Below are positions 1-64,000 of a stretch of DNA of 64,000 nucleotides, one piece after another; position 1 is the stretch's first letter, and each line of letters begins with the position of its first letter. Origin of the DNA: an uncultured Gemmatimonadales bacterium (lineage in GTDB: Bacteria > Gemmatimonadota > Gemmatimonadetes > Gemmatimonadales > GWC2-71-9). The stretch lies in contig CAVYSW010000010.1 in NCBI GenBank assembly GCA_963771275.1, positions 128,001 through 192,000 on the forward strand, read 5' to 3'. Both the position numbers and the translations under genes were made by a program. The notes below the pieces were generated by a model. It was not told where the DNA came from, ran no database searches, and was given only the letters and a program-made list of their open reading frames with translations.

Positions 1-276
1 GCCCTGCAGGCGCGCCGCCGCCAGACGCTGTCCCGCATGGGTGAACGCCGTGTCGATTTCGTCCGCGGCGGCGCCGCTCGCGCTGCGCCGCGCCCGCTGG
101 TGCAGGAACCACCCGATCAGGACGGCGACCGCGCCGCCCAACAGGAGCAGGCCCCCGCGGAACACCCACAGGTTCCAGCCCTTGAGCCCCAGCGCGCCGC
201 CGAGCCACCACACGAGCAGGGCGAACACGCCGTACACGGAGAGCGTAGGTAGCGCGGACCTCACCGAGCGTTGCAT
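1..276 (-). CDS. tssM: T6SS membrane complex protein TssM/IcmF, N-terminal part (runs off left edge)
   Basis: Not in the ORF track. Manual translation from ATG at 276: MQRSVRSALPTLSVYGVFALLVWWLGG...LLLLGGAVAVLIGWFL...DEIDTAFTHAGQRLAAARLQG. Two TM helices, directly downstream of tssL, matching the TssM N-terminus in position and topology. Confidence 0.7.
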   Translation of the reverse strand, partial: MQRSVRSALPTLSVYGVFALLVWWLGGALGLKGWNLWVFRGGLLLLGGAVAVLIGWFLHQRARRSASGAAADEIDTAFTHAGQRLAAARLQG

Positions 277-283
277 GGTGGTC

Positions 284-979
284 TCAGCTCCCCATGCCGG
301 CCAGCCGGGAGATGCCGGAGCGCAGCGACAGGGCGTAGAGCGCGAACAGCAGCAGCGCGAGCCCGAACGCCGCCAGAGCCGACCACTTGAGCCGCGGGAG
401 CCACCGGTCGGGCGTCACCTCGGGGCGCTCGCCTGGCGGCAGGCGCCACGCGGCGGCGAGGTCCGTCGTGGTCCCCCGAATGCGCTGGATCTTCTCGTCG
501 GTCGCGGTCATCAGCGCCTGGATGTCTCCCCCGCCCCCGGCGCTGTACTGCCCGCGGAAGCCGAGGATCAGACACAGTTGATAGACCTCGAGCACGTCGG
601 CGATGTCGTCGGAGTTCTCGCGCGCGAGCAGCCCGCGGAGATTCTCGAAGAACGTGCGGCCGCCCATGTGGTCGCCGAAGACCTCTTCCTGCAGCGGCAT
701 CCGCGGCCACTCCGCGAAGGCCGGCAGGCTGGAGGTGAGCACGGCTTCGTCGAGATACACGACGAACGCGTACACGGCCAGGCCGACCTCGGTCCCGCCG
801 TACCCCAGCTGTCGTGCCTCGCGATCGGCCTGCGCGATCAGCTGCTTCGCGTGGTTGCGGAATGCCGTGGCATCGGCCGCCACGTCGCGCCCGGCGCGGA
901 GCCGCGCGCCCGCCGTGAACGCTTCCTGCAACCGCAGGGCGAGCTGGCCGCGGCGGCCGGCTGGACGCGGGTCGCTCAT
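284..979 (-). CDS. tssL: T6SS DotU/TssL family protein (single C-terminal TM, no OmpA domain)
   Basis: Motifs YAFVVYLDEAVL, W..MPLQEEVFGDHMGG.TFF and VLEVYQLCLILGFRGQY are typical of DotU. Confidence 0.93.
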   Translation of the reverse strand: MSDPRPAGRRGQLALRLQEAFTAGARLRAGRDVAADATAFRNHAKQLIAQADREARQLGYGGTEVGLAVYAFVVYLDEAVLTSSLPAFAEWPRMPLQEEVFGDHMGGRTFFENLRGLLARENSDDIADVLEVYQLCLILGFRGQYSAGGGGDIQALMTATDEKIQRIRGTTTDLAAAWRLPPGERPEVTPDRWLPRLKWSALAAFGLALLLFALYALSLRSGISRLAGMGS

Positions 980-1012
980 CGCGGGGCGCGCCGCGCGGGC
1001 GGCGCCGATCGA

Positions 1013-2356
1013 TCAGAGAACGGCAAGGACGTTGAGCTCCTTCACGCGGGTGGCGTCAGGGGTGTAGATCCCGATCTCGCTCGACTGCACAATGGCCTGC
1101 CAGCACGGTCCATCCAGCGTCACCGCGAAATAGTGATGCTGGCTGCGCACCGGTATCTCCGCCGGCGGCACGGGGAGGTGCGTGAGCCCCAGGGCCGGCA
1201 GGCCTTCCTTCACCAACCGCACGATGTGGCGGGCCGAGCAGACTTTCAGCAGGCGCGGCAGCTGGACGGCCGCGTTGGGGTCGGGTGACTCGAGCGCCAC
1301 CTCCAGCACCCAGCGCGCGGGGTGAAGGGCGCGGTTGTCCCCCACCGTGCCCGTGAACAGAAACTCGCGGGAGCGCGTGAGCGGGACGGTCACGTACCGG
1401 CTGGGCGCCACGACCTCGAGGTTCGCGCGGATCCACCGGTCCAGCTCCGTGAAGCACTTCTCCAGGTGGTCGTGGTCGTACACGGGCAGGTCGCGCGGAC
1501 TGGTATCGAGCGTGAACGTGCACAGCGCGCCCGCCAGGCGGGCGAGGTCGGTGTAGACCTGCTCGGGGCTGGAGCGGCGTGAGGTCAGATGGTGGCGCAG
1601 GGGCCCGAGGCTCGAGTGGATGGTATGCAGCATCCACAGCCGGGCAACCTGTTGCGCCGGATCCGCGGCGTCCGAGCCGCCTTCCCGCCGGGTGCCGGCC
1701 AGGGCGTCGCTCTGCGCCGTCAGGATGTCGGTCAGGCGGGCCAGCAGGTCGATGATCCGGCGGCTCGCGCCGATCTGGAGACATGGCGGGATGTACTCCA
1801 GATCGTACACGAAGTGCCCCGACCCGTCCCGCTTGACGCGGGCGATCGGCAGCTGGATCGCATCCGTGTCGCGCTCCGATTCGAGCACCAGCGCAAAGTT
1901 CTTCCGGCCGACGCGCACGACCTGGCGTCCGACCCCGGTCGTCTCGTCGCTGACCGCCTCGTCCTCCCCGACGTATCGCACCCCCTCGGACTCGCCGGCC
2001 TCCATCGCGCAGTTGCGGCTGCCGTCCCGGTAGGGGGGCACGACCAGCATCACGACACGGCTTTGCTCGGTGGGCAGGAACAGCTCGCGGATGTCGCGCG
2101 AGGCGGGCACCGGATCGCTGTCCGGGAAATGAAACGCCAGGCCGTCCGGCATCACGCCCCGGGCGTGCACCAGCGCGACGACACCGTTGTGCAGGGCGTC
2201 CGCGTCCAGCTCACAGCCCAGCAGCCCGTACGGAGTCGGGAACAGGTGCTGGAGGGCGAAGCCGATCGCGTTCTCGAAATACCGGTTCTGGGCCTGGAAG
2301 TGATGCTGGGCGAGATGCATCCCCTCGCTCCAGACCAGCCGCGACAACGGTCTCAT
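1013..2356 (-). CDS. tssK: T6SS baseplate protein TssK (paralog 1)
   Basis: N-terminal LVWSEGMHLAQHHFQAQNRY, ARGVMPDG, YIPPCL, P.YDHDHL..CF, LPALGLTHLPVPP. Confidence 0.93.
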   Translation of the reverse strand: MRPLSRLVWSEGMHLAQHHFQAQNRYFENAIGFALQHLFPTPYGLLGCELDADALHNGVVALVHARGVMPDGLAFHFPDSDPVPASRDIRELFLPTEQSRVVMLVVPPYRDGSRNCAMEAGESEGVRYVGEDEAVSDETTGVGRQVVRVGRKNFALVLESERDTDAIQLPIARVKRDGSGHFVYDLEYIPPCLQIGASRRIIDLLARLTDILTAQSDALAGTRREGGSDAADPAQQVARLWMLHTIHSSLGPLRHHLTSRRSSPEQVYTDLARLAGALCTFTLDTSPRDLPVYDHDHLEKCFTELDRWIRANLEVVAPSRYVTVPLTRSREFLFTGTVGDNRALHPARWVLEVALESPDPNAAVQLPRLLKVCSARHIVRLVKEGLPALGLTHLPVPPAEIPVRSQHHYFAVTLDGPCWQAIVQSSEIGIYTPDATRVKELNVLAVL

Positions 2357-2580
2357 CGTGCTCTTTCAGGCTCCGGAGCGAGGGTGCGTCGTGCGCGGCG
2401 GCCGGGCGGGCCCGCCGCCGCCGAAGGGCGCCCGCAGACGGGGCCCGGTCTCGGGGCCGCATTTGCGTACGTCGCATGGCGTCCGCTATGATAACACGTG
2501 CTTCCGATATTATGCGGTCCCGCCCCGGCAGCAGCAACCGTCCCGGGGGAGTTGACGCGCACACAGGGAGTCCGACGGCG

Positions 2581-4200
2581 ATGACCGGCGCCGAGTTCCA
2601 GGCCCGCTACCAGCTCCTCGCGGAGATCGCGACCGGGGCGGTGCGAACGCTGATGGCCCGCGATGCACAGGGCGTGCTCGTCATGGCCCACTTTCTCGGG
2701 CCGGCGGTGGGCGAAGGCACGCAGCGCCTCATCGCCGCGGACCGGCTCCCGGCTCAGGCCCGCGGGGTCCTGCTCGAGCGGTGCGTCGTGGATGGCCACG
2801 TCGTGCTGATCACGCGGGTGCTCGATGGCTTCGTGGATTTCGGCTCCTGGCTGCGGGCCCAGGGGGGCACGGCCGCGCCCGTGGTCCAGCCACCGGCCGT
2901 GACCCAGCCGACCCCGGTCGCCCCGGCTCGCGAGATGCCACCGACCCCGCCGGCGCCCGAGGTGGCTGCGCCGCCCGCCCCGCCGGCCCCGCCCGCGAGC
3001 GGCGAGTTCACGCAGATGTTCGGGCGCCCCGGGGGGGCGGCCGCCGCGCCACCGCAGGCGACGGCACCAGCGCCGGCGGCCGCCACCGTGCGGCTGCCGA
3101 CGGTGGAGCGATCCGCCACGCCGCCGCCGGTGACGCCGTCTCCCCCGACCGTTCCCTCGGCACCCCAAGCCGGCGAGTTCTCGCAACTGTTCGGTGCACC
3201 GCAGATCCCTGTGCCGCCGCCCGTTGCGCCCCCCATCTCTCCGACGCCGCCGGAGGCCGCCGAAACCGTGCGGCTGCCGACCGTCGAGCGGACCGTCGAG
3301 CCTCCGGCGGCGCACGGTGGCGAGTTCACCCAGCTGTTTGGCGCGCCAAGCGTCCCGAAGCCTCCTGCGGGGCCGCCGGCTGCTGCGCGGCCGGCGCCGG
3401 AGCCTCCGCGAGCCGGGCCGCCGGTTGGGCAGGGGCCGCCCCCGCCTCCCCCACAGCCCTCGGTGCCGCCCCCCGCCCCGGTCGCGATGCCGCCCGCCGC
3501 GACGCCGCGTTCGGGTCCGCGCATTATGTGGAAGGGCGCCGCGGCGCCGCCACCCGTCGCGCCGCCATCAGCCCCCGTCGCGCCCGAGCCGCCCCGCCCG
3601 GCACCGCCGGCGGCCGCGCCGGCGGCCCCGCCCCCGCGACCCCCGGCGCCACCCCCCCGACCTCCGGCTCCGCCGCCCCGGCCCGTCGCCCCCCCTGCTC
3701 GGCAGGACGCCCCGGGTGAGTTCACCAAGCTGTTCGGCGCACCGAGCGACGGGAGCCCCACCGCACCGCCGCCGCGGCCCGCGCAGGCGGCCGGCGAGCC
3801 GCCGTTCGGTCGGGGGGGCCGCGACTATCGGGATGCGCTCGATAGCCTGCATCGGCCGCTCGACGAGCGGCCCGCGCCGGAGCCGCCGCGCGCGCCGCCA
3901 CCCAGACCGCCCATGGAGCCCGAGTTCCCCAGAGACCTCCCTCCCGGGTTCCCGCGCGACCCGCTGCCTCCGGTGGCCCCCCCGGCGGCCGAGCGCCCGC
4001 CCGTGGGCCTGTCGCCGGGCGGTTTCACGCAGGTCATTGCCGGCAGGTCCCAGGCAAAGCTGGGCGATGCCGCGGCCGAGTCGGCGATGGGCCAGCCCGC
4101 GGCGGAAGCCCCGCCGGGCATGCCGCGCTGGCTCGTGATCTCGTTGGTGGTGATCGGGGTGCTCGCGCTCGTCCTGATCGTCGCGATCGCGGTGTTCTAG
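2581..4200 (+). CDS. Pro-rich membrane-anchored protein with degenerate kinase N-lobe-like domain and GEFTxxFG repeats
   Basis: ORF 2476..4200; probable ATG at 2581 after GGGAG. About 100-aa globular N-terminus, long Pro/Ala region with 4-5 repeats, C-terminal TM helix (WLVISLVVIGVLALVLIVAIAVF). Confidence 0.7.
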   Translation: MTGAEFQARYQLLAEIATGAVRTLMARDAQGVLVMAHFLGPAVGEGTQRLIAADRLPAQARGVLLERCVVDGHVVLITRVLDGFVDFGSWLRAQGGTAAPVVQPPAVTQPTPVAPAREMPPTPPAPEVAAPPAPPAPPASGEFTQMFGRPGGAAAAPPQATAPAPAAATVRLPTVERSATPPPVTPSPPTVPSAPQAGEFSQLFGAPQIPVPPPVAPPISPTPPEAAETVRLPTVERTVEPPAAHGGEFTQLFGAPSVPKPPAGPPAAARPAPEPPRAGPPVGQGPPPPPPQPSVPPPAPVAMPPAATPRSGPRIMWKGAAAPPPVAPPSAPVAPEPPRPAPPAAAPAAPPPRPPAPPPRPPAPPPRPVAPPARQDAPGEFTKLFGAPSDGSPTAPPPRPAQAAGEPPFGRGGRDYRDALDSLHRPLDERPAPEPPRAPPPRPPMEPEFPRDLPPGFPRDPLPPVAPPAAERPPVGLSPGGFTQVIAGRSQAKLGDAAAESAMGQPAAEAPPGMPRWLVISLVVIGVLALVLIVAIAVF

Positions 4201-5570
4201 CGTCCGCGCGTGGCTTCGCGCTGCGGCTCCGGCAGCAGGATCACCAGCTCCAGCTCCACGTCGGGAAGATCGGCCGGGGCGTAGACCGCGACGTTGCGGG
4301 CGAGCGCGATGCCATCCCAGTCGGTCCCCTGCCGGTTCAACTCGAAATACTGGAAGTCGAGCTTCACCGGGATGGCGGAGGGTGGCTGGACGACGTGCGT
4401 CAGCTCCACGCCGGGCAGTGCCTGCTTGATCAGCCGCTCGAGCCGGTCCGCCGCGCTCAGCTTGAGCAGGCGCGGGGCGCGCCGCACGTCGGCCACCTTG
4501 GCGCTCGAGCGCACCGCGAGGAACATCTGCGGTGCCTGGAGGTAGCGGTCGTCGTCCAGCGCGGTCGCGTAGACCGACGGCGACACCAGGCGGAGCGGCA
4601 GGGACACGCAGCGCTCCGGCACCACCGTGGCCAGCAGCTCGCGGAGCTGCTCGTCCAGCGTGGTGAAGCATCCGGCCAGGTCGGTGTGGTCATACGCCGG
4701 CAGATCGCGCGGGTGAATCCGGCCGGAAAACGTCGTGAGCGCGCCCGCGAGCCCCATCATTGCCTCGTACAGTGCCGCCGGATGCGCGTGCCGCTGCTCC
4801 AGCAGATGCCGGGCCATCGGCAGATGCGAGTTCACCGTGTAGAGCAGCCAGAAGCTCGCGACGTCGCCGACGCCGAACTCGGCGAGGCTCTGCTTGCGCT
4901 GGCGGCGCCCGCCCGCGATCGTCGCGCTCTTGGCCGACAGCACTTCGACCAGCCGGCGTACCATCGCGACGAGGTACTCGCTGGCCGAGAAGTCGATCAG
5001 CGGCGGCACGAAGTGGGGGTCGAGCTCGTAGTCGCCGGTGGGGAGCCGGCGGACCCGCGCCACGGGGAGCGCGGAGCTTCCCTCGAGCGACTCACCGCCC
5101 ACCAGAATGCGGAAGTTCTTCCGCGCCACCATCACCGGCTTCTCCGACAGGCCCGTGTTCTCGTCCCGCCGCGTCACGACCTCGGCGCGGTAGCGCGTGC
5201 CGGCTTCCAGCTCGGCGGTCGCCACGTTGTGCCCGCCGACCCGGTATTCCGGAATCGTCAGGTGCACGTCCAGCGTCTGCTGGTCGGGGTCCCAGCATTC
5301 CTTGAGCGGTCGGGGGGGCGGCGCGGCATCCGCGCCCGGAATGTCGAACGACAGCCCGTCCGGGAACACGCCGGCGGCGGCGGTGAGCGCCAACGATCCG
5401 GCGGCGAGCTCCTCGCGGTTGATATCGAGCCGGTGGAATCCCCACGGGAAGAACGTCAGCCCGGCAAGCCGGAAGCTCAGCAGATCCTCCAGGTAGCGAT
5501 CCTGAATCTGCAGGTGCTGGGGAGTAAGCAGCACACCCTTGGACCAGAGAACCGGCTGCAGTTGGCGCAT
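4197..5570 (-). CDS. tssK: T6SS baseplate protein TssK (paralog 2)
   Basis: Start trimmed to ATG 5570: MRQLQPVLWSKGVLLTPQHLQIQDRY; also GVFPDG, FVPPLI, PAYDHTDLAGCF, ALPGVELTHV..PP.AIPVK..FQYFEL. Confidence 0.93.
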   Translation of the reverse strand: MRQLQPVLWSKGVLLTPQHLQIQDRYLEDLLSFRLAGLTFFPWGFHRLDINREELAAGSLALTAAAGVFPDGLSFDIPGADAAPPPRPLKECWDPDQQTLDVHLTIPEYRVGGHNVATAELEAGTRYRAEVVTRRDENTGLSEKPVMVARKNFRILVGGESLEGSSALPVARVRRLPTGDYELDPHFVPPLIDFSASEYLVAMVRRLVEVLSAKSATIAGGRRQRKQSLAEFGVGDVASFWLLYTVNSHLPMARHLLEQRHAHPAALYEAMMGLAGALTTFSGRIHPRDLPAYDHTDLAGCFTTLDEQLRELLATVVPERCVSLPLRLVSPSVYATALDDDRYLQAPQMFLAVRSSAKVADVRRAPRLLKLSAADRLERLIKQALPGVELTHVVQPPSAIPVKLDFQYFELNRQGTDWDGIALARNVAVYAPADLPDVELELVILLPEPQREATRGR

Positions 5571-5662
5571 GAGGCGATAACCTAGCGCCGGAGGGCATGA
5601 AGTCCAGTCTGGCGTGCCGTCGGGCTGGCGCGTGCCCCCGAGGGCTGACATGTTTCCGCGGC

Positions 5663-7140
5663 ATGCCGTCGCGCGCTGAAGTCCATCTCGATGCGGGGGT
5701 TGCGCCCCGGCCCGACTCGCCCGGCGCTCCGCTCCCCGATCAGCTGCTGCCGATCGCGCTGGTCGGCGACTTCAGCGGCCGCACGCATCGTGGCCCGGTG
5801 GTCGTCGGGCCGCCCCTGGAGGAGCGGCGGCCCGTGCGGGTCGATCGCGACACGCTGGACCAGGGGCTTGCGCACTTCGCGCCGGAGGTCCCGCTCGCGC
5901 TTGGGGGCACGGCGGCGGACGCGGCCGTGCGATTCTCGGCGCTCGACGATTTCCACCCGGATGCGCTGCTCGCGCGGTTACCGGTGTTTGCCATGCTGCG
6001 GTCCATGCGCGAGCCCGCGGGCGAGCGCGGTGGGGGGGGACGGCGGACCCCGGCGCGCCCGTCGCGCCTCCGAGCCCGCTCGACCTGGTGCATCAGGGTG
6101 ACCTGCTGAGCCGTGCGGTCGCCGCGACGCTGGGGGAGTCGGGAGGGGGTGCCGACCCGCTGCAGGCGTTCGTGCGGCGGCTGGTGGCGCCGCATCTCGT
6201 GCGGGAGGCCGGGCCCGCGGAGCGCGTCTGGCGAGCGCAGGTGGACGCCACCGCCGGCGCGTTGCTGCGCGAGATCCTCCACGGTCCCGGCATCCGCGCG
6301 CTCGAAGCGCTGTGGCGCGCGGTCGACTTCCTGGTGCGCCGGGTCGACAGTGATGCCGAGCCCCCGTTCTATCTCGTGGACGTGAGCCAGCCGGAAGCCG
6401 CCGCGGACTTGGCGGCGGCCGGCCGTGTCGAGGACACGGCGCTGGTCCGGCTGCTCGGCGGTCCCCCGGGCGGGCGCTGGGGCGCGATCGTCAGCGACTT
6501 CTCGTTTGGCGCGGACCCGAACGACGCGATCCTGGCCGGGCGTCTGGCGGCGCTCGCCCGATCGGCCGGCGCGCCGTGGCTGGCCGCGGCAAGCCCGGCG
6601 CTCGCGGGCTGCCCGTCGCTGGTGGATCATCCCGATCCCGCCGCATGGGACCGGGCGGTTCCCGCGGCATGGGGCATGCTCCGCCGGCAACGGGAGGCGG
6701 CCTGGCTGGGGCTGGCGCTGCCGCGGTTCCTGCTGCGCCTGCCGTACGGTCCTGACACCGAGCCGTGCGCGCTACGCGACTGGCGGGAGACGACCGAGCC
6801 GCCGCGGCATGATCAGTATCTCTGGGGCAACCCCGCCTTCGCCTGTGCCTTGCTCCTGGCAGGGCGTCTCGGGCCGGGTGGAACCTGGCGTACCCCTGGT
6901 GGGGTACTCGACATCGGAGATCTCCCGCTGCACCTCAGCGCGGCGGATGGAGAAACCCGTGCGCAGCCCTGCGCCGAGGTGCTGCTGTCGGAGCGGGCGG
7001 CGCACCGGCTGCTCGACGCTGGCCTCATGCCACTCGTGTCGCTCAAGGACCGCGATGCCGTACGGCTGCTGCGGTTCCAGTCGTTTGCGGAGCCCGCGGC
7101 GCCGCTTGCCGGACCGTGGGGTGGTGCCGGGCGCGCTTGA
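5663..7140 (+). pseudogene. TssB-TssC-like sheath fusion protein, split by a frameshift at a G8 tract (6032-6039)
   Basis: 5' ORF is TssB-like (IALVGDFSGR...FSALDDFHPDALL..LPVF). 3' ORF is TssC-like (ALEALWRAVDFL, LALPRFLLRLPYG, YLWGNPAF, AEVLLSER...GLMPL). One extra G joins them through the linker GGTADPGAPVAPPSPLDL. Confidence 0.75.
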
Positions 7141-7165
7141 CAGTGCCGCACGGCAGGCATATTAG
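7137..7165 (+). promoter_or_regulatory. Putative sigma70-type promoter of the tssB operon with a palindrome in the spacer
   Basis: TTGACA (7137-7142), 17 nt spacer, TATTAG (7160-7165); spacer contains the inverted repeat TGCCG-ca-CGGCA (7144-7155). Confidence 0.45.
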
Positions 7166-7211
7166 GTGAGGACGGAGTTGCCCTGATCCCAAGTCGCCGC
7201 AGGAGTCGCCG

Positions 7212-7745
7212 ATGCCCAAGGAAAGCGTACACAAGAAGCTGGAGCGGGTTCGCCCGCCACGGGTGAACATCACCTACGACGTCGAAGTCGGGGACGCGAT
7301 CGAGACCAAGGAACTCCCGTTCGTCATGGGAGTATTCGCCGATCTCACGGGTCAGCCCACCGAGCCGTTGCCCAAGCTCAAGGACCGCAAGTTCGTCGAG
7401 GTCACGCTCGACAACTTCGACGACGTGCTGAAGCGGATGCAGCCGCACCTCACGCTGGCGGTCGAGAACAAGCTCAGTGACGAGGCCAACGCCGGGAAGA
7501 TGGCCGTGGATCTCACGTTCGAGGGCCTCGACGACTTCCGGCCCGACCGCGTCGCGGGGCGGGTGGAGCCGCTGAAGAAGCTGCTCGACCTGCGCACGCA
7601 GCTGGGCGATCTGCGCGGGAAGCTGCAGGGCAACGACAAGCTCGACGATCTGCTGCAGAAGTCGCTGACGGACGCGGAGAAGCGCAAGCAGCTCAAGGGC
7701 GAGCTGGATGCGGAGGGCGGCTCCGAGGGAGGGAAGGATGGCTAA
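7212..7745 (+). CDS. tssB: T6SS contractile sheath small subunit TssB/VipA
   Basis: RVRPPRVNITYDVE, ELPFVMGVFADL, KDRKFVEV..DNFD, DDFRPD; RBS AGGAG. Confidence 0.97.
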   Translation: MPKESVHKKLERVRPPRVNITYDVEVGDAIETKELPFVMGVFADLTGQPTEPLPKLKDRKFVEVTLDNFDDVLKRMQPHLTLAVENKLSDEANAGKMAVDLTFEGLDDFRPDRVAGRVEPLKKLLDLRTQLGDLRGKLQGNDKLDDLLQKSLTDAEKRKQLKGELDAEGGSEGGKDG

Positions 7746-9228
7746 GGGGAAGGAACAGGAGCAGGCGCAAGCTGCCGCTGCGCAGCCGACCGAGCTCGGG
7801 CTGCTCGACCAGATCGTCGAGCAGGGGCGCTTCGGGAAGGACACCGCCGCGCGGGAGCGCGGGCGCGACATGGTGAAGCAGTTCGTGGCCGAGGTGCTCG
7901 AGGGGACCATTACCATGGCCGCGGACACCGAGGCCATGCTCAACGCCCGGATCGCGCAGATCGATCAGATCATCTCGCGCCAGGTCAACGCGATCGTCCA
8001 CGCGCCCGAGTTCCAGAAGCTCGAGGCCACGTGGCGCGGGCTGCGCTACATGCTCGAGCAGTCCGAGACGAGCGAGATGCTCAAGATCAAGGTGATGAAC
8101 GTCACCAAGAAGGACCTGCTCGACGACCTGCGGCGCGCCCCCGAATTCGATCAGAGCGCGATGTTCAAGAAGGTGTATGAGGAGGAATATGGCGTGTTCG
8201 GCGGCTCCCCGTTCGGGGCGCTGCTGGGTGACTACGAGTTCTCCAAGACGGGCCAGGACATGGAGCTCCTGGAGAAGATCGCGCAGGTGTCCGCGGCGTC
8301 GCACGCGCCGTTCCTCACCAGTGCGTCCAACGAGATGTTCGGGCTGGAGAGCTTCACCAAGCTCGACGCGCCGCGGGATCTGGCCAAGGTGTTCGACAGC
8401 ACGGAATACGCCAAATGGAAGGCGTTCCGGGAGAGCGAGGACTCGCGCTACATCGCCCTCGCCTTGCCGCGGATGCTGCTGCGTGAGCCGTACGGCAACG
8501 CCACCGTGCCGCTCGACGCGTTCCAGTACGAGGAGGAAGTCGATGGCGAGGAGCACGACAAGTACCTGTGGGGCAACGCGGCGTGGGCCCTGGGCTCGCG
8601 CGTGACCCAGGCCTTCGCCAAGTACGGCTGGTGCGCCACGATCCGTGGGGTCGAGAGCGGTGGTCTGGTCGAGGGGCTGCCCGTGCATACCTTCCGCACC
8701 GACGCCGGCGACGTCGCGATGAAGTGCCCCACCGAGACGCCGATCACGGACCGGCGGGAGAAGGAGCTGGCGGATTTGGGGTTCGCCCCGCTGGTGCACT
8801 GCAAGGGCACGGCGAACGCGGCCTTCTTCTCGGTGCAGTCGGCGCAGAAGCCCAAGGTGTATCAGTCCGATGCCGCGACGGCCAACGCCCGCATCTCGGC
8901 GCAGCTGCCCTACATCTTCGCCGTCTCGCGCTTCGCGCACTATCTCAAGTCGATGATGCGCGACAAGATCGGCGGCTACATGTCGAAGGACGAGGCCCAG
9001 TCGTTCCTCAACCGCTGGATCACCAATTATGTGGTGGGCAATGACGACGCCCCGATGGGAGTCAAGGCCAAACGGCCGCTCCGCGAAGCGCGCATCGAGG
9101 TGCAGGAAGTGGCCGGCAAGCCCGGCGCCTACCGCGCGGTCGCGTACCTCCGGCCGCACTTCCAGTTGGACGAGATCAGTGTCTCGATGCGCCTGGTGGC
9201 GGATTTGCCGGCTCCAGCGCAGGGCTGA
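7738..9228 (+). CDS. tssC: T6SS contractile sheath large subunit TssC/VipB
   Basis: ATG 7738 overlapping the tssB end; FQKLEATWRGL, KKVYEEEYGVFGG.PFG, LPRMLLREPYG, LPYIFAVSRFAHYLK, LRPHFQL. Confidence 0.97.
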   Translation: MAKGKEQEQAQAAAAQPTELGLLDQIVEQGRFGKDTAARERGRDMVKQFVAEVLEGTITMAADTEAMLNARIAQIDQIISRQVNAIVHAPEFQKLEATWRGLRYMLEQSETSEMLKIKVMNVTKKDLLDDLRRAPEFDQSAMFKKVYEEEYGVFGGSPFGALLGDYEFSKTGQDMELLEKIAQVSAASHAPFLTSASNEMFGLESFTKLDAPRDLAKVFDSTEYAKWKAFRESEDSRYIALALPRMLLREPYGNATVPLDAFQYEEEVDGEEHDKYLWGNAAWALGSRVTQAFAKYGWCATIRGVESGGLVEGLPVHTFRTDAGDVAMKCPTETPITDRREKELADLGFAPLVHCKGTANAAFFSVQSAQKPKVYQSDAATANARISAQLPYIFAVSRFAHYLKSMMRDKIGGYMSKDEAQSFLNRWITNYVVGNDDAPMGVKAKRPLREARIEVQEVAGKPGAYRAVAYLRPHFQLDEISVSMRLVADLPAPAQG

Positions 9229-9271
9229 CGCAGCCAGGTATTCCACGCGGACTTGACCAAGGAGGGGTCCA

Positions 9272-9763
9272 ATGGCGTTCGATGCGTTCCTCAAGCTCAA
9301 GGGTGTCGAAGGCGAGGCCACGAAGGCGGGCTTCGAGAAGCAGATCCCGGTGCTGTCGTTCAGCTTCGGCGCGCACAACCCGAGCAGCCCGGTGGGGAGC
9401 GGGGCCGGCGCGGGCAAGGTCTCGATCAGCGGCTTCACGATCTCGAAGTGGACCGACAAGTCGAGCGCCCAGCTGTTCCAGACGTGCTGCACCGGCAAGC
9501 ACTTCCCGGACGCCAAGCTCACGCTGCTGAAGGCGGGCGGCGACAAGCCGGTGGAGTACCTCACGTACGAGTTCAAGGAGCTGTTCGTCAACGACATCAA
9601 CTGGTCGGGCTCCAGCGGTGGCGACGACGTGCCGATGGAGACCGTGAGCTTCTCGTTCGCGTCCGTGCAGGTGACGTACACCGAGCAGAAGGCCGACGGG
9701 ACGCCGGGCACGCCGCAGATCGGCGGCTGGGATCTCAAGGCGGGCAAAGCCCTTGGGAAGTGA
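9272..9763 (+). CDS. hcp: T6SS tube protein Hcp/TssD
   Basis: MAFDAFLKL.GVEGE, FTISKWTDKSSAQL, GKHF, ETVSFSF..VQVTYTEQ, GWDLK; strong RBS AAGGAGG. Confidence 0.96.
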   Translation: MAFDAFLKLKGVEGEATKAGFEKQIPVLSFSFGAHNPSSPVGSGAGAGKVSISGFTISKWTDKSSAQLFQTCCTGKHFPDAKLTLLKAGGDKPVEYLTYEFKELFVNDINWSGSSGGDDVPMETVSFSFASVQVTYTEQKADGTPGTPQIGGWDLKAGKALGK

Positions 9764-10463
9764 GGCGCTGTTTCGCGAGGGGAAGCTGGACGAGGCGGTC
9801 GAGGCGCTCGGGAAGGAGCTGCAGCGGGACCCGACCGACCTCCGGAAGCGTACGTTCTTGTTCGAGTTGCTCTGCTTCGCCGGCAAGTACGATCGCGCGG
9901 AGAAGCACCTCGATGTGATCGCGGGGGCCAGTCCCGACGCGGCGCTGGGCGCGCTGGTGTACCGCAGCGCGCTCCACGCCGAGCGGATCCGGCAGGAAAT
10001 GTTCCGGACCGGGGAATACCCGCACCGTAGCGCCCGCGCGGTGTCGGGGACGCTGAACGGGGAACCGTTCAGCTCCCTCACCGACGCGGACCCGCGGATC
10101 GGAGCCCGCCTCGAGGTGTTCGCCGCCGGGGAGTACCAGTGGCTGCCCCTCGAGCACGTCGCATCGGTCCGGCTGGACCCGCCCAAGCGTCTGCGCGATC
10201 TCCTCTGGACGCCCGCGATCCTGCGGACGGGACCGGCGTTCAAGGGGGTCGAGCTCGGGGAAGTGCTGCTCCCCGTTCTGGCGCCGGGCTCGTGGGAGGA
10301 CGTCGACGACGCGGTCCGCCTCGGTCACGTCACGGGGTGGCTCGCCGACGGCGCGCACGAGGTGCCCGTCGGACAGAAGCTGCTGCTGGTCGACGGCGAG
10401 GAATTCCCCATCCTCGAGCTGCGGGAGCTCGAGATCGCTGCAGGGGCCGCCACTTCCACCTGA
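9753..10463 (+). CDS. tagJ: T6SS accessory TagJ/ImpE (SciE) family protein
   Basis: N-terminal TPR-like G.LDEAV..L...DP.D...R.FLFELLCFAG; LTDADPRIG..LEVF..GEYQWLP, PKRLRDLLW, GQKLL. Confidence 0.9.
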   Translation: MGSEALFREGKLDEAVEALGKELQRDPTDLRKRTFLFELLCFAGKYDRAEKHLDVIAGASPDAALGALVYRSALHAERIRQEMFRTGEYPHRSARAVSGTLNGEPFSSLTDADPRIGARLEVFAAGEYQWLPLEHVASVRLDPPKRLRDLLWTPAILRTGPAFKGVELGEVLLPVLAPGSWEDVDDAVRLGHVTGWLADGAHEVPVGQKLLLVDGEEFPILELRELEIAAGAATST

Positions 10464-10469
10464 GCGCGC

Positions 10470-12278
10470 ATGCCTGCCATTGACTCGCTGTTGAAGCCCA
10501 TCCCGGGTCCACAGCCAACCGGCGCCAGCCTGCGGTACGACCCGATCTACGACAAGATCAAGGAGGCGCGGCGGGAGGAGGCCGGCGTCCCCGAGTGGGA
10601 CGTCAAGCCGAAGGTCGCCGACTGGCCGCAGGTCGTGCGGCTCGCCAGTGAGGCCCTGACCGGCAAGTCGAAGGACCTCCAGATCGCTGCCTGGCTCACC
10701 GAGGCGCTGCTGCGGCAGGAGGGGATCAAGGGCCTGCGCGATGGCCTGGGGCTGATGCAGGGCCTGCTCGAGCGGTACTGGGATGGCCTGTATCCGGAGC
10801 TGGAGGACGGTGACGCCGAGTTCCGCGCGGCCCCGCTCCAGTGGATCGGGGACTACCTCGTCGCCGGGGTCCGCGCGGCGCCGATCTCCAAGGCCGGCCA
10901 CAACGCCCTGCAGCATGCCGAGTCCCGCACGCTCGGTTACGAGAAGGACCTGGAAGGGGACGAAGGGAAGAGCGAGGCGCGCAAGGCGGCGCTCGCGGGG
11001 GGGAAGCTCGCGCCCGAGGAGTTCGACAAGGGGTTCGAGGCCACCCCCAAGGCGTGGTACAAGGCCCTGATGGCCGATCTCGCCGGCGCGCTCGAGGCGC
11101 TCAAGGCGCTCGACGCACTGAGCACGGAGAAGTTCGGCGGCGGCGCTCCGAGCTTCATGAAACTGCGCGGCGCCGTCGAGGACGTGCAGCGCGTCGTCGA
11201 GGGGCTGCTCGCCAAGAAGCTGGAGACGGATCCCGACCCCGTCGATGCGACGCCCATGGCGATCGGAGGCGTGGCGGCCGGCGCGGCGCCCGCCGCCGGC
11301 GCTCAGGTGCTCTCGGCGGAGCCGATCAGCGTCGACGACGCCGCCGGTCGGATCGCCGCCGCCGCACGCTACCTGCAGCGAGCCGATCCCCAGAGTCCGG
11401 CCTCCTATCTCCTGCTGCGGGGCTTTCGCTGGGGCGAGTTGCGCGCCCGGGGCGGCGCGCTCGAGCCGCGCCAGCTGGCCGCGCCGCCCACCGACATCCG
11501 GACCCGGCTCAAGGGCCTGCTGCTCGACGGGAAATGGGCGGAGCTGCTGAGTGCGAGCGAAGCGGTGATGGCGACCCCGTTCGGCCGCGGCTGGCTCGAC
11601 CTGCAGCGCTACGTGCTGACGGCGTTTGACAACCTCGGCGCGGAGTACGAGCCGGCGGCGCGCGCCGTGCGGGTCGCCCTTGCGGCCCTGCTGCGGGACT
11701 TCCCGGGGCTGGTCGACGCGACGCTGATGGACGACACGTCGACCGCGAACGCCGAGACGCGCGAATGGCTGCGGCAGCAGTCGCTGGGGGATCTCGCGCC
11801 GGAGGCCGCGGGAGCGGTGGCCGGTCCGGCGGCGCCGCGGGCGGCAGGGGTTACCGCAGGGTTCGACGCGATCCACGAGCGCGCCATGCAGGAGGTCCGG
11901 GCCGGCCACGCCGACGCCGGCATCCAGCTGCTGATGCGCGAGGCGGAACGCGAACAGACCCCGCGCGGCCGCTTCCTCCGCCGGGCGCAGGCCGCGGCGA
12001 TCATGGTGGACCACGGGCTCGAGCCGGTGGCGCTCCCCGTGCTGCGCGAGCTCGTGACGCGGATCGAGGCCCACCACCTCGAGGATTGGGAGGCCGGCGA
12101 TCTGGTCGCACGTCCGCTGGGGCTGCTGTACCGCTGTCTCCAGATGGTGGAGGGCGACTCCAGCGAGGCGCAGGAGCTGTATCGGCAGGTGTGCCGGCTG
12201 GATCCGCTGCAGGCCATGGCGTTCGCCGGGACCCGCACCGCGGCCGCGCCCGAGGCGGCCGCGGACGCCGCCGGCTGA
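10470..12278 (+). CDS. tssA: T6SS protein TssA (ImpA N-terminal domain, long form)
   Basis: LLKPIPG.QPTG.SLRY..IYD.IKEARRE, ADW..V, SKDLQIAAWLTEAL, YWDGLYP; C-terminal region with WLDLQRY and LEDWE. Confidence 0.92.
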   Translation: MPAIDSLLKPIPGPQPTGASLRYDPIYDKIKEARREEAGVPEWDVKPKVADWPQVVRLASEALTGKSKDLQIAAWLTEALLRQEGIKGLRDGLGLMQGLLERYWDGLYPELEDGDAEFRAAPLQWIGDYLVAGVRAAPISKAGHNALQHAESRTLGYEKDLEGDEGKSEARKAALAGGKLAPEEFDKGFEATPKAWYKALMADLAGALEALKALDALSTEKFGGGAPSFMKLRGAVEDVQRVVEGLLAKKLETDPDPVDATPMAIGGVAAGAAPAAGAQVLSAEPISVDDAAGRIAAAARYLQRADPQSPASYLLLRGFRWGELRARGGALEPRQLAAPPTDIRTRLKGLLLDGKWAELLSASEAVMATPFGRGWLDLQRYVLTAFDNLGAEYEPAARAVRVALAALLRDFPGLVDATLMDDTSTANAETREWLRQQSLGDLAPEAAGAVAGPAAPRAAGVTAGFDAIHERAMQEVRAGHADAGIQLLMREAEREQTPRGRFLRRAQAAAIMVDHGLEPVALPVLRELVTRIEAHHLEDWEAGDLVARPLGLLYRCLQMVEGDSSEAQELYRQVCRLDPLQAMAFAGTRTAAAPEAAADAAG

Positions 12279-12291
12279 GCCGAGGCGACCG

Positions 12292-12774
12292 GTGGAGCAG
12301 GCCGTCACCCTGTCGGTGCTCGACCGACTGATCGACCGCGACCCCGGCAACCCCGTCGAGCGCCCGTTGACGTGGGCCCAGTCGGTCCAGGTGCTCAAGG
12401 CGGCGGTGCGCCGCGACCTGGAGTGGCTGCTCAACACGCGGCGCGTCATCGAGCCCGCGCCCGAGGGGGCGACCGAGCTTCCCACGTCGCTGTACCTGTT
12501 CGGCCTGCCGGACATCAGCTCGATGAGCGCCGACTCCCCCGACGTCACGGTGCAGCTGCGGCGTTACCTGGAAGAGGTGATCGCGGTGTTCGAGCCGCGC
12601 CTCACGAACGTCCGCGTGGCCCTGGCGGACGCGGAAGAGGGCGGGGCGCGCGAGCTGCGCTTCGTGATCGACGGGTTGCTCGACATGGACCCGAGCCCCG
12701 AGCACGTGCAGTTCGACACGGTGCTGCAGTCGGCGAGCGGCAAGTTCGACGTCGCGGGAGACGGCGGTGCGTGA
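12292..12774 (+). CDS. tssE: T6SS baseplate protein TssE (gp25-like)
   Basis: SVLDRLID, VRRDLEWLLNTR, FGLPD, FEPRLTNVRV, LRFVIDG. Confidence 0.95.
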   Translation: MEQAVTLSVLDRLIDRDPGNPVERPLTWAQSVQVLKAAVRRDLEWLLNTRRVIEPAPEGATELPTSLYLFGLPDISSMSADSPDVTVQLRRYLEEVIAVFEPRLTNVRVALADAEEGGARELRFVIDGLLDMDPSPEHVQFDTVLQSASGKFDVAGDGGA

Positions 12775-14605
12775 AGACCTGCTGTACTACTACGAGCGCG
12801 AGCTCGCGTTCCTGCGGCGTCTCGGCGCCGAGTTCGCGCAGAAGTACCCCAAGATCGCGGCGCGACTCCAGCTGGAGCCCGACAAGTGCGAGGACCCGCA
12901 CGTCGAGCGCCTGCTCGAGGGCTTCGCGTTCCTCACCGCGCGGGTCCACCTCAAGATCGACGACGACTTCCCGGAGATCAGCGAGGCGCTGCTCAACGTC
13001 CTCTACCCGCACTACCTGCGGCCGATTCCCTCGATGTCCCTGGTCGAGTTCCGGCTCGATCCGGAGCAGGGCAAGCTCACGACCGGGCTGACGATCCCGC
13101 GCCAGTCGCTGCTGTACTCCCGGCCGATCGGGGGGACGCCCTGCAAGTTCAGCACGTGCTACCCGACCACGCTGTGGCCGGTGGACGTCACCGCCGCGCG
13201 CTGGACGACGCCGGACCAGCTGCGGCCGCCGGTGAAGGCGAGCGACGCCACGGCGGCGCTGCGCCTCGAGCTCACCTGTTTCCCCGACGTCCGGTTCGAC
13301 CAGCTGGGCCTGGATACGCTGCGCCTGTTCCTCCACGGCGCGGGCAATCTCGTGGGTACCCTGTACGAGCTGCTCGGCAACAACTGCGCGACCATCCTCG
13401 TGCGCGATCCGACGCGGAGCGATCGGCCGCCCGTCGTGCTGCCGGGGTCGGCGCTGCGCCCCGTCGGGTTCGAGGCCGACGAGGGCATGCTGCCGTTCCC
13501 GCAGCGCTCGCTCACTGCCTACCGGCTGCTGCAGGAGTATTTCACGTTCCCGCAGAAGTTCTCGTGCTACGACCTCACGGGGCTGGATCGCCTGCGGGGG
13601 GCGGGCTTCGGGCAGAAGGCCGAGGTGGTGTTCCTGATCGGGGCCTTCGAGCGGCGCGAGCGCGCAGAGATGCTCGAGTCGGGGGTGTCCGCGGCGACGC
13701 TGCGGCTGGGATGCACGCCGGTGATCAACGTCTTTCCGCAGACGGCGGAGCCGGTGCTGCTGACCCAGAAGGCCCACGAGTATCCCATCATCGCCGATGC
13801 CCGGCGGCGGGACGGCGTGCACGTGTTCTCCGTCGACGAGGTGGTGGCGGTGACGCCCGACTCCCCCGAGCCGGTGCGGTTTGAGCCGATGTACGGCCAC
13901 CGCCACGCGGCGAGCGCCGGCGCCTCGGGCCTGTTCTGGTACGCGCGCCGCAAGCCCACCGTGTGGCAGGCCGAGGGCGGGACCGACGTGTACCTGTCGT
14001 TCGTGGATCTGTCCGGCCGGACCGCCCAGCCGGGGTACGAGGCGGTGACGGCCCGGCTCACCGCCTACAACGGCGACCTTCCCAGCCGCCTCCCGTTCGG
14101 CGACGAGGGGGGGGACTTCCAGCTCCCGGGCGGCGGGCCGATCCAGCGGATTCGCGCCCTCGTCAAGCCGACCCCGGCGATCCCGCCGCCGCAGGGCCGC
14201 ACCCAGCTCTGGCGGCTGATCTCCCAGCTGTCGCTCAACTACATGTCCCTGGTCGAAGGCGGTGCCGAGGCGCTCCAGGAGCTGCTGCGGCTGCACAACT
14301 TCGGCGACTCGGGCGTCGCCGAGCGGCACATCCAGAGCATCGCCGCGCTCAAGAGCGAGCCGTGCTATACGCGCATCCGCACCGATCACGGCCTGACGTT
14401 CGCGCGCGGGCACCGCGTCAGCGTCACGCTCGACGAAGAGCAGTTCGCCGGCGGCGGCGTCTATCTGTTCGCCAGCATCCTGGAGCGCTTCCTGGGGATG
14501 TACACCTCGCTGAACAGCTTCTCGATCCTGGCGGCGCGCACGCAACAGCGGAAGGAGGACCTGCGGGCTTGGCCACCACGAGCGGGTCACAAGGCCCTCC
14601 TGTAG
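12767..14605 (+). CDS. tssF: T6SS baseplate protein TssF
   Basis: LLYYYERELAFLRRLGAEFA..YPKIAARL, DPHVERLLEGFAFL, YRLLQEYF.FP.KF, LWRLISQLSLNY, SLNSF. Confidence 0.96.
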   Translation: MREDLLYYYERELAFLRRLGAEFAQKYPKIAARLQLEPDKCEDPHVERLLEGFAFLTARVHLKIDDDFPEISEALLNVLYPHYLRPIPSMSLVEFRLDPEQGKLTTGLTIPRQSLLYSRPIGGTPCKFSTCYPTTLWPVDVTAARWTTPDQLRPPVKASDATAALRLELTCFPDVRFDQLGLDTLRLFLHGAGNLVGTLYELLGNNCATILVRDPTRSDRPPVVLPGSALRPVGFEADEGMLPFPQRSLTAYRLLQEYFTFPQKFSCYDLTGLDRLRGAGFGQKAEVVFLIGAFERRERAEMLESGVSAATLRLGCTPVINVFPQTAEPVLLTQKAHEYPIIADARRRDGVHVFSVDEVVAVTPDSPEPVRFEPMYGHRHAASAGASGLFWYARRKPTVWQAEGGTDVYLSFVDLSGRTAQPGYEAVTARLTAYNGDLPSRLPFGDEGGDFQLPGGGPIQRIRALVKPTPAIPPPQGRTQLWRLISQLSLNYMSLVEGGAEALQELLRLHNFGDSGVAERHIQSIAALKSEPCYTRIRTDHGLTFARGHRVSVTLDEEQFAGGGVYLFASILERFLGMYTSLNSFSILAARTQQRKEDLRAWPPRAGHKALL

Positions 14606-15621
14606 CGGACGACACGGACCTGCTGGTCCGGCTGTCGGACGAGGCCACGTCGTTCGGCTTCTTCCAGGCGGTGCGTCTGCTGGAACGGCTGTTCGCCGAG
14701 CGGCGGCCGGTGGGCGAGTTCGGCAATCCGGCCGACGAGGCGGTGCGGTTCGTCGTGACGCCGGCGATTGCGTTCCCGCCAAGCGAGGTTCGCCACATCG
14801 AGCTGCACACCGAGCCCCCCGAGATGTCGGTCAATTTCCTGGGGCTCACCGGGCCGCAGGGCGTGCTGCCGTACCACTACAGCCTGCTGGTCGGCGACCG
14901 ACTGCGCGCGGGCGACCGGGCCCCGAAGGCGTTCCTCGACCTGTTCCACCACCGGCTCATCTCGCTGTTCTACCGGGCCTGGCTCAAGCACCGCTTCGTG
15001 GCGGGCTACGAGCGCGACCAGCACGATCCGGTGACCGAGCATCTGCTGGATGTGGTCGGGGTGGGGCTCGAGGCGTTCCGCGGGCGGCTTCCCGTGAGCG
15101 ACCAGGTGCTCGCGTTCTACGCGGGGCTCCTGGCGCCGCAACAGCGGTCGGCCGGCGCGCTCGAGGGTATCCTCGCCGACTACTTCGACGTCCCCGTGAC
15201 GGTCGAGCAGTTCGTGGGCGGGTGGTATCCCCTGGCGACCGCCACGCGGTGCGCCCTTGGTGACGAGCGCGACGAGTCGAGCCAGCTCGGCCTCGGCGCG
15301 GTGGTGGGGGATGAGGTGTGGGATCAGCAGGCCCGCGTGCGCATTCGCATCGGGCCGCTCAGCCGGGCGCGCTACGGGGAATTCCTCCCCGGCGGCGCCG
15401 CGTATCGCACGCTGCAGGCCCTGACGGCCTTCTTCAGCGATGACCGGTTCGACTTCGAAGTGCAGCTCGTGCTCACGCGCGGCGATGTTCCGCCCTGCGT
15501 GCTCGACGACGGGGACCGCGCAGGCCTGCCGCTCGGCTGGGCCACGTGGATCCGCACCCAGCCGTTCGCGCGCGACGCGGACGAGACCATTCTCACGTTC
15601 GGCCACGGGGAACCGACATGA
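14569..15621 (+). CDS. tssG: T6SS baseplate protein TssG
   Basis: In ORF 13963..15621, probable TTG start 14569 overlapping the tssF end; FGFFQAVRLLE, NFLGLTGPQGVLP, FLDLFHHRL.SLFYRAW.K, LGWATW. Confidence 0.93.
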   Translation: MATTSGSQGPPVADDTDLLVRLSDEATSFGFFQAVRLLERLFAERRPVGEFGNPADEAVRFVVTPAIAFPPSEVRHIELHTEPPEMSVNFLGLTGPQGVLPYHYSLLVGDRLRAGDRAPKAFLDLFHHRLISLFYRAWLKHRFVAGYERDQHDPVTEHLLDVVGVGLEAFRGRLPVSDQVLAFYAGLLAPQQRSAGALEGILADYFDVPVTVEQFVGGWYPLATATRCALGDERDESSQLGLGAVVGDEVWDQQARVRIRIGPLSRARYGEFLPGGAAYRTLQALTAFFSDDRFDFEVQLVLTRGDVPPCVLDDGDRAGLPLGWATWIRTQPFARDADETILTFGHGEPT

Positions 15622-18323
15622 CCGTCAACCTGCGATCGCTCATTGGGCGGTTGAATCACGAAACGCGAAACGCGGTTGAGGCGGCCGCCGGTCTCTGCCT
15701 GAGCCGGACCCACTACGACGTCGAGATTGAGCACTACCTGATGAAGGTGCTCGACGCGAGCGACGGGGACGTCGCCCTCATCCTCAAGCATTTCGGAGTG
15801 GACCGCTCCCGGCTGGCCAAAGACCTCACGCAGGCGCTCGACCGCCTGAAGACCGGGAACGCCCGGACGCCGTCGCTCAGCCCGACGCTCGTCAAGATGC
15901 TCTCGGACGCGTGGCTGCTCGGCTCCCTGGAGTACGGCGACAGTCAAATCCGCACCGGGCATACGCTGCTCGTGCTCGCGACGAACGACGAGCTGCGGCG
16001 GCTGATGCTGGACACGAGCCGTGAGTTCCAGAAGGTCTCGGGCGAGACGCTGCGGGCGGAGTTCGCCACCATCGTGGCGAACTCGGTCGAGGAGGTGGCG
16101 GCCCCGGCCGCCGGCGGGCCCGGCGGCGCGCCCGGGCGCCCGGGCGGGAAGACCCCCAACCTCGATCAGTTCACGACGAACCTCACCGACCGCGCCCGCG
16201 AAGGCAAGCTCGACCCCGTGCTCGGCCGCGACTTCGAGGTCCGGCAGGTGGTGGACATTCTCACCAGGCGACGGCAGAACAACCCGATCCTGGTGGGTGA
16301 GGCGGGCGTGGGGAAGACCGCGGTGGTCGAAGGGTTCGCGATGCGCATCGTCCAGGGCGACGTGCCCCCCGTGCTGCGCAACGTCACGCTGCGCGGCCTG
16401 GATCTCGCCCTGCTGCAGGCCGGCGCCGGGGTCAAAGGCGAGTTCGAGAACCGGCTCAAGGGGCTGATCGAGGAGGTGCGCTCGTCCGAGACGCCGATCA
16501 TCCTGTTTATCGACGAGGCGCACACCATGATCGGGGCGGGGGGCGCGGCGGGGCAGGGCGACGCGGCCAACCTGCTCAAGCCCGCCCTGGCCCGCGGCGA
16601 GCTGCGCACCATCGCCGCCACCACGTGGTCGGAATACAAGAAGTACTTCGAGAAGGACCCGGCGCTGGCGCGACGGTTCCAGCTCGTCAAGGTCGACGAG
16701 CCGACCGAGGAAAGCTGCGCCCTGATGATGCGGGCCGTGGCGCCGAGCCTGGAGAAGCACCATCACGTCCGCATCCTCGACGACGCGATCGACGCGGCCG
16801 TGCGGCTGTCGCACCGCTATCTCGCGGACCGTCAGCTACCCGACAAGGCCGTGAGCGTGCTCGACACGGCGTGCGCCCGGCTGGCCCTGGGGCAGAACGC
16901 GACGCCGGCGGCGATCGACGACGCCCGGCGTACGCTCGACGACCTCGCCGTCCAGCAGCGCGTGCTCACGCGGGAGCAGGCGGTGGGCGCGGACCATGCC
17001 GAGCGGCTCGCCCGCATCGCCGAGCGGCAGGTCGAGACCGAGCAGCGGCTCGCCGCCCTGATGCAGCGCTGGGAGGAGGAGCGGGCGCTGGTGGGGAAGG
17101 TGCGCGAGCTGCGCGAGCGGCTCGAGGCGACGGCCGAAGCGGGCGGGGAGCGGGAAAAGGGGAAGCGCAAGAGCAAGGGCGACGGCAAGGCGCCGGAGGC
17201 GCTGCGGCAGGAGTTGGTGGTGCTCAACGCGCAGCTGGCGACGCTGCAGGGCGACAGCCCGCTCGTCCCGGTGTGCGTCGACGCCGAGCTGGTCGGGGAA
17301 GTCATCTCGGGCTGGACCGGCATCCCGGTGGGCAAAATGCTGCGCGATGAGATCGGCACCGTGCTGAGCCTCGAAGAGCAGCTCGCGCGGCGCATCATCG
17401 GCCAGGCGCACGCGCTCAGCGGCATCAGCCAGCGCATCCGCACGTCGCGCGCCGGCATCGAGGACCCGAACAAGCCGGTCGGCGTCTTCATGCTGGTGGG
17501 GCCCAGCGGCGTGGGCAAGACGGAAACGGCGCTCGCCGTGTCCGATCTGCTCTACGGCGGCGAGCGGAACATCATCACGATCAACATGTCGGAGTTCCAG
17601 GAGCCCCACACGGTCTCCACCCTCAAGGGCTCGCCGCCGGGGTACGTCGGCTACGGCGAGGGCGGGGTGCTGACGGAGGCGGTGCGGCGACGGCCCTACT
17701 CGGTGGTGCTGCTCGACGAGGTCGAGAAAGCGCACCCCGACGTGCTGGAGCTGTTCTTCCAGGTGTTCGACAAGGGTGTCATGGAGGATGGCGAGGGGCG
17801 GCAGATCGACTTCAAGAACACGGTGATCATGCTGACGACCAATGCCGGCACCGACACCATCATGAAGCTGACGGCCGACCCGGAGACGGCCCCGGACTCC
17901 GCAGGGCTCGCCAAGGCGCTGAAACCGGAGCTCAACAAGACGTTCAAGCCCGCCTTCCTCGGCCGGCTCGTGATCATCCCGTACTTCCCGATCAAGGACG
18001 ACGAGATGAAGCGGATCATCCGGCTGAAGCTCGGCAAGGTCGAGCGCCGCCTCGCGGAGAGCCATCGGATCCGGCTGGCCTACGACGAGGACGTCGTCGA
18101 CGAGATCGCCCGCCGCTGCACCGAAGTCGAGAGCGGCGCCCGCAACGTGGACAACATCCTGACGAACACGCTGCTGCCCGACGTCTCCCGCCGGCTGCTG
18201 CAGGCCCTGGTGGATGGCGAGAAGCCCCAGACGATCCGCGTGGTGTTGGGTGGGGCCGGCGCGTTCGAGTACCGCTTCGAGTCGGCCGGGCCCCCAGTGC
18301 CCGCGACGCCGGCCGTGTCCTAG
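15618..18323 (+). CDS. clpV: T6SS AAA+ ATPase ClpV/TssH
   Basis: ATG 15618; RTHYDVEIEH, two Walker A motifs (GEAGVGKT, GPSGVGKT), LKGSPPGYVGYGEGGVLTEAVRR.PYSV, ESGARNVD. Confidence 0.97.
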   Translation: MTVNLRSLIGRLNHETRNAVEAAAGLCLSRTHYDVEIEHYLMKVLDASDGDVALILKHFGVDRSRLAKDLTQALDRLKTGNARTPSLSPTLVKMLSDAWLLGSLEYGDSQIRTGHTLLVLATNDELRRLMLDTSREFQKVSGETLRAEFATIVANSVEEVAAPAAGGPGGAPGRPGGKTPNLDQFTTNLTDRAREGKLDPVLGRDFEVRQVVDILTRRRQNNPILVGEAGVGKTAVVEGFAMRIVQGDVPPVLRNVTLRGLDLALLQAGAGVKGEFENRLKGLIEEVRSSETPIILFIDEAHTMIGAGGAAGQGDAANLLKPALARGELRTIAATTWSEYKKYFEKDPALARRFQLVKVDEPTEESCALMMRAVAPSLEKHHHVRILDDAIDAAVRLSHRYLADRQLPDKAVSVLDTACARLALGQNATPAAIDDARRTLDDLAVQQRVLTREQAVGADHAERLARIAERQVETEQRLAALMQRWEEERALVGKVRELRERLEATAEAGGEREKGKRKSKGDGKAPEALRQELVVLNAQLATLQGDSPLVPVCVDAELVGEVISGWTGIPVGKMLRDEIGTVLSLEEQLARRIIGQAHALSGISQRIRTSRAGIEDPNKPVGVFMLVGPSGVGKTETALAVSDLLYGGERNIITINMSEFQEPHTVSTLKGSPPGYVGYGEGGVLTEAVRRRPYSVVLLDEVEKAHPDVLELFFQVFDKGVMEDGEGRQIDFKNTVIMLTTNAGTDTIMKLTADPETAPDSAGLAKALKPELNKTFKPAFLGRLVIIPYFPIKDDEMKRIIRLKLGKVERRLAESHRIRLAYDEDVVDEIARRCTEVESGARNVDNILTNTLLPDVSRRLLQALVDGEKPQTIRVVLGGAGAFEYRFESAGPPVPATPAVS

Positions 18324-18338
18324 CCCGGGAGGTACGCG

Positions 18339-20333
18339 ATGGGAACGTTCTCACAGGACGACCGGCCGTTCCGGGTGGACACGGCGCTCGGCAAGGACGT
18401 GCTGCTGCTCCAGGGGTTCAGCGGCGACGAGGGGGTCTCGATCCCCTTCGGCTACACGCTGGATCTCCTGTCCGAAGACGCGGCCGTCGATGCGGAGAAG
18501 CTGCTGCGCACGGCCGTGACGCTCATTCTCGAGCTGGGCGACGGCGGCGAGCGGATCGTCCACGGGTTGATCAACCGGTTCAGTCAGTCCGGCCAGACGC
18601 AGACCGGCGAGCTGACGGCCTATCGGGCGCAGGTAGTGCCCTGGTTCTGGTTCCTGTCGCTCTCCAGTGACTGCAAGATCTTCCAGAACCTCACCGCGCT
18701 CGAGATCGTCGAGAAGGTGTTCCGCGCACGCGGGTTCTCGGACTTCGAGATCAAGTGCGTCAAGCCGCACGCGAAACGCGAGTACTGCGTCCAGTACCGC
18801 GAGACCGACCTCAACTTCGTATGCCGCCTGCTCGAAGAGGAGGGGGTCTTCTACTTCTTCCGTCACAGCAAGTCCAAGCACGTGCTCGTCCTGGCAGACG
18901 ACAACAGCGCGGTGAAGCCCTGCCCGACCCAGTCCAAGGTCCGCATGGCGGTGCAATCCGGCGGCTGGGAGGAGGAGGACGTCGTGACGGCGCTGCAGCG
19001 GGAGCACGTCACCCACATCGGGAAGGTCACGCTGCGAGACTACGATTACCTGCAGCCGTCGCTCAGCCTGGAGAGCTCGGTGTCGGGGCAGGGCAAGGAG
19101 GAGGTCTACGACTACCCCGGTGCGTTCACGACGCTGGATGACGGCGAGCGCCTGGCGCGGCTGCAGCTCGAGGAACGCGAGGGATGGCAGCTGGTGATCC
19201 GCGGCGAGAGCAACTGTCGGGGGCTCGAGACCGGCTGCCGGTTCGACCTCAAGGAACATTACCGGTCGGACGCCAACGACACGTACTTCCTGCTCCACCT
19301 GCGGCAGACCGGACGGAACTCCGACTACCGCGCGAAAGCCGACACGCCGGCGGAGTACCGCAACAGCTTCGTGGCGATTCCCCACAAGGTGCCGTTCCGG
19401 CCGCCCCGCACGGCGCCGAAACCCGTGGTGCAGGGATCCCAGACCGCGCTCGTTGTGGGCAAGTCGGGTGAGGAGATCTGGGTTGACAAGTACGGGCGGG
19501 TGAAGGTGCAGTTCTACTGGGACCGGGACGGCAAGAAGGACGAGAACAGCTCGTGCTGGGTGCGCGTCGCGACGACGTGGGCCGGCAAGCAATGGGGGCA
19601 CATCCAGATCCCGCGCATCGGCCAGGAGGTGATCGTCGATTTCCTGGAAGGGGATCCCGACCTGCCGATCATCACCGGCCGGGTGTACAACGCGGAGCTG
19701 ATGCCGCCCTACGAGCTGCCGGCGAACCAAACGCAGAGCGGCGTCAAGTCGCGCAGCTCGAAGGGCGGTGGGACGGACAACTTCAACGAGATCTTCCTGG
19801 AGGACAAGAAGGGGAGTGAGCTGATCATGATGCACGCCGAGCGTGATCTCTTCGTGGAGGTGGAGAACGACGAGACGCGTGACGTGTTGCATGACCGCAC
19901 GACGGTCGTGACCAACAACGACTCGCGGACCGTCGAGGAGGGAGACGACTCGGTCCTGGTGGAAAAGGGGAATCAGACGGTCGAGGTCCAGCAGGGAGAC
20001 CAGAGCATCGAGCTCGGACAGGGCAGTCAGGAGCTCAAGATCAAGCTGGGGAACCAGAAGGTGGAGCTCGGCCAGGGCAACCAGGAGCTCACGGTCAAGA
20101 CCGGGAACCGCACCGTGAAGGTCTCGCTCGGCAAGATCGCCGAGGAGGCGATGCAGGGGATCGAGCTCAAGGTCGGTCAGAACTCGATCAAGATCGACCA
20201 GACCGGCGTGACCATCAAGGGCATGATGGTGAAGATCGAGGGGCAGATGCAGACCGAGCTCAAGGGCCTGATCACCAACGTCACCGCCGATGCCGTGCTC
20301 CAGGTGAAGGGCGGCATCACGATGATCAACTGA
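18339..20333 (+). CDS. vgrG: T6SS spike protein VgrG/TssI (gp27-gp5, no effector extension)
   Basis: REYCVQYRETDLNFV.RLLEEEG.FYFF, DKYGRVKVQFYWDR, SCWVRV, IPRIGQEV.VDFLEGDPD.P; C-terminal beta-helix repeats. Confidence 0.97.
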   Translation: MGTFSQDDRPFRVDTALGKDVLLLQGFSGDEGVSIPFGYTLDLLSEDAAVDAEKLLRTAVTLILELGDGGERIVHGLINRFSQSGQTQTGELTAYRAQVVPWFWFLSLSSDCKIFQNLTALEIVEKVFRARGFSDFEIKCVKPHAKREYCVQYRETDLNFVCRLLEEEGVFYFFRHSKSKHVLVLADDNSAVKPCPTQSKVRMAVQSGGWEEEDVVTALQREHVTHIGKVTLRDYDYLQPSLSLESSVSGQGKEEVYDYPGAFTTLDDGERLARLQLEEREGWQLVIRGESNCRGLETGCRFDLKEHYRSDANDTYFLLHLRQTGRNSDYRAKADTPAEYRNSFVAIPHKVPFRPPRTAPKPVVQGSQTALVVGKSGEEIWVDKYGRVKVQFYWDRDGKKDENSSCWVRVATTWAGKQWGHIQIPRIGQEVIVDFLEGDPDLPIITGRVYNAELMPPYELPANQTQSGVKSRSSKGGGTDNFNEIFLEDKKGSELIMMHAERDLFVEVENDETRDVLHDRTTVVTNNDSRTVEEGDDSVLVEKGNQTVEVQQGDQSIELGQGSQELKIKLGNQKVELGQGNQELTVKTGNRTVKVSLGKIAEEAMQGIELKVGQNSIKIDQTGVTIKGMMVKIEGQMQTELKGLITNVTADAVLQVKGGITMIN

Positions 20334-20335
20334 CC

Positions 20336-20950
20336 ATGCCCGACACGACGGCGGTGCTCCGGTCGGGCAAGACGGTGGCGCAGATCTGCGAGGTGGCGGA
20401 GCTCAGCGACGAGGCGCGCGCGCTCCGCGCCGAGGGCCAGGCGGCCCGGCAGTTTGCCGAGCTGTTGATCGCGCGCGCGCTCTACCCCGACGCGGTGCGC
20501 TTCCTGGCGTGCGCGCTGCCGCGCCGCGAAGCGGTGTGGTGGGCGTGGGTGTGTGCGCGCCGCGCGGCGGGGGAGACGCCCCCCGCGCCGATCCAGGCCT
20601 CGCTCGAGGCCACGCAGCAATGGATCGCTGAGCCCACCGATCAACGCCGGCGCGCCGCGATGCAGCACGCCCAAGCGGCGGGCTTCGGGACACCGGCGGG
20701 GAGCGCGGGGCTCGCCGCCTTCCTCTCGGGAGGGTCGTTGGCGCCGCCGGACGTCGCGGCGGTGCCGCCCGGGGAGTTCATGGCGGCCAAGGCGATCGCG
20801 GGGAGCATCGTCCTGGCGGCCGTCATGATCGAGCCGGAACGCGCGGATGAGAAGTTCCGGGGGTTCGTGGAACAGGGCATGGTGGTCGCCGAGAAGACCG
20901 ACCTGTGGACGCCGCCGGCGACGCCCGCCGGCCAGGCCGCGAGGAGGTAG
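20336..20950 (+). CDS. vgrG/PAAR-associated accessory protein (DUF6931-like)
   Basis: DAVRFLACALPRREAVWWAW.C, W..EPTD..RRAA, A.AAF.SGGSL.PP; located between vgrG and PAAR. Confidence 0.7.
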   Translation: MPDTTAVLRSGKTVAQICEVAELSDEARALRAEGQAARQFAELLIARALYPDAVRFLACALPRREAVWWAWVCARRAAGETPPAPIQASLEATQQWIAEPTDQRRRAAMQHAQAAGFGTPAGSAGLAAFLSGGSLAPPDVAAVPPGEFMAAKAIAGSIVLAAVMIEPERADEKFRGFVEQGMVVAEKTDLWTPPATPAGQAARR

Positions 20951-20955
20951 CGCTC

Positions 20956-21258
20956 ATGGGTATGCCAGCCGCGCGCGCTGGGGACATGCACGTCTGTCCC
21001 ATGGTCACGCCGGCGGTGCCGCCGATCCCGCACGTTGGCGGCCCGATCCTCCCACCCGGGTGCCCGATGGTCCTGATCGGCAGCATGCCTGCCGCACGGG
21101 CCACGGACATGTGCGTCTGCGTCGGCCCACCCGACCTCATCGCGATGGGCTCGACCACGGTGCTGATCGGCAGCCTGCCGGCCGCGCGGCTGGGCGATCC
21201 CACCGCGCACGGCGGCGCGATCGTCATGGGTTGCCCCACGGTGCTGATCGGACCCTAG
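20956..21258 (+). CDS. PAAR domain spike-tip protein
   Basis: MGMPAARAGDMHVCP, three PAAR motifs, TAHGG, His/Cys Zn ligands; RBS GAGGAGG. Confidence 0.95.
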   Translation: MGMPAARAGDMHVCPMVTPAVPPIPHVGGPILPPGCPMVLIGSMPAARATDMCVCVGPPDLIAMGSTTVLIGSLPAARLGDPTAHGGAIVMGCPTVLIGP

Positions 21259-21267
21259 GGCCTCACG

Positions 21268-22242
21268 ATGGATCAGTACTACGACGGCGACTACTGGAAG
21301 CTGAGCCTCGAGGAGCGGGTGCGGGCGGCCCGCGTCCGGATGGAGGAGGCGCACGCCCGGGTCGACGCGTCGCGCGCCCGACTCGCGGAGCTGCCGGACA
21401 GCGAGACGGTCGTCGTCGAGGTCACCGATACCGCCTTGGCGGCATCGTCCTCCCAGTACCAGGATCCCCGCATGCGCGCAATGGCGCGTCCAAAGCCGGC
21501 AAAGCCGGCCGAAATCCTCGAGATGGTGGTCCGGAACGACGAGGAGCGGAAGCATCTGTGGAAGCAGTACCTGCTGGATTTCGAGTGGTACCTGACCGCC
21601 AAGCTCGAATACGAGCGGCTGCTCGCCGAGATCGAGCGGACCCGGATGCATGCCCCGGAGAATCGACCACCGAGCGACTCCCGCAACGAGCGGCAACCGG
21701 TGAGCCCGCCGGCTACCGTCACGCCGGCCGCGCAGCCGGACCAGGAAGCCGAGCGCTGCACCGAGATCCGCCGCCGACTGCGGAGGACGGTGAAGCAGCT
21801 GCGTCGGGACCCCTCCGCCGCCGCGATGCGGCGAGCCCTGGTCGATCTGGCCCACGGGCAGACGAGGGGGTGCGGGGAGAATCCCCAGACCACCGATGCC
21901 TGGGAGGCCATCGAGGACGCCGCGGTGGCGCGCGCGGCGGCGGCGAAGCAGAAGTTCAAAGCGCATCCCACGTCAGAGAACTACCGGCAATGGCTGAACC
22001 GCCGGGCGGAAGGGCAGCTGTTCGGGCGCGAAGAGGAGACCACCGCGGACCCGCTCGCCGGCGTGACCCGGCTGCGCCCGCCCGGGACGTACCAGATTCA
22101 GCCGGGCGATACGTTGTCCAAGCTCGCCAAGGCGTTCTACGGGCAGGAATGGCTCTGGTACGTGATCTACGAGCGGAACTGGGGCGGCACACCTGACAAC
22201 CCCAATCTGATCCTGCCGGGCTTGGAGCTGGAGATTCCCTGA
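21268..22242 (+). CDS. Helical/coiled-coil protein with C-terminal LysM domain
   Basis: C-terminal TYQIQPGDTLSKLAKAFYG...W..IYERN....DNPNLILPGLELEIP; last gene of the T6SS operon; no signal peptide. Confidence 0.8.
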   Translation: MDQYYDGDYWKLSLEERVRAARVRMEEAHARVDASRARLAELPDSETVVVEVTDTALAASSSQYQDPRMRAMARPKPAKPAEILEMVVRNDEERKHLWKQYLLDFEWYLTAKLEYERLLAEIERTRMHAPENRPPSDSRNERQPVSPPATVTPAAQPDQEAERCTEIRRRLRRTVKQLRRDPSAAAMRRALVDLAHGQTRGCGENPQTTDAWEAIEDAAVARAAAAKQKFKAHPTSENYRQWLNRRAEGQLFGREEETTADPLAGVTRLRPPGTYQIQPGDTLSKLAKAFYGQEWLWYVIYERNWGGTPDNPNLILPGLELEIP

Positions 22243-22246
22243 AACA

Positions 22247-22274
22247 GCCGGAGCCCGCGGGCGCGGGCTCCGGC
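22247..22274. terminator. Hairpin between convergent genes, probably a bidirectional terminator
   Basis: GCCGGAGCCCGCG-gg-CGCGGGCTCCGGC perfect inverted repeat. Confidence 0.65.
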
Positions 22275-22302
22275 GGGTAAGCAGGGACGCGCTTCCCTTC
22301 GG

Positions 22303-24183
22303 CTACTTGGCCTGCGCCAGCCCCGCGGGAAGGAACCGCCAGGCGTACTCGACCGGCACGGCCTCGTTCTGCTGGTACTGCGCGCCGCGGTCCGCCGTCG
22401 CGAATCCGGCGTGGTTGACCCCGACGACGGCGAGCTTCGTGCCGAGCAGCGGGCCGCCACTCGAGCCGCCGATCCCGCCCAGCGTGTGGTAGGAGATCGA
22501 GTTCGACGTCACGCCCGACACGCTCATGTTCCCGCTCACGTCCGGCTGCAGCTGCTTCGCCTGCACGAGCGCATCCAGCTCGGCGGCTCCCGCCACGGCG
22601 TTCACGGTCTGCAGCAGCAGGAACACTCCCAGATCGGACTGGACCAGCGCCTGGAGCTGCTTCTCGTCGTCCGGCAGCCCCCGGAGCACGGCCTCGAGCC
22701 CGGTTTCCCGGGCGAAGGCGCCGACGGCCCGCTGCACCGCCGCCTGCACCTGGTCGCTCAGCGAGGCGTCCACGAAGCTCCCGACCCCTCGCCGCTGCGC
22801 CGTGACCTCGGTGCCGCCCGGGTAGGCCAGCATCACGATGTCCTCACCGGCCACTACCTGCTGGCCCCGCGCCAGCGGCAGCACCGGCACCCCTTGCGGG
22901 GTCCGCGTCGTGCGGAACAGGCCGAGGTCGTGCTCGCGTGAGGCCTGCACCGTCTGGGCGTCGACCTCGTACATGGCCCCCGGCGGAAACGCGATCCGCC
23001 ACCCCGCGATGGCCGGCTTGAACACGATGTCGCCGTTCTTGCCGAGGTTCAGCGTGGCCTGCTTGATCATCTCGGCGCTGGCAAACGGCAGGTCGACGCA
23101 GTGACGGTTCGTGAGTACCCAGCCGGCTGCGTTGATCAGGAAGCCGGTGCACTGCGAGGTCGTGAGCAATGCCAGATGGTCGTTCTGATCGGTGCTGAGC
23201 CCGACCTTGCCGTCCTGGGTTCCCCGAATCCGCAGCCAGCCGGCCTGCTCGTTGAACCAGCCGATCCGGAACTCGATGAGCCCGACACCCGCGGCATAGC
23301 GCTGCGTCACCGTGGGCCCGAACCGCCGGTCATCCTGGACGGCCTGGCGCTGCTGGGCGATCTCCTGCTTCTGGCGGTCGAGCTCCGCCCGGTTCTGCTG
23401 GAGATTCTGCGTCAAGGACTCGGCCTGGCTTTGCCACTGCGTGGCCGTCGAGGCGAGCTGCGAGAGCTGCTGCTCCAGCGCCGCGCGGGCGTCGCCTTGG
23501 GAGCGCAGCTCGCTGCTCATCGCCGTCAGCTCGCCACGCAGCGCCGCGGCCTTGCGCTCACTCAGCACGAACACCAGCCCCACGGCTACGGCCCCGGCGA
23601 CCGCCACGAGGATGAGCGCGACCTTGAGTCTCCGACTGGCCTTCTCCTGCGCCAGCTTGACGAACGCCTTCATCACCGCCGTCTGGCTCGGGCGGCCGCT
23701 CGTCGCGGCCGCGGCCGCCTGGTCGCGGGCCATGACGTACAGGCCCGTGAGTCCTGAGCCGGAGGAGGACCCGCCACCCGCCAGTGGAGTCGCGGGCGCC
23801 TTCGCGGCTTTGGGCGGAACGTAGGCCGTGGCGGGGGAGCCCCACGCCGCGGGTATCGGGGCGGTTGCCATGCCCTCGTCCGCGACGACCTCGAACTGGG
23901 CGGCGGGCCCGTTCGGGCCGAACATGATCGTCTGGCCCGCCCGGATCTCGCATTCCTTGACCTGGCGGCCGTCCACGAAGGTGCCGTTGCGGCTGTTTTC
24001 GTCCCGCACGTAGAACCGGCCGCCGACCTCGTAGAGCGTGGCATGATGGCCCGAGACCACCACCTCGCTGGGGCTGAACTGCAGCGTGCAGTCCGGGCTG
24101 CGCCCCACCGCCACCTCGAAGCCCGTGAGCTCGAAATCGGTCCCAGCCCTGCTTCCCGACGTGAAGACGAGCCGCCCGCGCAT
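22303..24183 (-). CDS. FHA domain - TM - coiled coil - trypsin-like (S1) serine protease
   Basis: Start trimmed to ATG 24183. FHA motifs VGR, VSGHHA, DENSRNGTFVDG; TM helix; Gln-rich coiled coil; protease triad CTGFLI...LTNRHCV, HDLGL, GGSSGGPLL. Confidence 0.85.
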   Translation of the reverse strand: MRGRLVFTSGSRAGTDFELTGFEVAVGRSPDCTLQFSPSEVVVSGHHATLYEVGGRFYVRDENSRNGTFVDGRQVKECEIRAGQTIMFGPNGPAAQFEVVADEGMATAPIPAAWGSPATAYVPPKAAKAPATPLAGGGSSSGSGLTGLYVMARDQAAAAATSGRPSQTAVMKAFVKLAQEKASRRLKVALILVAVAGAVAVGLVFVLSERKAAALRGELTAMSSELRSQGDARAALEQQLSQLASTATQWQSQAESLTQNLQQNRAELDRQKQEIAQQRQAVQDDRRFGPTVTQRYAAGVGLIEFRIGWFNEQAGWLRIRGTQDGKVGLSTDQNDHLALLTTSQCTGFLINAAGWVLTNRHCVDLPFASAEMIKQATLNLGKNGDIVFKPAIAGWRIAFPPGAMYEVDAQTVQASREHDLGLFRTTRTPQGVPVLPLARGQQVVAGEDIVMLAYPGGTEVTAQRRGVGSFVDASLSDQVQAAVQRAVGAFARETGLEAVLRGLPDDEKQLQALVQSDLGVFLLLQTVNAVAGAAELDALVQAKQLQPDVSGNMSVSGVTSNSISYHTLGGIGGSSGGPLLGTKLAVVGVNHAGFATADRGAQYQQNEAVPVEYAWRFLPAGLAQAK

Positions 24184-24351
24184 ACCAAGACCTCCGCTAA
24201 GCCGTTGCGGGTTCGCAACATCCCGGACCAAGCCGCCTACCCAATCTACCGGGCGCCCTGCATCGCGCCAGAGTGAAACCTCGGCGGACTCGACGCGGGG
24301 CCCGATTCTTTCTATCCTATGGGGTCTGAAGGCGACCGAGGGCACCAAGCG

Positions 24352-27300
24352 ATGAGCGTCAGCATTACCTGCACGCGGTGTGGCCAGCCGATGAGCGCGA
24401 GCGACCGGTTCTGCGCCAACTGCGGCACCGGGAACCCGATGGTCGGTCGACAGGCCGATTCCAGTGGCTCCGGGTCGGTGTGGGATGCCGTGCAGCAGTC
24501 GCTGCGGGTGGCGACCCGCGGGGAGTTCGACATCGCCGGTGAGTTGGGCCACGGCGGGATGGCCGCCGTCTATCTGGCGCACGACATCGGGCTCGACAAG
24601 AAGGTCGCCATCAAGGTCATGGCGCCCGCCCTCATGGCCGACCCCAGCATGATCGGCCGGTTCCAGGACGAAGCGCGCACCGTCGCGAAGCTCGAGCACC
24701 CCAACATCGTGACGGTGCACGCCGCCCGGCAGGCGGGGGGTCTGTACTTCTTCGTGATGAAGTACGTCGTCGGGCGTGACCTCGACTCCATCCTCGAGCA
24801 CGGGCCCCTGCCCCTGGCGGTGGTCCAGGCCGTGATCTATCAGGTGGCGACGGCGCTCCAGTACGCGCACGGCCGCAATGTGATCCACCGCGACATCAAG
24901 CCCAGCAACGTCATGGTCGACCTCGAGGGCAACGCGGTGGTGATGGATTTCGGCATCGCGAAGCTGCGGGGGGCGCGCGGCCATACCATGGTCGGCGCGG
25001 CGATCGGCACGCCGCCCTACATGAGTCCCGAGCAGTGCCTCGGCAAGGAAGTGAGTCCCGCGTCCGACCAGTACTCGCTCGGGATGGTCACCTACCATCT
25101 GCTCACCGGCCGGCCGCCGTTCAGCGGCGAGCCGATCCCGGTGATGCGGCAGCAGATCGAGGTCGACCCGCCGCCGATCGAGCACCTGGCGGAGGGCCCG
25201 TGCCCGCCGAAGGTCCGCGACGGGGTCCGCCGCATGCTGGCCAAGGCCCCGGAGGATCGCTGGGGGTCGGTGGTGGAGGCGGCTCGCGCGCTTGGAGGGC
25301 ACCCGGTCGCGGTCGACGACCCGTTGCGCGACGAGATCGCGCGCCTGTCTCAAAGCGGCGGGTTCATTCCGCCGACGCAGATCTTCACGACGCCGCTCAG
25401 CCCCTCGCCGCAAGTCGGCTGGACACCCGGGCCGGTCGCGCCCACCGTGCCGATCACGCCGACCCCCTCGGCGCCCGTGACGCCGCCGGCCTCGGTGCCC
25501 TTCGCGGCGCCGCCATCGGCTCCCGTGACCCCGCCGTCAGCCGCACCGCTCACGCCGCCGACGGTCCCATACACGGCGCCCCCGGTGATCCAGCCATCGG
25601 CACCGCTCACGCCGCCGCCGTCGGGCCCGCTCACGCCGGCACCCGTGCCACCCTTCACGCCGCCGCCCATGGCGCCGGCCACGGTGCCGTACACGCCGTC
25701 GATGGCGGGTCCGGTGAGCACCCCCCCGAGTGGTATCGGCGAGCTGCCCCCAATGGCGCCGCCCGTGGTGCCGGCCACCGCGCTCGTCCCACCGGACGCG
25801 CTGCAACCCGCCGGGCTCGCCGCGGCGCCCGCCACGGCGCCGATGCCTGCGGCGGCGCCGAGTCGCCCACGCACGGGCCCCGTTGCCGCGGCCGCGCTCA
25901 GGCCTCAGCCCAAGCCGCCCTGGCTGCTGATCGGCGGCGCGGCCGTGGCGGTCGCGGCCGTCGCGGTCGTCGTCATGCTCGCCTTGCGGCAGCCCGCCAC
26001 GAGTGACGTGACGCTCGCGGTGGCGCCGCCCGAGTTGAATCTTGGCGCGGGGCAGGAAGGGACATTGTCGATCGACGGCGTGCCTGGTGGGACGCCGGTC
26101 GCGTGGCGCTCGAGCGACGATGCCGTGGCCACGGTCGATGCGGACGGACGGGTCCGGGCCGTGCGGGAGGGCCGGGCGCTCATCATCGCGTCTGCCGCCG
26201 ATCGCGCCGATACGGCGGTCGTGACGGTCGCGCCCGGAGCCGTGGCCGAGCCGCCCCGGACGGCGCGGCTCGAGGTTCGCCCGGCCGACACGCAGGTCCA
26301 GGTCGGCGACGCGGTCACGCTGCGGGTGGAGGCGTTCGATCAGGGCAACCGCAGCATGACGGCACCCCAGGTCCGCTGGCGGTCGTCCAACGAGCGGGCC
26401 GTGGCGGTGACGCAGGCGGGGACCGTGACGGGGCGGGCGGTTGGGTCGGCCACCGTGACCGCCGCGGCGGGCGGCGTGGAAGCCAGCGCCATCATCCGCG
26501 TCCTCGCCGTCGCCCGGCCCGCGGACACCACCGGGCCGCCGCCGCCCCCACGGCGCGTGGCGGTCGTCGCCGTCACCCCACCGCGCATCGAGCTGGACGT
26601 CGGCCAGACCGCCGCGGTCATCGCGGAGGCGCGGGACGCGCAGGGCAGGCCGTTCGACCGACCGATTGCGTTCCGATCGGACAACGCAGGCGTGGCGAAC
26701 GTGTCGGAGCGCGGCGAGGTGCGGGCCGTGGCACCGGGAAACGCGGTGATCGTGGCGGCGAGCGACGGGATCGAGGGCCGCGCCATGGTCCAGGTGCGCG
26801 CGCCGGCACCACCGCCACCGCGGGACACCGCCGTGGCTCCGGCACCCGCGCGAACGGTCACGTTCGCCGGCATCGCGGCGGGGAGCGCGCATACGTGCGC
26901 GGTGGCGTCGGGGGATGAGGCCATCTGGTGCTGGGGCGGAAACGACCGAGGACAGATTCAGCCCGGCTCCGGACAGGGAGCGCGCGTGCTCCAGCCGGTC
27001 GCCCTGGCGGGGACGGCGGCCGAGCTCGCGGCGGGCGCCGAGCACACATGCGCGCTGGCCGACGGCCAGGTGACGTGTTGGGGGCGCAACACCGAAGGGC
27101 AGTTGGGCACGAGCGACCTCAAGGCCACCCGATACACGGTTCCCGGCCTGCGCTTCGAGGAGATCAGTGCCGGTCCGGCGCACACCTGCGGCCTCACCAC
27201 CGCCGGCCAGGTCTACTGCTGGGGCAAGAACGACATGGGGCAGCTGGGTGACGGGTCCAGCAGCCGGCGTGCAAAGCCAACGCCGATCGCGGCGAGCGCC

Positions 27301-27900
27301 AAGTTCACGGCCGTTACCGCCGGCGGGTCGCATACCTGCGCGCTGCGCGCGGACGGCGCCGCGGTCTGCTGGGGCAGCAACTGGAGCGGGCAGATCGGCA
27401 GCGGCATGATCCAGTCATTGCCGTCGCCGACGGGCGTGGGAGGCGGCGTGAAGTTCCGCGAGCTGGTGGCGGGTGGCGACCACACCTGTGGTATCTCGAC
27501 TGCCGGCAAGCTGTTCTGCTGGGGCAAGAACTCGGCGGGCCAGGTAGGTGACGGTTCCAAGAGCCAGCGCAGCGCCCCCCAGGAGGTGCAATCCAAGGAG
27601 AGCTTCACGCTGGTGGTCGCCGGCAAGGAGCACACCTGCGCGCTGGCGTCCGGCGGCCGGGCATTCTGCTGGGGACGCGGCCGGGAAGGCGAGATCGGCG
27701 ACGGCACCACCCAGGATCGCACGACGCCGACGGCGGTTCGCGGCAACGAAGCCTTCGCGTCGCTCGCTGCCGGCGACCAGCACACGTGCGGGGTTACGAA
27801 GGCGGGCGCGGTGCTGTGCTGGGGAGCGAACGCGGGCGGACAGCTCGGGTCGGGTGGCAACCAAGCGGCCGCGGCGCCCGCTCCGGTCAAGCTCCGCTGA
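24352..27900 (+). CDS. Hanks-type Ser/Thr kinase with Zn ribbon, Pro/Thr-rich linker, TM, three Big_2 Ig-like domains and RCC1-repeat propeller
   Basis: CxxC..CxxC N-terminus; LGHGGMAAVY, VAIK, HRDIKPSN, DFG, GTPPYMSPE; WRSS...VATV repeats; seven AG..HTC....CWG.N..GQ repeats. Confidence 0.92.
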   Translation: MSVSITCTRCGQPMSASDRFCANCGTGNPMVGRQADSSGSGSVWDAVQQSLRVATRGEFDIAGELGHGGMAAVYLAHDIGLDKKVAIKVMAPALMADPSMIGRFQDEARTVAKLEHPNIVTVHAARQAGGLYFFVMKYVVGRDLDSILEHGPLPLAVVQAVIYQVATALQYAHGRNVIHRDIKPSNVMVDLEGNAVVMDFGIAKLRGARGHTMVGAAIGTPPYMSPEQCLGKEVSPASDQYSLGMVTYHLLTGRPPFSGEPIPVMRQQIEVDPPPIEHLAEGPCPPKVRDGVRRMLAKAPEDRWGSVVEAARALGGHPVAVDDPLRDEIARLSQSGGFIPPTQIFTTPLSPSPQVGWTPGPVAPTVPITPTPSAPVTPPASVPFAAPPSAPVTPPSAAPLTPPTVPYTAPPVIQPSAPLTPPPSGPLTPAPVPPFTPPPMAPATVPYTPSMAGPVSTPPSGIGELPPMAPPVVPATALVPPDALQPAGLAAAPATAPMPAAAPSRPRTGPVAAAALRPQPKPPWLLIGGAAVAVAAVAVVVMLALRQPATSDVTLAVAPPELNLGAGQEGTLSIDGVPGGTPVAWRSSDDAVATVDADGRVRAVREGRALIIASAADRADTAVVTVAPGAVAEPPRTARLEVRPADTQVQVGDAVTLRVEAFDQGNRSMTAPQVRWRSSNERAVAVTQAGTVTGRAVGSATVTAAAGGVEASAIIRVLAVARPADTTGPPPPPRRVAVVAVTPPRIELDVGQTAAVIAEARDAQGRPFDRPIAFRSDNAGVANVSERGEVRAVAPGNAVIVAASDGIEGRAMVQVRAPAPPPPRDTAVAPAPARTVTFAGIAAGSAHTCAVASGDEAIWCWGGNDRGQIQPGSGQGARVLQPVALAGTAAELAAGAEHTCALADGQVTCWGRNTEGQLGTSDLKATRYTVPGLRFEEISAGPAHTCGLTTAGQVYCWGKNDMGQLGDGSSSRRAKPTPIAASAKFTAVTAGGSHTCALRADGAAVCWGSNWSGQIGSGMIQSLPSPTGVGGGVKFRELVAGGDHTCGISTAGKLFCWGKNSAGQVGDGSKSQRSAPQEVQSKESFTLVVAGKEHTCALASGGRAFCWGRGREGEIGDGTTQDRTTPTAVRGNEAFASLAAGDQHTCGVTKAGAVLCWGANAGGQLGSGGNQAAAAPAPVKLR

Positions 27901-27905
27901 CGCTC

Positions 27906-27930
27906 GCGAGTCCCGGATGCCGGGACTCGC
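27906..27930. terminator. Hairpin between convergent genes
   Basis: GCGAGTCCCGG-atg-CCGGGACTCGC. Confidence 0.6.
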
Positions 27931-27945
27931 ATGTCCACGACGGCC

Positions 27946-28761
27946 CTAGGTCCCGCTTGCCGAGAGCAGGACGCTGTACTCGCGCAGCGTGCCCCCACAC
28001 TGCAGGGCAAACGCGCCACTCAGGCTCAGGCCGCCGCCCAGCGCCTCACCCCGCAGGCTCAGCGCGCGGTAGACAGTGCAGCCCGCTGGCACCGGCGGAG
28101 CGCCGGTCACGCTCAGGTCGCCGTCAACCGTGAGGAATCCGGACAGCGACTGGGTCGGCTGCAGCACGCACGAACCCTGTGCTTCGAGCGTGTATGCGCC
28201 CGCGACTTCGCCATGGGCCAATGTGTCGAGCGAGACCGTCACGGGACACGAGATCTGCAGTCCGGGAACGATCGTGGTCCAAGTGCCGGTGTAGGTCCCC
28301 AGCACGTCGGGATACGGCGGCAGTGGGTCGCCCGCCGTGCTGCCGGAGAAGCCGAGCGTCCACACGTGGTCTTCCGGACAGCGGTACGTGTACCGTGCCG
28401 ACAGCGTGATGCTGCCGTCCCGCACGGTCCCCCGAAGTCCGGTGTTCGGCTCCTTCAGGGTGCACAGGTTGGGCTCGACGAGCTCCGCCAGCGCCTGGAC
28501 GGTCCGGTCGCCACGCACCACGCCCGAGCCCGATATCGCCACGCCGTTGCAGGCCAATCCGCCGGTGCCGTTCCGCCGGCGAATCTCGACGGCCGTGCGA
28601 AACACGCTGTCGGTCTGATCGCTGATGGTGAGCGCCGCGGGGCACGCCGCGACGGCGCCCTCCACGGCCAGGCTCCACGTGCCGAGGTACACGGCCTCGA
28701 TATCGGGGATCGGGCCGGGAGCCTGATCCCCGCAGGCCGCGAGGATCACGAACGCGCCCAC
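27946..28761 (-). CDS. Hypothetical Cys-rich lipoprotein with internal duplication
   Basis: Lipobox ILAA-C; two similar beta-rich halves (YLGTWSL..ACP / VLGTYTGTW..SCP). Start uncertain. Confidence 0.55.
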   Translation of the reverse strand: MGAFVILAACGDQAPGPIPDIEAVYLGTWSLAVEGAVAACPAALTISDQTDSVFRTAVEIRRRNGTGGLACNGVAISGSGVVRGDRTVQALAELVEPNLCTLKEPNTGLRGTVRDGSITLSARYTYRCPEDHVWTLGFSGSTAGDPLPPYPDVLGTYTGTWTTIVPGLQISCPVTVSLDTLAHGEVAGAYTLEAQGSCVLQPTQSLSGFLTVDGDLSVTGAPPVPAGCTVYRALSLRGEALGGGLSLSGAFALQCGGTLREYSVLLSASGT

Positions 28762-28838
28762 CGGCGCTGCCGAGCGGAACAGGGCCAGGAAGCGCGGCGC
28801 GTTCTGCGCCGCGGCGCCGCGGGGTCGGGCGTCGCCGC

Positions 28839-30626
28839 TCAGCGTAGCTGCACCGTCCTGCTGACCGTTCCGCCCTTCAGCGCCGAGTAACGCACCGTGA
28901 TCGGTCCGGGGCCGCGCACCAGGTACTCGATGGTCCTGGTGGTCCGCCCGGGATGCCCGCTGCGGATCAGGATCCGCTTCAGGTCCTTCTGGTCGATGAT
29001 CTCCGTCGGCCCGGGGCGGAACCGATCGGCGACCCAGCCGGCCGCGATGATCTCGACGTCGCCGTCCACCATCAGCAGGTCAGGACGTACGGCGTTGTTG
29101 CGCCGTCCGCGCTCGGTGATCGTGGGAATCAGGTGCTCGTTGGTGATGTCCACGCGCACCCGGAACGTGTTCCCACCCATCCGCTCCGCGGTCGCCGCAC
29201 CCATCGCCATGCGCGGCATCTGGCTGGCGTGGTACAGCGTGAACGCCATGTTCCGGTGGAACAGCTCCATGCTCATGAACCGGGGGTTCACGCGGCCCGA
29301 GAGCTTCTTCCACCCGCCCAGCTCGACCGCGCCATACTGCGGGTGGTCGAACGGCTTCCATTCCACGAATGCGTCGCCCAGCTCCAGGAAGTCGTCGAAG
29401 AAATAGCGCGACTTCTGCCCCGAAATGGGCGAGGCCGGGTCCTGCTGCTGCTTCTGGAGCAGCGGGCTGCTGAAGTACTGGCCGGCGTTCCACAGCTCGT
29501 TCGAGAACGACACGATGCCCAGCCCGTCGTTGGTCCAGTCGATCGACCCGCCGTGCACCGTGTACAGCCCGCGCCAGATCACGAGGTAATCATAGTAGGG
29601 GAGGATCCGCTCGCCGTTCTCGCCGATTTCGTCGTACACCCGGATGTCCGACGGGGGATAATCACCATACCAGGCGGCGCCGGGCCCACGGAGGATCATG
29701 CCGCCGGAGTTATGGTACGACTGCATGCCGGCGATGTTCGGATGGGTCATCATGAAGTCGTTCAGCGCACGGGCTTCCGGCAGCTGGAACGGGTAGTCCA
29801 TCGACCCGCCCTGGATGTAGTTCGGCTGCCAGTCGGCGGCGTAGTTCCGGTTGGGATCGTAGCCGCCCACCGGATCCTCGTTGACCCTCCCGTCGCCGTC
29901 GTTGTCGATGCCCTCGCTGCCGAGCAGCACCCAGTCGCCCTTCTCCCCCGGCGGGACGCGCTCCAAGATGCGGGGATCGTCGTGGCTGATGCGGTAGTCT
30001 CCCTGGCCGGGGACGTACTTCCGGATCTGCTCGATCAGCCCGTTGCCGTTCAGGTCGTCCGGGCCGTCTTCGTCCGCCACGCCGTCGCCGTCATCGTCCA
30101 CGGGCAGGTGACCGCTGCGCGCCGCCGCGCCGGCCTCGGTGAGGAAATAGTCCCGCCCGTCCGGGTTCACCGTCGGCACGATGTGGAACACCCGCTCGTC
30201 CACCAGCTTCGTGACGTCGTCGATGCGGCCGTAGTTCTCCATCAGGTACCAGATCGTGTAGAGCGTGATCTCCGCGCCCTGGATCTCGTTGCCGTGCACG
30301 TTGGCCTCGATGTACATCGCGGCCTTGTCCATCTCGTTCCCCGTGCGCGGGTTGTTGATCGTCATCACCCACATGTCGCGGCCGTCGTAGCTCTTGCCGA
30401 CCGACTGCAATGTGAGGAACTGCGGCCAGGTCCGCTCCATGAGCTTGAGCCGCTCGCCGATCTCCTTGTGATCCAGCCAGCGGTCCCAGGTGAGCGGGAG
30501 CGTGTGCTCCGGATCTGAGCCGCGCTTCTCCTGCGCCGACAGCCCCGGGACCGCCAGGATCGAAGCCGCGACGAGCCAGAGCGCCGTGAGGCCTCGCGCC
30601 GTGTCGTTCATCGTCATGCGCGTCAT
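28839..30626 (-). CDS. Secreted M14 zinc carboxypeptidase (catalytic motifs intact)
   Basis: Signal peptide; HGNE Zn motif, NPDGR, DPNRNY, SYHNS, FSNELW; DxDxDG loops. Confidence 0.88.
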   Translation of the reverse strand: MTRMTMNDTARGLTALWLVAASILAVPGLSAQEKRGSDPEHTLPLTWDRWLDHKEIGERLKLMERTWPQFLTLQSVGKSYDGRDMWVMTINNPRTGNEMDKAAMYIEANVHGNEIQGAEITLYTIWYLMENYGRIDDVTKLVDERVFHIVPTVNPDGRDYFLTEAGAAARSGHLPVDDDGDGVADEDGPDDLNGNGLIEQIRKYVPGQGDYRISHDDPRILERVPPGEKGDWVLLGSEGIDNDGDGRVNEDPVGGYDPNRNYAADWQPNYIQGGSMDYPFQLPEARALNDFMMTHPNIAGMQSYHNSGGMILRGPGAAWYGDYPPSDIRVYDEIGENGERILPYYDYLVIWRGLYTVHGGSIDWTNDGLGIVSFSNELWNAGQYFSSPLLQKQQQDPASPISGQKSRYFFDDFLELGDAFVEWKPFDHPQYGAVELGGWKKLSGRVNPRFMSMELFHRNMAFTLYHASQMPRMAMGAATAERMGGNTFRVRVDITNEHLIPTITERGRRNNAVRPDLLMVDGDVEIIAAGWVADRFRPGPTEIIDQKDLKRILIRSGHPGRTTRTIEYLVRGPGPITVRYSALKGGTVSRTVQLR

Positions 30627-30631
30627 GGCAT

Positions 30632-32554
30632 CTACCTCAGCGTCACGGTGGCGGTGGCGGTCCCACCCTTCTGGGACAGGACGCGGATCTCGACCGGCGT
30701 GCCGGGCTTCCCCTGGATCACCCAGCGGAGTTGCCGGCGGCCGCCGGAACCCTCCAGCTGCTGGAGCGTGCTGGTCTTCGCCGCGCCAGTCAGCACCGCC
30801 TCCGGCGGCACCTGGATCTGCACGGTGGTCGGCTCCACGGCTTGGGCGACGATGCCATGCTGCAGGGCCGTCGGGAAGTAGCCGGTGTTCTCCACGTCGG
30901 CCACGACGCTGAACACGCCGCCGCCGTGGTTCGTTACCGCGGTCTTGGCGATTCGCACGCGCGCCAGCATCGAGGCCAGCCGTACCGCGAACGCGCCGTG
31001 CGCCCGGCCTAACGCCGGCAGCTCAGCCGCCGGCGGGTTTGCGACGACGTAGGGGCGGAACCCGCCGATCTCCACCGGACCGAGGTCGGGATCGGTGAAC
31101 GGCGTCCACTGCACGAACGCGTCGATGCCCGCGCTGTCCAGGGCCGCGAGCATCGCGACGTCGGCCCCGGGCTGCGCGGGCCCCGTCCGTCCGCCGGCCG
31201 GTCCCTGCGCCGGTCGGCCGCCGGGTCGATTGGGTGCGCCCGGTGCCGCGCGCGCCCGATCGGCCGGCCGGACATCACCTTCTCCGCCGGGCGTCTTCTG
31301 CGGCAATCCCCAGCCCTGCGTGCTGAACGACGGGACGCCGAACTGGTAGTAGCCGTATTGGAAGAACGCGCCCTCGGCGGTCCGGTTGATCCCCACCCTG
31401 GTGATTCCGGTGATATCCCGGTAGGCCTTCGAGACGGCCTCGAAGTACTTGAGATCCGCCGGATTCACCGTCGTGGCGGGTCGGCGGCCGGACTCGGGGT
31501 CGTTGTCGCGGCCGGGCTGCGCTCCGCGGAGCTGGGGAAGGCCCCCGCCGCGCCCTCCGAAGCCGCCGAACCCCCCGACGCCGCCACGCTGGCCGGCGCC
31601 GAACACTCCCTTGTCGAACACGTCCGCGTTGGACGCGAGCGCGAAGGCCGGCAGATCGAGCACGGTGGCCTCGGCGAGGTTGCCGCGGGCGTCAGGTGCC
31701 GTGACGAGGTTGTCGGAATGGCCGAACGTCAGGATCGCGCCGATGTTGCGGTGCGCGATGACGAAGTCCATCAGGGCGCGACTCTCGGGCTCGCTCACCA
31801 TGTAGGGCCCAGCGTCCCGCTCCCAGTAGGGATAGGCGTGCTGGAAGTTGCGGTCGAGGTCCACGCCGCCGGGGCCGTCCTCGTTGAGGTAGCCGTCGCC
31901 ATCCGAATCCCGCCCCTCGATGTAGAGCTTGTATGCGCCCGCCTCCCCCTGAGCGGGATCGGCCTTCTTCATGAGGCGCGGGTCCTCCGGATGGATCATG
32001 TAGGCGCCGGACGGGTCGAGCTTTCGCATCACTGTGATCAAGCCGTCGCCGTTCAGGTCCTCCGGCGGGTCTTCGTCGATCCGCCCGTCGTTATCATCGT
32101 CGAACGGGCGGGCGTTCCGCCGCTGGACATCCTTGACGCCGCGGAACATCGCCTCGGCGCCGTCGGGGTTGAGCCGGGGCACGACGTAGACGACCCGCTG
32201 CTGCAACACCGCCGCGAGGCTGGAGTCGTCGCTCCCTGGCGAGAGCAGGTAGCGGACGGTTGCGAGCGCCAGCGCGCTCCCCACCAGGTGATCGCCGGAC
32301 AGGTTGCCCACCACCAGCAAGGCGGGGCGAGTGTCCAGGGGCGCACCGGCGGGGTTCGCGATCTCGATGAGCCAGAGGTCCCGCCCCTCGACGGATTTCC
32401 CCAGCGAGCGCATGTGGGCCAGATCGGACCCGCTCACCAGGGAGCGCAGCTCGCTGGTGAGCCCGTTGAAGTCGAGGTAGGACGCCGACTGGGCCTGCAG
32501 GAGTCCCACCGGGCCGATCGTGGCCAGCGCGATGACGCGCGCGGCGAGCTTCAC
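30632..32554 (-). CDS. Secreted M14 peptidase-like protein with degenerate active site
   Basis: GTG 32554 after AAGGAGGAG; LGKSVEGRDLW, PRLNPDGAE, DLDRNF, EPESRAL; Zn motif reads SGDH. Confidence 0.82.
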   Translation of the reverse strand: MKLAARVIALATIGPVGLLQAQSASYLDFNGLTSELRSLVSGSDLAHMRSLGKSVEGRDLWLIEIANPAGAPLDTRPALLVVGNLSGDHLVGSALALATVRYLLSPGSDDSSLAAVLQQRVVYVVPRLNPDGAEAMFRGVKDVQRRNARPFDDDNDGRIDEDPPEDLNGDGLITVMRKLDPSGAYMIHPEDPRLMKKADPAQGEAGAYKLYIEGRDSDGDGYLNEDGPGGVDLDRNFQHAYPYWERDAGPYMVSEPESRALMDFVIAHRNIGAILTFGHSDNLVTAPDARGNLAEATVLDLPAFALASNADVFDKGVFGAGQRGGVGGFGGFGGRGGGLPQLRGAQPGRDNDPESGRRPATTVNPADLKYFEAVSKAYRDITGITRVGINRTAEGAFFQYGYYQFGVPSFSTQGWGLPQKTPGGEGDVRPADRARAAPGAPNRPGGRPAQGPAGGRTGPAQPGADVAMLAALDSAGIDAFVQWTPFTDPDLGPVEIGGFRPYVVANPPAAELPALGRAHGAFAVRLASMLARVRIAKTAVTNHGGGVFSVVADVENTGYFPTALQHGIVAQAVEPTTVQIQVPPEAVLTGAAKTSTLQQLEGSGGRRQLRWVIQGKPGTPVEIRVLSQKGGTATATVTLR

Positions 32555-32748
32555 GTTCTCCTCCTTGGGTGGTGTGACCGTGGCTCTCGATACAGCACAG
32601 CACAACGTGCCCTGCGGGGCGCGTCGGCGCTAGGACGAGTCTTGCGGCCCGCGCCGGAGGCCGCCGGTCGAAGGAGGGGGGCCGGGCGCGTGCCAGCTTG
32701 CAGCGCCGAGCCCGCGGTTCAACGTGGGAATGCGATGGAGGATGCGCC

Positions 32749-33900
<1,152 letters not shown>

Positions 33901-33937
33901 CTATCGCACGGGGCTGGGGATCAGGCGCGGCGGCCTC

Positions 33938-35236
33938 TCAGCCATCGACCCCGAGCACGCTCCGCAGCAGCACGTTCGCGCCGTGCACGATGTCGTCGGG
34001 GCGCGACAGCTCCCTGGGCGAGTGACTGACGCCGCCGACGCTCGGAATGAAGATCATCCCCATCGGACCGAGATGCGCCATGTCCTGCGCATCGTGCCCG
34101 GCGCCACTCGGCAGGTCCTGCGTGGAGAGGCCCAGATCGTGCGCCGCGCGCCGGATCGCGTCCCGCACCGCCGGATCGCTCAGCGCCGGCACGTTTTCCG
34201 AGAGCCGCCGGAACGTGAACGTCGTGCCGTCCACGCGGCTGATCGCGTGGGCTGCAGTCTCGATCCGCTGATACAGCGTCGCGATCTTGGTGGCGTCCAG
34301 GTCGCGCAGCTCGAGGCTCAGCCGTACGAGGCCGGGAATGACGTTGGGTGCGCCGGGTCGGGCCTCGATCCGCCCGACCGTGCCTACCTGGCGTCCCGGC
34401 ACCGACGTGACGATGCGGTTCACCTCCTGGATGAACCGCGCCGCCGAAAGCAGGGCGTCGTGGCGGCGGTCCATCGGCGTCGTCCCGGCGTGGTTCGCCG
34501 CGCCCTCCACCGTCACGTCCCACCAGCCGATCCCGACGATCCCCTCGACCACGCCGATTTGCACGCCGGCACCGTCCAGCACGCCGCCCTGCTCGATGTG
34601 GAGCTCCACGTACGCAGCGATGCTGCCGGGCGCGCGCCGCACGCTGGCCAGCCGGTCGGGATCCCCACCGAGGAACGCGATGCCTTCGCGGATCGTCTTG
34701 CCGCTCTGACTCACCGCATCGAGCCGCGCCGCGGTGAGCCCGCCGACCAGCGCGAGACTCCCGATCAGGCCCCCTTCCTCGTTCTGAAAGATCACGACCT
34801 CGAGCGGGTGCCGCGTACGCACGTCGTGCTCGGCGAGCGCATGCGCCGCCTCGATCGCCGAAAGCGAGCCCACCGGCCCGTCGTAGTCTCCGCCGTTCGG
34901 TACGGAATCGATGTGCGAGCCGAACACGATGGGCGGCAACCCCGCCTCGATTCCCGCCCGCCGCCCGATCAGGTTGCCGGCCGCGTCCGTCTCGACGTCG
35001 AGCCGCGCCGCCCGCATCAGGTCCGCGGCGAATGCCCGGGCGGCGCGGTCCGCGTCGGTGTAGGCGACGCGCTGGGCGCCGGCGTCCGTCCTCCCGATCG
35101 CGCCGAGCGCTCGGAGGTTGGCCAGCAGCCGCTCGCGGTTCACGCCTACGTCGGGAGCCGCCGATCGAGCGGCGCTGGAAAAACCTGACGCGCCCAGCAT
35201 GCCCAGCACGGCGAGATTGAAGTCGCGGCGGTTCAC
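33938..35236 (-). CDS. M20 Zn-dependent amidohydrolase (N-carbamoyl-L-amino acid/allantoate amidohydrolase family) with Tat-like signal
   Basis: GTG 35236 giving MNRRDFNLAVLG; GSHIDSVPNGG.YDG, NEEG, ELHIEQG, NHAGTTPM, SGAGHDAQ, GVSHSP.E. Confidence 0.88.
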   Translation of the reverse strand: MNRRDFNLAVLGMLGASGFSSAARSAAPDVGVNRERLLANLRALGAIGRTDAGAQRVAYTDADRAARAFAADLMRAARLDVETDAAGNLIGRRAGIEAGLPPIVFGSHIDSVPNGGDYDGPVGSLSAIEAAHALAEHDVRTRHPLEVVIFQNEEGGLIGSLALVGGLTAARLDAVSQSGKTIREGIAFLGGDPDRLASVRRAPGSIAAYVELHIEQGGVLDGAGVQIGVVEGIVGIGWWDVTVEGAANHAGTTPMDRRHDALLSAARFIQEVNRIVTSVPGRQVGTVGRIEARPGAPNVIPGLVRLSLELRDLDATKIATLYQRIETAAHAISRVDGTTFTFRRLSENVPALSDPAVRDAIRRAAHDLGLSTQDLPSGAGHDAQDMAHLGPMGMIFIPSVGGVSHSPRELSRPDDIVHGANVLLRSVLGVDG

Positions 35237-35356
35237 GGGCCGACCCCCCTTGGGAATGTGCCTGATGTCCAAGATCATATGGCGCGCGCCGTGGCGCGTT
35301 GCAAGGGCGGGGCGGCCCCGCCTGGTGAGACCACGGCGCGCCCGCCATCTTGGGGC

Positions 35357-36895
35357 GTGCCCTCCACCAGTCCGTTGACGCTCGGTGACCGCGATGACTT
35401 CGCCCGGGTGGCCGACCACCTGCTCGCCGCCACGTACGACGCCCAGACCGTGTGCGGTCGCTTGAGCGTGCCCGATCTGTTCGCGGTGGACGACCTGCCG
35501 CGGGAGGCGATTGCGCTCCCGCCCGCCGCGGACGATCCGCTCGCGTTCCTCGTTCGCACGTTCCTGCTGCTGGAGCCGGCGACCGAGGCCGCGCTCAACG
35601 CTCGGCTCGATGCCGCGACCCGGAGAGCGTTCGAGCGGTTGGGCCTGTTGGTCAGGGATCGAGATCGCGAGAGCTGGTCGGCCGCCGTGCTGCTCTACCC
35701 GGTCGGCCAATTCCACGTCGTGTCGGACCGCCATCGCGGCCCCGACGGGCTGCCGTTCACACCGCCGGCGGATGCCGTATTCCCGGCGCTCTTCCCCGGC
35801 ACGATGCGGTTTCTGCGCCTCTTGCCGGAGGGAGCCTATGACCAGGCGCTCGATCTCGGCGCGGGCACGGGAATCGGCGCCCTCGCGCTGAGCCGGCGCG
35901 TGCGCCGGGCGGTCGCCGCCGACCTCACGGAGCGCGCGACGCACTTCGCGCGGTTCAACCGCCTGCTCAACGCGTGCGACAACGTGGAAGCGGTGACGGG
36001 CGATCTCTACGCACCCGTCGCGGGCCGGACGTTCGACTGCGTCGTGGCCCATCCGCCGTACGTCCCGTCGCCGGACGATGCGTTCGTGTTCCGGGATGGG
36101 GGCCCGACCGGTGAGCGCCTCGTGCGGCGGATGATCGCGGAGCTGCCGGCGGCGCTGCGGCCGGGCGGCGTGTTCTGTGCCGTCTGCGCCGCGTGGGACA
36201 CCGCCGATGGTCCGCTCGAGCAGCGCGTGCGCGGCTGGCTGGGGGCGCACGCGGAGGAGTTCGACCTGCTCGTGGGCGTCGAGACCGAGCTCGACCCCGC
36301 CGACCTTGCGGAGCGACTTGCCACGTCGGCAGACGGAGGAGACCGGGTCGGTGTGGCGCGCTGGGAAGCGCGGTTCCGCGAGGCGGGGCTCAGCGGCTAC
36401 GTGTACGGCGTCCTGGCGTTGGCACGCAGGAGGGGACTTGGGGCGCCGGCGACGCTGCGGACGTGGCTCGGCGCCACCACCCGGGGCTCCGATCTCGAGC
36501 ACACGCTCGCCGGACTCGCGGAACGGGCGACGCAGCTCGCGGCCGGAACCCGGACGCAGGCGCTGGACAAGCTGCGTCCGCGCCCCGCAGCGGCGCTGGG
36601 CGTCCATGTGGAGTATGCCGCCCCGGCGGGGGCGTCGGTGCCGGCCGAGGTCGTTCTGGCGACCCAGGAGCCGTTCCGCAGCCGCACGCGGATCGATCCG
36701 TGGATGTGGGAGCTCGTGTCCGCCTTCGACGGCGCGCATACACCCACGGAGGTCCTGACCGCGCTCCGGGCGCGGCGCGGCGTGCCCGAGGGCTTCACGA
36801 AGCACGACCTCCACCGCTTGGTCGAGCTGTTGCTCGAGCGCGGCTACGTGGAGGGGGCCGACCCACGAAGCGCCGCTCCCCGGCGGTGCGCGTGA
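35357..36895 (+). CDS. Class I SAM-dependent methyltransferase (HemK/MTS-like, HPPY) with C-terminal PqqD/RRE-like winged-helix domain
   Basis: ORF 35258..36895, start uncertain (GTG 35357 chosen). LDLGAGTG, AADL, GDLY.PV, HPPYV, FRDGG..GE; C-terminal LVSAFDG..T..EVL...LVELLLERGYVE. Confidence 0.8.
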   Translation: MPSTSPLTLGDRDDFARVADHLLAATYDAQTVCGRLSVPDLFAVDDLPREAIALPPAADDPLAFLVRTFLLLEPATEAALNARLDAATRRAFERLGLLVRDRDRESWSAAVLLYPVGQFHVVSDRHRGPDGLPFTPPADAVFPALFPGTMRFLRLLPEGAYDQALDLGAGTGIGALALSRRVRRAVAADLTERATHFARFNRLLNACDNVEAVTGDLYAPVAGRTFDCVVAHPPYVPSPDDAFVFRDGGPTGERLVRRMIAELPAALRPGGVFCAVCAAWDTADGPLEQRVRGWLGAHAEEFDLLVGVETELDPADLAERLATSADGGDRVGVARWEARFREAGLSGYVYGVLALARRRGLGAPATLRTWLGATTRGSDLEHTLAGLAERATQLAAGTRTQALDKLRPRPAAALGVHVEYAAPAGASVPAEVVLATQEPFRSRTRIDPWMWELVSAFDGAHTPTEVLTALRARRGVPEGFTKHDLHRLVELLLERGYVEGADPRSAAPRRCA

Positions 36896-37003
36896 GCCTG
36901 CAGCGATTCCCCGGTCCGGCGCGTAGATTCACTGCGCCCGAGGTCCGGCCGCCGGCCGGGCCCCAGCCCGTCCCTTTCATTCCAGTTGGTGAGGCAACCC
37001 GCC

Positions 37004-40000
37004 ATGTCATCCTGTCGATCGTTCGTTGCCACGTGCAGTCTCGCGGCGGCCGTCCTGCTCGCGACCGCCCTCACGCCGAACGCCGCGGTGGCCCAGCGTC
37101 CCGGCAGGGCCCAGGGTGGACCGCCCGGGGCCCAGGCCGGCGCCCGCGGCGACTCCACGCGCGGTCCGCGCGATCCCCTCGGTGCCGCGCTCGGCGGCCT
37201 GCGTCTGCGCTCGATCGGTCCGGCCGTCGTGTCGGGGCGGATCGGCGACATCGCCGTCGACCCCACCGATCACAAGATCTGGTATGTAGGGGTGGCGTCC
37301 GGCGGCCTGTGGAAGACGACCAACGCCGGCACGACGTTCTCGCCGATCTTCGACGGCGAAGGCTCGTATTCCATCGGGACGGTCGTGGTCGACCCGAAGA
37401 ACCCCAACGTCGTCTGGGTGGGCACGGGCGAGAACAATGTGCAGCGCTCGGTGTCGTATGGCGACGGCGTCTACAAGTCGATCGACGGCGGCCGCAGCTG
37501 GCGCAACGTGGGCCTCGGCACGTCCGAGCACATCGGGAAGATCCTCGTCGATCCCCGCAACTCCGACGTGGTGTACGTCGCGGCGCAGGGGCCGCTGTTC
37601 AACAGCGGCGGCGACCGCGGGCTCTACAAGACCACCGACGGTGGCAAGACCTGGAACCGGATCCTCGAGGGCGGTGAGTGGGCGGGGGTGACGGACGTCG
37701 TGATGGATCCGCGGAACCCGGACGTGCTGATCGCGGCGGTCTGGCAGCGCGCCCGCCGGCAGTGGGGGTACATCGCGGGCGGCCCGCAGTCCAGCCTGCA
37801 GCGCTCCACCGACGGTGGCGTCACGTGGACCCGGTCGCAGAGCGGTCTCCCCAGCGAAACGCTCGGTCGCATCGGGCTCGCGATCGCGCCGGCTGACCCG
37901 GACGTGGTCTACGCCATCGTCGAAGCGGCCAACGACCGCGGCGGCTTCTACCGCTCCCGCGACAACGGCGTGAGCTGGGAGCGGATGAGCGACCAGACCA
38001 CCATCGGCCTGTACTACCAGGAGCTGTTCGCCGACCCCGTCAAGGTGGATCGCGTGTACCTGGTGGACGTGCGCAACATGGTGACCGAGGACGGCGGGCG
38101 GACCTTCACGCCCGTGGGCGAGCGCAACAAGCACGTCGACAACCACGTGATCTGGATCGACCCGACCGACACGGACCACCTGATCATCGGCTGCGACGGC
38201 GGCCTGTACCAGACGTTCGACCGCGGCCAGACGTACGACTTCTTCCAGAATCTCCCGCTCGGGCAGTTCTACCGGGTGGATACCGACAACGCGCTGCCGT
38301 TCTACCGGGTGTACGGCGGCACCCAGGACAACAGCTCGGTGGGCGGCCCGTCCCGCACCCGCACCCGCGGCGGCGCCCCGGGCGGCGACTGGTTCCTCAC
38401 CCAGGGCGGCGACGGGTTCCAGTCGCGCGCCGACCCGGCCGATCCCAACACGGTGTACGCCGAGTCGCAGCACGGCGTGCTGTCGCGGTTCAACCTCGCC
38501 ACGGGCGAGGAAGTGAGCATCGTGCCGGAAGCCGAGCCCGGCGAGCCCGGCTTGCGGTGGCACTGGGACACGCCGCTCATCATCAGCCCGTTCTCCCATA
38601 CCCGACTCTACTTCGCGGCGCAGCGCCTGTTCCGGAGCGACGACCGCGGCAACACCTGGCGGGTCGTGAGTCCCGATCTCACCAGGCAGATCGATCGCAA
38701 CAAGCTCAAGCTGATGGGGCAAGTGTGGGGGGTGGACGCCGTCGCGAAGAACACGTCGACGTCGCTCTACGGGACCATCGTCACCATCGCCGAATCACCG
38801 GCCAAGGAAGGCCTGCTGTGGGTCGGCACGGACGACGGCCTGGTGCAGGTGAGCGAGGACGGCGGGGCGCACTGGCGGGCGATCAGCTCTGTGCCGGGCG
38901 TGCCGGACACGACGTTCATCTCGCGCGTGACGCCGTCGATGCACGACGTGAACACCGTCTATGTGGCGTTCGACAACCACAAGGCCGGCGACTACAAGCC
39001 GTACATCGCGAAGAGCACGGACCTTGGCCGCACGTGGAAGCTGATCACCGGTGGCCTGCCCGAGCGCGGCTCGGTGTACGTCGTGATCGAGGACCACAAG
39101 GACCTCAACCTGCTGTTCGCCGGCACCGAGTTCGGGCTGTTCGTCTCCCGGAACGGCGGCGAGCGATGGACGCGGCTGCGCGCCGGGCTACCCACCATCA
39201 TGGTCCGCGACCTCACCATCCAGAAGCGCGAGGACGATTTGGTGGTCGCCACATTCGGCCGCGGGTTCTACATCCTGGACGACCTGTCGTCCCTGCGGGC
39301 GCTTACACCCCAGACGCTGGCCTCCGCCGGCGGCCTGTTGCCTGTGAAGCGCACGCCGATGTACGTCGAGTCCTCCCCGGCCCCGAATTGGCAGGGCGCG
39401 CGCTTCTATGCCGGCAGCAACCCCCCGTCCGGCGCCGTCTTCACCTACTACCTGAAGGACGCGGTCCGCACGCGAAAAGAGCAGCGCCAGCAGGCCGAGC
39501 GTGCTGCCGAACGGCGGGGCGAGGACGTGTTCTACCCGCCGTGGGACTCGCTCAAGGCCGAAGACCGTGAGGAGGCCCCCACAGTGATTCTCACGGTCAC
39601 GGACCCTGAAGGGAGGGTGGTGCGACGCGTCACCGGCCCGACATCGGCCGGAACGCACCGGGTGACGTGGGACCTGCGCTATCCGGCGGCCACGCCGGTC
39701 ACGGCCCCACGCGCTGGCGGCGGTGGCTTCGGTGGTGGGGGCGGCTTCGGGTTTGGGGGCGGTGCGGGGCCGCTGGTCGTGCCCGCCACCTATACCGTCT
39801 CGCTCGCCAAGCGGGTGGACGGCGTCGAGAGCCCGGTCGGTCAGCCGCAGAAGTTCGAGGTCTATCTACTCGACCAGACTACCACACCGCGCTCGCCCGC
39901 CGTGCTGGCGTTTCAGGAGAAGTCGGCGGCGCTCCAGCGCGCGGTGCTCGGCGCCAACGCCGCAGCGGGCGAGGCGATGAGCCGCGTCCAACTGCTCAAG

Positions 40001-40366
40001 CGGGCGCTCGAGCAGACGCCGGCCGCGCCCGCACAGCTGTCCGCCGACCTCCTGGCCGTTCAGGACAGCGTGCAGGCGATCCAGGACGCGCTGAACGGCG
40101 ATCCGACGGCCGCCCGGCGGCAGGAATCCACACCGCCGTCGCTGACCGATCGCCTGCGGGCCTTCACCGGCGGCGCGTGGTCGGGGAGTCTGTCGGATGT
40201 CACGGCCACGCAGCAGCGGCAGTACGACGTGGTCGCCGCCGAGTTCGGGGCGATCCTCGATCGGCTGCGCAAGGTCGTCGAGGTTGATCTCCAGCGCGTC
40301 GAGCATGCTGCCGAGGCGGCTGGTGCCCCGTGGACCAGCGGGCGGATTCCGACCTGGAAGCCCTAG
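37004..40366 (+). CDS. Secreted BNR/Asp-box (VPS10/sortilin-like) beta-propeller protein, often annotated glycosyl hydrolase
   Basis: Signal peptide; RSIGPA..SGRI, repeated S.DGG.TW boxes, YGGTQDN, VATFGRGFYILDD; C-terminal helical domain. Confidence 0.88.
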   Translation: MSSCRSFVATCSLAAAVLLATALTPNAAVAQRPGRAQGGPPGAQAGARGDSTRGPRDPLGAALGGLRLRSIGPAVVSGRIGDIAVDPTDHKIWYVGVASGGLWKTTNAGTTFSPIFDGEGSYSIGTVVVDPKNPNVVWVGTGENNVQRSVSYGDGVYKSIDGGRSWRNVGLGTSEHIGKILVDPRNSDVVYVAAQGPLFNSGGDRGLYKTTDGGKTWNRILEGGEWAGVTDVVMDPRNPDVLIAAVWQRARRQWGYIAGGPQSSLQRSTDGGVTWTRSQSGLPSETLGRIGLAIAPADPDVVYAIVEAANDRGGFYRSRDNGVSWERMSDQTTIGLYYQELFADPVKVDRVYLVDVRNMVTEDGGRTFTPVGERNKHVDNHVIWIDPTDTDHLIIGCDGGLYQTFDRGQTYDFFQNLPLGQFYRVDTDNALPFYRVYGGTQDNSSVGGPSRTRTRGGAPGGDWFLTQGGDGFQSRADPADPNTVYAESQHGVLSRFNLATGEEVSIVPEAEPGEPGLRWHWDTPLIISPFSHTRLYFAAQRLFRSDDRGNTWRVVSPDLTRQIDRNKLKLMGQVWGVDAVAKNTSTSLYGTIVTIAESPAKEGLLWVGTDDGLVQVSEDGGAHWRAISSVPGVPDTTFISRVTPSMHDVNTVYVAFDNHKAGDYKPYIAKSTDLGRTWKLITGGLPERGSVYVVIEDHKDLNLLFAGTEFGLFVSRNGGERWTRLRAGLPTIMVRDLTIQKREDDLVVATFGRGFYILDDLSSLRALTPQTLASAGGLLPVKRTPMYVESSPAPNWQGARFYAGSNPPSGAVFTYYLKDAVRTRKEQRQQAERAAERRGEDVFYPPWDSLKAEDREEAPTVILTVTDPEGRVVRRVTGPTSAGTHRVTWDLRYPAATPVTAPRAGGGGFGGGGGFGFGGGAGPLVVPATYTVSLAKRVDGVESPVGQPQKFEVYLLDQTTTPRSPAVLAFQEKSAALQRAVLGANAAAGEAMSRVQLLKRALEQTPAAPAQLSADLLAVQDSVQAIQDALNGDPTAARRQESTPPSLTDRLRAFTGGAWSGSLSDVTATQQRQYDVVAAEFGAILDRLRKVVEVDLQRVEHAAEAAGAPWTSGRIPTWKP

Positions 40367-40397
40367 CGCACCAGGGGTGTGTTCTGGCGCACGACTC

Positions 40398-40424
40398 ACG
40401 GCGGGCCCGACGCGGGCCCGCCGT
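40398..40424 (+). terminator. Hairpin downstream of the BNR protein gene
   Basis: ACGGCGGGCCCG-acg-CGGGCCCGCCGT. Confidence 0.55.
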
Positions 40425-40460
40425 TGTGGCGTGGGGGGCGGGGCTCCGAATCACGAGTCG

Positions 40461-40479
40461 TTTTCACGGGTTTTTCACG
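40461..40479 (+). promoter_or_regulatory. TTTTCACG direct repeat (11-nt period), possible regulator site
   Basis: ttttcacg-ggt-ttttcacg, about 45-60 nt upstream of the peptide gene. Confidence 0.35.
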
Positions 40480-40522
40480 CCCGCGGCGCACCTTGGGCCG
40501 ACCCAATCTGCGGAGGACCCCG

Positions 40523-40666
40523 GTGTCGCAGCGTATTTCCGTACAGCTCACCCAGCAGCAGAAGGCCCAGATCAAGCAGGCGACCGGCAAAGACGCCGAC
40601 GCGATCGAGCTCAGTGTCGAGGAGCTCGAGGAGCGAATTGCCCCGTCCAAGTTGATCCGGAGCTAA
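40523..40666 (+). CDS. 47-aa RiPP-precursor-like peptide (ELEERIAP motif)
   Basis: GGAGG RBS at 40512-40516, GTG start; MSQRISVQLTQQQKAQIKQATGKDADAIELSVEELEERIAPSKLIRS; flanked by hairpins. Confidence 0.75.
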   Translation: MSQRISVQLTQQQKAQIKQATGKDADAIELSVEELEERIAPSKLIRS

Positions 40667-40690
40667 GCGGTCGGTCCCAGCCCGGCCCGC

Positions 40691-40717
40691 GAGCGCCCGG
40701 CAGTCCGCCGGGCGCTC
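40691..40717 (+). terminator. Hairpin after the peptide gene
   Basis: GAGCGCCCGGC-agtcc-GCCGGGCGCTC. Confidence 0.6.
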
Positions 40718-40811
40718 GTGCGTTGTGGCCCCTGGTCTGGCGCCGTCCTGGTTTCGCGTGTATCTCACATCGGGGTCGCGTGCGGGGCAGTCACGGCAAC
40801 GGGAGGCACGC

Positions 40812-41072
40812 ATGCCGGAGAAGCTCGTCGGGGTGGTGACGCACTACTTCAATGGGCCCAGCGTCGCCGTCGTGAAGGTCACTGAGGGGGAGATCGCCCT
40901 CGGCGATGACGTCCGGTTCGCGGGGCATTCGAGCGCCTTCACGGAGCGGGTGACCTCCATGGAGGTCGAGCACCGCAAGGTCGAGCGAGCGGGTGCCGGG
41001 GAAGAGGTGGCGATCCAGGTCGTGTCCCGTGTGCGGCAGCACGATCAGGTGTTCAAGATCGTCCCGGAGTAG
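40812..41072 (+). CDS. Small translation-elongation-factor-like beta-barrel protein (EF-Tu domain II / U32 C-terminal-like)
   Basis: RBS GGGAGG; VGVVTHYF...VAVV, GD.V.F.G, V.SMEV....VE.A..GEEVAI.V..RVR.HD.VFK. Confidence 0.75.
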   Translation: MPEKLVGVVTHYFNGPSVAVVKVTEGEIALGDDVRFAGHSSAFTERVTSMEVEHRKVERAGAGEEVAIQVVSRVRQHDQVFKIVPE

Positions 41073-41171
41073 GGGCCCGGTCGGAGCCCGCGGCGCGAGC
41101 CGCGCAACGTCGGATCGTTCGGCGCCCGCTTGGGTATACGTGGGCGTGTTTGTCCACCCCCTCACGAGCCA

Positions 41172-42458
41172 ATGACGATCCACATCCCCCCAAGGGCCGG
41201 AGCGGCGCTGCTTGGCGTGCTCTGCCTCCTCGGCCCGGCCGTGGCGGGTGCCCAACAGCCTCGCACCCGCGCCGATTCCCTGGAAGTAGAGCTCCGTCGC
41301 CTCCGCGCGCGGCTGGATTCCCTGGAGCAGGTGGTGGCCAGACTCACACCCACGCAACGGGACACCGCCAAGGCGGTCGATGAGCTGGCTGCCCTCCGGG
41401 CCGCCGCCCGCCAAGCCACCGGTCGGACGGACACGACCCGCACCCGCGTGGACACGGCAACGCGTTCCCAGGAGCGCGGCGGCAGCCTGAGCCAGCTCAA
41501 CCCCGAGATCAGCGCCACCGCCGATATCCGTCTCCAGGTAGACCCGCAGGCTCCGACGACCGATAATGTCGACGTCCGGGAGGTCGAATTCTCGTTCCAG
41601 TCGGCGCTCGACCCATATGCCAAGACCAAGATCTTCCTCTCGGCAGGGGAGGAGGGCGTCGCCATCGAAGAGGCGTACGCCTACTGGACGGGGCTCCCCG
41701 GCGGCCTGCGGCTCGATCTCGGGCGGTTCCGCCAGCAGGTGGGGGAGCTGAACCGGTGGCACCCGCATGCTCTTCCCGAGAGCGAGCTGCCGCTGGTGCT
41801 GCGCGAGTACTTCGGTGAGGAGGGGTTGAATGGTGACGGGCTCGGGCTGTACTGGCTGGCGCCGTTCGGCGGCGGGGCCGCGGGGACGTGGGAGCTCTGG
41901 GGACAGGCGACCCTCGCCAACAACGAGGTGCTGTACGACGGCGGACGCCGCCTCGCCGGGCTCGGCCATCTCAACATCTTCTGGCAGCTGAGCCCCGCGC
42001 TGTTTTTCCAGCTGGGTGGGACCGTGCTGGGTGGCGCGAATCCGGATTCGAGCCTCACGAGCACCGTGTTCGGCGGCGATTTCCGGCTGACCTGGCGCCC
42101 GCCCGCGCGCGCCCTCTATCACTCGTTCACGCTCCGGGGCGAGGGCTACGTGAACCGCCGCTCCGTCGCCGCCGGCACGACGAGCTACTCGGGCGCGTAT
42201 GTAGACGCGCTGTACCAGCTGTCGCGCCGCCTCACGGCCGGCGCCCGCTTCGACTACGTCGAGCCGCTCGCGGCGCCCGGGGAGCACACGTGGGCGGTCG
42301 TGCCCACGCTCCAGTGGTGGCAAAGCGAGTGGGTGTACCTCCGACTCGAGTGGCAACATCAGCGCGACGCCCTGGGGGGCGGCGCGTTCGGCAACCGGGA
42401 CAAGATCCTGATCCAGACGGTTTGGGCAATCGGTCCCCACAAACACGAGACCTACTGA
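41172..42458 (+). CDS. Outer-membrane beta-barrel/porin associated with metal uptake
   Basis: Signal peptide, coiled coil, LNPEIS, REVEFSFQSALDPY, IEEAY, LNRWHPH, C-terminal IGPHKHETY; first gene of a metal ABC operon. Confidence 0.75.
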   Translation: MTIHIPPRAGAALLGVLCLLGPAVAGAQQPRTRADSLEVELRRLRARLDSLEQVVARLTPTQRDTAKAVDELAALRAAARQATGRTDTTRTRVDTATRSQERGGSLSQLNPEISATADIRLQVDPQAPTTDNVDVREVEFSFQSALDPYAKTKIFLSAGEEGVAIEEAYAYWTGLPGGLRLDLGRFRQQVGELNRWHPHALPESELPLVLREYFGEEGLNGDGLGLYWLAPFGGGAAGTWELWGQATLANNEVLYDGGRRLAGLGHLNIFWQLSPALFFQLGGTVLGGANPDSSLTSTVFGGDFRLTWRPPARALYHSFTLRGEGYVNRRSVAAGTTSYSGAYVDALYQLSRRLTAGARFDYVEPLAAPGEHTWAVVPTLQWWQSEWVYLRLEWQHQRDALGGGAFGNRDKILIQTVWAIGPHKHETY

Positions 42459-42460
42459 TC

Positions 42461-43528
42461 ATGCATCGTCGCAGGGTACCGCTGCCCCGAGCCGTCGGCC
42501 TGGCCGGCCTCCTGCTCCTCCCGTGGCGCTCGGCCACCGCCCAGAACGCCGGCCTGCATATCGTCACCTCTCTCACCACCTACGCCTCCATCGCCCGCGA
42601 GATCGTGGGAGATCGTGGCACGGTGATCTCGATCGCGCGAGGTGACGAGAATCCACACTTCGTGCAGCCCCGGCCGAGCTACGTGATCGACCTCAAGAAG
42701 GCGGACCTGTTCGTGACGACGGGGCTCGATCTCGAGCTGTGGGTGCCGACCCTGCTCGACAAGGCCGGGAACGCCCGTATCCGCGAGGGATCACCGGGCT
42801 ACGTGACCGCGTACTCGGGGATCGATCTCCTCGACGTGCCCACTTCGCTCAGCCGATCGGCCGGCGACATCCACATCTACGGCAACCCGCACATCTGGAC
42901 CGATCCGGCGAACGCCATCACCATCGGGGGCAACATTCTCGCCGCGGTGAAGCGGCTCGATCCGGCGGGCGCGGCGGGCTACGATCAGCGGTACGCGGCG
43001 TGGAAGGACCGCGTGCTCCGCGCGTACGTGGGGGACGATCTCGTAACCCTCCTCGGCGGCGACGTCGTGTTCGACCTCGCGCGTCAGGGCAAGCTCTGGG
43101 ATTTCACCCACACGCAGCAGTATCAGGGCAAGCCGCTCGCGGGCCGCGTCGGCGGCTGGATGAAGCAGGCAGAGGCGTTCCACGGCCGCGACATCGTGTG
43201 CTACCACAAGGAATGGGACTATTTCAGCCACGCCTTCGGCGTCCCCTGCGTCGAGTACATCGAGTCGAAGCCCGGGATTCCGCCGACCCCGCGCCATGTC
43301 GGGGACGTCATTACCCTGATGCGGGAGCGGGGCATCAAAGTGCTGTTCTCCACGAACTACTACGACTACAATCAGGTCCGCACGGTGGCGACCAGGACGA
43401 ACGCCGTGGCGGTGAACGTTCCGTCCAACACCGACGGCGCGCCGGGCACCTCAACCTACGTCGACCTGGTCTCCCTCTGGGTGCGCGAGCTGGCCAATGC
43501 GTTCGGCACGCGGCCGGCCCACCCCTGA
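42461..43528 (+). CDS. Metal (Zn/Mn) ABC transporter substrate-binding protein, ZnuA-like
   Basis: ATG 42461; ENPHFV.P.PS, GLDLE.W, GNPHIWTDP, YHKEWDYF, E.KPGIPP.P.H. Confidence 0.88.
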   Translation: MHRRRVPLPRAVGLAGLLLLPWRSATAQNAGLHIVTSLTTYASIAREIVGDRGTVISIARGDENPHFVQPRPSYVIDLKKADLFVTTGLDLELWVPTLLDKAGNARIREGSPGYVTAYSGIDLLDVPTSLSRSAGDIHIYGNPHIWTDPANAITIGGNILAAVKRLDPAGAAGYDQRYAAWKDRVLRAYVGDDLVTLLGGDVVFDLARQGKLWDFTHTQQYQGKPLAGRVGGWMKQAEAFHGRDIVCYHKEWDYFSHAFGVPCVEYIESKPGIPPTPRHVGDVITLMRERGIKVLFSTNYYDYNQVRTVATRTNAVAVNVPSNTDGAPGTSTYVDLVSLWVRELANAFGTRPAHP

Positions 43529-43546
43529 TCCGGACACGACACCCTC

Positions 43547-44395
43547 ATGGCTGACTTGCTGCAGGTCATGCTCCCGCCCTTCGTCGCCTGCATGGTCTTC
43601 GTGGCGATGCTGGGCTACCTCGGCATTCACATCATCGCCCGCGGCGTCATCTTCGTAGACTTGGCGCTCGCCCAAATGGCCGCCCTCGGCAGCATGACGG
43701 CCCTGCTCCTCGGCGTGCAGTCCCAGTCGACGATGGGCTACGCCTTCGCCTTCGGGTTCGCCACGCTTGGTGCGCTGGTGTTTTCAGTGACGCGGACGAC
43801 GAGTGGCAAGCCGCGCGTCCCCCACGAAGCGATCATCGGCATCGTGTACGTCGTCGCTTCGGCAGCTACGCTGCTCGTGGCGGACAAGGCTCCCCACGGC
43901 GCCGAGACGGTAAAGGAGGCGCTGGCCGGCACCATCCTCTGGGTGTCCTGGTCCGACATCATCCGGCTCGCGGTCGTGTACCTCGTGATCGGCGCGTTCC
44001 ACTGGCTGCTGCGGCACCGCTTCCTCACCATCTCGCTCGACGAGGAGAAGGCGATCGCGGGTCGGTGGCGGCTCCGCTGGTGGGACTTCTTGTTCTACTT
44101 CTCGTTCGGCGTCGCCATCACGCTCGCCGTCCCGGTCGCGGGCGTCCTCTTGGTGTTCACGTTTCTGGTCGTACCGTCCGTCATCGCCTTCCTGTTCACC
44201 CGGCGTGCACGCCCGCTCATCGCGATCAGCTGGCTTGCCGCGGCGGTGTCGTCGGCCGGGGGTCTTGGCGTATCGTACAAGTTCGACCTGCCGACCGGCC
44301 CCGTGATCGTGTGTGCGTTCGGGGCCCTGCTGCTGGTTGCGGGGGTGGTGCGGTTCCTCAAGACGCGCCTCGCGGAGCAGCCACCCGCCACCTGA
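43547..44395 (+). CDS. Metal ABC transporter permease (ZnuB-like)
   Basis: GIHIIARGVIFVDLALAQ.AALG, EAIIGIVY, GVLLVF.FLVVP, DLPTGP; multiple TM helices. Confidence 0.88.
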   Translation: MADLLQVMLPPFVACMVFVAMLGYLGIHIIARGVIFVDLALAQMAALGSMTALLLGVQSQSTMGYAFAFGFATLGALVFSVTRTTSGKPRVPHEAIIGIVYVVASAATLLVADKAPHGAETVKEALAGTILWVSWSDIIRLAVVYLVIGAFHWLLRHRFLTISLDEEKAIAGRWRLRWWDFLFYFSFGVAITLAVPVAGVLLVFTFLVVPSVIAFLFTRRARPLIAISWLAAAVSSAGGLGVSYKFDLPTGPVIVCAFGALLLVAGVVRFLKTRLAEQPPAT

Positions 44396-44462
44396 CCGGT
44401 CGGCGCCGCTCCCTCGCCCGCGCGACGTGCGTTTTCGCGCGGCGTCCGTATACTAGAGGGGC

Positions 44463-46802
44463 ATGGCTGACCTCGCGACGCGGCTCCGATCGGCGCTGGG
44501 TGAGCGCTACCGGGTGGAGAATGAGCTGGGAGCGGGCGGCATGGCCGTCGTCTTCCATGCCCACGACCTGCGTCACGATCGGCCGGTCGCGCTGAAAGTC
44601 CTCCGTCCGGAGCTGGCGACGGGCATCGGATCCGATCGGTTCCTGCACGAGATCCGGCTCACCGCCGGCCTTCAGCATCCGCACATCCTCCCGCTGTACG
44701 ACTCCGGCGAAGCCGACGGGCTCTTGTTCTACGTGATGCCGCTTGTCGCCGGCGAATCACTGCGCCAGCGGTTGGATCGCCAGCGACAGCTGCCGCTCGC
44801 CGACGCGCTCCGCCTGACGGGCGAGATCGCCGACGCGCTCGCGGCGGCGCACGCACAGGGCATCGTGCACCGGGACGTGAAGCCCGAGAACATTCTCCTC
44901 TCGGGAGAGCACGCGCTGGTTGCGGACTTCGGGATCGCGCGCGCCGTGGAGGTCGCGGGAGCGCACCGGCTGACCGCCACCGGCCTGGCGATCGGGACCC
45001 CCGGATACATGGCGCCGGAGCAAGCGGGCGACGAGGCCGTGGATCAACGGGCGGATGTCTACGCGCTCGCCTGCATGACCTACGAGATGCTCTCGGGCGA
45101 TCCGCCGTTCTCCGGCGCCACGGCGCAGGCGGTGCTGGCGCGGCAGCTGGCGGGCGAGGTACGCGCCGTGACGACCGTCCGGCCCCACGTGCCGCGCGCG
45201 GTGGACGTGGTGCTGGCGCGTGCCATGGCTGCCTCGCCTGCCGATCGCCCCGCCGGCATCCGGGATTTCGCTCGGGCCCTTGAACGGGCGGCGACAACCC
45301 GCTCGCGGTGGTGGGTGGGCTGGGCCGCGCTGGCGACCACCGCGCTCGTCGGCGCCGGGCTCCTCGGCTACGTCGTGCGGCACCGCGGCGCACCGGCCGT
45401 GCCGTCACCGGCACCTGCCGTCGTGGTCCTTCCGTTTCGCGCGATCGGGGAATCCGAGGAGAGCCGCTACTGGAGCGCCGGGGTCACGGAGGACGTCCGT
45501 GCCAAGCTCGGGCAGGTGGGTGGCGTCCGCGTGATCGCCATCCCGGACGGCTATGCGCCGGCGGCGGGGGATCCGGACGCGTTGCGGCGCCTGGCGGAAG
45601 ACGTCCACGCCACGCTGCTGCTTGAGGGCAGCGTACGTCTCGAGGGGGCACGCGTGCGCATCGCGGCCCACCTCCTGGCCTCGGACGGGCGGACGCAGGT
45701 CTGGGGCGAGGCGTACGATACGCTCGCCACGGACGTGTTCGGGATCCAGGCGGAGATCGCCGAGCGGGTCGCCCGCGCTCTCGACGTCGTGCTCAGCGCC
45801 GCGGACTCCAGTGCGCTCCGCCGCTCGGCCACGGAGAACCCGCAGGCCTACGCCCACTACTTGCGAGGCCGCTTCTTGTGGGGGACGCGGACTCCGGATG
45901 GGAATCGCCGCGCCGTGGCCGCCTTCGAGGCCGCCCTCGCGGTGGACCCTGCCTACCCGCGGGCGTATGCCGGCCTGGCCGATGCGCACGTCGTGGCCGG
46001 TACCTACGCCTGGGGGAATCGAGACGAGGAGTACGGTCTCGCGGAACGGTACGCGCGGCGAGCCCTCGAGCTCGATCCGCGGCTCGCCGAGGCGCACGCC
46101 ACGCTCGGCACCGTGGCGCTCGACTACCTGTGGGATTGGGAAACGGCGTTCCGAGAGCTGCGATCCGCGATCGCGTTGGACTCGAGCTACGCGACGGCCC
46201 ACGCCTGGCTGGCCCTCGCCTCCGCCTACCGTGGGCAGGCCGACCCGGCCTGGACCGAGGCCACCGAGGCGCTGCGACTTGATCCGTTTTCACCGGTCAT
46301 CGCAGCCAACGCCGTCGCCGTGGCAACGGCCGCCGGCCGCACGGCGGAAGCGATCCGGATCGGCGAGGCCGCCCGCCTGCGGTTTCCGGCCAGCTTCCCG
46401 CTCCTCAGCTACCTCGGCCTCGCCTACGCCGAGCATGGGAATGCAGCGGCGGCCGCGGCGATCGGCGAGACGCTCTCCCGAGCCGTGCCCGACCATCCCG
46501 TCCCGTGGTACCTGCTGGCCCGCGCCGCCATCGTGGCGGGTGATCGAGCTGCGGCGCGGAGGGCCTTGGCTGCGCTGGACAGTGTGCCACCACACCCCGA
46601 GAAGGCGTACGCCCTCGCGTCGGTCCACGCCATGCTCGGCGAGCCCGGCGAGGCATTCCGTTGGCTCGACCAGGCGTTGGCGGATCGCGCGTACTACTTG
46701 TCGTGGCTCAGGGTCGACCCGGGCTGGGCGGGGCTAAGCGGCGATGCTCGCTACCAGGCGGCCCTCGCTCGTCGAGGCCTCATTCCGCCGTCAGGCCGCT
46801 AG
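44463..46802 (+). CDS. Ser/Thr protein kinase with TolB-N-like domain and TPR repeats
   Basis: LGAGGMAVV, VALK, HRDVKPEN, DFGIA, GTPGYMAPE; VVVLPF...LLEGSVR; TPR repeats. Confidence 0.92.
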   Translation: MADLATRLRSALGERYRVENELGAGGMAVVFHAHDLRHDRPVALKVLRPELATGIGSDRFLHEIRLTAGLQHPHILPLYDSGEADGLLFYVMPLVAGESLRQRLDRQRQLPLADALRLTGEIADALAAAHAQGIVHRDVKPENILLSGEHALVADFGIARAVEVAGAHRLTATGLAIGTPGYMAPEQAGDEAVDQRADVYALACMTYEMLSGDPPFSGATAQAVLARQLAGEVRAVTTVRPHVPRAVDVVLARAMAASPADRPAGIRDFARALERAATTRSRWWVGWAALATTALVGAGLLGYVVRHRGAPAVPSPAPAVVVLPFRAIGESEESRYWSAGVTEDVRAKLGQVGGVRVIAIPDGYAPAAGDPDALRRLAEDVHATLLLEGSVRLEGARVRIAAHLLASDGRTQVWGEAYDTLATDVFGIQAEIAERVARALDVVLSAADSSALRRSATENPQAYAHYLRGRFLWGTRTPDGNRRAVAAFEAALAVDPAYPRAYAGLADAHVVAGTYAWGNRDEEYGLAERYARRALELDPRLAEAHATLGTVALDYLWDWETAFRELRSAIALDSSYATAHAWLALASAYRGQADPAWTEATEALRLDPFSPVIAANAVAVATAAGRTAEAIRIGEAARLRFPASFPLLSYLGLAYAEHGNAAAAAAIGETLSRAVPDHPVPWYLLARAAIVAGDRAAARRALAALDSVPPHPEKAYALASVHAMLGEPGEAFRWLDQALADRAYYLSWLRVDPGWAGLSGDARYQAALARRGLIPPSGR

Positions 46803-46844
46803 GGACGCAACGGCGATCACCTGGCGGGCGCGCGGACCCCTCCC

Positions 46845-47456
46845 TCAGCGCCGCTCGTAGGTCGGCCAGAGGTCTCGCGTCACCCTGCGGACCAGCAGGT
46901 TCACCAGCTCGCCGTACGCCTCGTTGGGGTCCTGCGCGCCGAACACGGGCGTCCCACCAACCACGGCGAGACCGGCAACAGTCCCGGTCGCATTGGCGCT
47001 TGACGACCAGACCGTAGCGCCCGACTCGGTGCTGAGGAGTCGCACCGTGAGGGCCACGGTGACGTCCGCGGCGAGCGCGGGTGTCGGCCCCAGTCTCACC
47101 CGGGGCTTCACGTTCGAGACGACCAGGTGGCCGGCAAACAACGCGCTCACGCCCTCGCGCTCGCCGATCGCCCGAACGGCACCGGGATCGAGCCGCGCCC
47201 GCCCGCCCGCCGCGAGCAGCGTGTCCTGGTCTCCCAGCTCCAGCACTTCGATCCCGCTCTGCGCGGCGAAGATCTCATCGCGGAAGTGATCGGTGGCGAC
47301 GGAGGCCAGCGCGCCGCGGGCGTTCTCGGTCGTGAACGAGATCAGGCCGACCCGCTGGTACGGTGTCAGGGCGAGCCGGGGGGGAAGCATGACCGTGGCG
47401 CCGCCGCAGCCGGCGACGAGCAGCACACACGGCAGGAGCGAACCGAGGCGTCGCAT
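46845..47456 (-). CDS. Hypothetical lipoprotein (CsgG/LpoB-like alpha/beta fold possible)
   Basis: ATG 47456; lipobox LVAG-C; VGLISF, AIGE..GV.ALFAG, VRLLSTESGATVWS. Confidence 0.65.
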   Translation of the reverse strand: MRRLGSLLPCVLLVAGCGGATVMLPPRLALTPYQRVGLISFTTENARGALASVATDHFRDEIFAAQSGIEVLELGDQDTLLAAGGRARLDPGAVRAIGEREGVSALFAGHLVVSNVKPRVRLGPTPALAADVTVALTVRLLSTESGATVWSSSANATGTVAGLAVVGGTPVFGAQDPNEAYGELVNLLVRRVTRDLWPTYERR

Positions 47457-47485
47457 GATCTGGGCTCCTCTCGCGCAGGTCGGTC

Positions 47486-48187
47486 TCACGGCCTGGCTGG
47501 TGTGTCTCCGAGCACCGAGTTGGCGATGTAACCGATCCGCACGCCGTTCTCGTACACCGCCCACCAGCCGCCTTCCAAGTCCCCGATCTCCACCCTCGCA
47601 CCTGGCGGGAGCACCCGCGTGACCGCGCTCTCGATGGTCCGGTCCGCTCGCACGTTCGCCCACTCCGCGGTCCATTTGGCGCTCAGGGCCGGCAATCGCG
47701 GTTCGGCGCGCGGGGTGGGTGTCGCCCGCACGGCGGGGAGAGGCGGAGGCGCCGAGTCCGGTCGGGCGGTGATCGTCTCCGCCGGCCCGACGACGAGAGG
47801 GGCCGCAGTGACGGTACTCTCAGGGCTGGGCGGAACCGGGTGGGGCGTGGTGGTGGCTTCTGCAGGCCCGACCCCGTTCGAGCGCCACGGCGGACCGTGC
47901 AACACCCCGACACGGGCGAGCACCACCAAGCCGCCCACCACCACCGCCACCGCGGCGAGCCCTCCCACGCCCCGTCGTACGAGGCGGGAGCGCCGCACGT
48001 GGCACCCGCAGAACGGGCACTGGACGGCGTCGCGATCGATGTGCTTGCCGCACCGCCGGCAGGCAGTCAGTCTGGTGCCGTCCCCTGCCTCGAGCGGGTT
48101 CTGAATAAGGACGTGACCGCACTTGGGGCAGGACGATGCGACGTCCAGCACGCGCTGGCCGCAATGGGGGCAGGCGATCATCACCAT
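47486..48187 (-). CDS. Double Zn-ribbon - TM - SH3b domain protein
   Basis: Four CxxC pairs, TM helix, C-terminal ANVRA...S.V..VL..G.RV....GWW.V....GYI. Confidence 0.7.
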   Translation of the reverse strand: MVMIACPHCGQRVLDVASSCPKCGHVLIQNPLEAGDGTRLTACRRCGKHIDRDAVQCPFCGCHVRRSRLVRRGVGGLAAVAVVVGGLVVLARVGVLHGPPWRSNGVGPAEATTTPHPVPPSPESTVTAAPLVVGPAETITARPDSAPPPLPAVRATPTPRAEPRLPALSAKWTAEWANVRADRTIESAVTRVLPPGARVEIGDLEGGWWAVYENGVRIGYIANSVLGDTPARP

Positions 48188-48268
48188 GACGTAGCGAATC
48201 TAATACTTTTCAGGCTATTTCAACGCGCCGCCCGAAGTTGGCGGGCGACGTCCCCGTCGGCCATCGGC

Positions 48269-48754
48269 ATGAAAGAGAGAGCCCGTCCTGTGTCGCCCGA
48301 TCCTCTGGTTTCGGCCCAGTCATCCCGTGCGAAGTCCACCGGCGGGAGCGGTCGCGCTCGCGCGTGGGCGTGGACCGCGCTCGCGGTGGTGCTCGGGACG
48401 GCGCTGCCGTTCTGGCCCTACCCGCACGCCTGCGGGTGGTGGCTCTGGCTGTATTGCGGCGCGGTGTTCGTGCTCCTGGTGGTGGGTCTCCGCGCCGCAC
48501 TGGTCACCTGGCACGAGCACGTGGGGTTGGCGCACGCGCTCGCGCTGCTCGCGATGCTGTGGGCGCTCGCGCTCGGGGCGGAGACGGTACTGCCGCGGGT
48601 GCGCTACACGAAGGCGAGCGGGACGTGGAACTGCGGGCCGGCCGCGCAGCCGCCGCCGGGGAACGCCACCGCTGAGCCGCGCGAGAGCGCGGGGCCGAGC
48701 CCCGGTGCCTCAGACTCGAGCAAGCCGAAGGGTCAGGACCAGACGCCCCGGTGA
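48269..48754 (+). CDS. Hypothetical membrane protein
   Basis: ATG 48269; three TM helices; stop overlaps the next start (GTGA). Confidence 0.55.
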   Translation: MKERARPVSPDPLVSAQSSRAKSTGGSGRARAWAWTALAVVLGTALPFWPYPHACGWWLWLYCGAVFVLLVVGLRAALVTWHEHVGLAHALALLAMLWALALGAETVLPRVRYTKASGTWNCGPAAQPPPGNATAEPRESAGPSPGASDSSKPKGQDQTPR

Positions 48755-49680
48755 CGCTCGCCTCGGCGCGACGTCCGCCAACGGGATCGCTCACGGCCGG
48801 CCACCTCGCCCTAGCCGCGGCGCAGGTCGCCTTCGGACTGTTCCCGATCTTCGGCCGGATCGTATATCGGCCGGGTGGCCTGACGCCGTTCGGTGTCCTC
48901 ACGTGGCGCCTCGTGGGGGGCTCGCTGGCGATCGGCGGCTTCGCGGCCCTGACCTACGGCCGGCGCGCGATCCCGGCTCGGGGCGACGTGGTCCGCGCGT
49001 TTGTGGGTGCCCTCCTTGGGGTCGGCATCAACCAAGGGCTGTTCCTGGTGGGGCTGTCGCGCTCCACGCCGATGAACGCAGGTCTCGTCATGGCGATGAT
49101 CCCGGCGTTCACCTTCGTGTTGGCGGCGGTCGTGGGGCAGGAGCGCTTCAGCCCGTCTCGCGCGGTCGGACTCGCGATGGCGCTGGCTGGCATGCTCCCG
49201 CTGCTGTTCGCGGGTGGCGTTGGTCGACTCGGGGCCTATGGCCTTGGCAACCTCCTCATGGCCGCCAACGCGCTGTCGTACTCGGGCTACCTCGTGGTCA
49301 CGAAGCCGCTCACGGAACGCTATCCGCCCCTCGTCGTGATCGCGTGGGCGTATGTCTTCTCGCTGATCTGCCTGCCGTTCGCGGCCGCCGGCCAGAAGCT
49401 CCTGCCGGATCCGGGGTTCACGGCGGCGTGGTGGTCGCTTGCCTACATCGTGGCGTTTCCCACGGTCATCGCCTACCTGCTCACCATGTTCGCGTTGACG
49501 CGGCTTCGGGCATCCACCACGGCGTTCTACGTGTTCTTTCAGCCGTTGGTGACCGGGATCGCGAGCTGGGCGATCTTCGGCGAGCAGCCGTCCGGCTACA
49601 TGCTGGTGGCGGCGACGGCGTTGTTCGTCGGGGTCTGGCTCGTCGCCCGGCACGCGGCCATCGCGGCACCCGCGGAGTGA
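48751..49680 (+). CDS. DMT/EamA family transporter
   Basis: About 10 TM helices, two EamA repeats, NQGLF..GL, P.FT..LA...G.E, QPLV. Confidence 0.88.
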   Translation: MTLASARRPPTGSLTAGHLALAAAQVAFGLFPIFGRIVYRPGGLTPFGVLTWRLVGGSLAIGGFAALTYGRRAIPARGDVVRAFVGALLGVGINQGLFLVGLSRSTPMNAGLVMAMIPAFTFVLAAVVGQERFSPSRAVGLAMALAGMLPLLFAGGVGRLGAYGLGNLLMAANALSYSGYLVVTKPLTERYPPLVVIAWAYVFSLICLPFAAAGQKLLPDPGFTAAWWSLAYIVAFPTVIAYLLTMFALTRLRASTTAFYVFFQPLVTGIASWAIFGEQPSGYMLVAATALFVGVWLVARHAAIAAPAE

Positions 49681-49716
49681 GCGGGGGAGGGCCCGTGGCC
49701 TGCGCGCGGAGCGTGA

Positions 49717-50904
49717 TCAGTCGTGGGTGGAGCGCGGACGGCTGGAGACGTGCTCGCCGATCAGGATCTTGCTGATCTCCTCGCGCTGAATCTGATTCGT
49801 GCCCTCGTAGATCTGCGTGATCTTGGCATCCCGCATGTACTTCTCGATCGGGTAGTCGCGCATGTAGCCGTAGCCGCCGAACACCTGTACGGCGTCGGTG
49901 GTGACCTGCATGGCCACGTCGGACGCGAAACACTTCGACATCGCGGAGTACATCGTCGGGCGCTCCTTCGGCTGCGAATCGACGTAGCGGGCGGTCGCGT
50001 AGAGCAGCGCGCGGGCGGCCTCCACCCGCATGGCCATGTCCGCCAACAGAAAGCGCAGGCCCTGGAAGGAGGACACCGGTGACCCGAACTGACGTCGGGT
50101 GATCGCGTAATCCACGGCGAGATCGAGCGCCCCCTGCGCGATGCCCAGTGCCTGGGCGCCCACCCCCGGGCGCGACGCGTCGAACGTGCGCATCGCCGTG
50201 ATGAACCCGCTGCCCTCCTTCCCGATGAGGTTCTCGGCGGGAACCCGGCAATCCTCGAAGATCAGCTCACGCGTCGCCGACGCGCGGATCCCCATCTTGT
50301 CTTCCTTCTTCCCAAACGTGAATCCGGGCGTGCCCTTCTCCACGAGGATGGTGCTCGCCCCGCGCGGTCCCTTGGCCGGGTTGGTCATCACCACCACCGT
50401 GTAGATCTCGGCCTCGCCGCCGCCGGTGATCCACAGCTTCGTGCCGTTCAGGACGTAGTGGTTGCCGTCACGCAGGGCCGTGGTGCGGATCCCCCCGGCG
50501 TCGGAGCCGGCCTGCGGCTCGGTCAGCCCGAAGGCCGCGAGCTTCCGGCCGGCGGCGATGTCGGGGAGGTACGTCCGCTTCTGCGGCTCGCTGCCGGACA
50601 GGATGATCGGCAGGGCACCCAGGGCGCTCCCCGCGAAGGCGAGCGCGATCCCGCCGCACGCCTTCGACAGCTCTTCCGTCACCAGCACCATGTTCATGGT
50701 TCGGGAGCCCCCCGCAATCCCCCCGTACGCGTCGTCCACGAACACGCCGAACAGGTCGGCCGCGGCGATCTTCCGCACCACCGGCCAGGGGAACTCACCG
50801 GTGCGGTCGTACTCGGCCGCGACGGGGCGGACCTCGGCGTCCGCCAGGGTGCGCGCGAGGTCCCGGATGGCGCCCTGCTCTTCGGTGAGTCCGTAGTCCA
50901 GCAC
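49717..50904 (-). CDS. Acyl-CoA dehydrogenase
   Basis: [65 protein letters not shown]. Confidence 0.95.
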
Positions 50905-50917
50905 GAGGCGGGCTCCT

Positions 50918-51667
50918 TTACGGGCCGGCGGCGGGGGCGTCCTGCCACAGGAACGGTTCCTGGACCCACGTCTTGCCTTCCTGGAACAGCAACCGCACGC
51001 GTTGGTCCGGGTTGCGCTCGTCGAACGAGCTCACCTCCACCGCCCCCACGAGGGTTCCGACATCGGCGAGGGCGTTGAGCTGCGCGACCAGCACCCGCGC
51101 GTCGAGGTTCACGTCGCGCATCTCGACGGCGACGGTCCGGCCCGCGCGGTCGGTGGAAGCACGGAAATCCCCTTCGGGATAGAGCCCCTCGAACGTGTCT
51201 GCCGCGCGCTGCATGTCCTTGGCCGCCTGGGTGGCGTCCGCCGCCCCGAAGGTGACGCGCCCATTCAGCCGGCAGACCCACGGAGGGATCGGGATTTCCC
51301 GCCCATCGGAGTACGGTGCCCTGCGGGAGTCGGTGTAGCTCGGGTGCGCCCAGTCGATGCGGACCCCGCCGCCCCGCTCGACCCGGAGCCGAACGACGTG
51401 CGGGCTGTCTACCGTATGCGCGTATAGGTCGCCGCCCGTGATCCCGACGTGTAGCTCGATCGGGATCTCACCAAGCACGTGGACGAGCTCCTTCACAATG
51501 GTGGGGAGACTGGGTCCGGACGTCGGCTGGACGTGGCGCACCACGATCGCCGTCGCCTGTGGGTCGAACTCGAGCCACTCGCCGGGCAGGGCGGCGAGTC
51601 GCTGCTGCACGTCGTCCGGCAGGGCGCCGAGCACGACGCGCCCGTGACATCCCTCATCGTGGAACAT
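50918..51667 (-). CDS. Hypothetical protein
   Basis: 249-aa ORF with protein-like composition, GAGG RBS, co-oriented with the acyl-CoA dehydrogenase. Confidence 0.6.
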   Translation of the reverse strand: MFHDEGCHGRVVLGALPDDVQQRLAALPGEWLEFDPQATAIVVRHVQPTSGPSLPTIVKELVHVLGEIPIELHVGITGGDLYAHTVDSPHVVRLRVERGGGVRIDWAHPSYTDSRRAPYSDGREIPIPPWVCRLNGRVTFGAADATQAAKDMQRAADTFEGLYPEGDFRASTDRAGRTVAVEMRDVNLDARVLVAQLNALADVGTLVGAVEVSSFDERNPDQRVRLLFQEGKTWVQEPFLWQDAPAAGP

Positions 51668-51915
51668 GGCGAACCCTCAACCAGGAACTGCGGTTCCGCC
51701 GGTCCGGGCCGGCTGGGTGAGGCGGCGCGACGCCGCCGGGGGGAAGTCTGCCCCACCAGGGCGGGCAAGTCAACGCGGTCTTCGCCGCCTCGACCCAGCC
51801 TGAGACATCGATGGAACGGTGGTTGGCGGTGCGCGTCCGGGGGGAGGTCGCTGGGGACGGCACGCTCCACGGTGAGCCGTGGGAATCGTGGCCGGTGCGG
51901 TGGGGGGACGAGGCG

Positions 51916-52215
51916 CTACGCGACCGGGCGACGGTCGATCAGGCGGCGCTCCGCGGCACGACGCTCGCGCGCCGCGCGCCGCGTCGATCCGCTCCGTCGG
52001 TCGTCCGCGCCCGACACGAGCGCGGCCGGCAGCTCCGCCCGACGCTCGCCGCGGGTCCGGCGGTCGACGCCGGTGCGGCGGTCTGCCAGGATCCCTGATG
52101 CAAACCAGAAGGTGCGGCGCTGGTACCAGCGGTTCTCTTCGGACGGCTGCGTCACGCGTTCCCCCAACGGCATTCGGTTTGGCAATCCCGAGTTCACAAG
52201 ATGGAGAATCGTCAT
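51916..52215 (-). CDS. Small protein with tandem (D/E)RR repeats
   Basis: ADRRTGVDRRTRGERRAE...DDRRSGSTRRAARERRAAERRLIDRR; start 52215 or 52173. Confidence 0.55.
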   Translation of the reverse strand: MTILHLVNSGLPNRMPLGERVTQPSEENRWYQRRTFWFASGILADRRTGVDRRTRGERRAELPAALVSGADDRRSGSTRRAARERRAAERRLIDRRPVA

Positions 52216-52351
52216 GCATCTGACCAGTAGTGTCCCGTGCCCTTCCGCCGCAAGTCGGGTGCCGAGGCTGCTTCATCTTTCCTTCCCGGCAAGTTCACCC
52301 CGGTTTCACGACGGGGCAGAGAACGTTCACAAGTCAGGGCCGGGAGCGCAC

Positions 52352-52549
52352 ATGGCGAGAGTTGGTGAGCTGGAGCCAACGGGAGCGGCGCCGTTCGACG
52401 AGGCGGACTGCGGGCATCATCTGCCGTGCCCGGACTGGATCGTCGAGCAGGAGGCCTGGCAGCCCGCGGGTGACCTGGAGGAGCCGGAGCTCGATCCACC
52501 GGCCCACCTGCACGATCTCTGGATCGCGCTCGGCCTGGGCGAGGAGTAG
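52352..52549 (+). CDS. Small acidic hypothetical protein (65 aa)
   Basis: GGGAG RBS then ATG; MARVGELEP...DCGHHLPCPDW...LWIALGLGEE. Confidence 0.45.
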   Translation: MARVGELEPTGAAPFDEADCGHHLPCPDWIVEQEAWQPAGDLEEPELDPPAHLHDLWIALGLGEE

Positions 52550-52558
52550 CTGGCGGGG

Positions 52559-53038
52559 TCAGCCCGTTTCGTGCCAGGCGACCTCGGCCCGATAGCCGCA
52601 GCCGGGGCACTGCAGGTGTGACGGTTCACCCTTGACTGGGATGCGGTGCCCCGACGCGGGGCACACCGCGTACTTGTGCCCCAGATCCCGGCGCGTCCCG
52701 CGCGCGGGGTTTTTTTCGTCCCTGCCGCGGCACACCACCGTGAACTGCCTCGGACGACTGTCGCGGAGCTCCACCAGGTGCTTCGAGAGCTTCACCTGCC
52801 GGTGGCGCACCTCCAGGACGATTTCCTCGCCCGTGGCGACCACCGGATACCAGGCCCCTGAGCGGAGCATCGGGCGCGTATGGGGACGGGCGACCGCCCA
52901 GAGACGTGCCCACCCCATGGCATGCTGCTGTTCGCGGGTCCCCTGGCGTACGCTGATCACGGGTTCGGGATCGGTGGGAGGGGCGTCGCAGACGGCACGT
53001 GGCTTGGGCATAGGCATCTTCGGGTGGAGAGACGGCAT
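52559..53038 (-). CDS. Hypothetical protein with C-terminal Zn ribbon
   Basis: GWAR...LRSGAWYPV...FTVV...YAVCP.SG.R...CPGCG; start may be at 52918. Confidence 0.6.
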   Translation of the reverse strand: MPSLHPKMPMPKPRAVCDAPPTDPEPVISVRQGTREQQHAMGWARLWAVARPHTRPMLRSGAWYPVVATGEEIVLEVRHRQVKLSKHLVELRDSRPRQFTVVCRGRDEKNPARGTRRDLGHKYAVCPASGHRIPVKGEPSHLQCPGCGYRAEVAWHETG

Positions 53039-53039
53039 A

Positions 53040-53509
53040 TCATGCGATCCGGAACCCCCGCCATCCGTGACTCGGCTTACAATCCGGCCCGTTCGGGCGC
53101 GGGACGCGTGTCCCGGCGGGGTCGCGCGCCGATCCAGCGCCGGAATACCAGCAAGGCCACAAAGTCATACGCGGCGTGCACGATCAGCGGGATGAGGAGG
53201 TTGCCCGGTTAGGGCGAATGCCGCACCAAGGTAGAGCCCCAACGCCGTCGCCATCACGCCGTAGGCGATGCTGATCGCGTGGGCGGCACCGAACAGGGCG
53301 CCCACCAGCCCTACTGCCGCGACCGGACCGAGCCGCTCGCCGAGCGCCGTCTGAAGCAGTCCCCGGAACAGGGCTTCTTCTCCCACACCCGCCGCCACGG
53401 CGAGTGCCAGGAGGCCCGCGACGCTGATCCGGGCCAGCCCAAGTAGTGCCGCCTCGGCAGCGAGGCCAGCCGGGAAGAGGGGGAGAGACCACCGAACCGC
53501 AAGTCGCAT
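53040..53509 (-). pseudogene. CPBP (CAAX/Abi) intramembrane metalloprotease, frameshifted and apparently internally deleted
   Basis: GVGEEALFRG and LFGAAH in one frame; final motif NLLIPLIVHAAYD in another frame after an extra G near 53204-53206. Confidence 0.7.
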
Positions 53510-53677
53510 GTGTGGTTGCCGATTGTGGCTCAAGCGCGACTCTGTCGCATGCTCACATCCAGCCGAGCGCTGGAGGGCGCCTGGAGGCCTACGTATCAGG
53601 TCGCTGGCATGAATCTAATGTCATACTCCAGAATGACTTACCGAGCTTGCACGGACCGGGTGCCCGGAATCCGCGGG

Positions 53678-53693
53678 TGGCACGTGGTGTGCT
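53678..53693 (+). promoter_or_regulatory. Sigma54 (-24/-12) promoter of the PEP-CTERM gene
   Basis: TGGCACG-tggt-GTGCT versus consensus TGGCACG-N4-TTGCW. Confidence 0.6.
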
Positions 53694-53760
53694 ACTCGTC
53701 ACGTCGGCGGCGTCTGCCGTGGCGGCTCAATGGGTCTTGGATTCACGTACGGGGGTACTG

Positions 53761-54486
53761 ATGAAGCGCGTTCTGTCGGCCGTTTTCCTCTGCACCATCC
53801 TCGCCGTTTCCGGAGTTGCGGCGCAGAGCGTGACCCTCAAGTCCGCGAATCCCTACGGTACCGTGACGGGGTTCGGGGTCTATGTCGGCCCCTACCAACT
53901 CCAGTTCAACCCGTCGCCCTTCTCCGGATTGCCGGGTCAGCCGATCTTGGACGCGTTCTGCGTCGATTTCGGGCACGAGGTCAGCATCGGGCAGACGTGG
54001 ACCGCCCGGGTGACCTCCATGGGGGACCTTGATGGGATTCACCAGTACACCCGCCAGGGGATTCTCATTCCCGGCGACGTGCTGATGGCCCAGCGGAACT
54101 ACCTGGCATCTGCCTGGCTCGCCACGCAGATGACCAGCACCAACACGTCCGACTGGCAGTGGTACCACGGTGCGATCTGGCACATCATGGGCGCGGGCGG
54201 CAATGAGGTCCTGGAGACTGGTGAACCGTTCTTCGACAGGTACAATCCACTCGTCGACAAGTCGTCGATCGACCAGAAAGTCTCGGACGCCCTTACCTAC
54301 GGCTATCAGCGTGTGAGTGGAGATGATTGGGTGATCGTCACGCCAAGCCCGGACTTCGCCACCACCACCAGCGCCCAGGAGTTCATCACCCGCAACGTCG
54401 TGCCGGAGCCCGCGACCCTCATTCTCCTTGCGAGTGGTCTCCTCGCCCTGGGGCTCGTGGCGTACTTCCGGAGTGGCCTTGCCTGA
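53761..54486 (+). CDS. PEP-CTERM exosortase-sorted surface protein
   Basis: Signal peptide MKRVLSAVFLC...AAQ; YVGPY, FCVDF; C-terminal VVPEPATLILLASGLLALGLVAYFR. Confidence 0.9.
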   Translation: MKRVLSAVFLCTILAVSGVAAQSVTLKSANPYGTVTGFGVYVGPYQLQFNPSPFSGLPGQPILDAFCVDFGHEVSIGQTWTARVTSMGDLDGIHQYTRQGILIPGDVLMAQRNYLASAWLATQMTSTNTSDWQWYHGAIWHIMGAGGNEVLETGEPFFDRYNPLVDKSSIDQKVSDALTYGYQRVSGDDWVIVTPSPDFATTTSAQEFITRNVVPEPATLILLASGLLALGLVAYFRSGLA

Positions 54487-54514
54487 TCAGGGTCACTGAC
54501 CTTGAATGCGGGTG

Positions 54515-54550
54515 CGAACGGGCTGATGTTTCAGCCCGTTCGTCGTTTTC
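54515..54550 (+). terminator. Rho-independent terminator
   Basis: CGAACGGGCTGA-tgtt-TCAGCCCGTTCG followed by tcgttttc. Confidence 0.75.
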
Positions 54551-54578
54551 GCGACCCGAACTGAGGTGGCTCAATATC

Positions 54579-55103
54579 ATGGCCGACCGACCACGCAGCG
54601 TGCTGCAGTACCTCGCCTGGCCCAACTACTTCGTGGCACTGCTCCTCATCGTGCTGCCGTTCGTGGATCTCGTGACCAACGTGTGGCCGGTGCGGCTGTC
54701 GGCCCTCGAGTGGCGCTACGGGACGCTGGGGCTGCTGTCCGGCTTCACCCTCACCCCGCTCCTGGGCATCGTGCTCGCGGTCGCGTCGGCCGCCCTGCTC
54801 GACCATCGGCTGCTCCAGCGGATCATCGGGTTCCTCAATCTGCTGGGCGCGGTGGCGCTCGTGGTCGTCATCGTGCTGTTCGCGCTCGACTGGCTGCAAC
54901 TGCGCGCCTCGGTCGAGCCCGATCCGCGGCGGGGCATGGACATCGGTGCCCTGAAGGCGCTGGCCAAGCACGCGCTCGTGGCGGTGGCGCTCGGATGGCT
55001 TGGGATCGCCGGTCTTCGGGCGACTCGCGGGGAAACGGGCTCGCGCGCTCGGCGCAAGCCCGCGCCGTTGGTGCGGGAGCCGCAGGGCGAGCCGGGCCAA
55101 TGA
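54579..55103 (+). CDS. Hypothetical 4-TM membrane protein
   Basis: ATG 54579 after GAGG; WP......WRYG..GL motif and four hydrophobic helices. Confidence 0.7.
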   Translation: MADRPRSVLQYLAWPNYFVALLLIVLPFVDLVTNVWPVRLSALEWRYGTLGLLSGFTLTPLLGIVLAVASAALLDHRLLQRIIGFLNLLGAVALVVVIVLFALDWLQLRASVEPDPRRGMDIGALKALAKHALVAVALGWLGIAGLRATRGETGSRARRKPAPLVREPQGEPGQ

Positions 55104-55122
55104 GTGGCCCGAGCTGATCCCC

Positions 55123-55521
55123 TCAGGAAGGCTCGGGGATCGGATCGGTGGAAAAGACGAGAGCTGCGCGACACGCGCGGCACGTGAGCGGCGCCGGTGG
55201 CTCCCACGCTTCCGGCGCCGCCAACGTCTGTCTCGCGCCGCACTCCGGGCAGTTCCCGATCACCTCCACGACGACCTGCTCGATGCGGTAGCGCCGCACG
55301 GCGCTGTAGATCCCGAACGCGGCGAACCCCGCCACCAGCATCAAGCGGCCAACCGGCAGGAACGCGGACATGGCGGCCGCGGCCCACCAGGCCGCCAACC
55401 CGAGCCAGGCTCGGCGCCGTCGCTCGCCGGGGCCGAACTGCACGACATGGATCTCCGCCGGGCCGGAGCGCCCTCCGCTCCCCGAAACCGCCCCGCCGAT
55501 CGACACGCGTGTGTACTCCAC
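55123..55521 (-). CDS. Hypothetical membrane protein with Zn ribbon
   Basis: 3' part of ORF 55123..56463: two TM helices, then CPECG...CRACR. Start uncertain. Confidence 0.55.
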   Translation of the reverse strand: MEYTRVSIGGAVSGSGGRSGPAEIHVVQFGPGERRRRAWLGLAAWWAAAAMSAFLPVGRLMLVAGFAAFGIYSAVRRYRIEQVVVEVIGNCPECGARQTLAAPEAWEPPAPLTCRACRAALVFSTDPIPEPS

Positions 55522-55695
55522 GAGGAGCGAATCTAGCGAGCCGTGTCCCGAAGAGTCAGCACCGCTCGACCCCAGGCCGCCGTGAGTGGGTGCGTCGCGG
55601 GGCTCCCGGTGTAGGTTCCCTGTGTCCCGGTTGCCCCCCGACCCGAGGCAAGCGCGCAGTTGCCGCTCCGGGACGCGAAAGGTAGACTCGGCGGC

Positions 55696-56379
55696 ATGAC
55701 AGACGGAGATCCGCGATTCGTACCGCTGCAGTTCGCCCGACTGCCCGAGGAGGCGATGCTGGCCGCGGGACGTCGGTTCCGCGAGCTGATGGAGCGGCGG
55801 CGCTCCGTGCGCGCGTTCTCGCCCGATCCGGTACCCTGGGAGTGCATCGAGCTTGCCATCCGGACGGCCTGCACGGCGCCCTCCGGTGCCCACCGTCAGC
55901 CATGGCGGTTCGTGGTGGTGGATGATCCGCAGCTCAAGCGGGAGATCCGCCTGGTCGCCGAACGGGAGGAGCGCGAGAACTACGAGCGGCGGTATCCCGC
56001 GGAGTGGAAGGAGGCGATCGCGCCGCTCGGCACGGACTGGCACAAGCCGTTTCTCGAGACGGCGCCGTATCTGGTCGTGGTGTTCAAGGAGCTCCACGGG
56101 GTGCGGCCGGACGGAACCCCGATCACCAACTACTACGTCAACGAGAGCGTCGGGATCGCGTGCGGCCTGTTCATCGCGGCGCTGCACGAGATGGGGCTCG
56201 TGACGCTGACGCACACACCGAGCCCGATGGAATTCCTGTCGGAGCTGCTCGGCCGGCCGGCCAACGAGAAACCGTACGTGCTGTTCCCCGTCGGCTATCC
56301 GGCGGCGAACGCCGTGGTGCCGGACCTGACGCGGAAGTCGCTCGACGAGGTCGTGCAATGGAATCGCGGCGCCCCATGA
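55696..56379 (+). CDS. Nitroreductase superfamily, iodotyrosine deiodinase (IYD)-like
   Basis: RRSVRAFS, TAPSGAHRQPW, AEREERENY, GTDWHKPFLETAP, YYVNESVGIACG, LTHTPSPM.FL, VPDL.RK. Confidence 0.85.
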   Translation: MTDGDPRFVPLQFARLPEEAMLAAGRRFRELMERRRSVRAFSPDPVPWECIELAIRTACTAPSGAHRQPWRFVVVDDPQLKREIRLVAEREERENYERRYPAEWKEAIAPLGTDWHKPFLETAPYLVVVFKELHGVRPDGTPITNYYVNESVGIACGLFIAALHEMGLVTLTHTPSPMEFLSELLGRPANEKPYVLFPVGYPAANAVVPDLTRKSLDEVVQWNRGAP

Positions 56380-56900
56380 AGGCGTCTGTCGTGGTGCGGA
56401 CGGCGCTGCCCGTCGCGTTGATCGGTGTGGTGCTCGTGGCCTGCCGGCTCGAGGTGGCCCCACCCAGGGAGCGCGCGCCGAGCACGCGCGGCGCGGACAC
56501 CACGATGGTCCTTGCAGAGCTGCGGGCCTATTACCGCGACTTCAGTGACCGGAATTGGACCGCGTTCGGCGGGCACTTCTGGCCCGGAGCGGACATCACC
56601 ACCATCTGGCAGCCGCCCGGGGAGGACAGCCCCCGGGTGGTGGCGACGTCGGTGCCCGAGTTCGTGGCGCAGGCGCCGCGTGGCCCCGGCAGCCGCGCGA
56701 TCTTCGAGGAGCGCATGCTGGATGCACGGATCACCACGACGGGGGATCTCGCGCAGGCGTGGGTGCGCTATCGCGCGACGTTCGGGAATCCCGGCCAGGT
56801 GTCCGAGTGGGAGGGTACCGACGCGTTTACACTGCTGCGCCACCGCGGGCAGTGGCGCATCGCGAGCCTCGCGTTCCTGGCGAGCGGCCCGGGGTCCTGA
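56376..56900 (+). CDS. NTF2/SnoaL-like lipoprotein
   Basis: Lipobox LVA-C; YY.DFS..NW..F..HF, A.AWVRY, GTDAFTL....GQWRI.SL. Confidence 0.7.
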   Translation: MKASVVVRTALPVALIGVVLVACRLEVAPPRERAPSTRGADTTMVLAELRAYYRDFSDRNWTAFGGHFWPGADITTIWQPPGEDSPRVVATSVPEFVAQAPRGPGSRAIFEERMLDARITTTGDLAQAWVRYRATFGNPGQVSEWEGTDAFTLLRHRGQWRIASLAFLASGPGS

Positions 56901-56915
56901 GTCTCGGCACCGGCG

Positions 56916-58289
56916 ATGCCACGCGACGATCTGGCGGAGCGCGTAGCGGCGTTCATTGCGGAACGGCGGCTCTTTCCCGAGGCGGGTGTCGCGCTCGTGG
57001 CGGTGAGTGGCGGGCCGGATTCCGTCGCGCTGCTGTACCTGCTGCACGATCTGTCCGCGTCGCTGCGCGTAGCGCTGGTCGTGGCGCACGTGGACCATGG
57101 GATCCACGAGGCAAGCGCGCGATGGGCCGCGGCTGTCGAAGCTCTCGCCGGGCGGCTCGGCCTGCCGTACGAGGGGGTGCGGCTTGCCCTGGGGTCGGGC
57201 GCCTCGGAGACGCTTGCCCGGCGCGAGCGGTATCGGGCGCTCGCGCGCATCCAGCGCGTCCATCGTGCCCGGTACGTGGTCACCGGGCACCACGCCGATG
57301 ACCAGGTCGAGACCGTGCTGCTCCGCTTGCTGCGTGGCTCGGGCCCCGCGGGTCTCGCCGGCATGGCACCGGCCGGGCCGGGGAGCCTCGTACGCCCGCT
57401 CCTGCCGTTTCGGAAGTCGGAGATCGCGGCGTGGCTCGCGGCGCGGGCGCCGGAGGCAACCCCGCATTTCGACGCCGCGAACGCGAGCCCCGCGCACGAC
57501 CGCTCTTGGGTCCGAACGGAACTGTTGCCGCTCCTGCGCCAGCGGTTTCCGGACACCGAGGAGCGGGTGCTCACCGGGCAGCGCCAGGCGGCTGAAGATC
57601 GGGTCGCGTGGGCGCAACTCGTCGACTCGCACCCGGCGCTGGAGCTCCGTCGTCTCCCGGGTGGGATCGAGGTTGCTCGCGCTCCCATCGCTCGGTATGA
57701 TAAGGCGTTGTCGGCCGCGCTCTTGCGCGCGCTTGCCCGGGCGGCCGGCCATCGAGTCGGGTCGGCGCGGGCAGAGCGGATCCGGCGCCTCGCCGCCACC
57801 GCGCCCAGCGGTCGCCGAGTGGACCTCGGAGACGGCTGGGTCGCCGAGACCGCATTCGACAGGCTGCTGATTCGACGATCGCCGGGTGGGCCGAGTGCCG
57901 GCTCGCCGATCGAAGTGGCCACGGCGGCGGAGCCGGGTGAGGCCCGGTGGGGTGACTGGTGTATCACCTGGCGTACGGAAACGACTGGCCCCATGCGTCG
58001 CGCCGGCTGGACCACCTGGGTGACGCCCGGGCCGCTCGTGCTCCGGGCCGGACGAAGCGGTGAGCGCATGCGGCCGCTCGGTGGGGTAGGCAGACGGCCG
58101 GTTCGCCGGCTCCTCATGGAAGCCCGTGTTCGGCGCAGCGAGCGTCCGGCCTACCCCGTCGTCGCCCGTGAGGCGGAGGTGGTGTGGGTCCCGGGCGTGT
58201 GCCGCAGCGACTGGTCGCTGCCGCGTCCTGGAGAACCTGGCATCCGACTCGACGCGCGGCGGGTTGGCGGGAACGTGGTGGACGGGTAG
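56916..58289 (+). CDS. tilS: tRNA(Ile)-lysidine synthetase
   Basis: VAVSGGPDSVAL, HVDHG, AR..RY, TGHHADDQVETVLLRLLRGSG..GLAGM, RPLL. Confidence 0.95.
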   Translation: MPRDDLAERVAAFIAERRLFPEAGVALVAVSGGPDSVALLYLLHDLSASLRVALVVAHVDHGIHEASARWAAAVEALAGRLGLPYEGVRLALGSGASETLARRERYRALARIQRVHRARYVVTGHHADDQVETVLLRLLRGSGPAGLAGMAPAGPGSLVRPLLPFRKSEIAAWLAARAPEATPHFDAANASPAHDRSWVRTELLPLLRQRFPDTEERVLTGQRQAAEDRVAWAQLVDSHPALELRRLPGGIEVARAPIARYDKALSAALLRALARAAGHRVGSARAERIRRLAATAPSGRRVDLGDGWVAETAFDRLLIRRSPGGPSAGSPIEVATAAEPGEARWGDWCITWRTETTGPMRRAGWTTWVTPGPLVLRAGRSGERMRPLGGVGRRPVRRLLMEARVRRSERPAYPVVAREAEVVWVPGVCRSDWSLPRPGEPGIRLDARRVGGNVVDG

Positions 58290-58323
58290 CACGGCGATCC
58301 GTGCTCGACACCTAAGGAACGGT

Positions 58324-60293
<1,970 letters not shown>

Positions 60294-60297
<4 letters not shown>

Positions 60298-61463
60298 AGC
60301 TCACGGCCCTCGCGCCGCGGCCCGGCGCGGTGCGCGAGGCGCTTGTCGCGCGAGGGGTACCCGCGGTTCGGGCGGACGCGACGGCCGCCGGCTTGCAGCC
60401 GGCGGCCGTCGTGCTGGATGGGGTCACCGACGAGGCGCGGGAGCAGGTCGGGCGCGCGGCGGTTGCGTCGGGGGTGGCGTGTCTCTCCGGGACCGGCTGG
60501 GTCCTGCTCACGGGCGAGACCGCACGACTCGCCGGGCTGATCCGGCCGGGCGCCGGGGGGCTTCCTGCGGACGTGCGTGAGTCGATCGGCGCGGCGCTAC
60601 GCCTGGGCGTCGAACAGGCGCTGACGTGGGTCACCGCGCGAGGTGACGTGACGCTCGATCGGCCGGTGGTCATCGGCATCCTCAACGTCACCCCTGATTC
60701 GTTCAGTGATGGCGGTCGGTACTTCGCGCCCGCGGCGGCGCTGCGCCAGGCGGAGGCGTTGGTGGCGGCTGGTGCCGCGGCGCTTGACGTGGGGGCGGAA
60801 TCGACGCGCCCGGGGCGCCCCGAGCCCGTGCCGCTCGAGGAAGAGTGGCGCCGGCTGGCGCCGGTGCTCCCGGAGCTGGCACGGCGCTTCCCCGGGACCC
60901 CCGTGAGCGTGGATACCGTGAAGGCCGAGCTGGCGCGCCGCGCGCTCGAGGAAGGCGCATGGGCGATCAACGACGTCACGGGCCTGCGCCACGATCCCGC
61001 GATCGCCGACGTGTGCGCGGCGCGCGGCGCCGGCCTCGTGCTGATGCACTCCCGCGGGACACTGCCGGAGCTGGCGACGTATGACCACGCGACGTACGGG
61101 GATGTGATGCGCGAGGTGGCTGAAGAGCTGGCGGCGGCGGCGCACCGGGCGGAGGACGCCGGTGTCCAGCGCCAGGGCATCGTGCTCGACCCCGGCCTCG
61201 GGTTCGCCAAGCGGCCCGAGCACAACTACGTCGTGCTCCAGCGTCTCGACGCGCTCACGCCGCTGGGATATCCCCTGATGGTCGGCCCGTCACGCAAGCG
61301 GTTCCTGGGTGCCGTCACCGGGAAGGACCCGGGCGAGCGCGACGTCGCCACGGCGGTGGCGTGTGTCGCGGCGTACGAGCGCGGGGCGCGTCTGTTCCGC
61401 GTCCATGCCGTGGCCGAGACCTGCGAAGCGCTGGCCATCGCCCACGCCGTGGGGGGTGCCTGA
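60294..61463 (+). CDS. folP: Dihydropteroate synthase with about 115-aa N-terminal extension
   Basis: GILNVTPDSFSDGG, DVGAESTRPG, SVDT.K, INDV.G, LDPGLGFAK, SRKRF, RVH. Confidence 0.93.
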
Positions 61464-62267
61464 ATGCCGCTGGAGCATTTGCGCTTTCTGATCCCCGGCC
61501 CGCGCGACGCGCTCGAGATCCTCGTCGTCGCCTACATCATCTACCGCGCGCTGCTGTTCCTGGCCGGCACCCGGGCGCTGCAGATCCTCATCGGGCTCGT
61601 GGTTCTGGGGGTCGTGTACTTCGCCGCGCTGGTGCTCAAGTTCAACATGATCGCCACGCTGCTCGGTGTGGTATTCACGTACGGCGCGTTCGCCGCCATC
61701 GTGGTCTTCCAGCCTGAGCTGCGCCACGCGCTCGCGCGCCTCGGGCGCACGCGCCCGTTCAACTTCCTGGTCTACACGCCGACGCGGTCCGCGACGGGCG
61801 AGATCGCCGAAGCGGTTGAACGGCTGTCCCGCGCCGGGACCGGCGCCATCATCGCGGTCGAGGGGGAGATCCCGCTGGACGACTATGTCGAGACGGGCAC
61901 GGCGATGCGCGCGACGGTCTCGAACGACCTCATCAGCACGATCTTCACGCCTTACTCGCCGCTCCACGACGGCGCGGTCATCATCCGGGGCGACGAGATC
62001 ATTGGGGCGGGATGCGTGCTCCCGCTCACGCAGTTCCCCGTGACCGACAAGTCCCTGGGGACGCGGCACCGTGCCGCGCTGGGACTGTCGGAAGAATGTG
62101 ACGCGATCGTGGTGGTCGTCTCCGAGGAAACGTCACGGGTGTCCATCGCCGTCGGGGGGCTGCTGCATCAGGGGGTGACGCCCGAGCAGGTGGGTGAGGC
62201 CCTCGCGACCCGTGGCCGGACCTCGGTGACGCGCACAGGCCATCCCAGCGAGCCCTCACCGGCCTGA
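61464..62267 (+). CDS. cdaA: Diadenylate cyclase CdaA (3 TM + DAC domain)
   Basis: VVFQPELR..L, SPLHDGAVII, LGTRHRAALGLSE, VVSEET. Confidence 0.93.
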   Translation: MPLEHLRFLIPGPRDALEILVVAYIIYRALLFLAGTRALQILIGLVVLGVVYFAALVLKFNMIATLLGVVFTYGAFAAIVVFQPELRHALARLGRTRPFNFLVYTPTRSATGEIAEAVERLSRAGTGAIIAVEGEIPLDDYVETGTAMRATVSNDLISTIFTPYSPLHDGAVIIRGDEIIGAGCVLPLTQFPVTDKSLGTRHRAALGLSEECDAIVVVVSEETSRVSIAVGGLLHQGVTPEQVGEALATRGRTSVTRTGHPSEPSPA

Positions 62268-62280
62268 ACCCAGCCGACCG

Positions 62281-64000
62281 ATGCCCGCAGCGCATCCCAA
62301 CGTCAGCGACGGCGCGACCGCGCCGGCCGGATCGTGGCTCACCGGCTCTCGTCCTCCCTACCTCGCGGCGCTCGGCGTGTTTCTCGTGGTGCTGGTCGCG
62401 TACGTCTGGACGCTCGCCCCGACCGTCACGTTCTGGGACGCCGGCGAGTTCATCGCCGCGTCGAAGATGCTCGGCATCCCGCACCCGCCAGGGACGCCGC
62501 TGTTCATCCTGCTCGGTCACGTGTTCGGCCAGTTCGTCCCGATTGGCGGATTCGCCTTCCGCACCAACCTGATGACCGCCGTGTTCAGCGCGGCGGCCGC
62601 GGCGTGCCTGTGCCTGGTCGTGGTTCAGGCGCTGCGCGGATGGCCGCGCAACCCGTCGGGCGGAGCCCGGTCGGACCCGCTGTACGCCATGGGCGGCGCG
62701 ACGGCCGCGGCGATCATCTCGGCGTTCGTGTTCACCGTGTGGCAGAACTCGAACGAGACCGAGGTCTACATGGTGGCGACGTTCAGCGTCGCCGCGATCT
62801 GCTGGCTGTCGTGGTTGTGGCGCTGTCACCGTGGGACGAAGCGGGCGTCGCACCTCCTGTTGTTGATCGTGTACATCGGCGCGGTGTCCGTCGGCAACCA
62901 CCTGCTGACGCTCCTCGTCGGGCCGGCGGTGATCGGCTTCGTGTGGCACGTGCAACGCACGGCGCCGCTGGGCAACGAGCGGGACCGCCGGGCGGAGTGG
63001 GCACAGTGGGCGGTGCTGACGGGCGTGTGGGCCCTGCTGATCGGGGCCGGGCTGGGCAGCACGACCCTCCTCGTGGTTGGCGCGGTCGTCTTCGCAGCCG
63101 CGGCCGCCTACTCGGCGTCGGTCGGCTCGGTGCTGTTCCCGGCCACCGTGCTCGGGCTCGCGGCGCTCGGCGTCTCGACCTACCTGTTCCTCTACATTCG
63201 CGCGGGGCTGCAGCCGGGGATCAACGAGGCGGATCCGTCGACGTGGCACGCCCTGTTGTCGGTGATCCGGCGCGAGCAGTACCCGCCGCGCTCCCCGCTC
63301 GACAACCCGGTGTTCCCGTCCGGTCCCGGCAACCCCGGCCGCAACCTCACGATCATCGGCCTGCAGATCCAGAACTACCTGCAGTACTTCGACTGGCAGT
63401 GGGCGAACGGACTCGCGGAAACCAAGCCGGTGTTCGCGCTCGTCCGGCTGCCGTTCACGATGCTGTTCACGACGCTCGGATTCGTCGGGCTCGCGGAGCT
63501 GCACCGGCGTGACCGGTCGGTGTTCTGGCTGCTCCTGCTGCTGTTTCTCACGACCGGTCCCGTGTTGATGGGCTACATGAACTTCAAGCCCGGCTACTCG
63601 CTGGGTGGGGATCTCTTTCCCCAGGGGGATCAGCACGAGGTGCGCGAGCGGGACTACTTCTTCACGGTGTCCTTCCAGGTCTGGGGCCTTTATGCGGGCA
63701 TCGGCCTGGCCGCCCTGGGGCGGGGCGTGCGCGAGCGCCTGGGCGACGGCCCGCGGTCCGCGGGCCGCGCCTTGGGCACTGGGCTGCTCGCGGTCGCGCT
63801 GCTGCCCCTCGCCCTCAACTTCAGCGCCGCCAGCCGGCGGCACCCGCCCACCGCGACGCTCGCCCGGGATTTCGCGTACGACCTGCTACAGTCCGTCGAG
63901 CCGTACGGCATTCTCTTCACGTACGGCGACAACGACACCTTCCCCCTGTGGTATCTCCAGGAAGTGGAGGGGGTGCGACAGGACGTGGTGGTGGTGAATC
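62281..64000 (+). CDS. DUF2723 / TMEM260-like GT-C membrane glycosyltransferase (runs off right edge)
   Basis: Not in the ORF track (no stop in window). From ATG 62281: YVWTLAPTVTFWDAGEFI....LGIPHPPGTPLF, ETEVY, EVRERDYFF, GDNDTFPLWY.QEVEG. Confidence 0.88.
   Translation, partial: MPAAHPNVSDGATAPAGSWLTGSRPPYLAALGVFLVVLVAYVWTLAPTVTFWDAGEFIAASKMLGIPHPPGTPLFILLGHVFGQFVPIGGFAFRTNLMTAVFSAAAAACLCLVVVQALRGWPRNPSGGARSDPLYAMGGATAAAIISAFVFTVWQNSNETEVYMVATFSVAAICWLSWLWRCHRGTKRASHLLLLIVYIGAVSVGNHLLTLLVGPAVIGFVWHVQRTAPLGNERDRRAEWAQWAVLTGVWALLIGAGLGSTTLLVVGAVVFAAAAAYSASVGSVLFPATVLGLAALGVSTYLFLYIRAGLQPGINEADPSTWHALLSVIRREQYPPRSPLDNPVFPSGPGNPGRNLTIIGLQIQNYLQYFDWQWANGLAETKPVFALVRLPFTMLFTTLGFVGLAELHRRDRSVFWLLLLLFLTTGPVLMGYMNFKPGYSLGGDLFPQGDQHEVRERDYFFTVSFQVWGLYAGIGLAALGRGVRERLGDGPRSAGRALGTGLLAVALLPLALNFSAASRRHPPTATLARDFAYDLLQSVEPYGILFTYGDNDTFPLWYLQEVEGVRQDVVVVN

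Follow-up and report, generated by a model that had tools for sequence, protein, structure and literature searches.

Control of type VI secretion systems (T6SSs) by threonine phosphorylation is known from a few Proteobacteria, in which it works through Fha/TagH. In Agrobacterium, PpkA is reported to phosphorylate TssL on Thr14 and Fha to bind the phosphorylated residue (PMC3953482). The locus described here resembles that pathway, and the PpkA–Fha pairs of Pseudomonas and Serratia as portrayed in the same report, in carrying a Hanks kinase within the T6SS locus and in that the likely control point is a threonine on the cytoplasmic portion of a protein of the membrane complex (PMC3953482). It differs from the PpkA–Fha switch in three respects: the threonine motif lies in a loop of TssM and is repeated on an extra protein, which we call X; there are two TssK paralogues; and neither the C-terminal domain of TagH/Fha (PF20232; the E. 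coli control was positive, and a divergent form could escape the model) nor TssJ was detected in any of 38 genomes.

Membrane proteins with dead kinase domains provide the other close comparison. EssB/YukC of T7SSb is described as a single-pass membrane protein of a secretion locus, with a dead kinase-derived cytoplasmic domain and a hub-like role (PMC12599244; 10.1101/2020.05.09.085852). YukC has a pseudokinase domain, a stalk and an extracellular domain (PMC12599244), whereas X is a T6SS protein in which the N-lobe alone is joined to a long linker bearing the motifs, with hardly any outer domain. In the MviN pseudokinase–PknB–FhaA system of Mycobacterium, a dead kinase domain on a membrane protein is reported to recruit a reader once an active kinase has phosphorylated a threonine in its tail, with the N-lobe used for back-to-back dimers; unlike X, this is a full pseudokinase domain on a cell-wall protein, has no repeat array and is not part of a secretion system (PMC12599244). 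The single transmembrane helix and cytoplasmic dead-kinase part of these proteins recur in X, which has no N-terminal hydrophobic segment and for which this topology is the probable one. Their complete bilobal pseudokinase domain does not recur, X having an N-lobe only. In function X comes closest to EssB/YukC and the MviN pseudokinase; having no C-lobe, it stands outside both families and outside the kinases. Bacterial Hanks-type transmembrane Ser/Thr kinases (PknB and PpkA type) share with X the N-lobe fold, a proline-rich juxtamembrane linker and a transmembrane helix, and are its likely ancestor; in contrast to them, X lacks the VAIK lysine, the Gly-loop, HRD, DFG, the C-lobe and a sensor domain. 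A conserved stand-alone kinase N-lobe is unusual.

We found no description of X in a search of the open literature on the motif, two-tssK T6SSs, pseudokinases and TssM phosphorylation, and kinome-atlas tables may list the family; the T6SSs of Gemmatimonadota and Acidobacteriota are barely covered in the literature searched. The Solibacter T6SS is mentioned without the X gene in the accessible parts of two papers (PMC2660368, PMC4239648), and the accessible part of the pseudokinase review mentions neither these phyla nor truncated forms (PMC12599244).

X is encoded in the window, by which we mean the whole stretch of 64,000 nucleotides that was analysed, from an uncultured Gemmatimonadales bacterium; the features are collected in Table 1. 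In addition to the zero matches in Pfam and NCBIfam, PDB sequence searches with X gave nothing significant, PAK kinases appearing only at E of 0.7–0.9. The gene has a GC3 of 0.91 over its first 100 codons, and an independent contig (run X1) covers it gap-free, with four of the five differences within X synonymous. Its stop codon overlaps that of the downstream tssK, beyond which follow tssB, tssC, hcp, tagJ, tssA, tssE, tssF, tssG, clpV and vgrG. No sigma-70-like promoter was found in a scan of the divergent gap beside X. X is kept in T6SS loci and is outside the core Tss families, as an accessory (Tag) component would be, and we conclude that it is a real, so far unannotated T6SS accessory family.

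Table 1. Features of the X locus and candidate partners in the window (positions are those of the window)
Feature	Position	Strand	Basis or remark
tssM, 5′ end	1..276	-	loop motif ATQVL ~865 bases outside the left edge (G000:C10 near 127135)
tssL (DotU), candidate reader of the Thr motif	284..979	-	Pfam
tssK paralogue A (divergent from X), with tssL and tssM downstream	1013..2356	-	Pfam VasE
Shine-Dalgarno-like AGGGAG	2565..2570	+	sequence; 10 nt before ATG 2581
Gene X, 539 aa, putative tail-anchored half-kinase scaffold	2581..4200	+	ORF call; no Pfam or NCBIfam match
Isolated Hanks-kinase N-lobe and next helix (residues 1–95)	2581..2865	+	AlphaFold2, Foldseek, VIA, hhalign
His37, at the VAIK lysine position	2689..2691	+	His in 167/167; hhalign aligns His to K
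Pro/Ala-rich linker, presumably disordered	2866..4125	+	composition; 136 Pro in 420 residues
Motif 1, GEFTQMFG	3001..3024	+	sequence
TVRLPTVER copy 1	3085..3111	+	sequence; not conserved in the family
Motif 2, GEFSQLFG	3172..3195	+	sequence; rare Ser variant
TVRLPTVER copy 2	3265..3291	+	sequence; not conserved in the family
Motif 3, GEFTQLFG	3319..3342	+	sequence
Motif 4, GEFTKLFG	3715..3738	+	sequence
Membrane-proximal motif, GGFTQVIA	4018..4041	+	sequence; family form GPS[ED][FY]TR[IV][IL], mostly 36–59 residues before the TM helix
Predicted C-terminal transmembrane helix (residues 518–536)	4132..4188	+	hydropathy 3.4
tssK paralogue B, convergent with X	4197..5585	-	Pfam VasE; start near the upper end, not fixed
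FHA and trypsin-like protease gene, possible but poorly linked reader	22303..24213	-	start approximate
Intact Hanks kinase with Big_2 and RCC1 domains, candidate writer	24352..27900	+	VAIK, HRDIKPSN, DFG

The AlphaFold2 model of residues 1–95, built with the family alignment as input, has a pLDDT of 88.8 and is predicted to contain the five-stranded sheet and αC helix of a Hanks N-lobe. No Foldseek match to this model reached E ≤ 0.001 (the best was 3e-3), and all 50 of the 50 matches listed are protein kinases; with VIA-align the best match has a Z of 8.5 and an rmsd of 3.3 over 88 aligned residues, and the matches listed are all kinase-fold chains. Sequence support for a kinase origin is modest. 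The N-domain profile aligned by hhalign to the N-lobes of 44 kinases of the genome with a probability of 61% (E of 8e-5), and the acidobacterial members of X aligned to kinase N-lobes with 87% (E of 4e-6). Alignments of kinases were needed, since hhalign of the profile against two single kinases gave nothing. The histidine at the VAIK position, invariant among the relatives of X (Table 1), is also present in 16 of 18 acidobacterial rows, and a tryptophan is conserved in 163 of 167 relatives. HRD and DFG occur in none of the 126 X proteins of at least 250 residues, and after residue 95 the sequence of X turns proline-rich with no C-lobe. X is a lone N-lobe and not a pseudokinase domain. Five related Acidobacteriaceae genomes, in which the tssK pair lies several kb away, have lost even the N-lobe and retain the motifs and the transmembrane helix, and a search for a separate N-lobe gene in them gave weak matches, the five that were fetched being kinases or pieces of kinases. 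The N-lobe is thus dispensable in one lineage, so that the motif array and anchor form the core of X and the N-lobe is an add-on.

When all six frames of the 3.86 Mb genome were scanned with a loose motif pattern, 12 matches came up; GEF[TS]x[LM]FG is present only four times, each time in X. The 126 X proteins together have 282 copies of the strict motif, where shuffled sequences have 0.02. When the centre of the repeat [GS][ED][FY]TxΦF was left free, 447 copies had threonine there in 96% and serine in 2%, with the fuller consensus P-[GS]-[ED]-[FY]-T-[RQ]-[LMI]-[FIL]; the linkers are richer in serine (8.4%) than in threonine (5.5%), yet the centre is nearly always threonine. In 31 proteins from a scan with profile P0019, mostly acidobacterial, it is threonine in 98% of 233 copies. 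All four threonine codons are used at this position and the motif codons vary freely, so that selection acts on the protein and the motif is no DNA repeat. An X protein of the 126-protein set typically carries two to six copies, and X of locus L090 up to 15; the copies have a median spacing of 76 residues and vary in number, and the net charge around them is mostly 0 or −1. Additional phosphosites of the form [DE]xTxx[ILVM] (DxTxxI) were rejected, as they number 11 against 9.9 in shuffles. Two minor linker motifs, [IV]xW[RK] in 17 and [DS]Yxx[RA]L in 29 of the 126 proteins, are found in the window at about 3515–3535 and 3820–3850.

These results agree in part with an earlier note made from the letters of the window. 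It had proposed a kinase N-lobe without a C-lobe, which the structural and hhalign comparisons uphold, and the test of kinase fold that it set for the N-terminus does point to kinases. It had regarded the catalytic lysine as missing; the VAIK lysine is indeed absent, but it is not merely missing, as the conserved His37 stands in its place. All five GxF[TS] motifs lie where the note had put them, and its proposed test of motif conservation comes out clearly in the excess over shuffled sequences. The membrane anchor that it postulated is predicted in 112 of the 126 X proteins. The two TVRLPTVER copies are both at their positions but do not form a family motif, occurring in 0/126 X proteins.

X goes with a particular kind of T6SS. 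Among 301 genomes of the phylum Gemmatimonadota, residues 1–100 of X found a match in 28; two tssK matches occur in 28, all 28 of which carry X, and 28 of the 29 X-bearing genomes have two tssK, counts that overstate independence because the genomes are related by descent. X is present in none of the eight genomes with one tssK match, and a marginal match in G077 was an ordinary kinase and was excluded from the count. The exception is G115 (96% complete), which has X and no match to tssK, tssC or tssM; its X has only degenerate motifs. Genes for a kinase, for a PP2C phosphatase and for a protein containing FHA are found in the vicinity of this orphan (L036:917-10316). Of the 27 other matching genomes, 20 loci were fetched, and 17 show the order tssK–X–tssK, one has the upstream tssK only and two have no nearby T6SS gene. 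With the profile built from 25 X sequences, 463 cluster representatives score E ≤ 1e-10, and 150 of these were listed (the 126-protein set was found with Gemmatimonadota queries). The P0019 scan gave 31 loci, 30 of them labelled Acidobacteriota, in which relatives share the layout around X; T6SS genes lie beside X in 28 of the 31, and in the remaining three genomes a pair of tssK genes is located away from X. In 201 sampled Acidobacteriota, two tssK together with a strong X match were found only in the seed genome, and the 18 with one long tssK match had no X match better than 9.5e-7. In a quick tree of 38 subsampled TssK rows, the two types are split by a branch with both phyla in each (SH-aLRT 99, 94); L101 and L105 are Acidobacteriota despite carrying another label there. 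The earlier note's placing of X antisense between two tssK genes is borne out by the Pfam VasE matches on both sides, and its claim of T6SS linkage by the 28 two-tssK genomes and the 17 loci above. It had also named what would speak against its proposal, namely, a motif that is not conserved, homologues unlinked to T6SS loci or an N-terminus with no kinase-fold match; all three were checked and none was found.

The TssM proteins of the two-TssK loci carry a related motif, A-T-x-Φ-F, in a variable loop that follows RGFY within the cytoplasmic domain. All 43 aligned rows fit a loose pattern (ATQVL in the source genome). In the 34 loops delimited by script, alanine at −1 and threonine are found in 34/34 and phenylalanine at +3 in 33/34, against a shuffle expectation with a mean of 2.0 and a maximum of 8, and in the remaining nine the motif is visible by eye. 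The AT form is absent from the TssMs of all six single-TssK control systems, of which that of G011 has a loose match, STRLF. A scan of 13 other T6SS families for T-x-Φ-F gave no comparable site, the best being TagJ (18/28). The motifs of X and TssM have the T-x-Φ-F core in common and differ at −1, which is F/Y in X and A in TssM; ATxΦF itself occurs within X in 22 copies in 20 of the 31 P0019-scan proteins (0.8 in shuffles) and shows no excess in the 126-protein set, with 2 copies where shuffles have 1.6. In the TssM model the motif forms coil within a GTPase-like domain, in a loop modelled at low confidence and predicted to be flexible, and it shows no confident docking on TssM itself. In E. 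coli, a cytoplasmic loop of TssM is reported to bind a groove of TssL and to be contacted by TssK and TssG (PMC6730261, PMC6300606), which makes these three proteins natural candidates for the reader, on the assumption that the E. coli loop corresponds to the one described here. The link between the threonine motifs of X and TssM is new, and X would be a variant of kinase-linked T6SS control.

A candidate writer is often close by. In 31 of 43 loci tssM is followed by a kinase at a distance of up to 5 kb, and in the other 12 none was seen there; in the window the intact kinase sits 20 kb away. Mycobacterial kinases and FHA domains are reported to prefer threonine with a hydrophobic residue at +3 (PMC3138270), and the X motif fits this preference. 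With an X-only profile, the six best-scoring HRD-bearing kinases of those compared all come right after tssM (E of 1.9e-7 to 2.4e-4), which suggests that X arose from the transmembrane kinase of the locus when the C-lobe and outer domain were lost. An unlinked kinase-like ORF, L139, outscores all locus kinases with this profile (E of 6e-8), and the top rank of the latter may reflect shared phylum. A second kinase-derived piece is found after tssM at L128:5424-6320 (G000:C10:123424-124320, left of the window) and at L035:11616-12239. It is made up of a zinc ribbon flanked by two partial units that resemble an N-lobe, a proline-rich linker and a predicted transmembrane helix, and the T6SS-linked kinases of L120 and L126 have an N-terminal extension that it matches.

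The earlier note had suggested FHA domains as one possible docking partner of the motifs, and here the result goes against it. FHA genes were found in six of 51 fetched loci (two FHA-DUF4123 fusions, three of the FHA-protease type and one beside the orphan X), with further ones in the window and L125, whereas G197, G135 and G066 have no FHA gene in or near the T6SS locus. The FHA-protease of the window was rejected as a dedicated reader, since its closest relatives are in four genomes without the two-TssK system (10 candidates scored per genome, cut-off of 1e-20). FHA genes do not track the two-TssK system and, with TagH undetected, a dedicated FHA reader is doubtful. The TssL proteins of these loci have conserved arginines near the N-terminus, which are a possible phosphate site. 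FHA is fused to DUF4123, an effector-chaperone family, within acidobacterial T6SS loci (L093:14157-15149; L080:12343-13230), and such a fusion could couple effector loading to phospho-threonine sites.

Tentatively, we read X as a docking line of the T6SS, whose TssM-like threonine motifs, probably phosphorylated, would gather the partner of the TssM loop at the membrane complex. X, a lone N-lobe on a long proline-rich linker, would be held at the inner membrane by its predicted tail anchor and would display many TssM-like threonine sites on a flexible tether. The neighbouring Hanks kinase would probably phosphorylate them, and the phosphorylated motifs would then bind the partner that the TssM loop binds, so that X could bring baseplate or adaptor proteins together at the membrane complex and start or stabilise baseplate docking. 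The reader would most likely be TssL or the head of TssK, or FHA adaptors where they are present, and the N-lobe, where retained, may recruit or pair with the active kinase. The docking-line reading is supported by the linkage in all 28 genomes, the conservation of threonine in the repeats, the motif in the TssM loop and the kinases after tssM, and by the orphan X of G115, which has no T6SS match and has only degenerate motifs. Against it stand the absence of an FHA gene that goes with the system, the different residues of X and TssM at −1, the 12 of 43 loci in which no kinase was seen after tssM and the lack of enrichment of ATxΦF in the 126-protein set. A bolder form of the proposal, which we regard as doubtful, is that the two phyla share an undescribed T6SS subtype, defined by two ancient TssK paralogues with no detectable TssJ or TagH, in which phosphorylated T-x-Φ-F on TssM is read by a core subunit (TssL or the TssK head) rather than by FHA, and X is a multivalent membrane-tethered amplifier that recruits the kinase through N-lobe pairing. 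The X family points to a different wiring of T6SS control in two phyla of soil and sediment.

The docking could also be independent of phosphorylation, with Φ-T-x-Φ-F forming a short amphipathic helix that docks straight into a groove of TssL, the TssK head, TssG or the N-domain of ClpV and the threonine serving as a shape contact. The conserved phenylalanines at −1 and +3 make a one-face hydrophobic pattern, no dedicated FHA was found, the presence of X tracks the second TssK, and the YukC–FHA contact of T7SSb is reported to be phospho-independent (10.1101/2020.05.09.085852). We nevertheless consider this scaffold rather unlikely: the scarcity of serine at the motif centre suits reading of phospho-threonine better, kinases lie beside tssM in most loci and X itself appears to be kinase-derived.

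Distinctly unlikely, in our judgement, is that X acts as a decoy or threshold device, its copies soaking up the reader or kinase needed by the single TssM site, so that the system would stay inactive until X becomes saturated in response to a signal. The sequence fits a positive scaffold and a decoy alike. In favour of a decoy, X has several motif copies to the one of TssM, is on the strand opposite tssK–tssL–tssM and so may be regulated apart, and is devoid of catalytic residues. The presence of X in every two-tssK genome, however, looks more like that of a needed part than of an optional brake, and the rather constant distance of the membrane-proximal copy from the transmembrane helix (Table 1) suggests a structural position. 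Phe-rich motifs on flexible linkers, widely spaced and variable in number, could be stickers that associate with one another, or helices that bind lipid; X would then cluster in a patch of membrane that marks the site of assembly, and no one protein would read the motifs. Membrane-targeting helices are typically basic, whereas the motif charge is mostly 0 or −1, and the near-invariant threonine and the single TssM copy point to specific recognition, which makes such clustering improbable. That X is a functionless decayed kinase relic carried with the locus, as its low complexity and the loss of the N-lobe in five related genomes might suggest, is barely credible and already disfavoured by the conserved histidine and tryptophan, the 282 strict motifs where chance gives 0.02 and the spread of 463 representatives over two phyla.

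Several other features of these loci deserve mention. Right after tssM in many Gemmatimonadota loci where TssJ was not found, there is a gene for a PrcB_C-like predicted lipoprotein (L128:6391-6858; also L030, L031, L032, L033, L034, L035, L037, L043, L044 and L089), a possible outer-membrane partner of TssM. A methyltransferase-like gene of ~490–515 aa recurs just before tssB in both phyla (L048:7504-9051, the one copy scanned; L030:12471-13985; L037:12159-13676; L092:11434-12900). The head of TssK_A (window 1016–1411) has class-specific conserved cysteines (C58 invariant and C103 near-invariant, in the numbering of alignment A4) as well as D25 and R27, none of them conserved in TssK_B. Finally, the window carries at 5651–7140 an extra sheath-like gene, TssB-like and then TssC-like, with a frameshift near 6030. 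It is a single fused ORF in L029, L033 and L105, and the run X1 contig differs by a one-base insertion at the frameshift, so that the split may stem from faulty assembly or from variation between strains.

Follow-up and report, generated by a model that had tools for sequence, protein, structure and literature searches.

The question raised by this locus is whether a methyltransferase with an RRE-like domain and a leader-like peptide gene 3.6 kb downstream on the same strand form one RiPP pathway, as the initial annotation proposed. In the window analyzed here (a stretch of 64,000 nucleotides from an uncultured Gemmatimonadales bacterium), both genes are real and most likely unrelated neighbors. 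Rather than one pathway, we probably see two independent systems side by side: a satellite precursor peptide processed in trans, and a protein N-methyltransferase associated with type VI secretion (T6SS).

The peptide ORF (40523-40666, + strand) encodes 47 amino acids from a GTG start and ends in ELEERIAP-SKLIRS, that is, a 41-amino-acid leader running to ELEERIAP followed by the predicted core SKLIRS. A GGAGG ribosome-binding site (40512..40516, +) lies six bases before the start codon. Two hairpins flank the gene, just as first described: one of 12 bp (40398..40424, +; z -4.7) between the stop codon of the upstream VPS10 gene and a set of TCACG repeats, and one of 14 bp (40688..40720, +; z -5.3 for 40667-40720) 3' of the peptide stop. 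For both, 0 of 200 shuffles were equally good. Neither carries a U tail, and neither of the 2 terminator-like sites found by the terminator scan (1.8 expected) falls on them; the scan of the sequence for sigma-70 promoters and terminators yielded nothing exceeding chance. For transcripts, four of the 15 runs listed gave 0, 0, 0 and 2 reads. The upstream hairpin probably terminates or stabilizes the transcript that precedes it.

What lifts the peptide gene above chance is its family of at least 746 proteins (746 of 746 candidates at E<=0.1), in which the leader ends in RIAP in all 120 members listed. Among these 120, an invariant leader is followed by a variable core of 4-24 amino acids (median 8), Lys occupies core position +2 in 79, and 108 have a Lys somewhere in the core. 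Conservation stops sharply right after RIAP, and the +1 and +2 residues are biased (A/S/T, then K). This anatomy bears out the leader-core precursor that had been suspected. The genome holds several paralogues with differing cores, the nearest of which, a copy with the core SKLIRLQE (79% over 38 amino acids), sits in a cassette on contig C9 together with a SARP/BTAD-AAA regulator, three precursors in all, a CxxCxxCC protein, a GAF-HlyD protein, an HlyD protein and an M50 protease-HlyD fusion. The M50 match has an E of 1.4e-6, and the N-terminal part weakly matches a winged-helix profile (54% probability). SARP, GAF-HlyD or M50 cassette genes recur in 66 of 80 metagenome peptide loci, and in 16 of the 18 that are >=5 kb in length. 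Judged from sequence, this is a leader-core peptide family with its home cassette.

The promoter region of the peptide points to the same cassette. Direct TCACG repeats at 40451, 40464 and 40475 (40450..40479, +), including a TTCACG pair with an 11-bp period, form a putative activator site that is probably of the SARP type. The 11-bp-period TTCAC repeat is common to the window peptide and all of its paralogues in the genome, and it lies 5' of 53 of 77 peptide units versus 6 of 68 downstream control stretches. The genome has 12 sites with the repeat, six of them ahead of ORFs of the peptide family. Because TTCAC pairs at 11-bp spacing show no genome-wide excess (12 sites, with 1-18 at most other spacings and 71 at 14 bp), the evidence for the repeat is its position. 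Contig C9 also carries a sixth, divergent leader-like ORF that has the same repeat and no ERIAP end.

We propose that the SARP protein of the C9 cassette would activate the satellite gene via the TTCAC repeats, that the M50 protease would dock on the leader and cleave after ERIAP, and that the hexapeptide SKLIRS would then leave the cell through the HlyD proteins and probably act as a signal. There is also evidence that the ELEERIAP system spreads satellite precursor genes under one promoter repeat, which offers a route to the whole regulon and to all cores of a genome. The very short, variable cores (median 8 amino acids among the 120 listed), the divergent ORF with its repeat and without ERIAP, and the clustering of neighbors, which returned no tailoring enzyme common to peptide loci, would also suit a leader-only regulator, or a decoy that titrates the RRE of a protease or regulator and whose tail is free to drift. 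We consider such a role quite improbable: the conservation boundary after RIAP is sharp and followed by biased residues, several paralogues differ in their cores, and a protease and membrane-fusion proteins adjoin the precursors.

Among known systems, daptides resemble the proposed satellite precursor system. Their description (bioRxiv 10.1101/2023.03.08.531785) gives MpaA precursors, an RRE-fused site-2 protease and the leader motif ELExMEAP; both systems have similar leaders, and in both a number of short precursors lie close to an intramembrane site-2 protease. By contrast, the ELEERIAP system has short basic cores, and the place of the daptide enzymes is taken by HlyD fusions and a SARP regulator; the five C9 cassette genes scanned include no daptide oxidative decarboxylase, aminotransferase or methyltransferase. 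The C-terminal Thr that is invariant in daptides is also missing, as the window core ends in Ser and Thr is outside the eight commonest ends among the 120 cores listed. The likeness to pearlin scaffolds (ammosamide/lymphostin family, NF033737) noted in the initial annotation is present as a weak leader match in 4 of 30 aligned family members (best E 6e-4), whereas the window peptide itself gave no match and clustering of peptide loci revealed no PEARL-sized common neighbor. In paper texts, with subscription journals mostly outside the search's reach, ELEERIAP matched fungal or pollen taxonomy by title, and no description of the peptide system was found.

The methyltransferase (35357..36895, +) comprises 512 amino acids, or 538 from an alternative upstream start. 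This SAM-dependent N-methyltransferase has a DUF7059-like N-domain (Pfam E 2e-4, below cut-off) and a Rossmann core (MTS, E 2.8e-12) with the motif H232-P-P-Y. Profile matches tie it to the AerE/PoyE/GenN group (E 1e-17 to 1e-23). Its N-domain and core superpose on AerE/PoyE, the proteusin D-Asn side-chain N-methyltransferases (PDB 7rc2-7rc6; AerE Z 30.7, rmsd 3.5, 349 aligned), and the enzyme superposes equally on GenN, the gentamicin 3''-N-methyltransferase (5u18; Z 31.1, rmsd 2.8, 308 aligned), in line with the amine/amide N-methylase type assigned earlier. HemK/PrmC enzymes share the Class I fold and an (N/H)PPY-type motif, but their structural Z is only 16, and we rejected a HemK/PrmC identity (TIGR03534, 54.5 bits versus a cut-off of 199.1). 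Asn231 of the NPPF motif, which AerE needs for catalysis (PMC9060474), is replaced by an invariant His in the window family: H232 is kept in 96 of 96 aligned relatives, and the window enzyme retains all motif residues. Two further differences set the window enzyme apart from AerE and GenN. It has an additional C-terminal winged-helix domain of about 105 amino acids, and its family neighborhood is T6SS rather than a biosynthetic cluster; proteusin precursors and epimerases are absent among window neighbors and recurring family neighbors, large or small.

This C-terminal domain (residues 398-503; 36548..36865, +) is predicted to consist of three strands and then three helices (pLDDT 91), and it does have the RRE/PqqD-type fold that had been anticipated: it matches TigE (Z 9.4), TbiB1 (Z 9.1), lasso B1 (Z 9.0) and PqqD (Z 8.0), while Pfam RRE-type matches all stay below cut-off. 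A peptide-specific role is nonetheless disfavored, because the best match is the non-RiPP protein methyltransferase Rv2067c (Z 10.7, rmsd 2.9, 88 aligned); NovN (Z 8.9) and PKMT2 (Z 7.8) are other non-RiPP matches. The domain is a general feature of the family, present also in relatives from genomes in which no peptide was found. The likeness to Rickettsia PKMT1/PKMT2 and Rv2067c does not extend to the core, which is of PKMT type in those proteins and of AerE/HemK type in the window enzyme (whole-chain TM 0.26-0.29). These are protein lysine methyltransferases: PKMT1/2 methylate OmpB. Rv2067c reportedly acts on H3K79.

The claim that the enzyme binds the ELEERIAP leader and methylates the core thus meets a domain general to its family, and it meets genes that do not travel together. 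The peptide occurs in 0 of 80 GTDB enzyme loci (positive controls were found) and was detected in only 4 of 50 genomes of the closest enzyme relatives (three of the same genus and one weak, E 6e-7) with profile A1, which a more distant leader type could escape. Conversely, the enzyme occurs in 1 of 80 metagenome peptide loci, of which 18 are >=5 kb in length. This locus, L106, is a close syntenic relative that shares a 14-kb block with the window at 81-87% identity, so the co-occurrence reflects inheritance rather than a conserved pair. Same-genus enzyme orthologues (60-61%) are located elsewhere, and the peptide is absent there. In a sample of the own phylum, the peptide is present in 8 of the 18 genomes that carry the enzyme, above background (p 0.001, a value overstated because the sampled genomes are related); six of these eight belong to one genus in which the peptide is found in 15 of 17, and outside that genus and G000 the count is 1 of 11. 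Nor is regulation shared, as the TTCAC repeat precedes 0 of 77 enzyme genes and is absent 5' of the window enzyme. Clustering of small ORFs (25-110 amino acids) in enzyme loci recovered no alternative precursor; the groups that recurred were PAAR and shadow frames of T6SS genes. The secreted VPS10/BNR beta-propeller encoded between the two genes (36986..40366, +; Sortilin-Vps10/BNR E 6e-28), once floated as a partner, is one of 7 in the genome. VPS10 homologues appear in none of the 91 enzyme loci and in 1 of 99 for the peptide; we therefore rejected a role for it and regard it as a bystander.

One unrelated genome keeps a pairing of the two genes in play. In G164 (97% complete, another genus), the peptide gene is convergent with the enzyme gene and overlaps its 3' end, and searches of this genome for TssC, TssF, TssK and Hcp found none of them. 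It is the only case of adjacency in 10 other genomes holding both genes, with a rough chance of 0.06 for one such case. G001 (71% complete) has the enzyme and peptides, and the same four T6SS proteins were not found there. These side-by-side genes leave a slim chance of lineage-specific co-option, in which the enzyme left the T6SS, its RRE-like domain binds the ELEERIAP leader, and the core is methylated, Lys +2 being the obvious site. Such a history would fit the RRE-type fold, the RiPP enzyme AerE among the top structure matches, the Lys in 108 of 120 cores listed, the proximity in the window, L106 and G164, and the separation of the enzyme from T6SS genes in 4 of 4 same-genus loci seen. It is very unlikely in view of the 80 enzyme loci and 46 of 50 host genomes in which the peptide was not found, the inherited block in L106, the promoter repeat that the peptide alone possesses, and the activity of AerE without a leader (PMC9060474). 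The tree also separates the G164 enzyme from the window enzyme, each in a different half, and a common peptide-linked clade of the two was rejected. If true, co-option in Gemmatimonadales lineages (this genus and G164) would mean that an enzyme of a secretion system has become a RiPP enzyme. The enzyme-peptide pathway is probably a positional coincidence, and an RRE-like fold with a nearby small ORF is too little to call a RiPP.

The genomic context of the enzyme family is, instead, T6SS. A T6SS gene flanks it in 53 of 80 GTDB loci, and in 36 of the 48 that are >=15 kb; TssC lies <=3 kb away in 34 of the 80, and 27 of the 80 show no T6SS gene in the available flank. TssC is present in 44 of 50 genomes hosting the closest relatives, and TssC or Hcp in 48, against background TssC frequencies of 22/251 and 26/251 in two phylum samples. 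Of the six hosts negative for TssC, four have Hcp; in L043 it lies directly upstream of the enzyme, and in L029 (from the unpublished genome G287) it is 0.8 kb off. The own-phylum sample has 18 enzyme-positive genomes, 15 of them with TssC; among the remaining three, two carry T6SS genes adjoining the enzyme. G001/G272, G279, G164 and G345 are exceptions to the confinement of the enzyme to T6SS-bearing genomes. In Acidobacteriota, 3 of 26 TssC-positive genomes have the enzyme; since T6SS there mostly does without it, it is not essential to T6SS. Fold, active-site motif and genomic link to T6SS characterize the family.

The window itself contains a T6SS cluster (1..22242, both strands; the tssM start precedes the window), with tssM, tssL and two tssK on the - strand and TssBC-like, tssB, tssC, hcp, impE, tssA, tssE, tssF, tssG, clpV-like, vgrG, DUF6931, PAAR and LysM genes on the + strand. 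The clpV-like name comes from position and likeness to the ClpV cluster of enzyme-locus neighbors. This cluster, upstream on the same contig with its PAAR gene 14.1 kb from the methyltransferase, is probably the enzyme's functional partner, from which the methyltransferase has probably drifted in this lineage. That distance, the same-genus orthologues without an adjoining T6SS gene, the tie of GenN with AerE as best fold match, and look-alike clusters of the same architecture common in Actinomycetota (automatic names, few taxa records) could also indicate a detached relic, or an enzyme with a new, unrelated substrate, be it a different protein or, as for GenN, a small amine. This is unlikely, given that the cluster is retained and all motif residues are kept. 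Moreover, a quick IQ-TREE run (SH-aLRT only, 90 rows; L013 and two more loci with short or split matches left out) nests the window enzyme among T6SS-linked relatives, and the nearest clade outside the genus adjoins PAAR or VgrG genes (L030/L188, L025, L187).

As a T6SS-associated enzyme, the methyltransferase would act on a T6SS protein held by the winged-helix domain and methylate a nitrogen in one of its side chains. Hcp is the leading candidate, tentatively; export of the enzyme itself or another target is somewhat less probable, and a sheath or sheath-like TssBC protein and PAAR/VgrG or cargo each slightly less so again. The locus retains its value as an entry to a T6SS-linked protein N-methyltransferase family with this short list of candidate substrates. 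If the family methylates T6SS proteins, it would add a methylation layer to T6SS of which our literature search, with most subscription journals outside its reach, found no description, neither as a T6SS-linked methyltransferase nor as T6SS protein methylation of this kind; one paper that it matched, PMC10215855, concerns an unrelated O-methyltransferase fragment. The chances seem evenly balanced that AerE-fold, RRE-bearing N-methyltransferases methylate T6SS proteins, Hcp first, in Acidobacteriota, Gemmatimonadota, Verrucomicrobiota and others, in many cases together with a PKMT-like partner. A gene for such a PKMT-like protein methyltransferase (PF10119 + PF21782) neighbors the enzyme family in 30 of 80 loci.

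The 47-codon open reading frame at 40523-40666 (+ strand), its GGAGG site and the hairpins on either side are present in the window, as is a gene for a 512-aa methyltransferase (35357-36895), encoded 3.6 kb further upstream in the same orientation. A gene for a VPS10-type propeller separates the two. Both hairpins score better than 200 of 200 shuffles, and neither has a U tail. The initial annotation had read the two genes as a RiPP-like pair, in which the enzyme binds the ELEERIAP leader of the peptide and methylates its short core, SKLIRS. Genomic neighborhoods speak against this pairing. GTDB yielded 283 confirmed enzyme loci, of which the best 80 were analyzed, a set whose selection patterns favor the HPP subfamily. 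None of the 80 contains the peptide by profile or motif, although the known copies on contigs C9 and C3 of the same genome (G000) were recovered, and none contains genes of the peptide's cassette. Enzyme matches occur in one of 80 metagenome peptide loci, L106, a close syntenic relative that has a 14-kb block in common with the window at 81-87% identity. Whole-genome searches of the first 50 of the 80 hosts returned the peptide in four, three from the same genus and one a weak match; in the three same-genus hosts, enzyme and peptides sit on separate contigs and the enzyme neighbors differ. Across 251 genomes of its own phylum, the enzyme is found in 18, the peptide in 35 (one of them the unpublished G082) and both in eight. 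Six of these eight belong to one genus, where 15 of 17 genomes have the peptide; with that genus and G000 set aside, one of 11 enzyme-positive genomes also has the peptide. We therefore consider it very unlikely that the two genes form a pair.

The peptide has relatives and neighbors of its own. A protein search yielded at least 746 relatives from 746 candidates. Among the 120 relatives listed, the leader is almost invariant and ends in RIAP, and the core spans 4-24 amino acids (median 8), with A, S or T at position +1 in 88 and Lys at +2 in 79. Besides the window copy, G000 encodes four further clear copies and one divergent copy. Three copies lie on C9, with a BTAD-AAA (SARP-type) regulator on one side and GAF-HlyD, HlyD and M50-HlyD genes on the other, and a CxxCxxCC gene sits amid the peptide genes of this cassette. 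The closest paralogue of the window copy is the C9 copy with the core SKLIRLQE (79% over 38 amino acids). At least one SARP, GAF-HlyD or M50 gene occurs in 66 of 80 metagenome peptide loci, including 16 of the 18 that measure 5 kb or more.

Upstream of the window peptide gene, TCACG occurs at 40451, 40464 and 40475. G000 contains 12 TTCAC-N6-TTCAC sites, six of which precede peptide-family reading frames and account for all five of its peptide transcription units. When we counted repeats with 11- or 22-bp spacing on either strand, the pattern preceded 53 of the 77 peptide units for which sufficient upstream sequence was available and none of 77 enzyme genes; among control stretches taken downstream, it occurred in 6 of 68. 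Because the 11-bp spacing of TTCAC pairs shows no genome-wide enrichment in G000, the evidence for the repeat is its position. SARP proteins bind repeats with an 11-bp period. From the C9 paralogue, the cassette linkage and the repeat positions, the window peptide thus appears to be a satellite of the cassette on C9, with its own promoter and a hairpin that shields it from the VPS10 gene. A SARP protein would drive expression of the satellite, an M50 protease may cut the peptide after ERIAP, and SKLIRS would be exported after cleavage. The cleavage step is proposed by analogy with the daptides, which have an ELExMEAP leader and an RRE-fused site-2 protease (10.1101/2023.03.08.531785).

Several reading frames resemble or accompany these satellites. 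On C9, the N-terminus of a 62-aa frame (G000:C9:49945-50206, - strand; about 9950-10210 of locus L003) is leader-like but divergent (profile E 6e-6). This frame is preceded by three TTCAC repeats, lacks the ERIAP end and has an acidic tail containing Trp and Cys; weak matches with similar scores are present in genomes G001, G003 and G004. Another satellite peptide (G000:C3:983690-983880, - strand; about 9690-9880 of L001) carries an 18-aa tail ending in PIPIPYPNTG, perhaps akin to the motif at the N-terminus of DUF4150 PAAR-like proteins. In two same-genus genomes (L104:8434-10306 and L105:9083-11864), twin satellite peptides adjoin DUF7790 proteins, whose C-terminal end we take to be like an amidinotransferase-type motif; these proteins are a better candidate for a tailoring enzyme than the methyltransferase. 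At 52294-52549 (+) of the window, a TTCAC pair and an RBS-like stretch precede a 65-aa acidic, Cys/His/Trp-rich frame with no paralogue in the genome, possibly a further member of the peptide regulon. Directly downstream of the peptide, 40812-41072 (+) encodes a stand-alone 86-aa EF-Tu domain-2-like protein, an order kept in L106 and another locus, L107.

The structural model of the enzyme (96 sequences, pLDDT 93) most resembles GenN (Z 31.1) and AerE (Z 30.7), with HemK-type enzymes far behind (Z 16). His232 of the HPPY motif is kept in 96 of 96 aligned sequences, whereas AerE has Asn231 at this position; AerE requires Asn231 and is active without the leader (PMC9060474). Folded separately (pLDDT 91), the C-terminal 106 residues match the winged-helix domains of Rv2067c (Z 10.7), TigE (9.4), TbiB1 (9.1), lasso B1 (9.0), NovN (8.9), PqqD (8.0) and PKMT2 (7.8). 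Since this list mixes RiPP and non-RiPP enzymes, the RRE-like fold of the model is real yet common to both. The domain is spread across the enzyme family, with 82 matches among the loci searched. The enzyme's closest named relatives among the best 80 of 283 are Gemmatimonadales with 60-70% identity, which makes this order the most likely source of the window. In L189 (9232-12602), L050 and L055, methyltransferase paralogues are tandem or paired within one locus.

The enzyme's recurring neighbors are TssB/C, Hcp, TssA, ImpE, TssE-G, TssK-M, ClpV, VgrG, PAAR and a PKMT-like methyltransferase. With queries checked against Pfam, T6SS genes occur in 53 of the best 80 of 283 enzyme loci and in 36 of the 48 that reach at least 15 kb; in the same 80, TssC lies within 3 kb of the enzyme in 34 and a PKMT-like gene is present in 30. 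Of 50 host genomes, 44 have TssC, whereas two phylum samples of 251 genomes each have it in 22 and 26. In the own phylum, 15 of the 18 enzyme-positive genomes carry TssC. Genomes G139 and G065 have no TssC match, yet carry T6SS genes beside the enzyme, and Hcp is present in four of six TssC-negative hosts, adjoining the enzyme in L043 and L029 (the latter from the unpublished G287). The link is one-way, because only 3 of 26 TssC-positive Acidobacteriota genomes have an enzyme match (six candidates scored per genome). In the window, the T6SS cluster ends 14 kb upstream of the enzyme gene; in the tree, the window enzyme falls within a group of relatives linked to T6SS, and its nearest outside neighbor lies two genes from PAAR.

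Some enzymes stand apart from T6SS genes. Of the best 80 of 283 loci, 27 have none in the available flank, the four enzymes observed in the same genus are all detached from such genes, and G001 (71% complete) holds both enzyme and peptide with no T6SS marker found. These cases leave a small probability for co-option or a relic state of the enzyme. So does G164, a 97%-complete genome of another genus, in which the peptide and enzyme genes converge and a search for four T6SS markers found none. Its enzyme falls in the other half of the tree from the window enzyme, and its peptide has its own TTCAC repeat. The G164 contig stops 86 bases upstream of the enzyme gene. The rough chance of one such adjacency is 0.06, given 21 peptide loci, counted by hand, in 10 genomes with both genes. 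Under the T6SS link, the enzyme would N-methylate a T6SS protein in a SAM-dependent manner, with Hcp as the first candidate.

When compared with daptides, pearlins, proteusin methyltransferases and HemK, neither peptide nor enzyme qualifies as a member of its closest known family. We observe two real genes, together with their families, folds and neighborhoods, and a promoter repeat; we found neither system described in the papers searched, which include few subscription journals.

Further genes accompany the T6SS clusters. At 5597-7140 (+), upstream of tssB, the window contains a further sheath-like gene, of the TssBC-like type (VipB E 1e-40). Because matches to a fused TssB-TssC relative span two reading frames, it reads as a split gene or two genes. 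In 21 loci, a gene of this type is the enzyme's nearest T6SS neighbor. In L039 (8879-9685) and 11 other Blastocatellia-type T6SS loci, the TssBC-like gene and the enzyme are separated by a conserved protein of 268 aa, which has no Pfam match and was not found in G000. In L043 (8917-11482; Symbiobacteriaceae) and L029 (1-2857; Chloroflexota), both from genomes without a TssC match, the enzyme's neighbors are an orphan Hcp and an exported protein of the TAT type. Just past the window's T6SS cluster, 24319-27900 (+) encodes a Ser/Thr kinase with a Zn ribbon and fused Ig and RCC1 repeats, a possible T6SS regulator.
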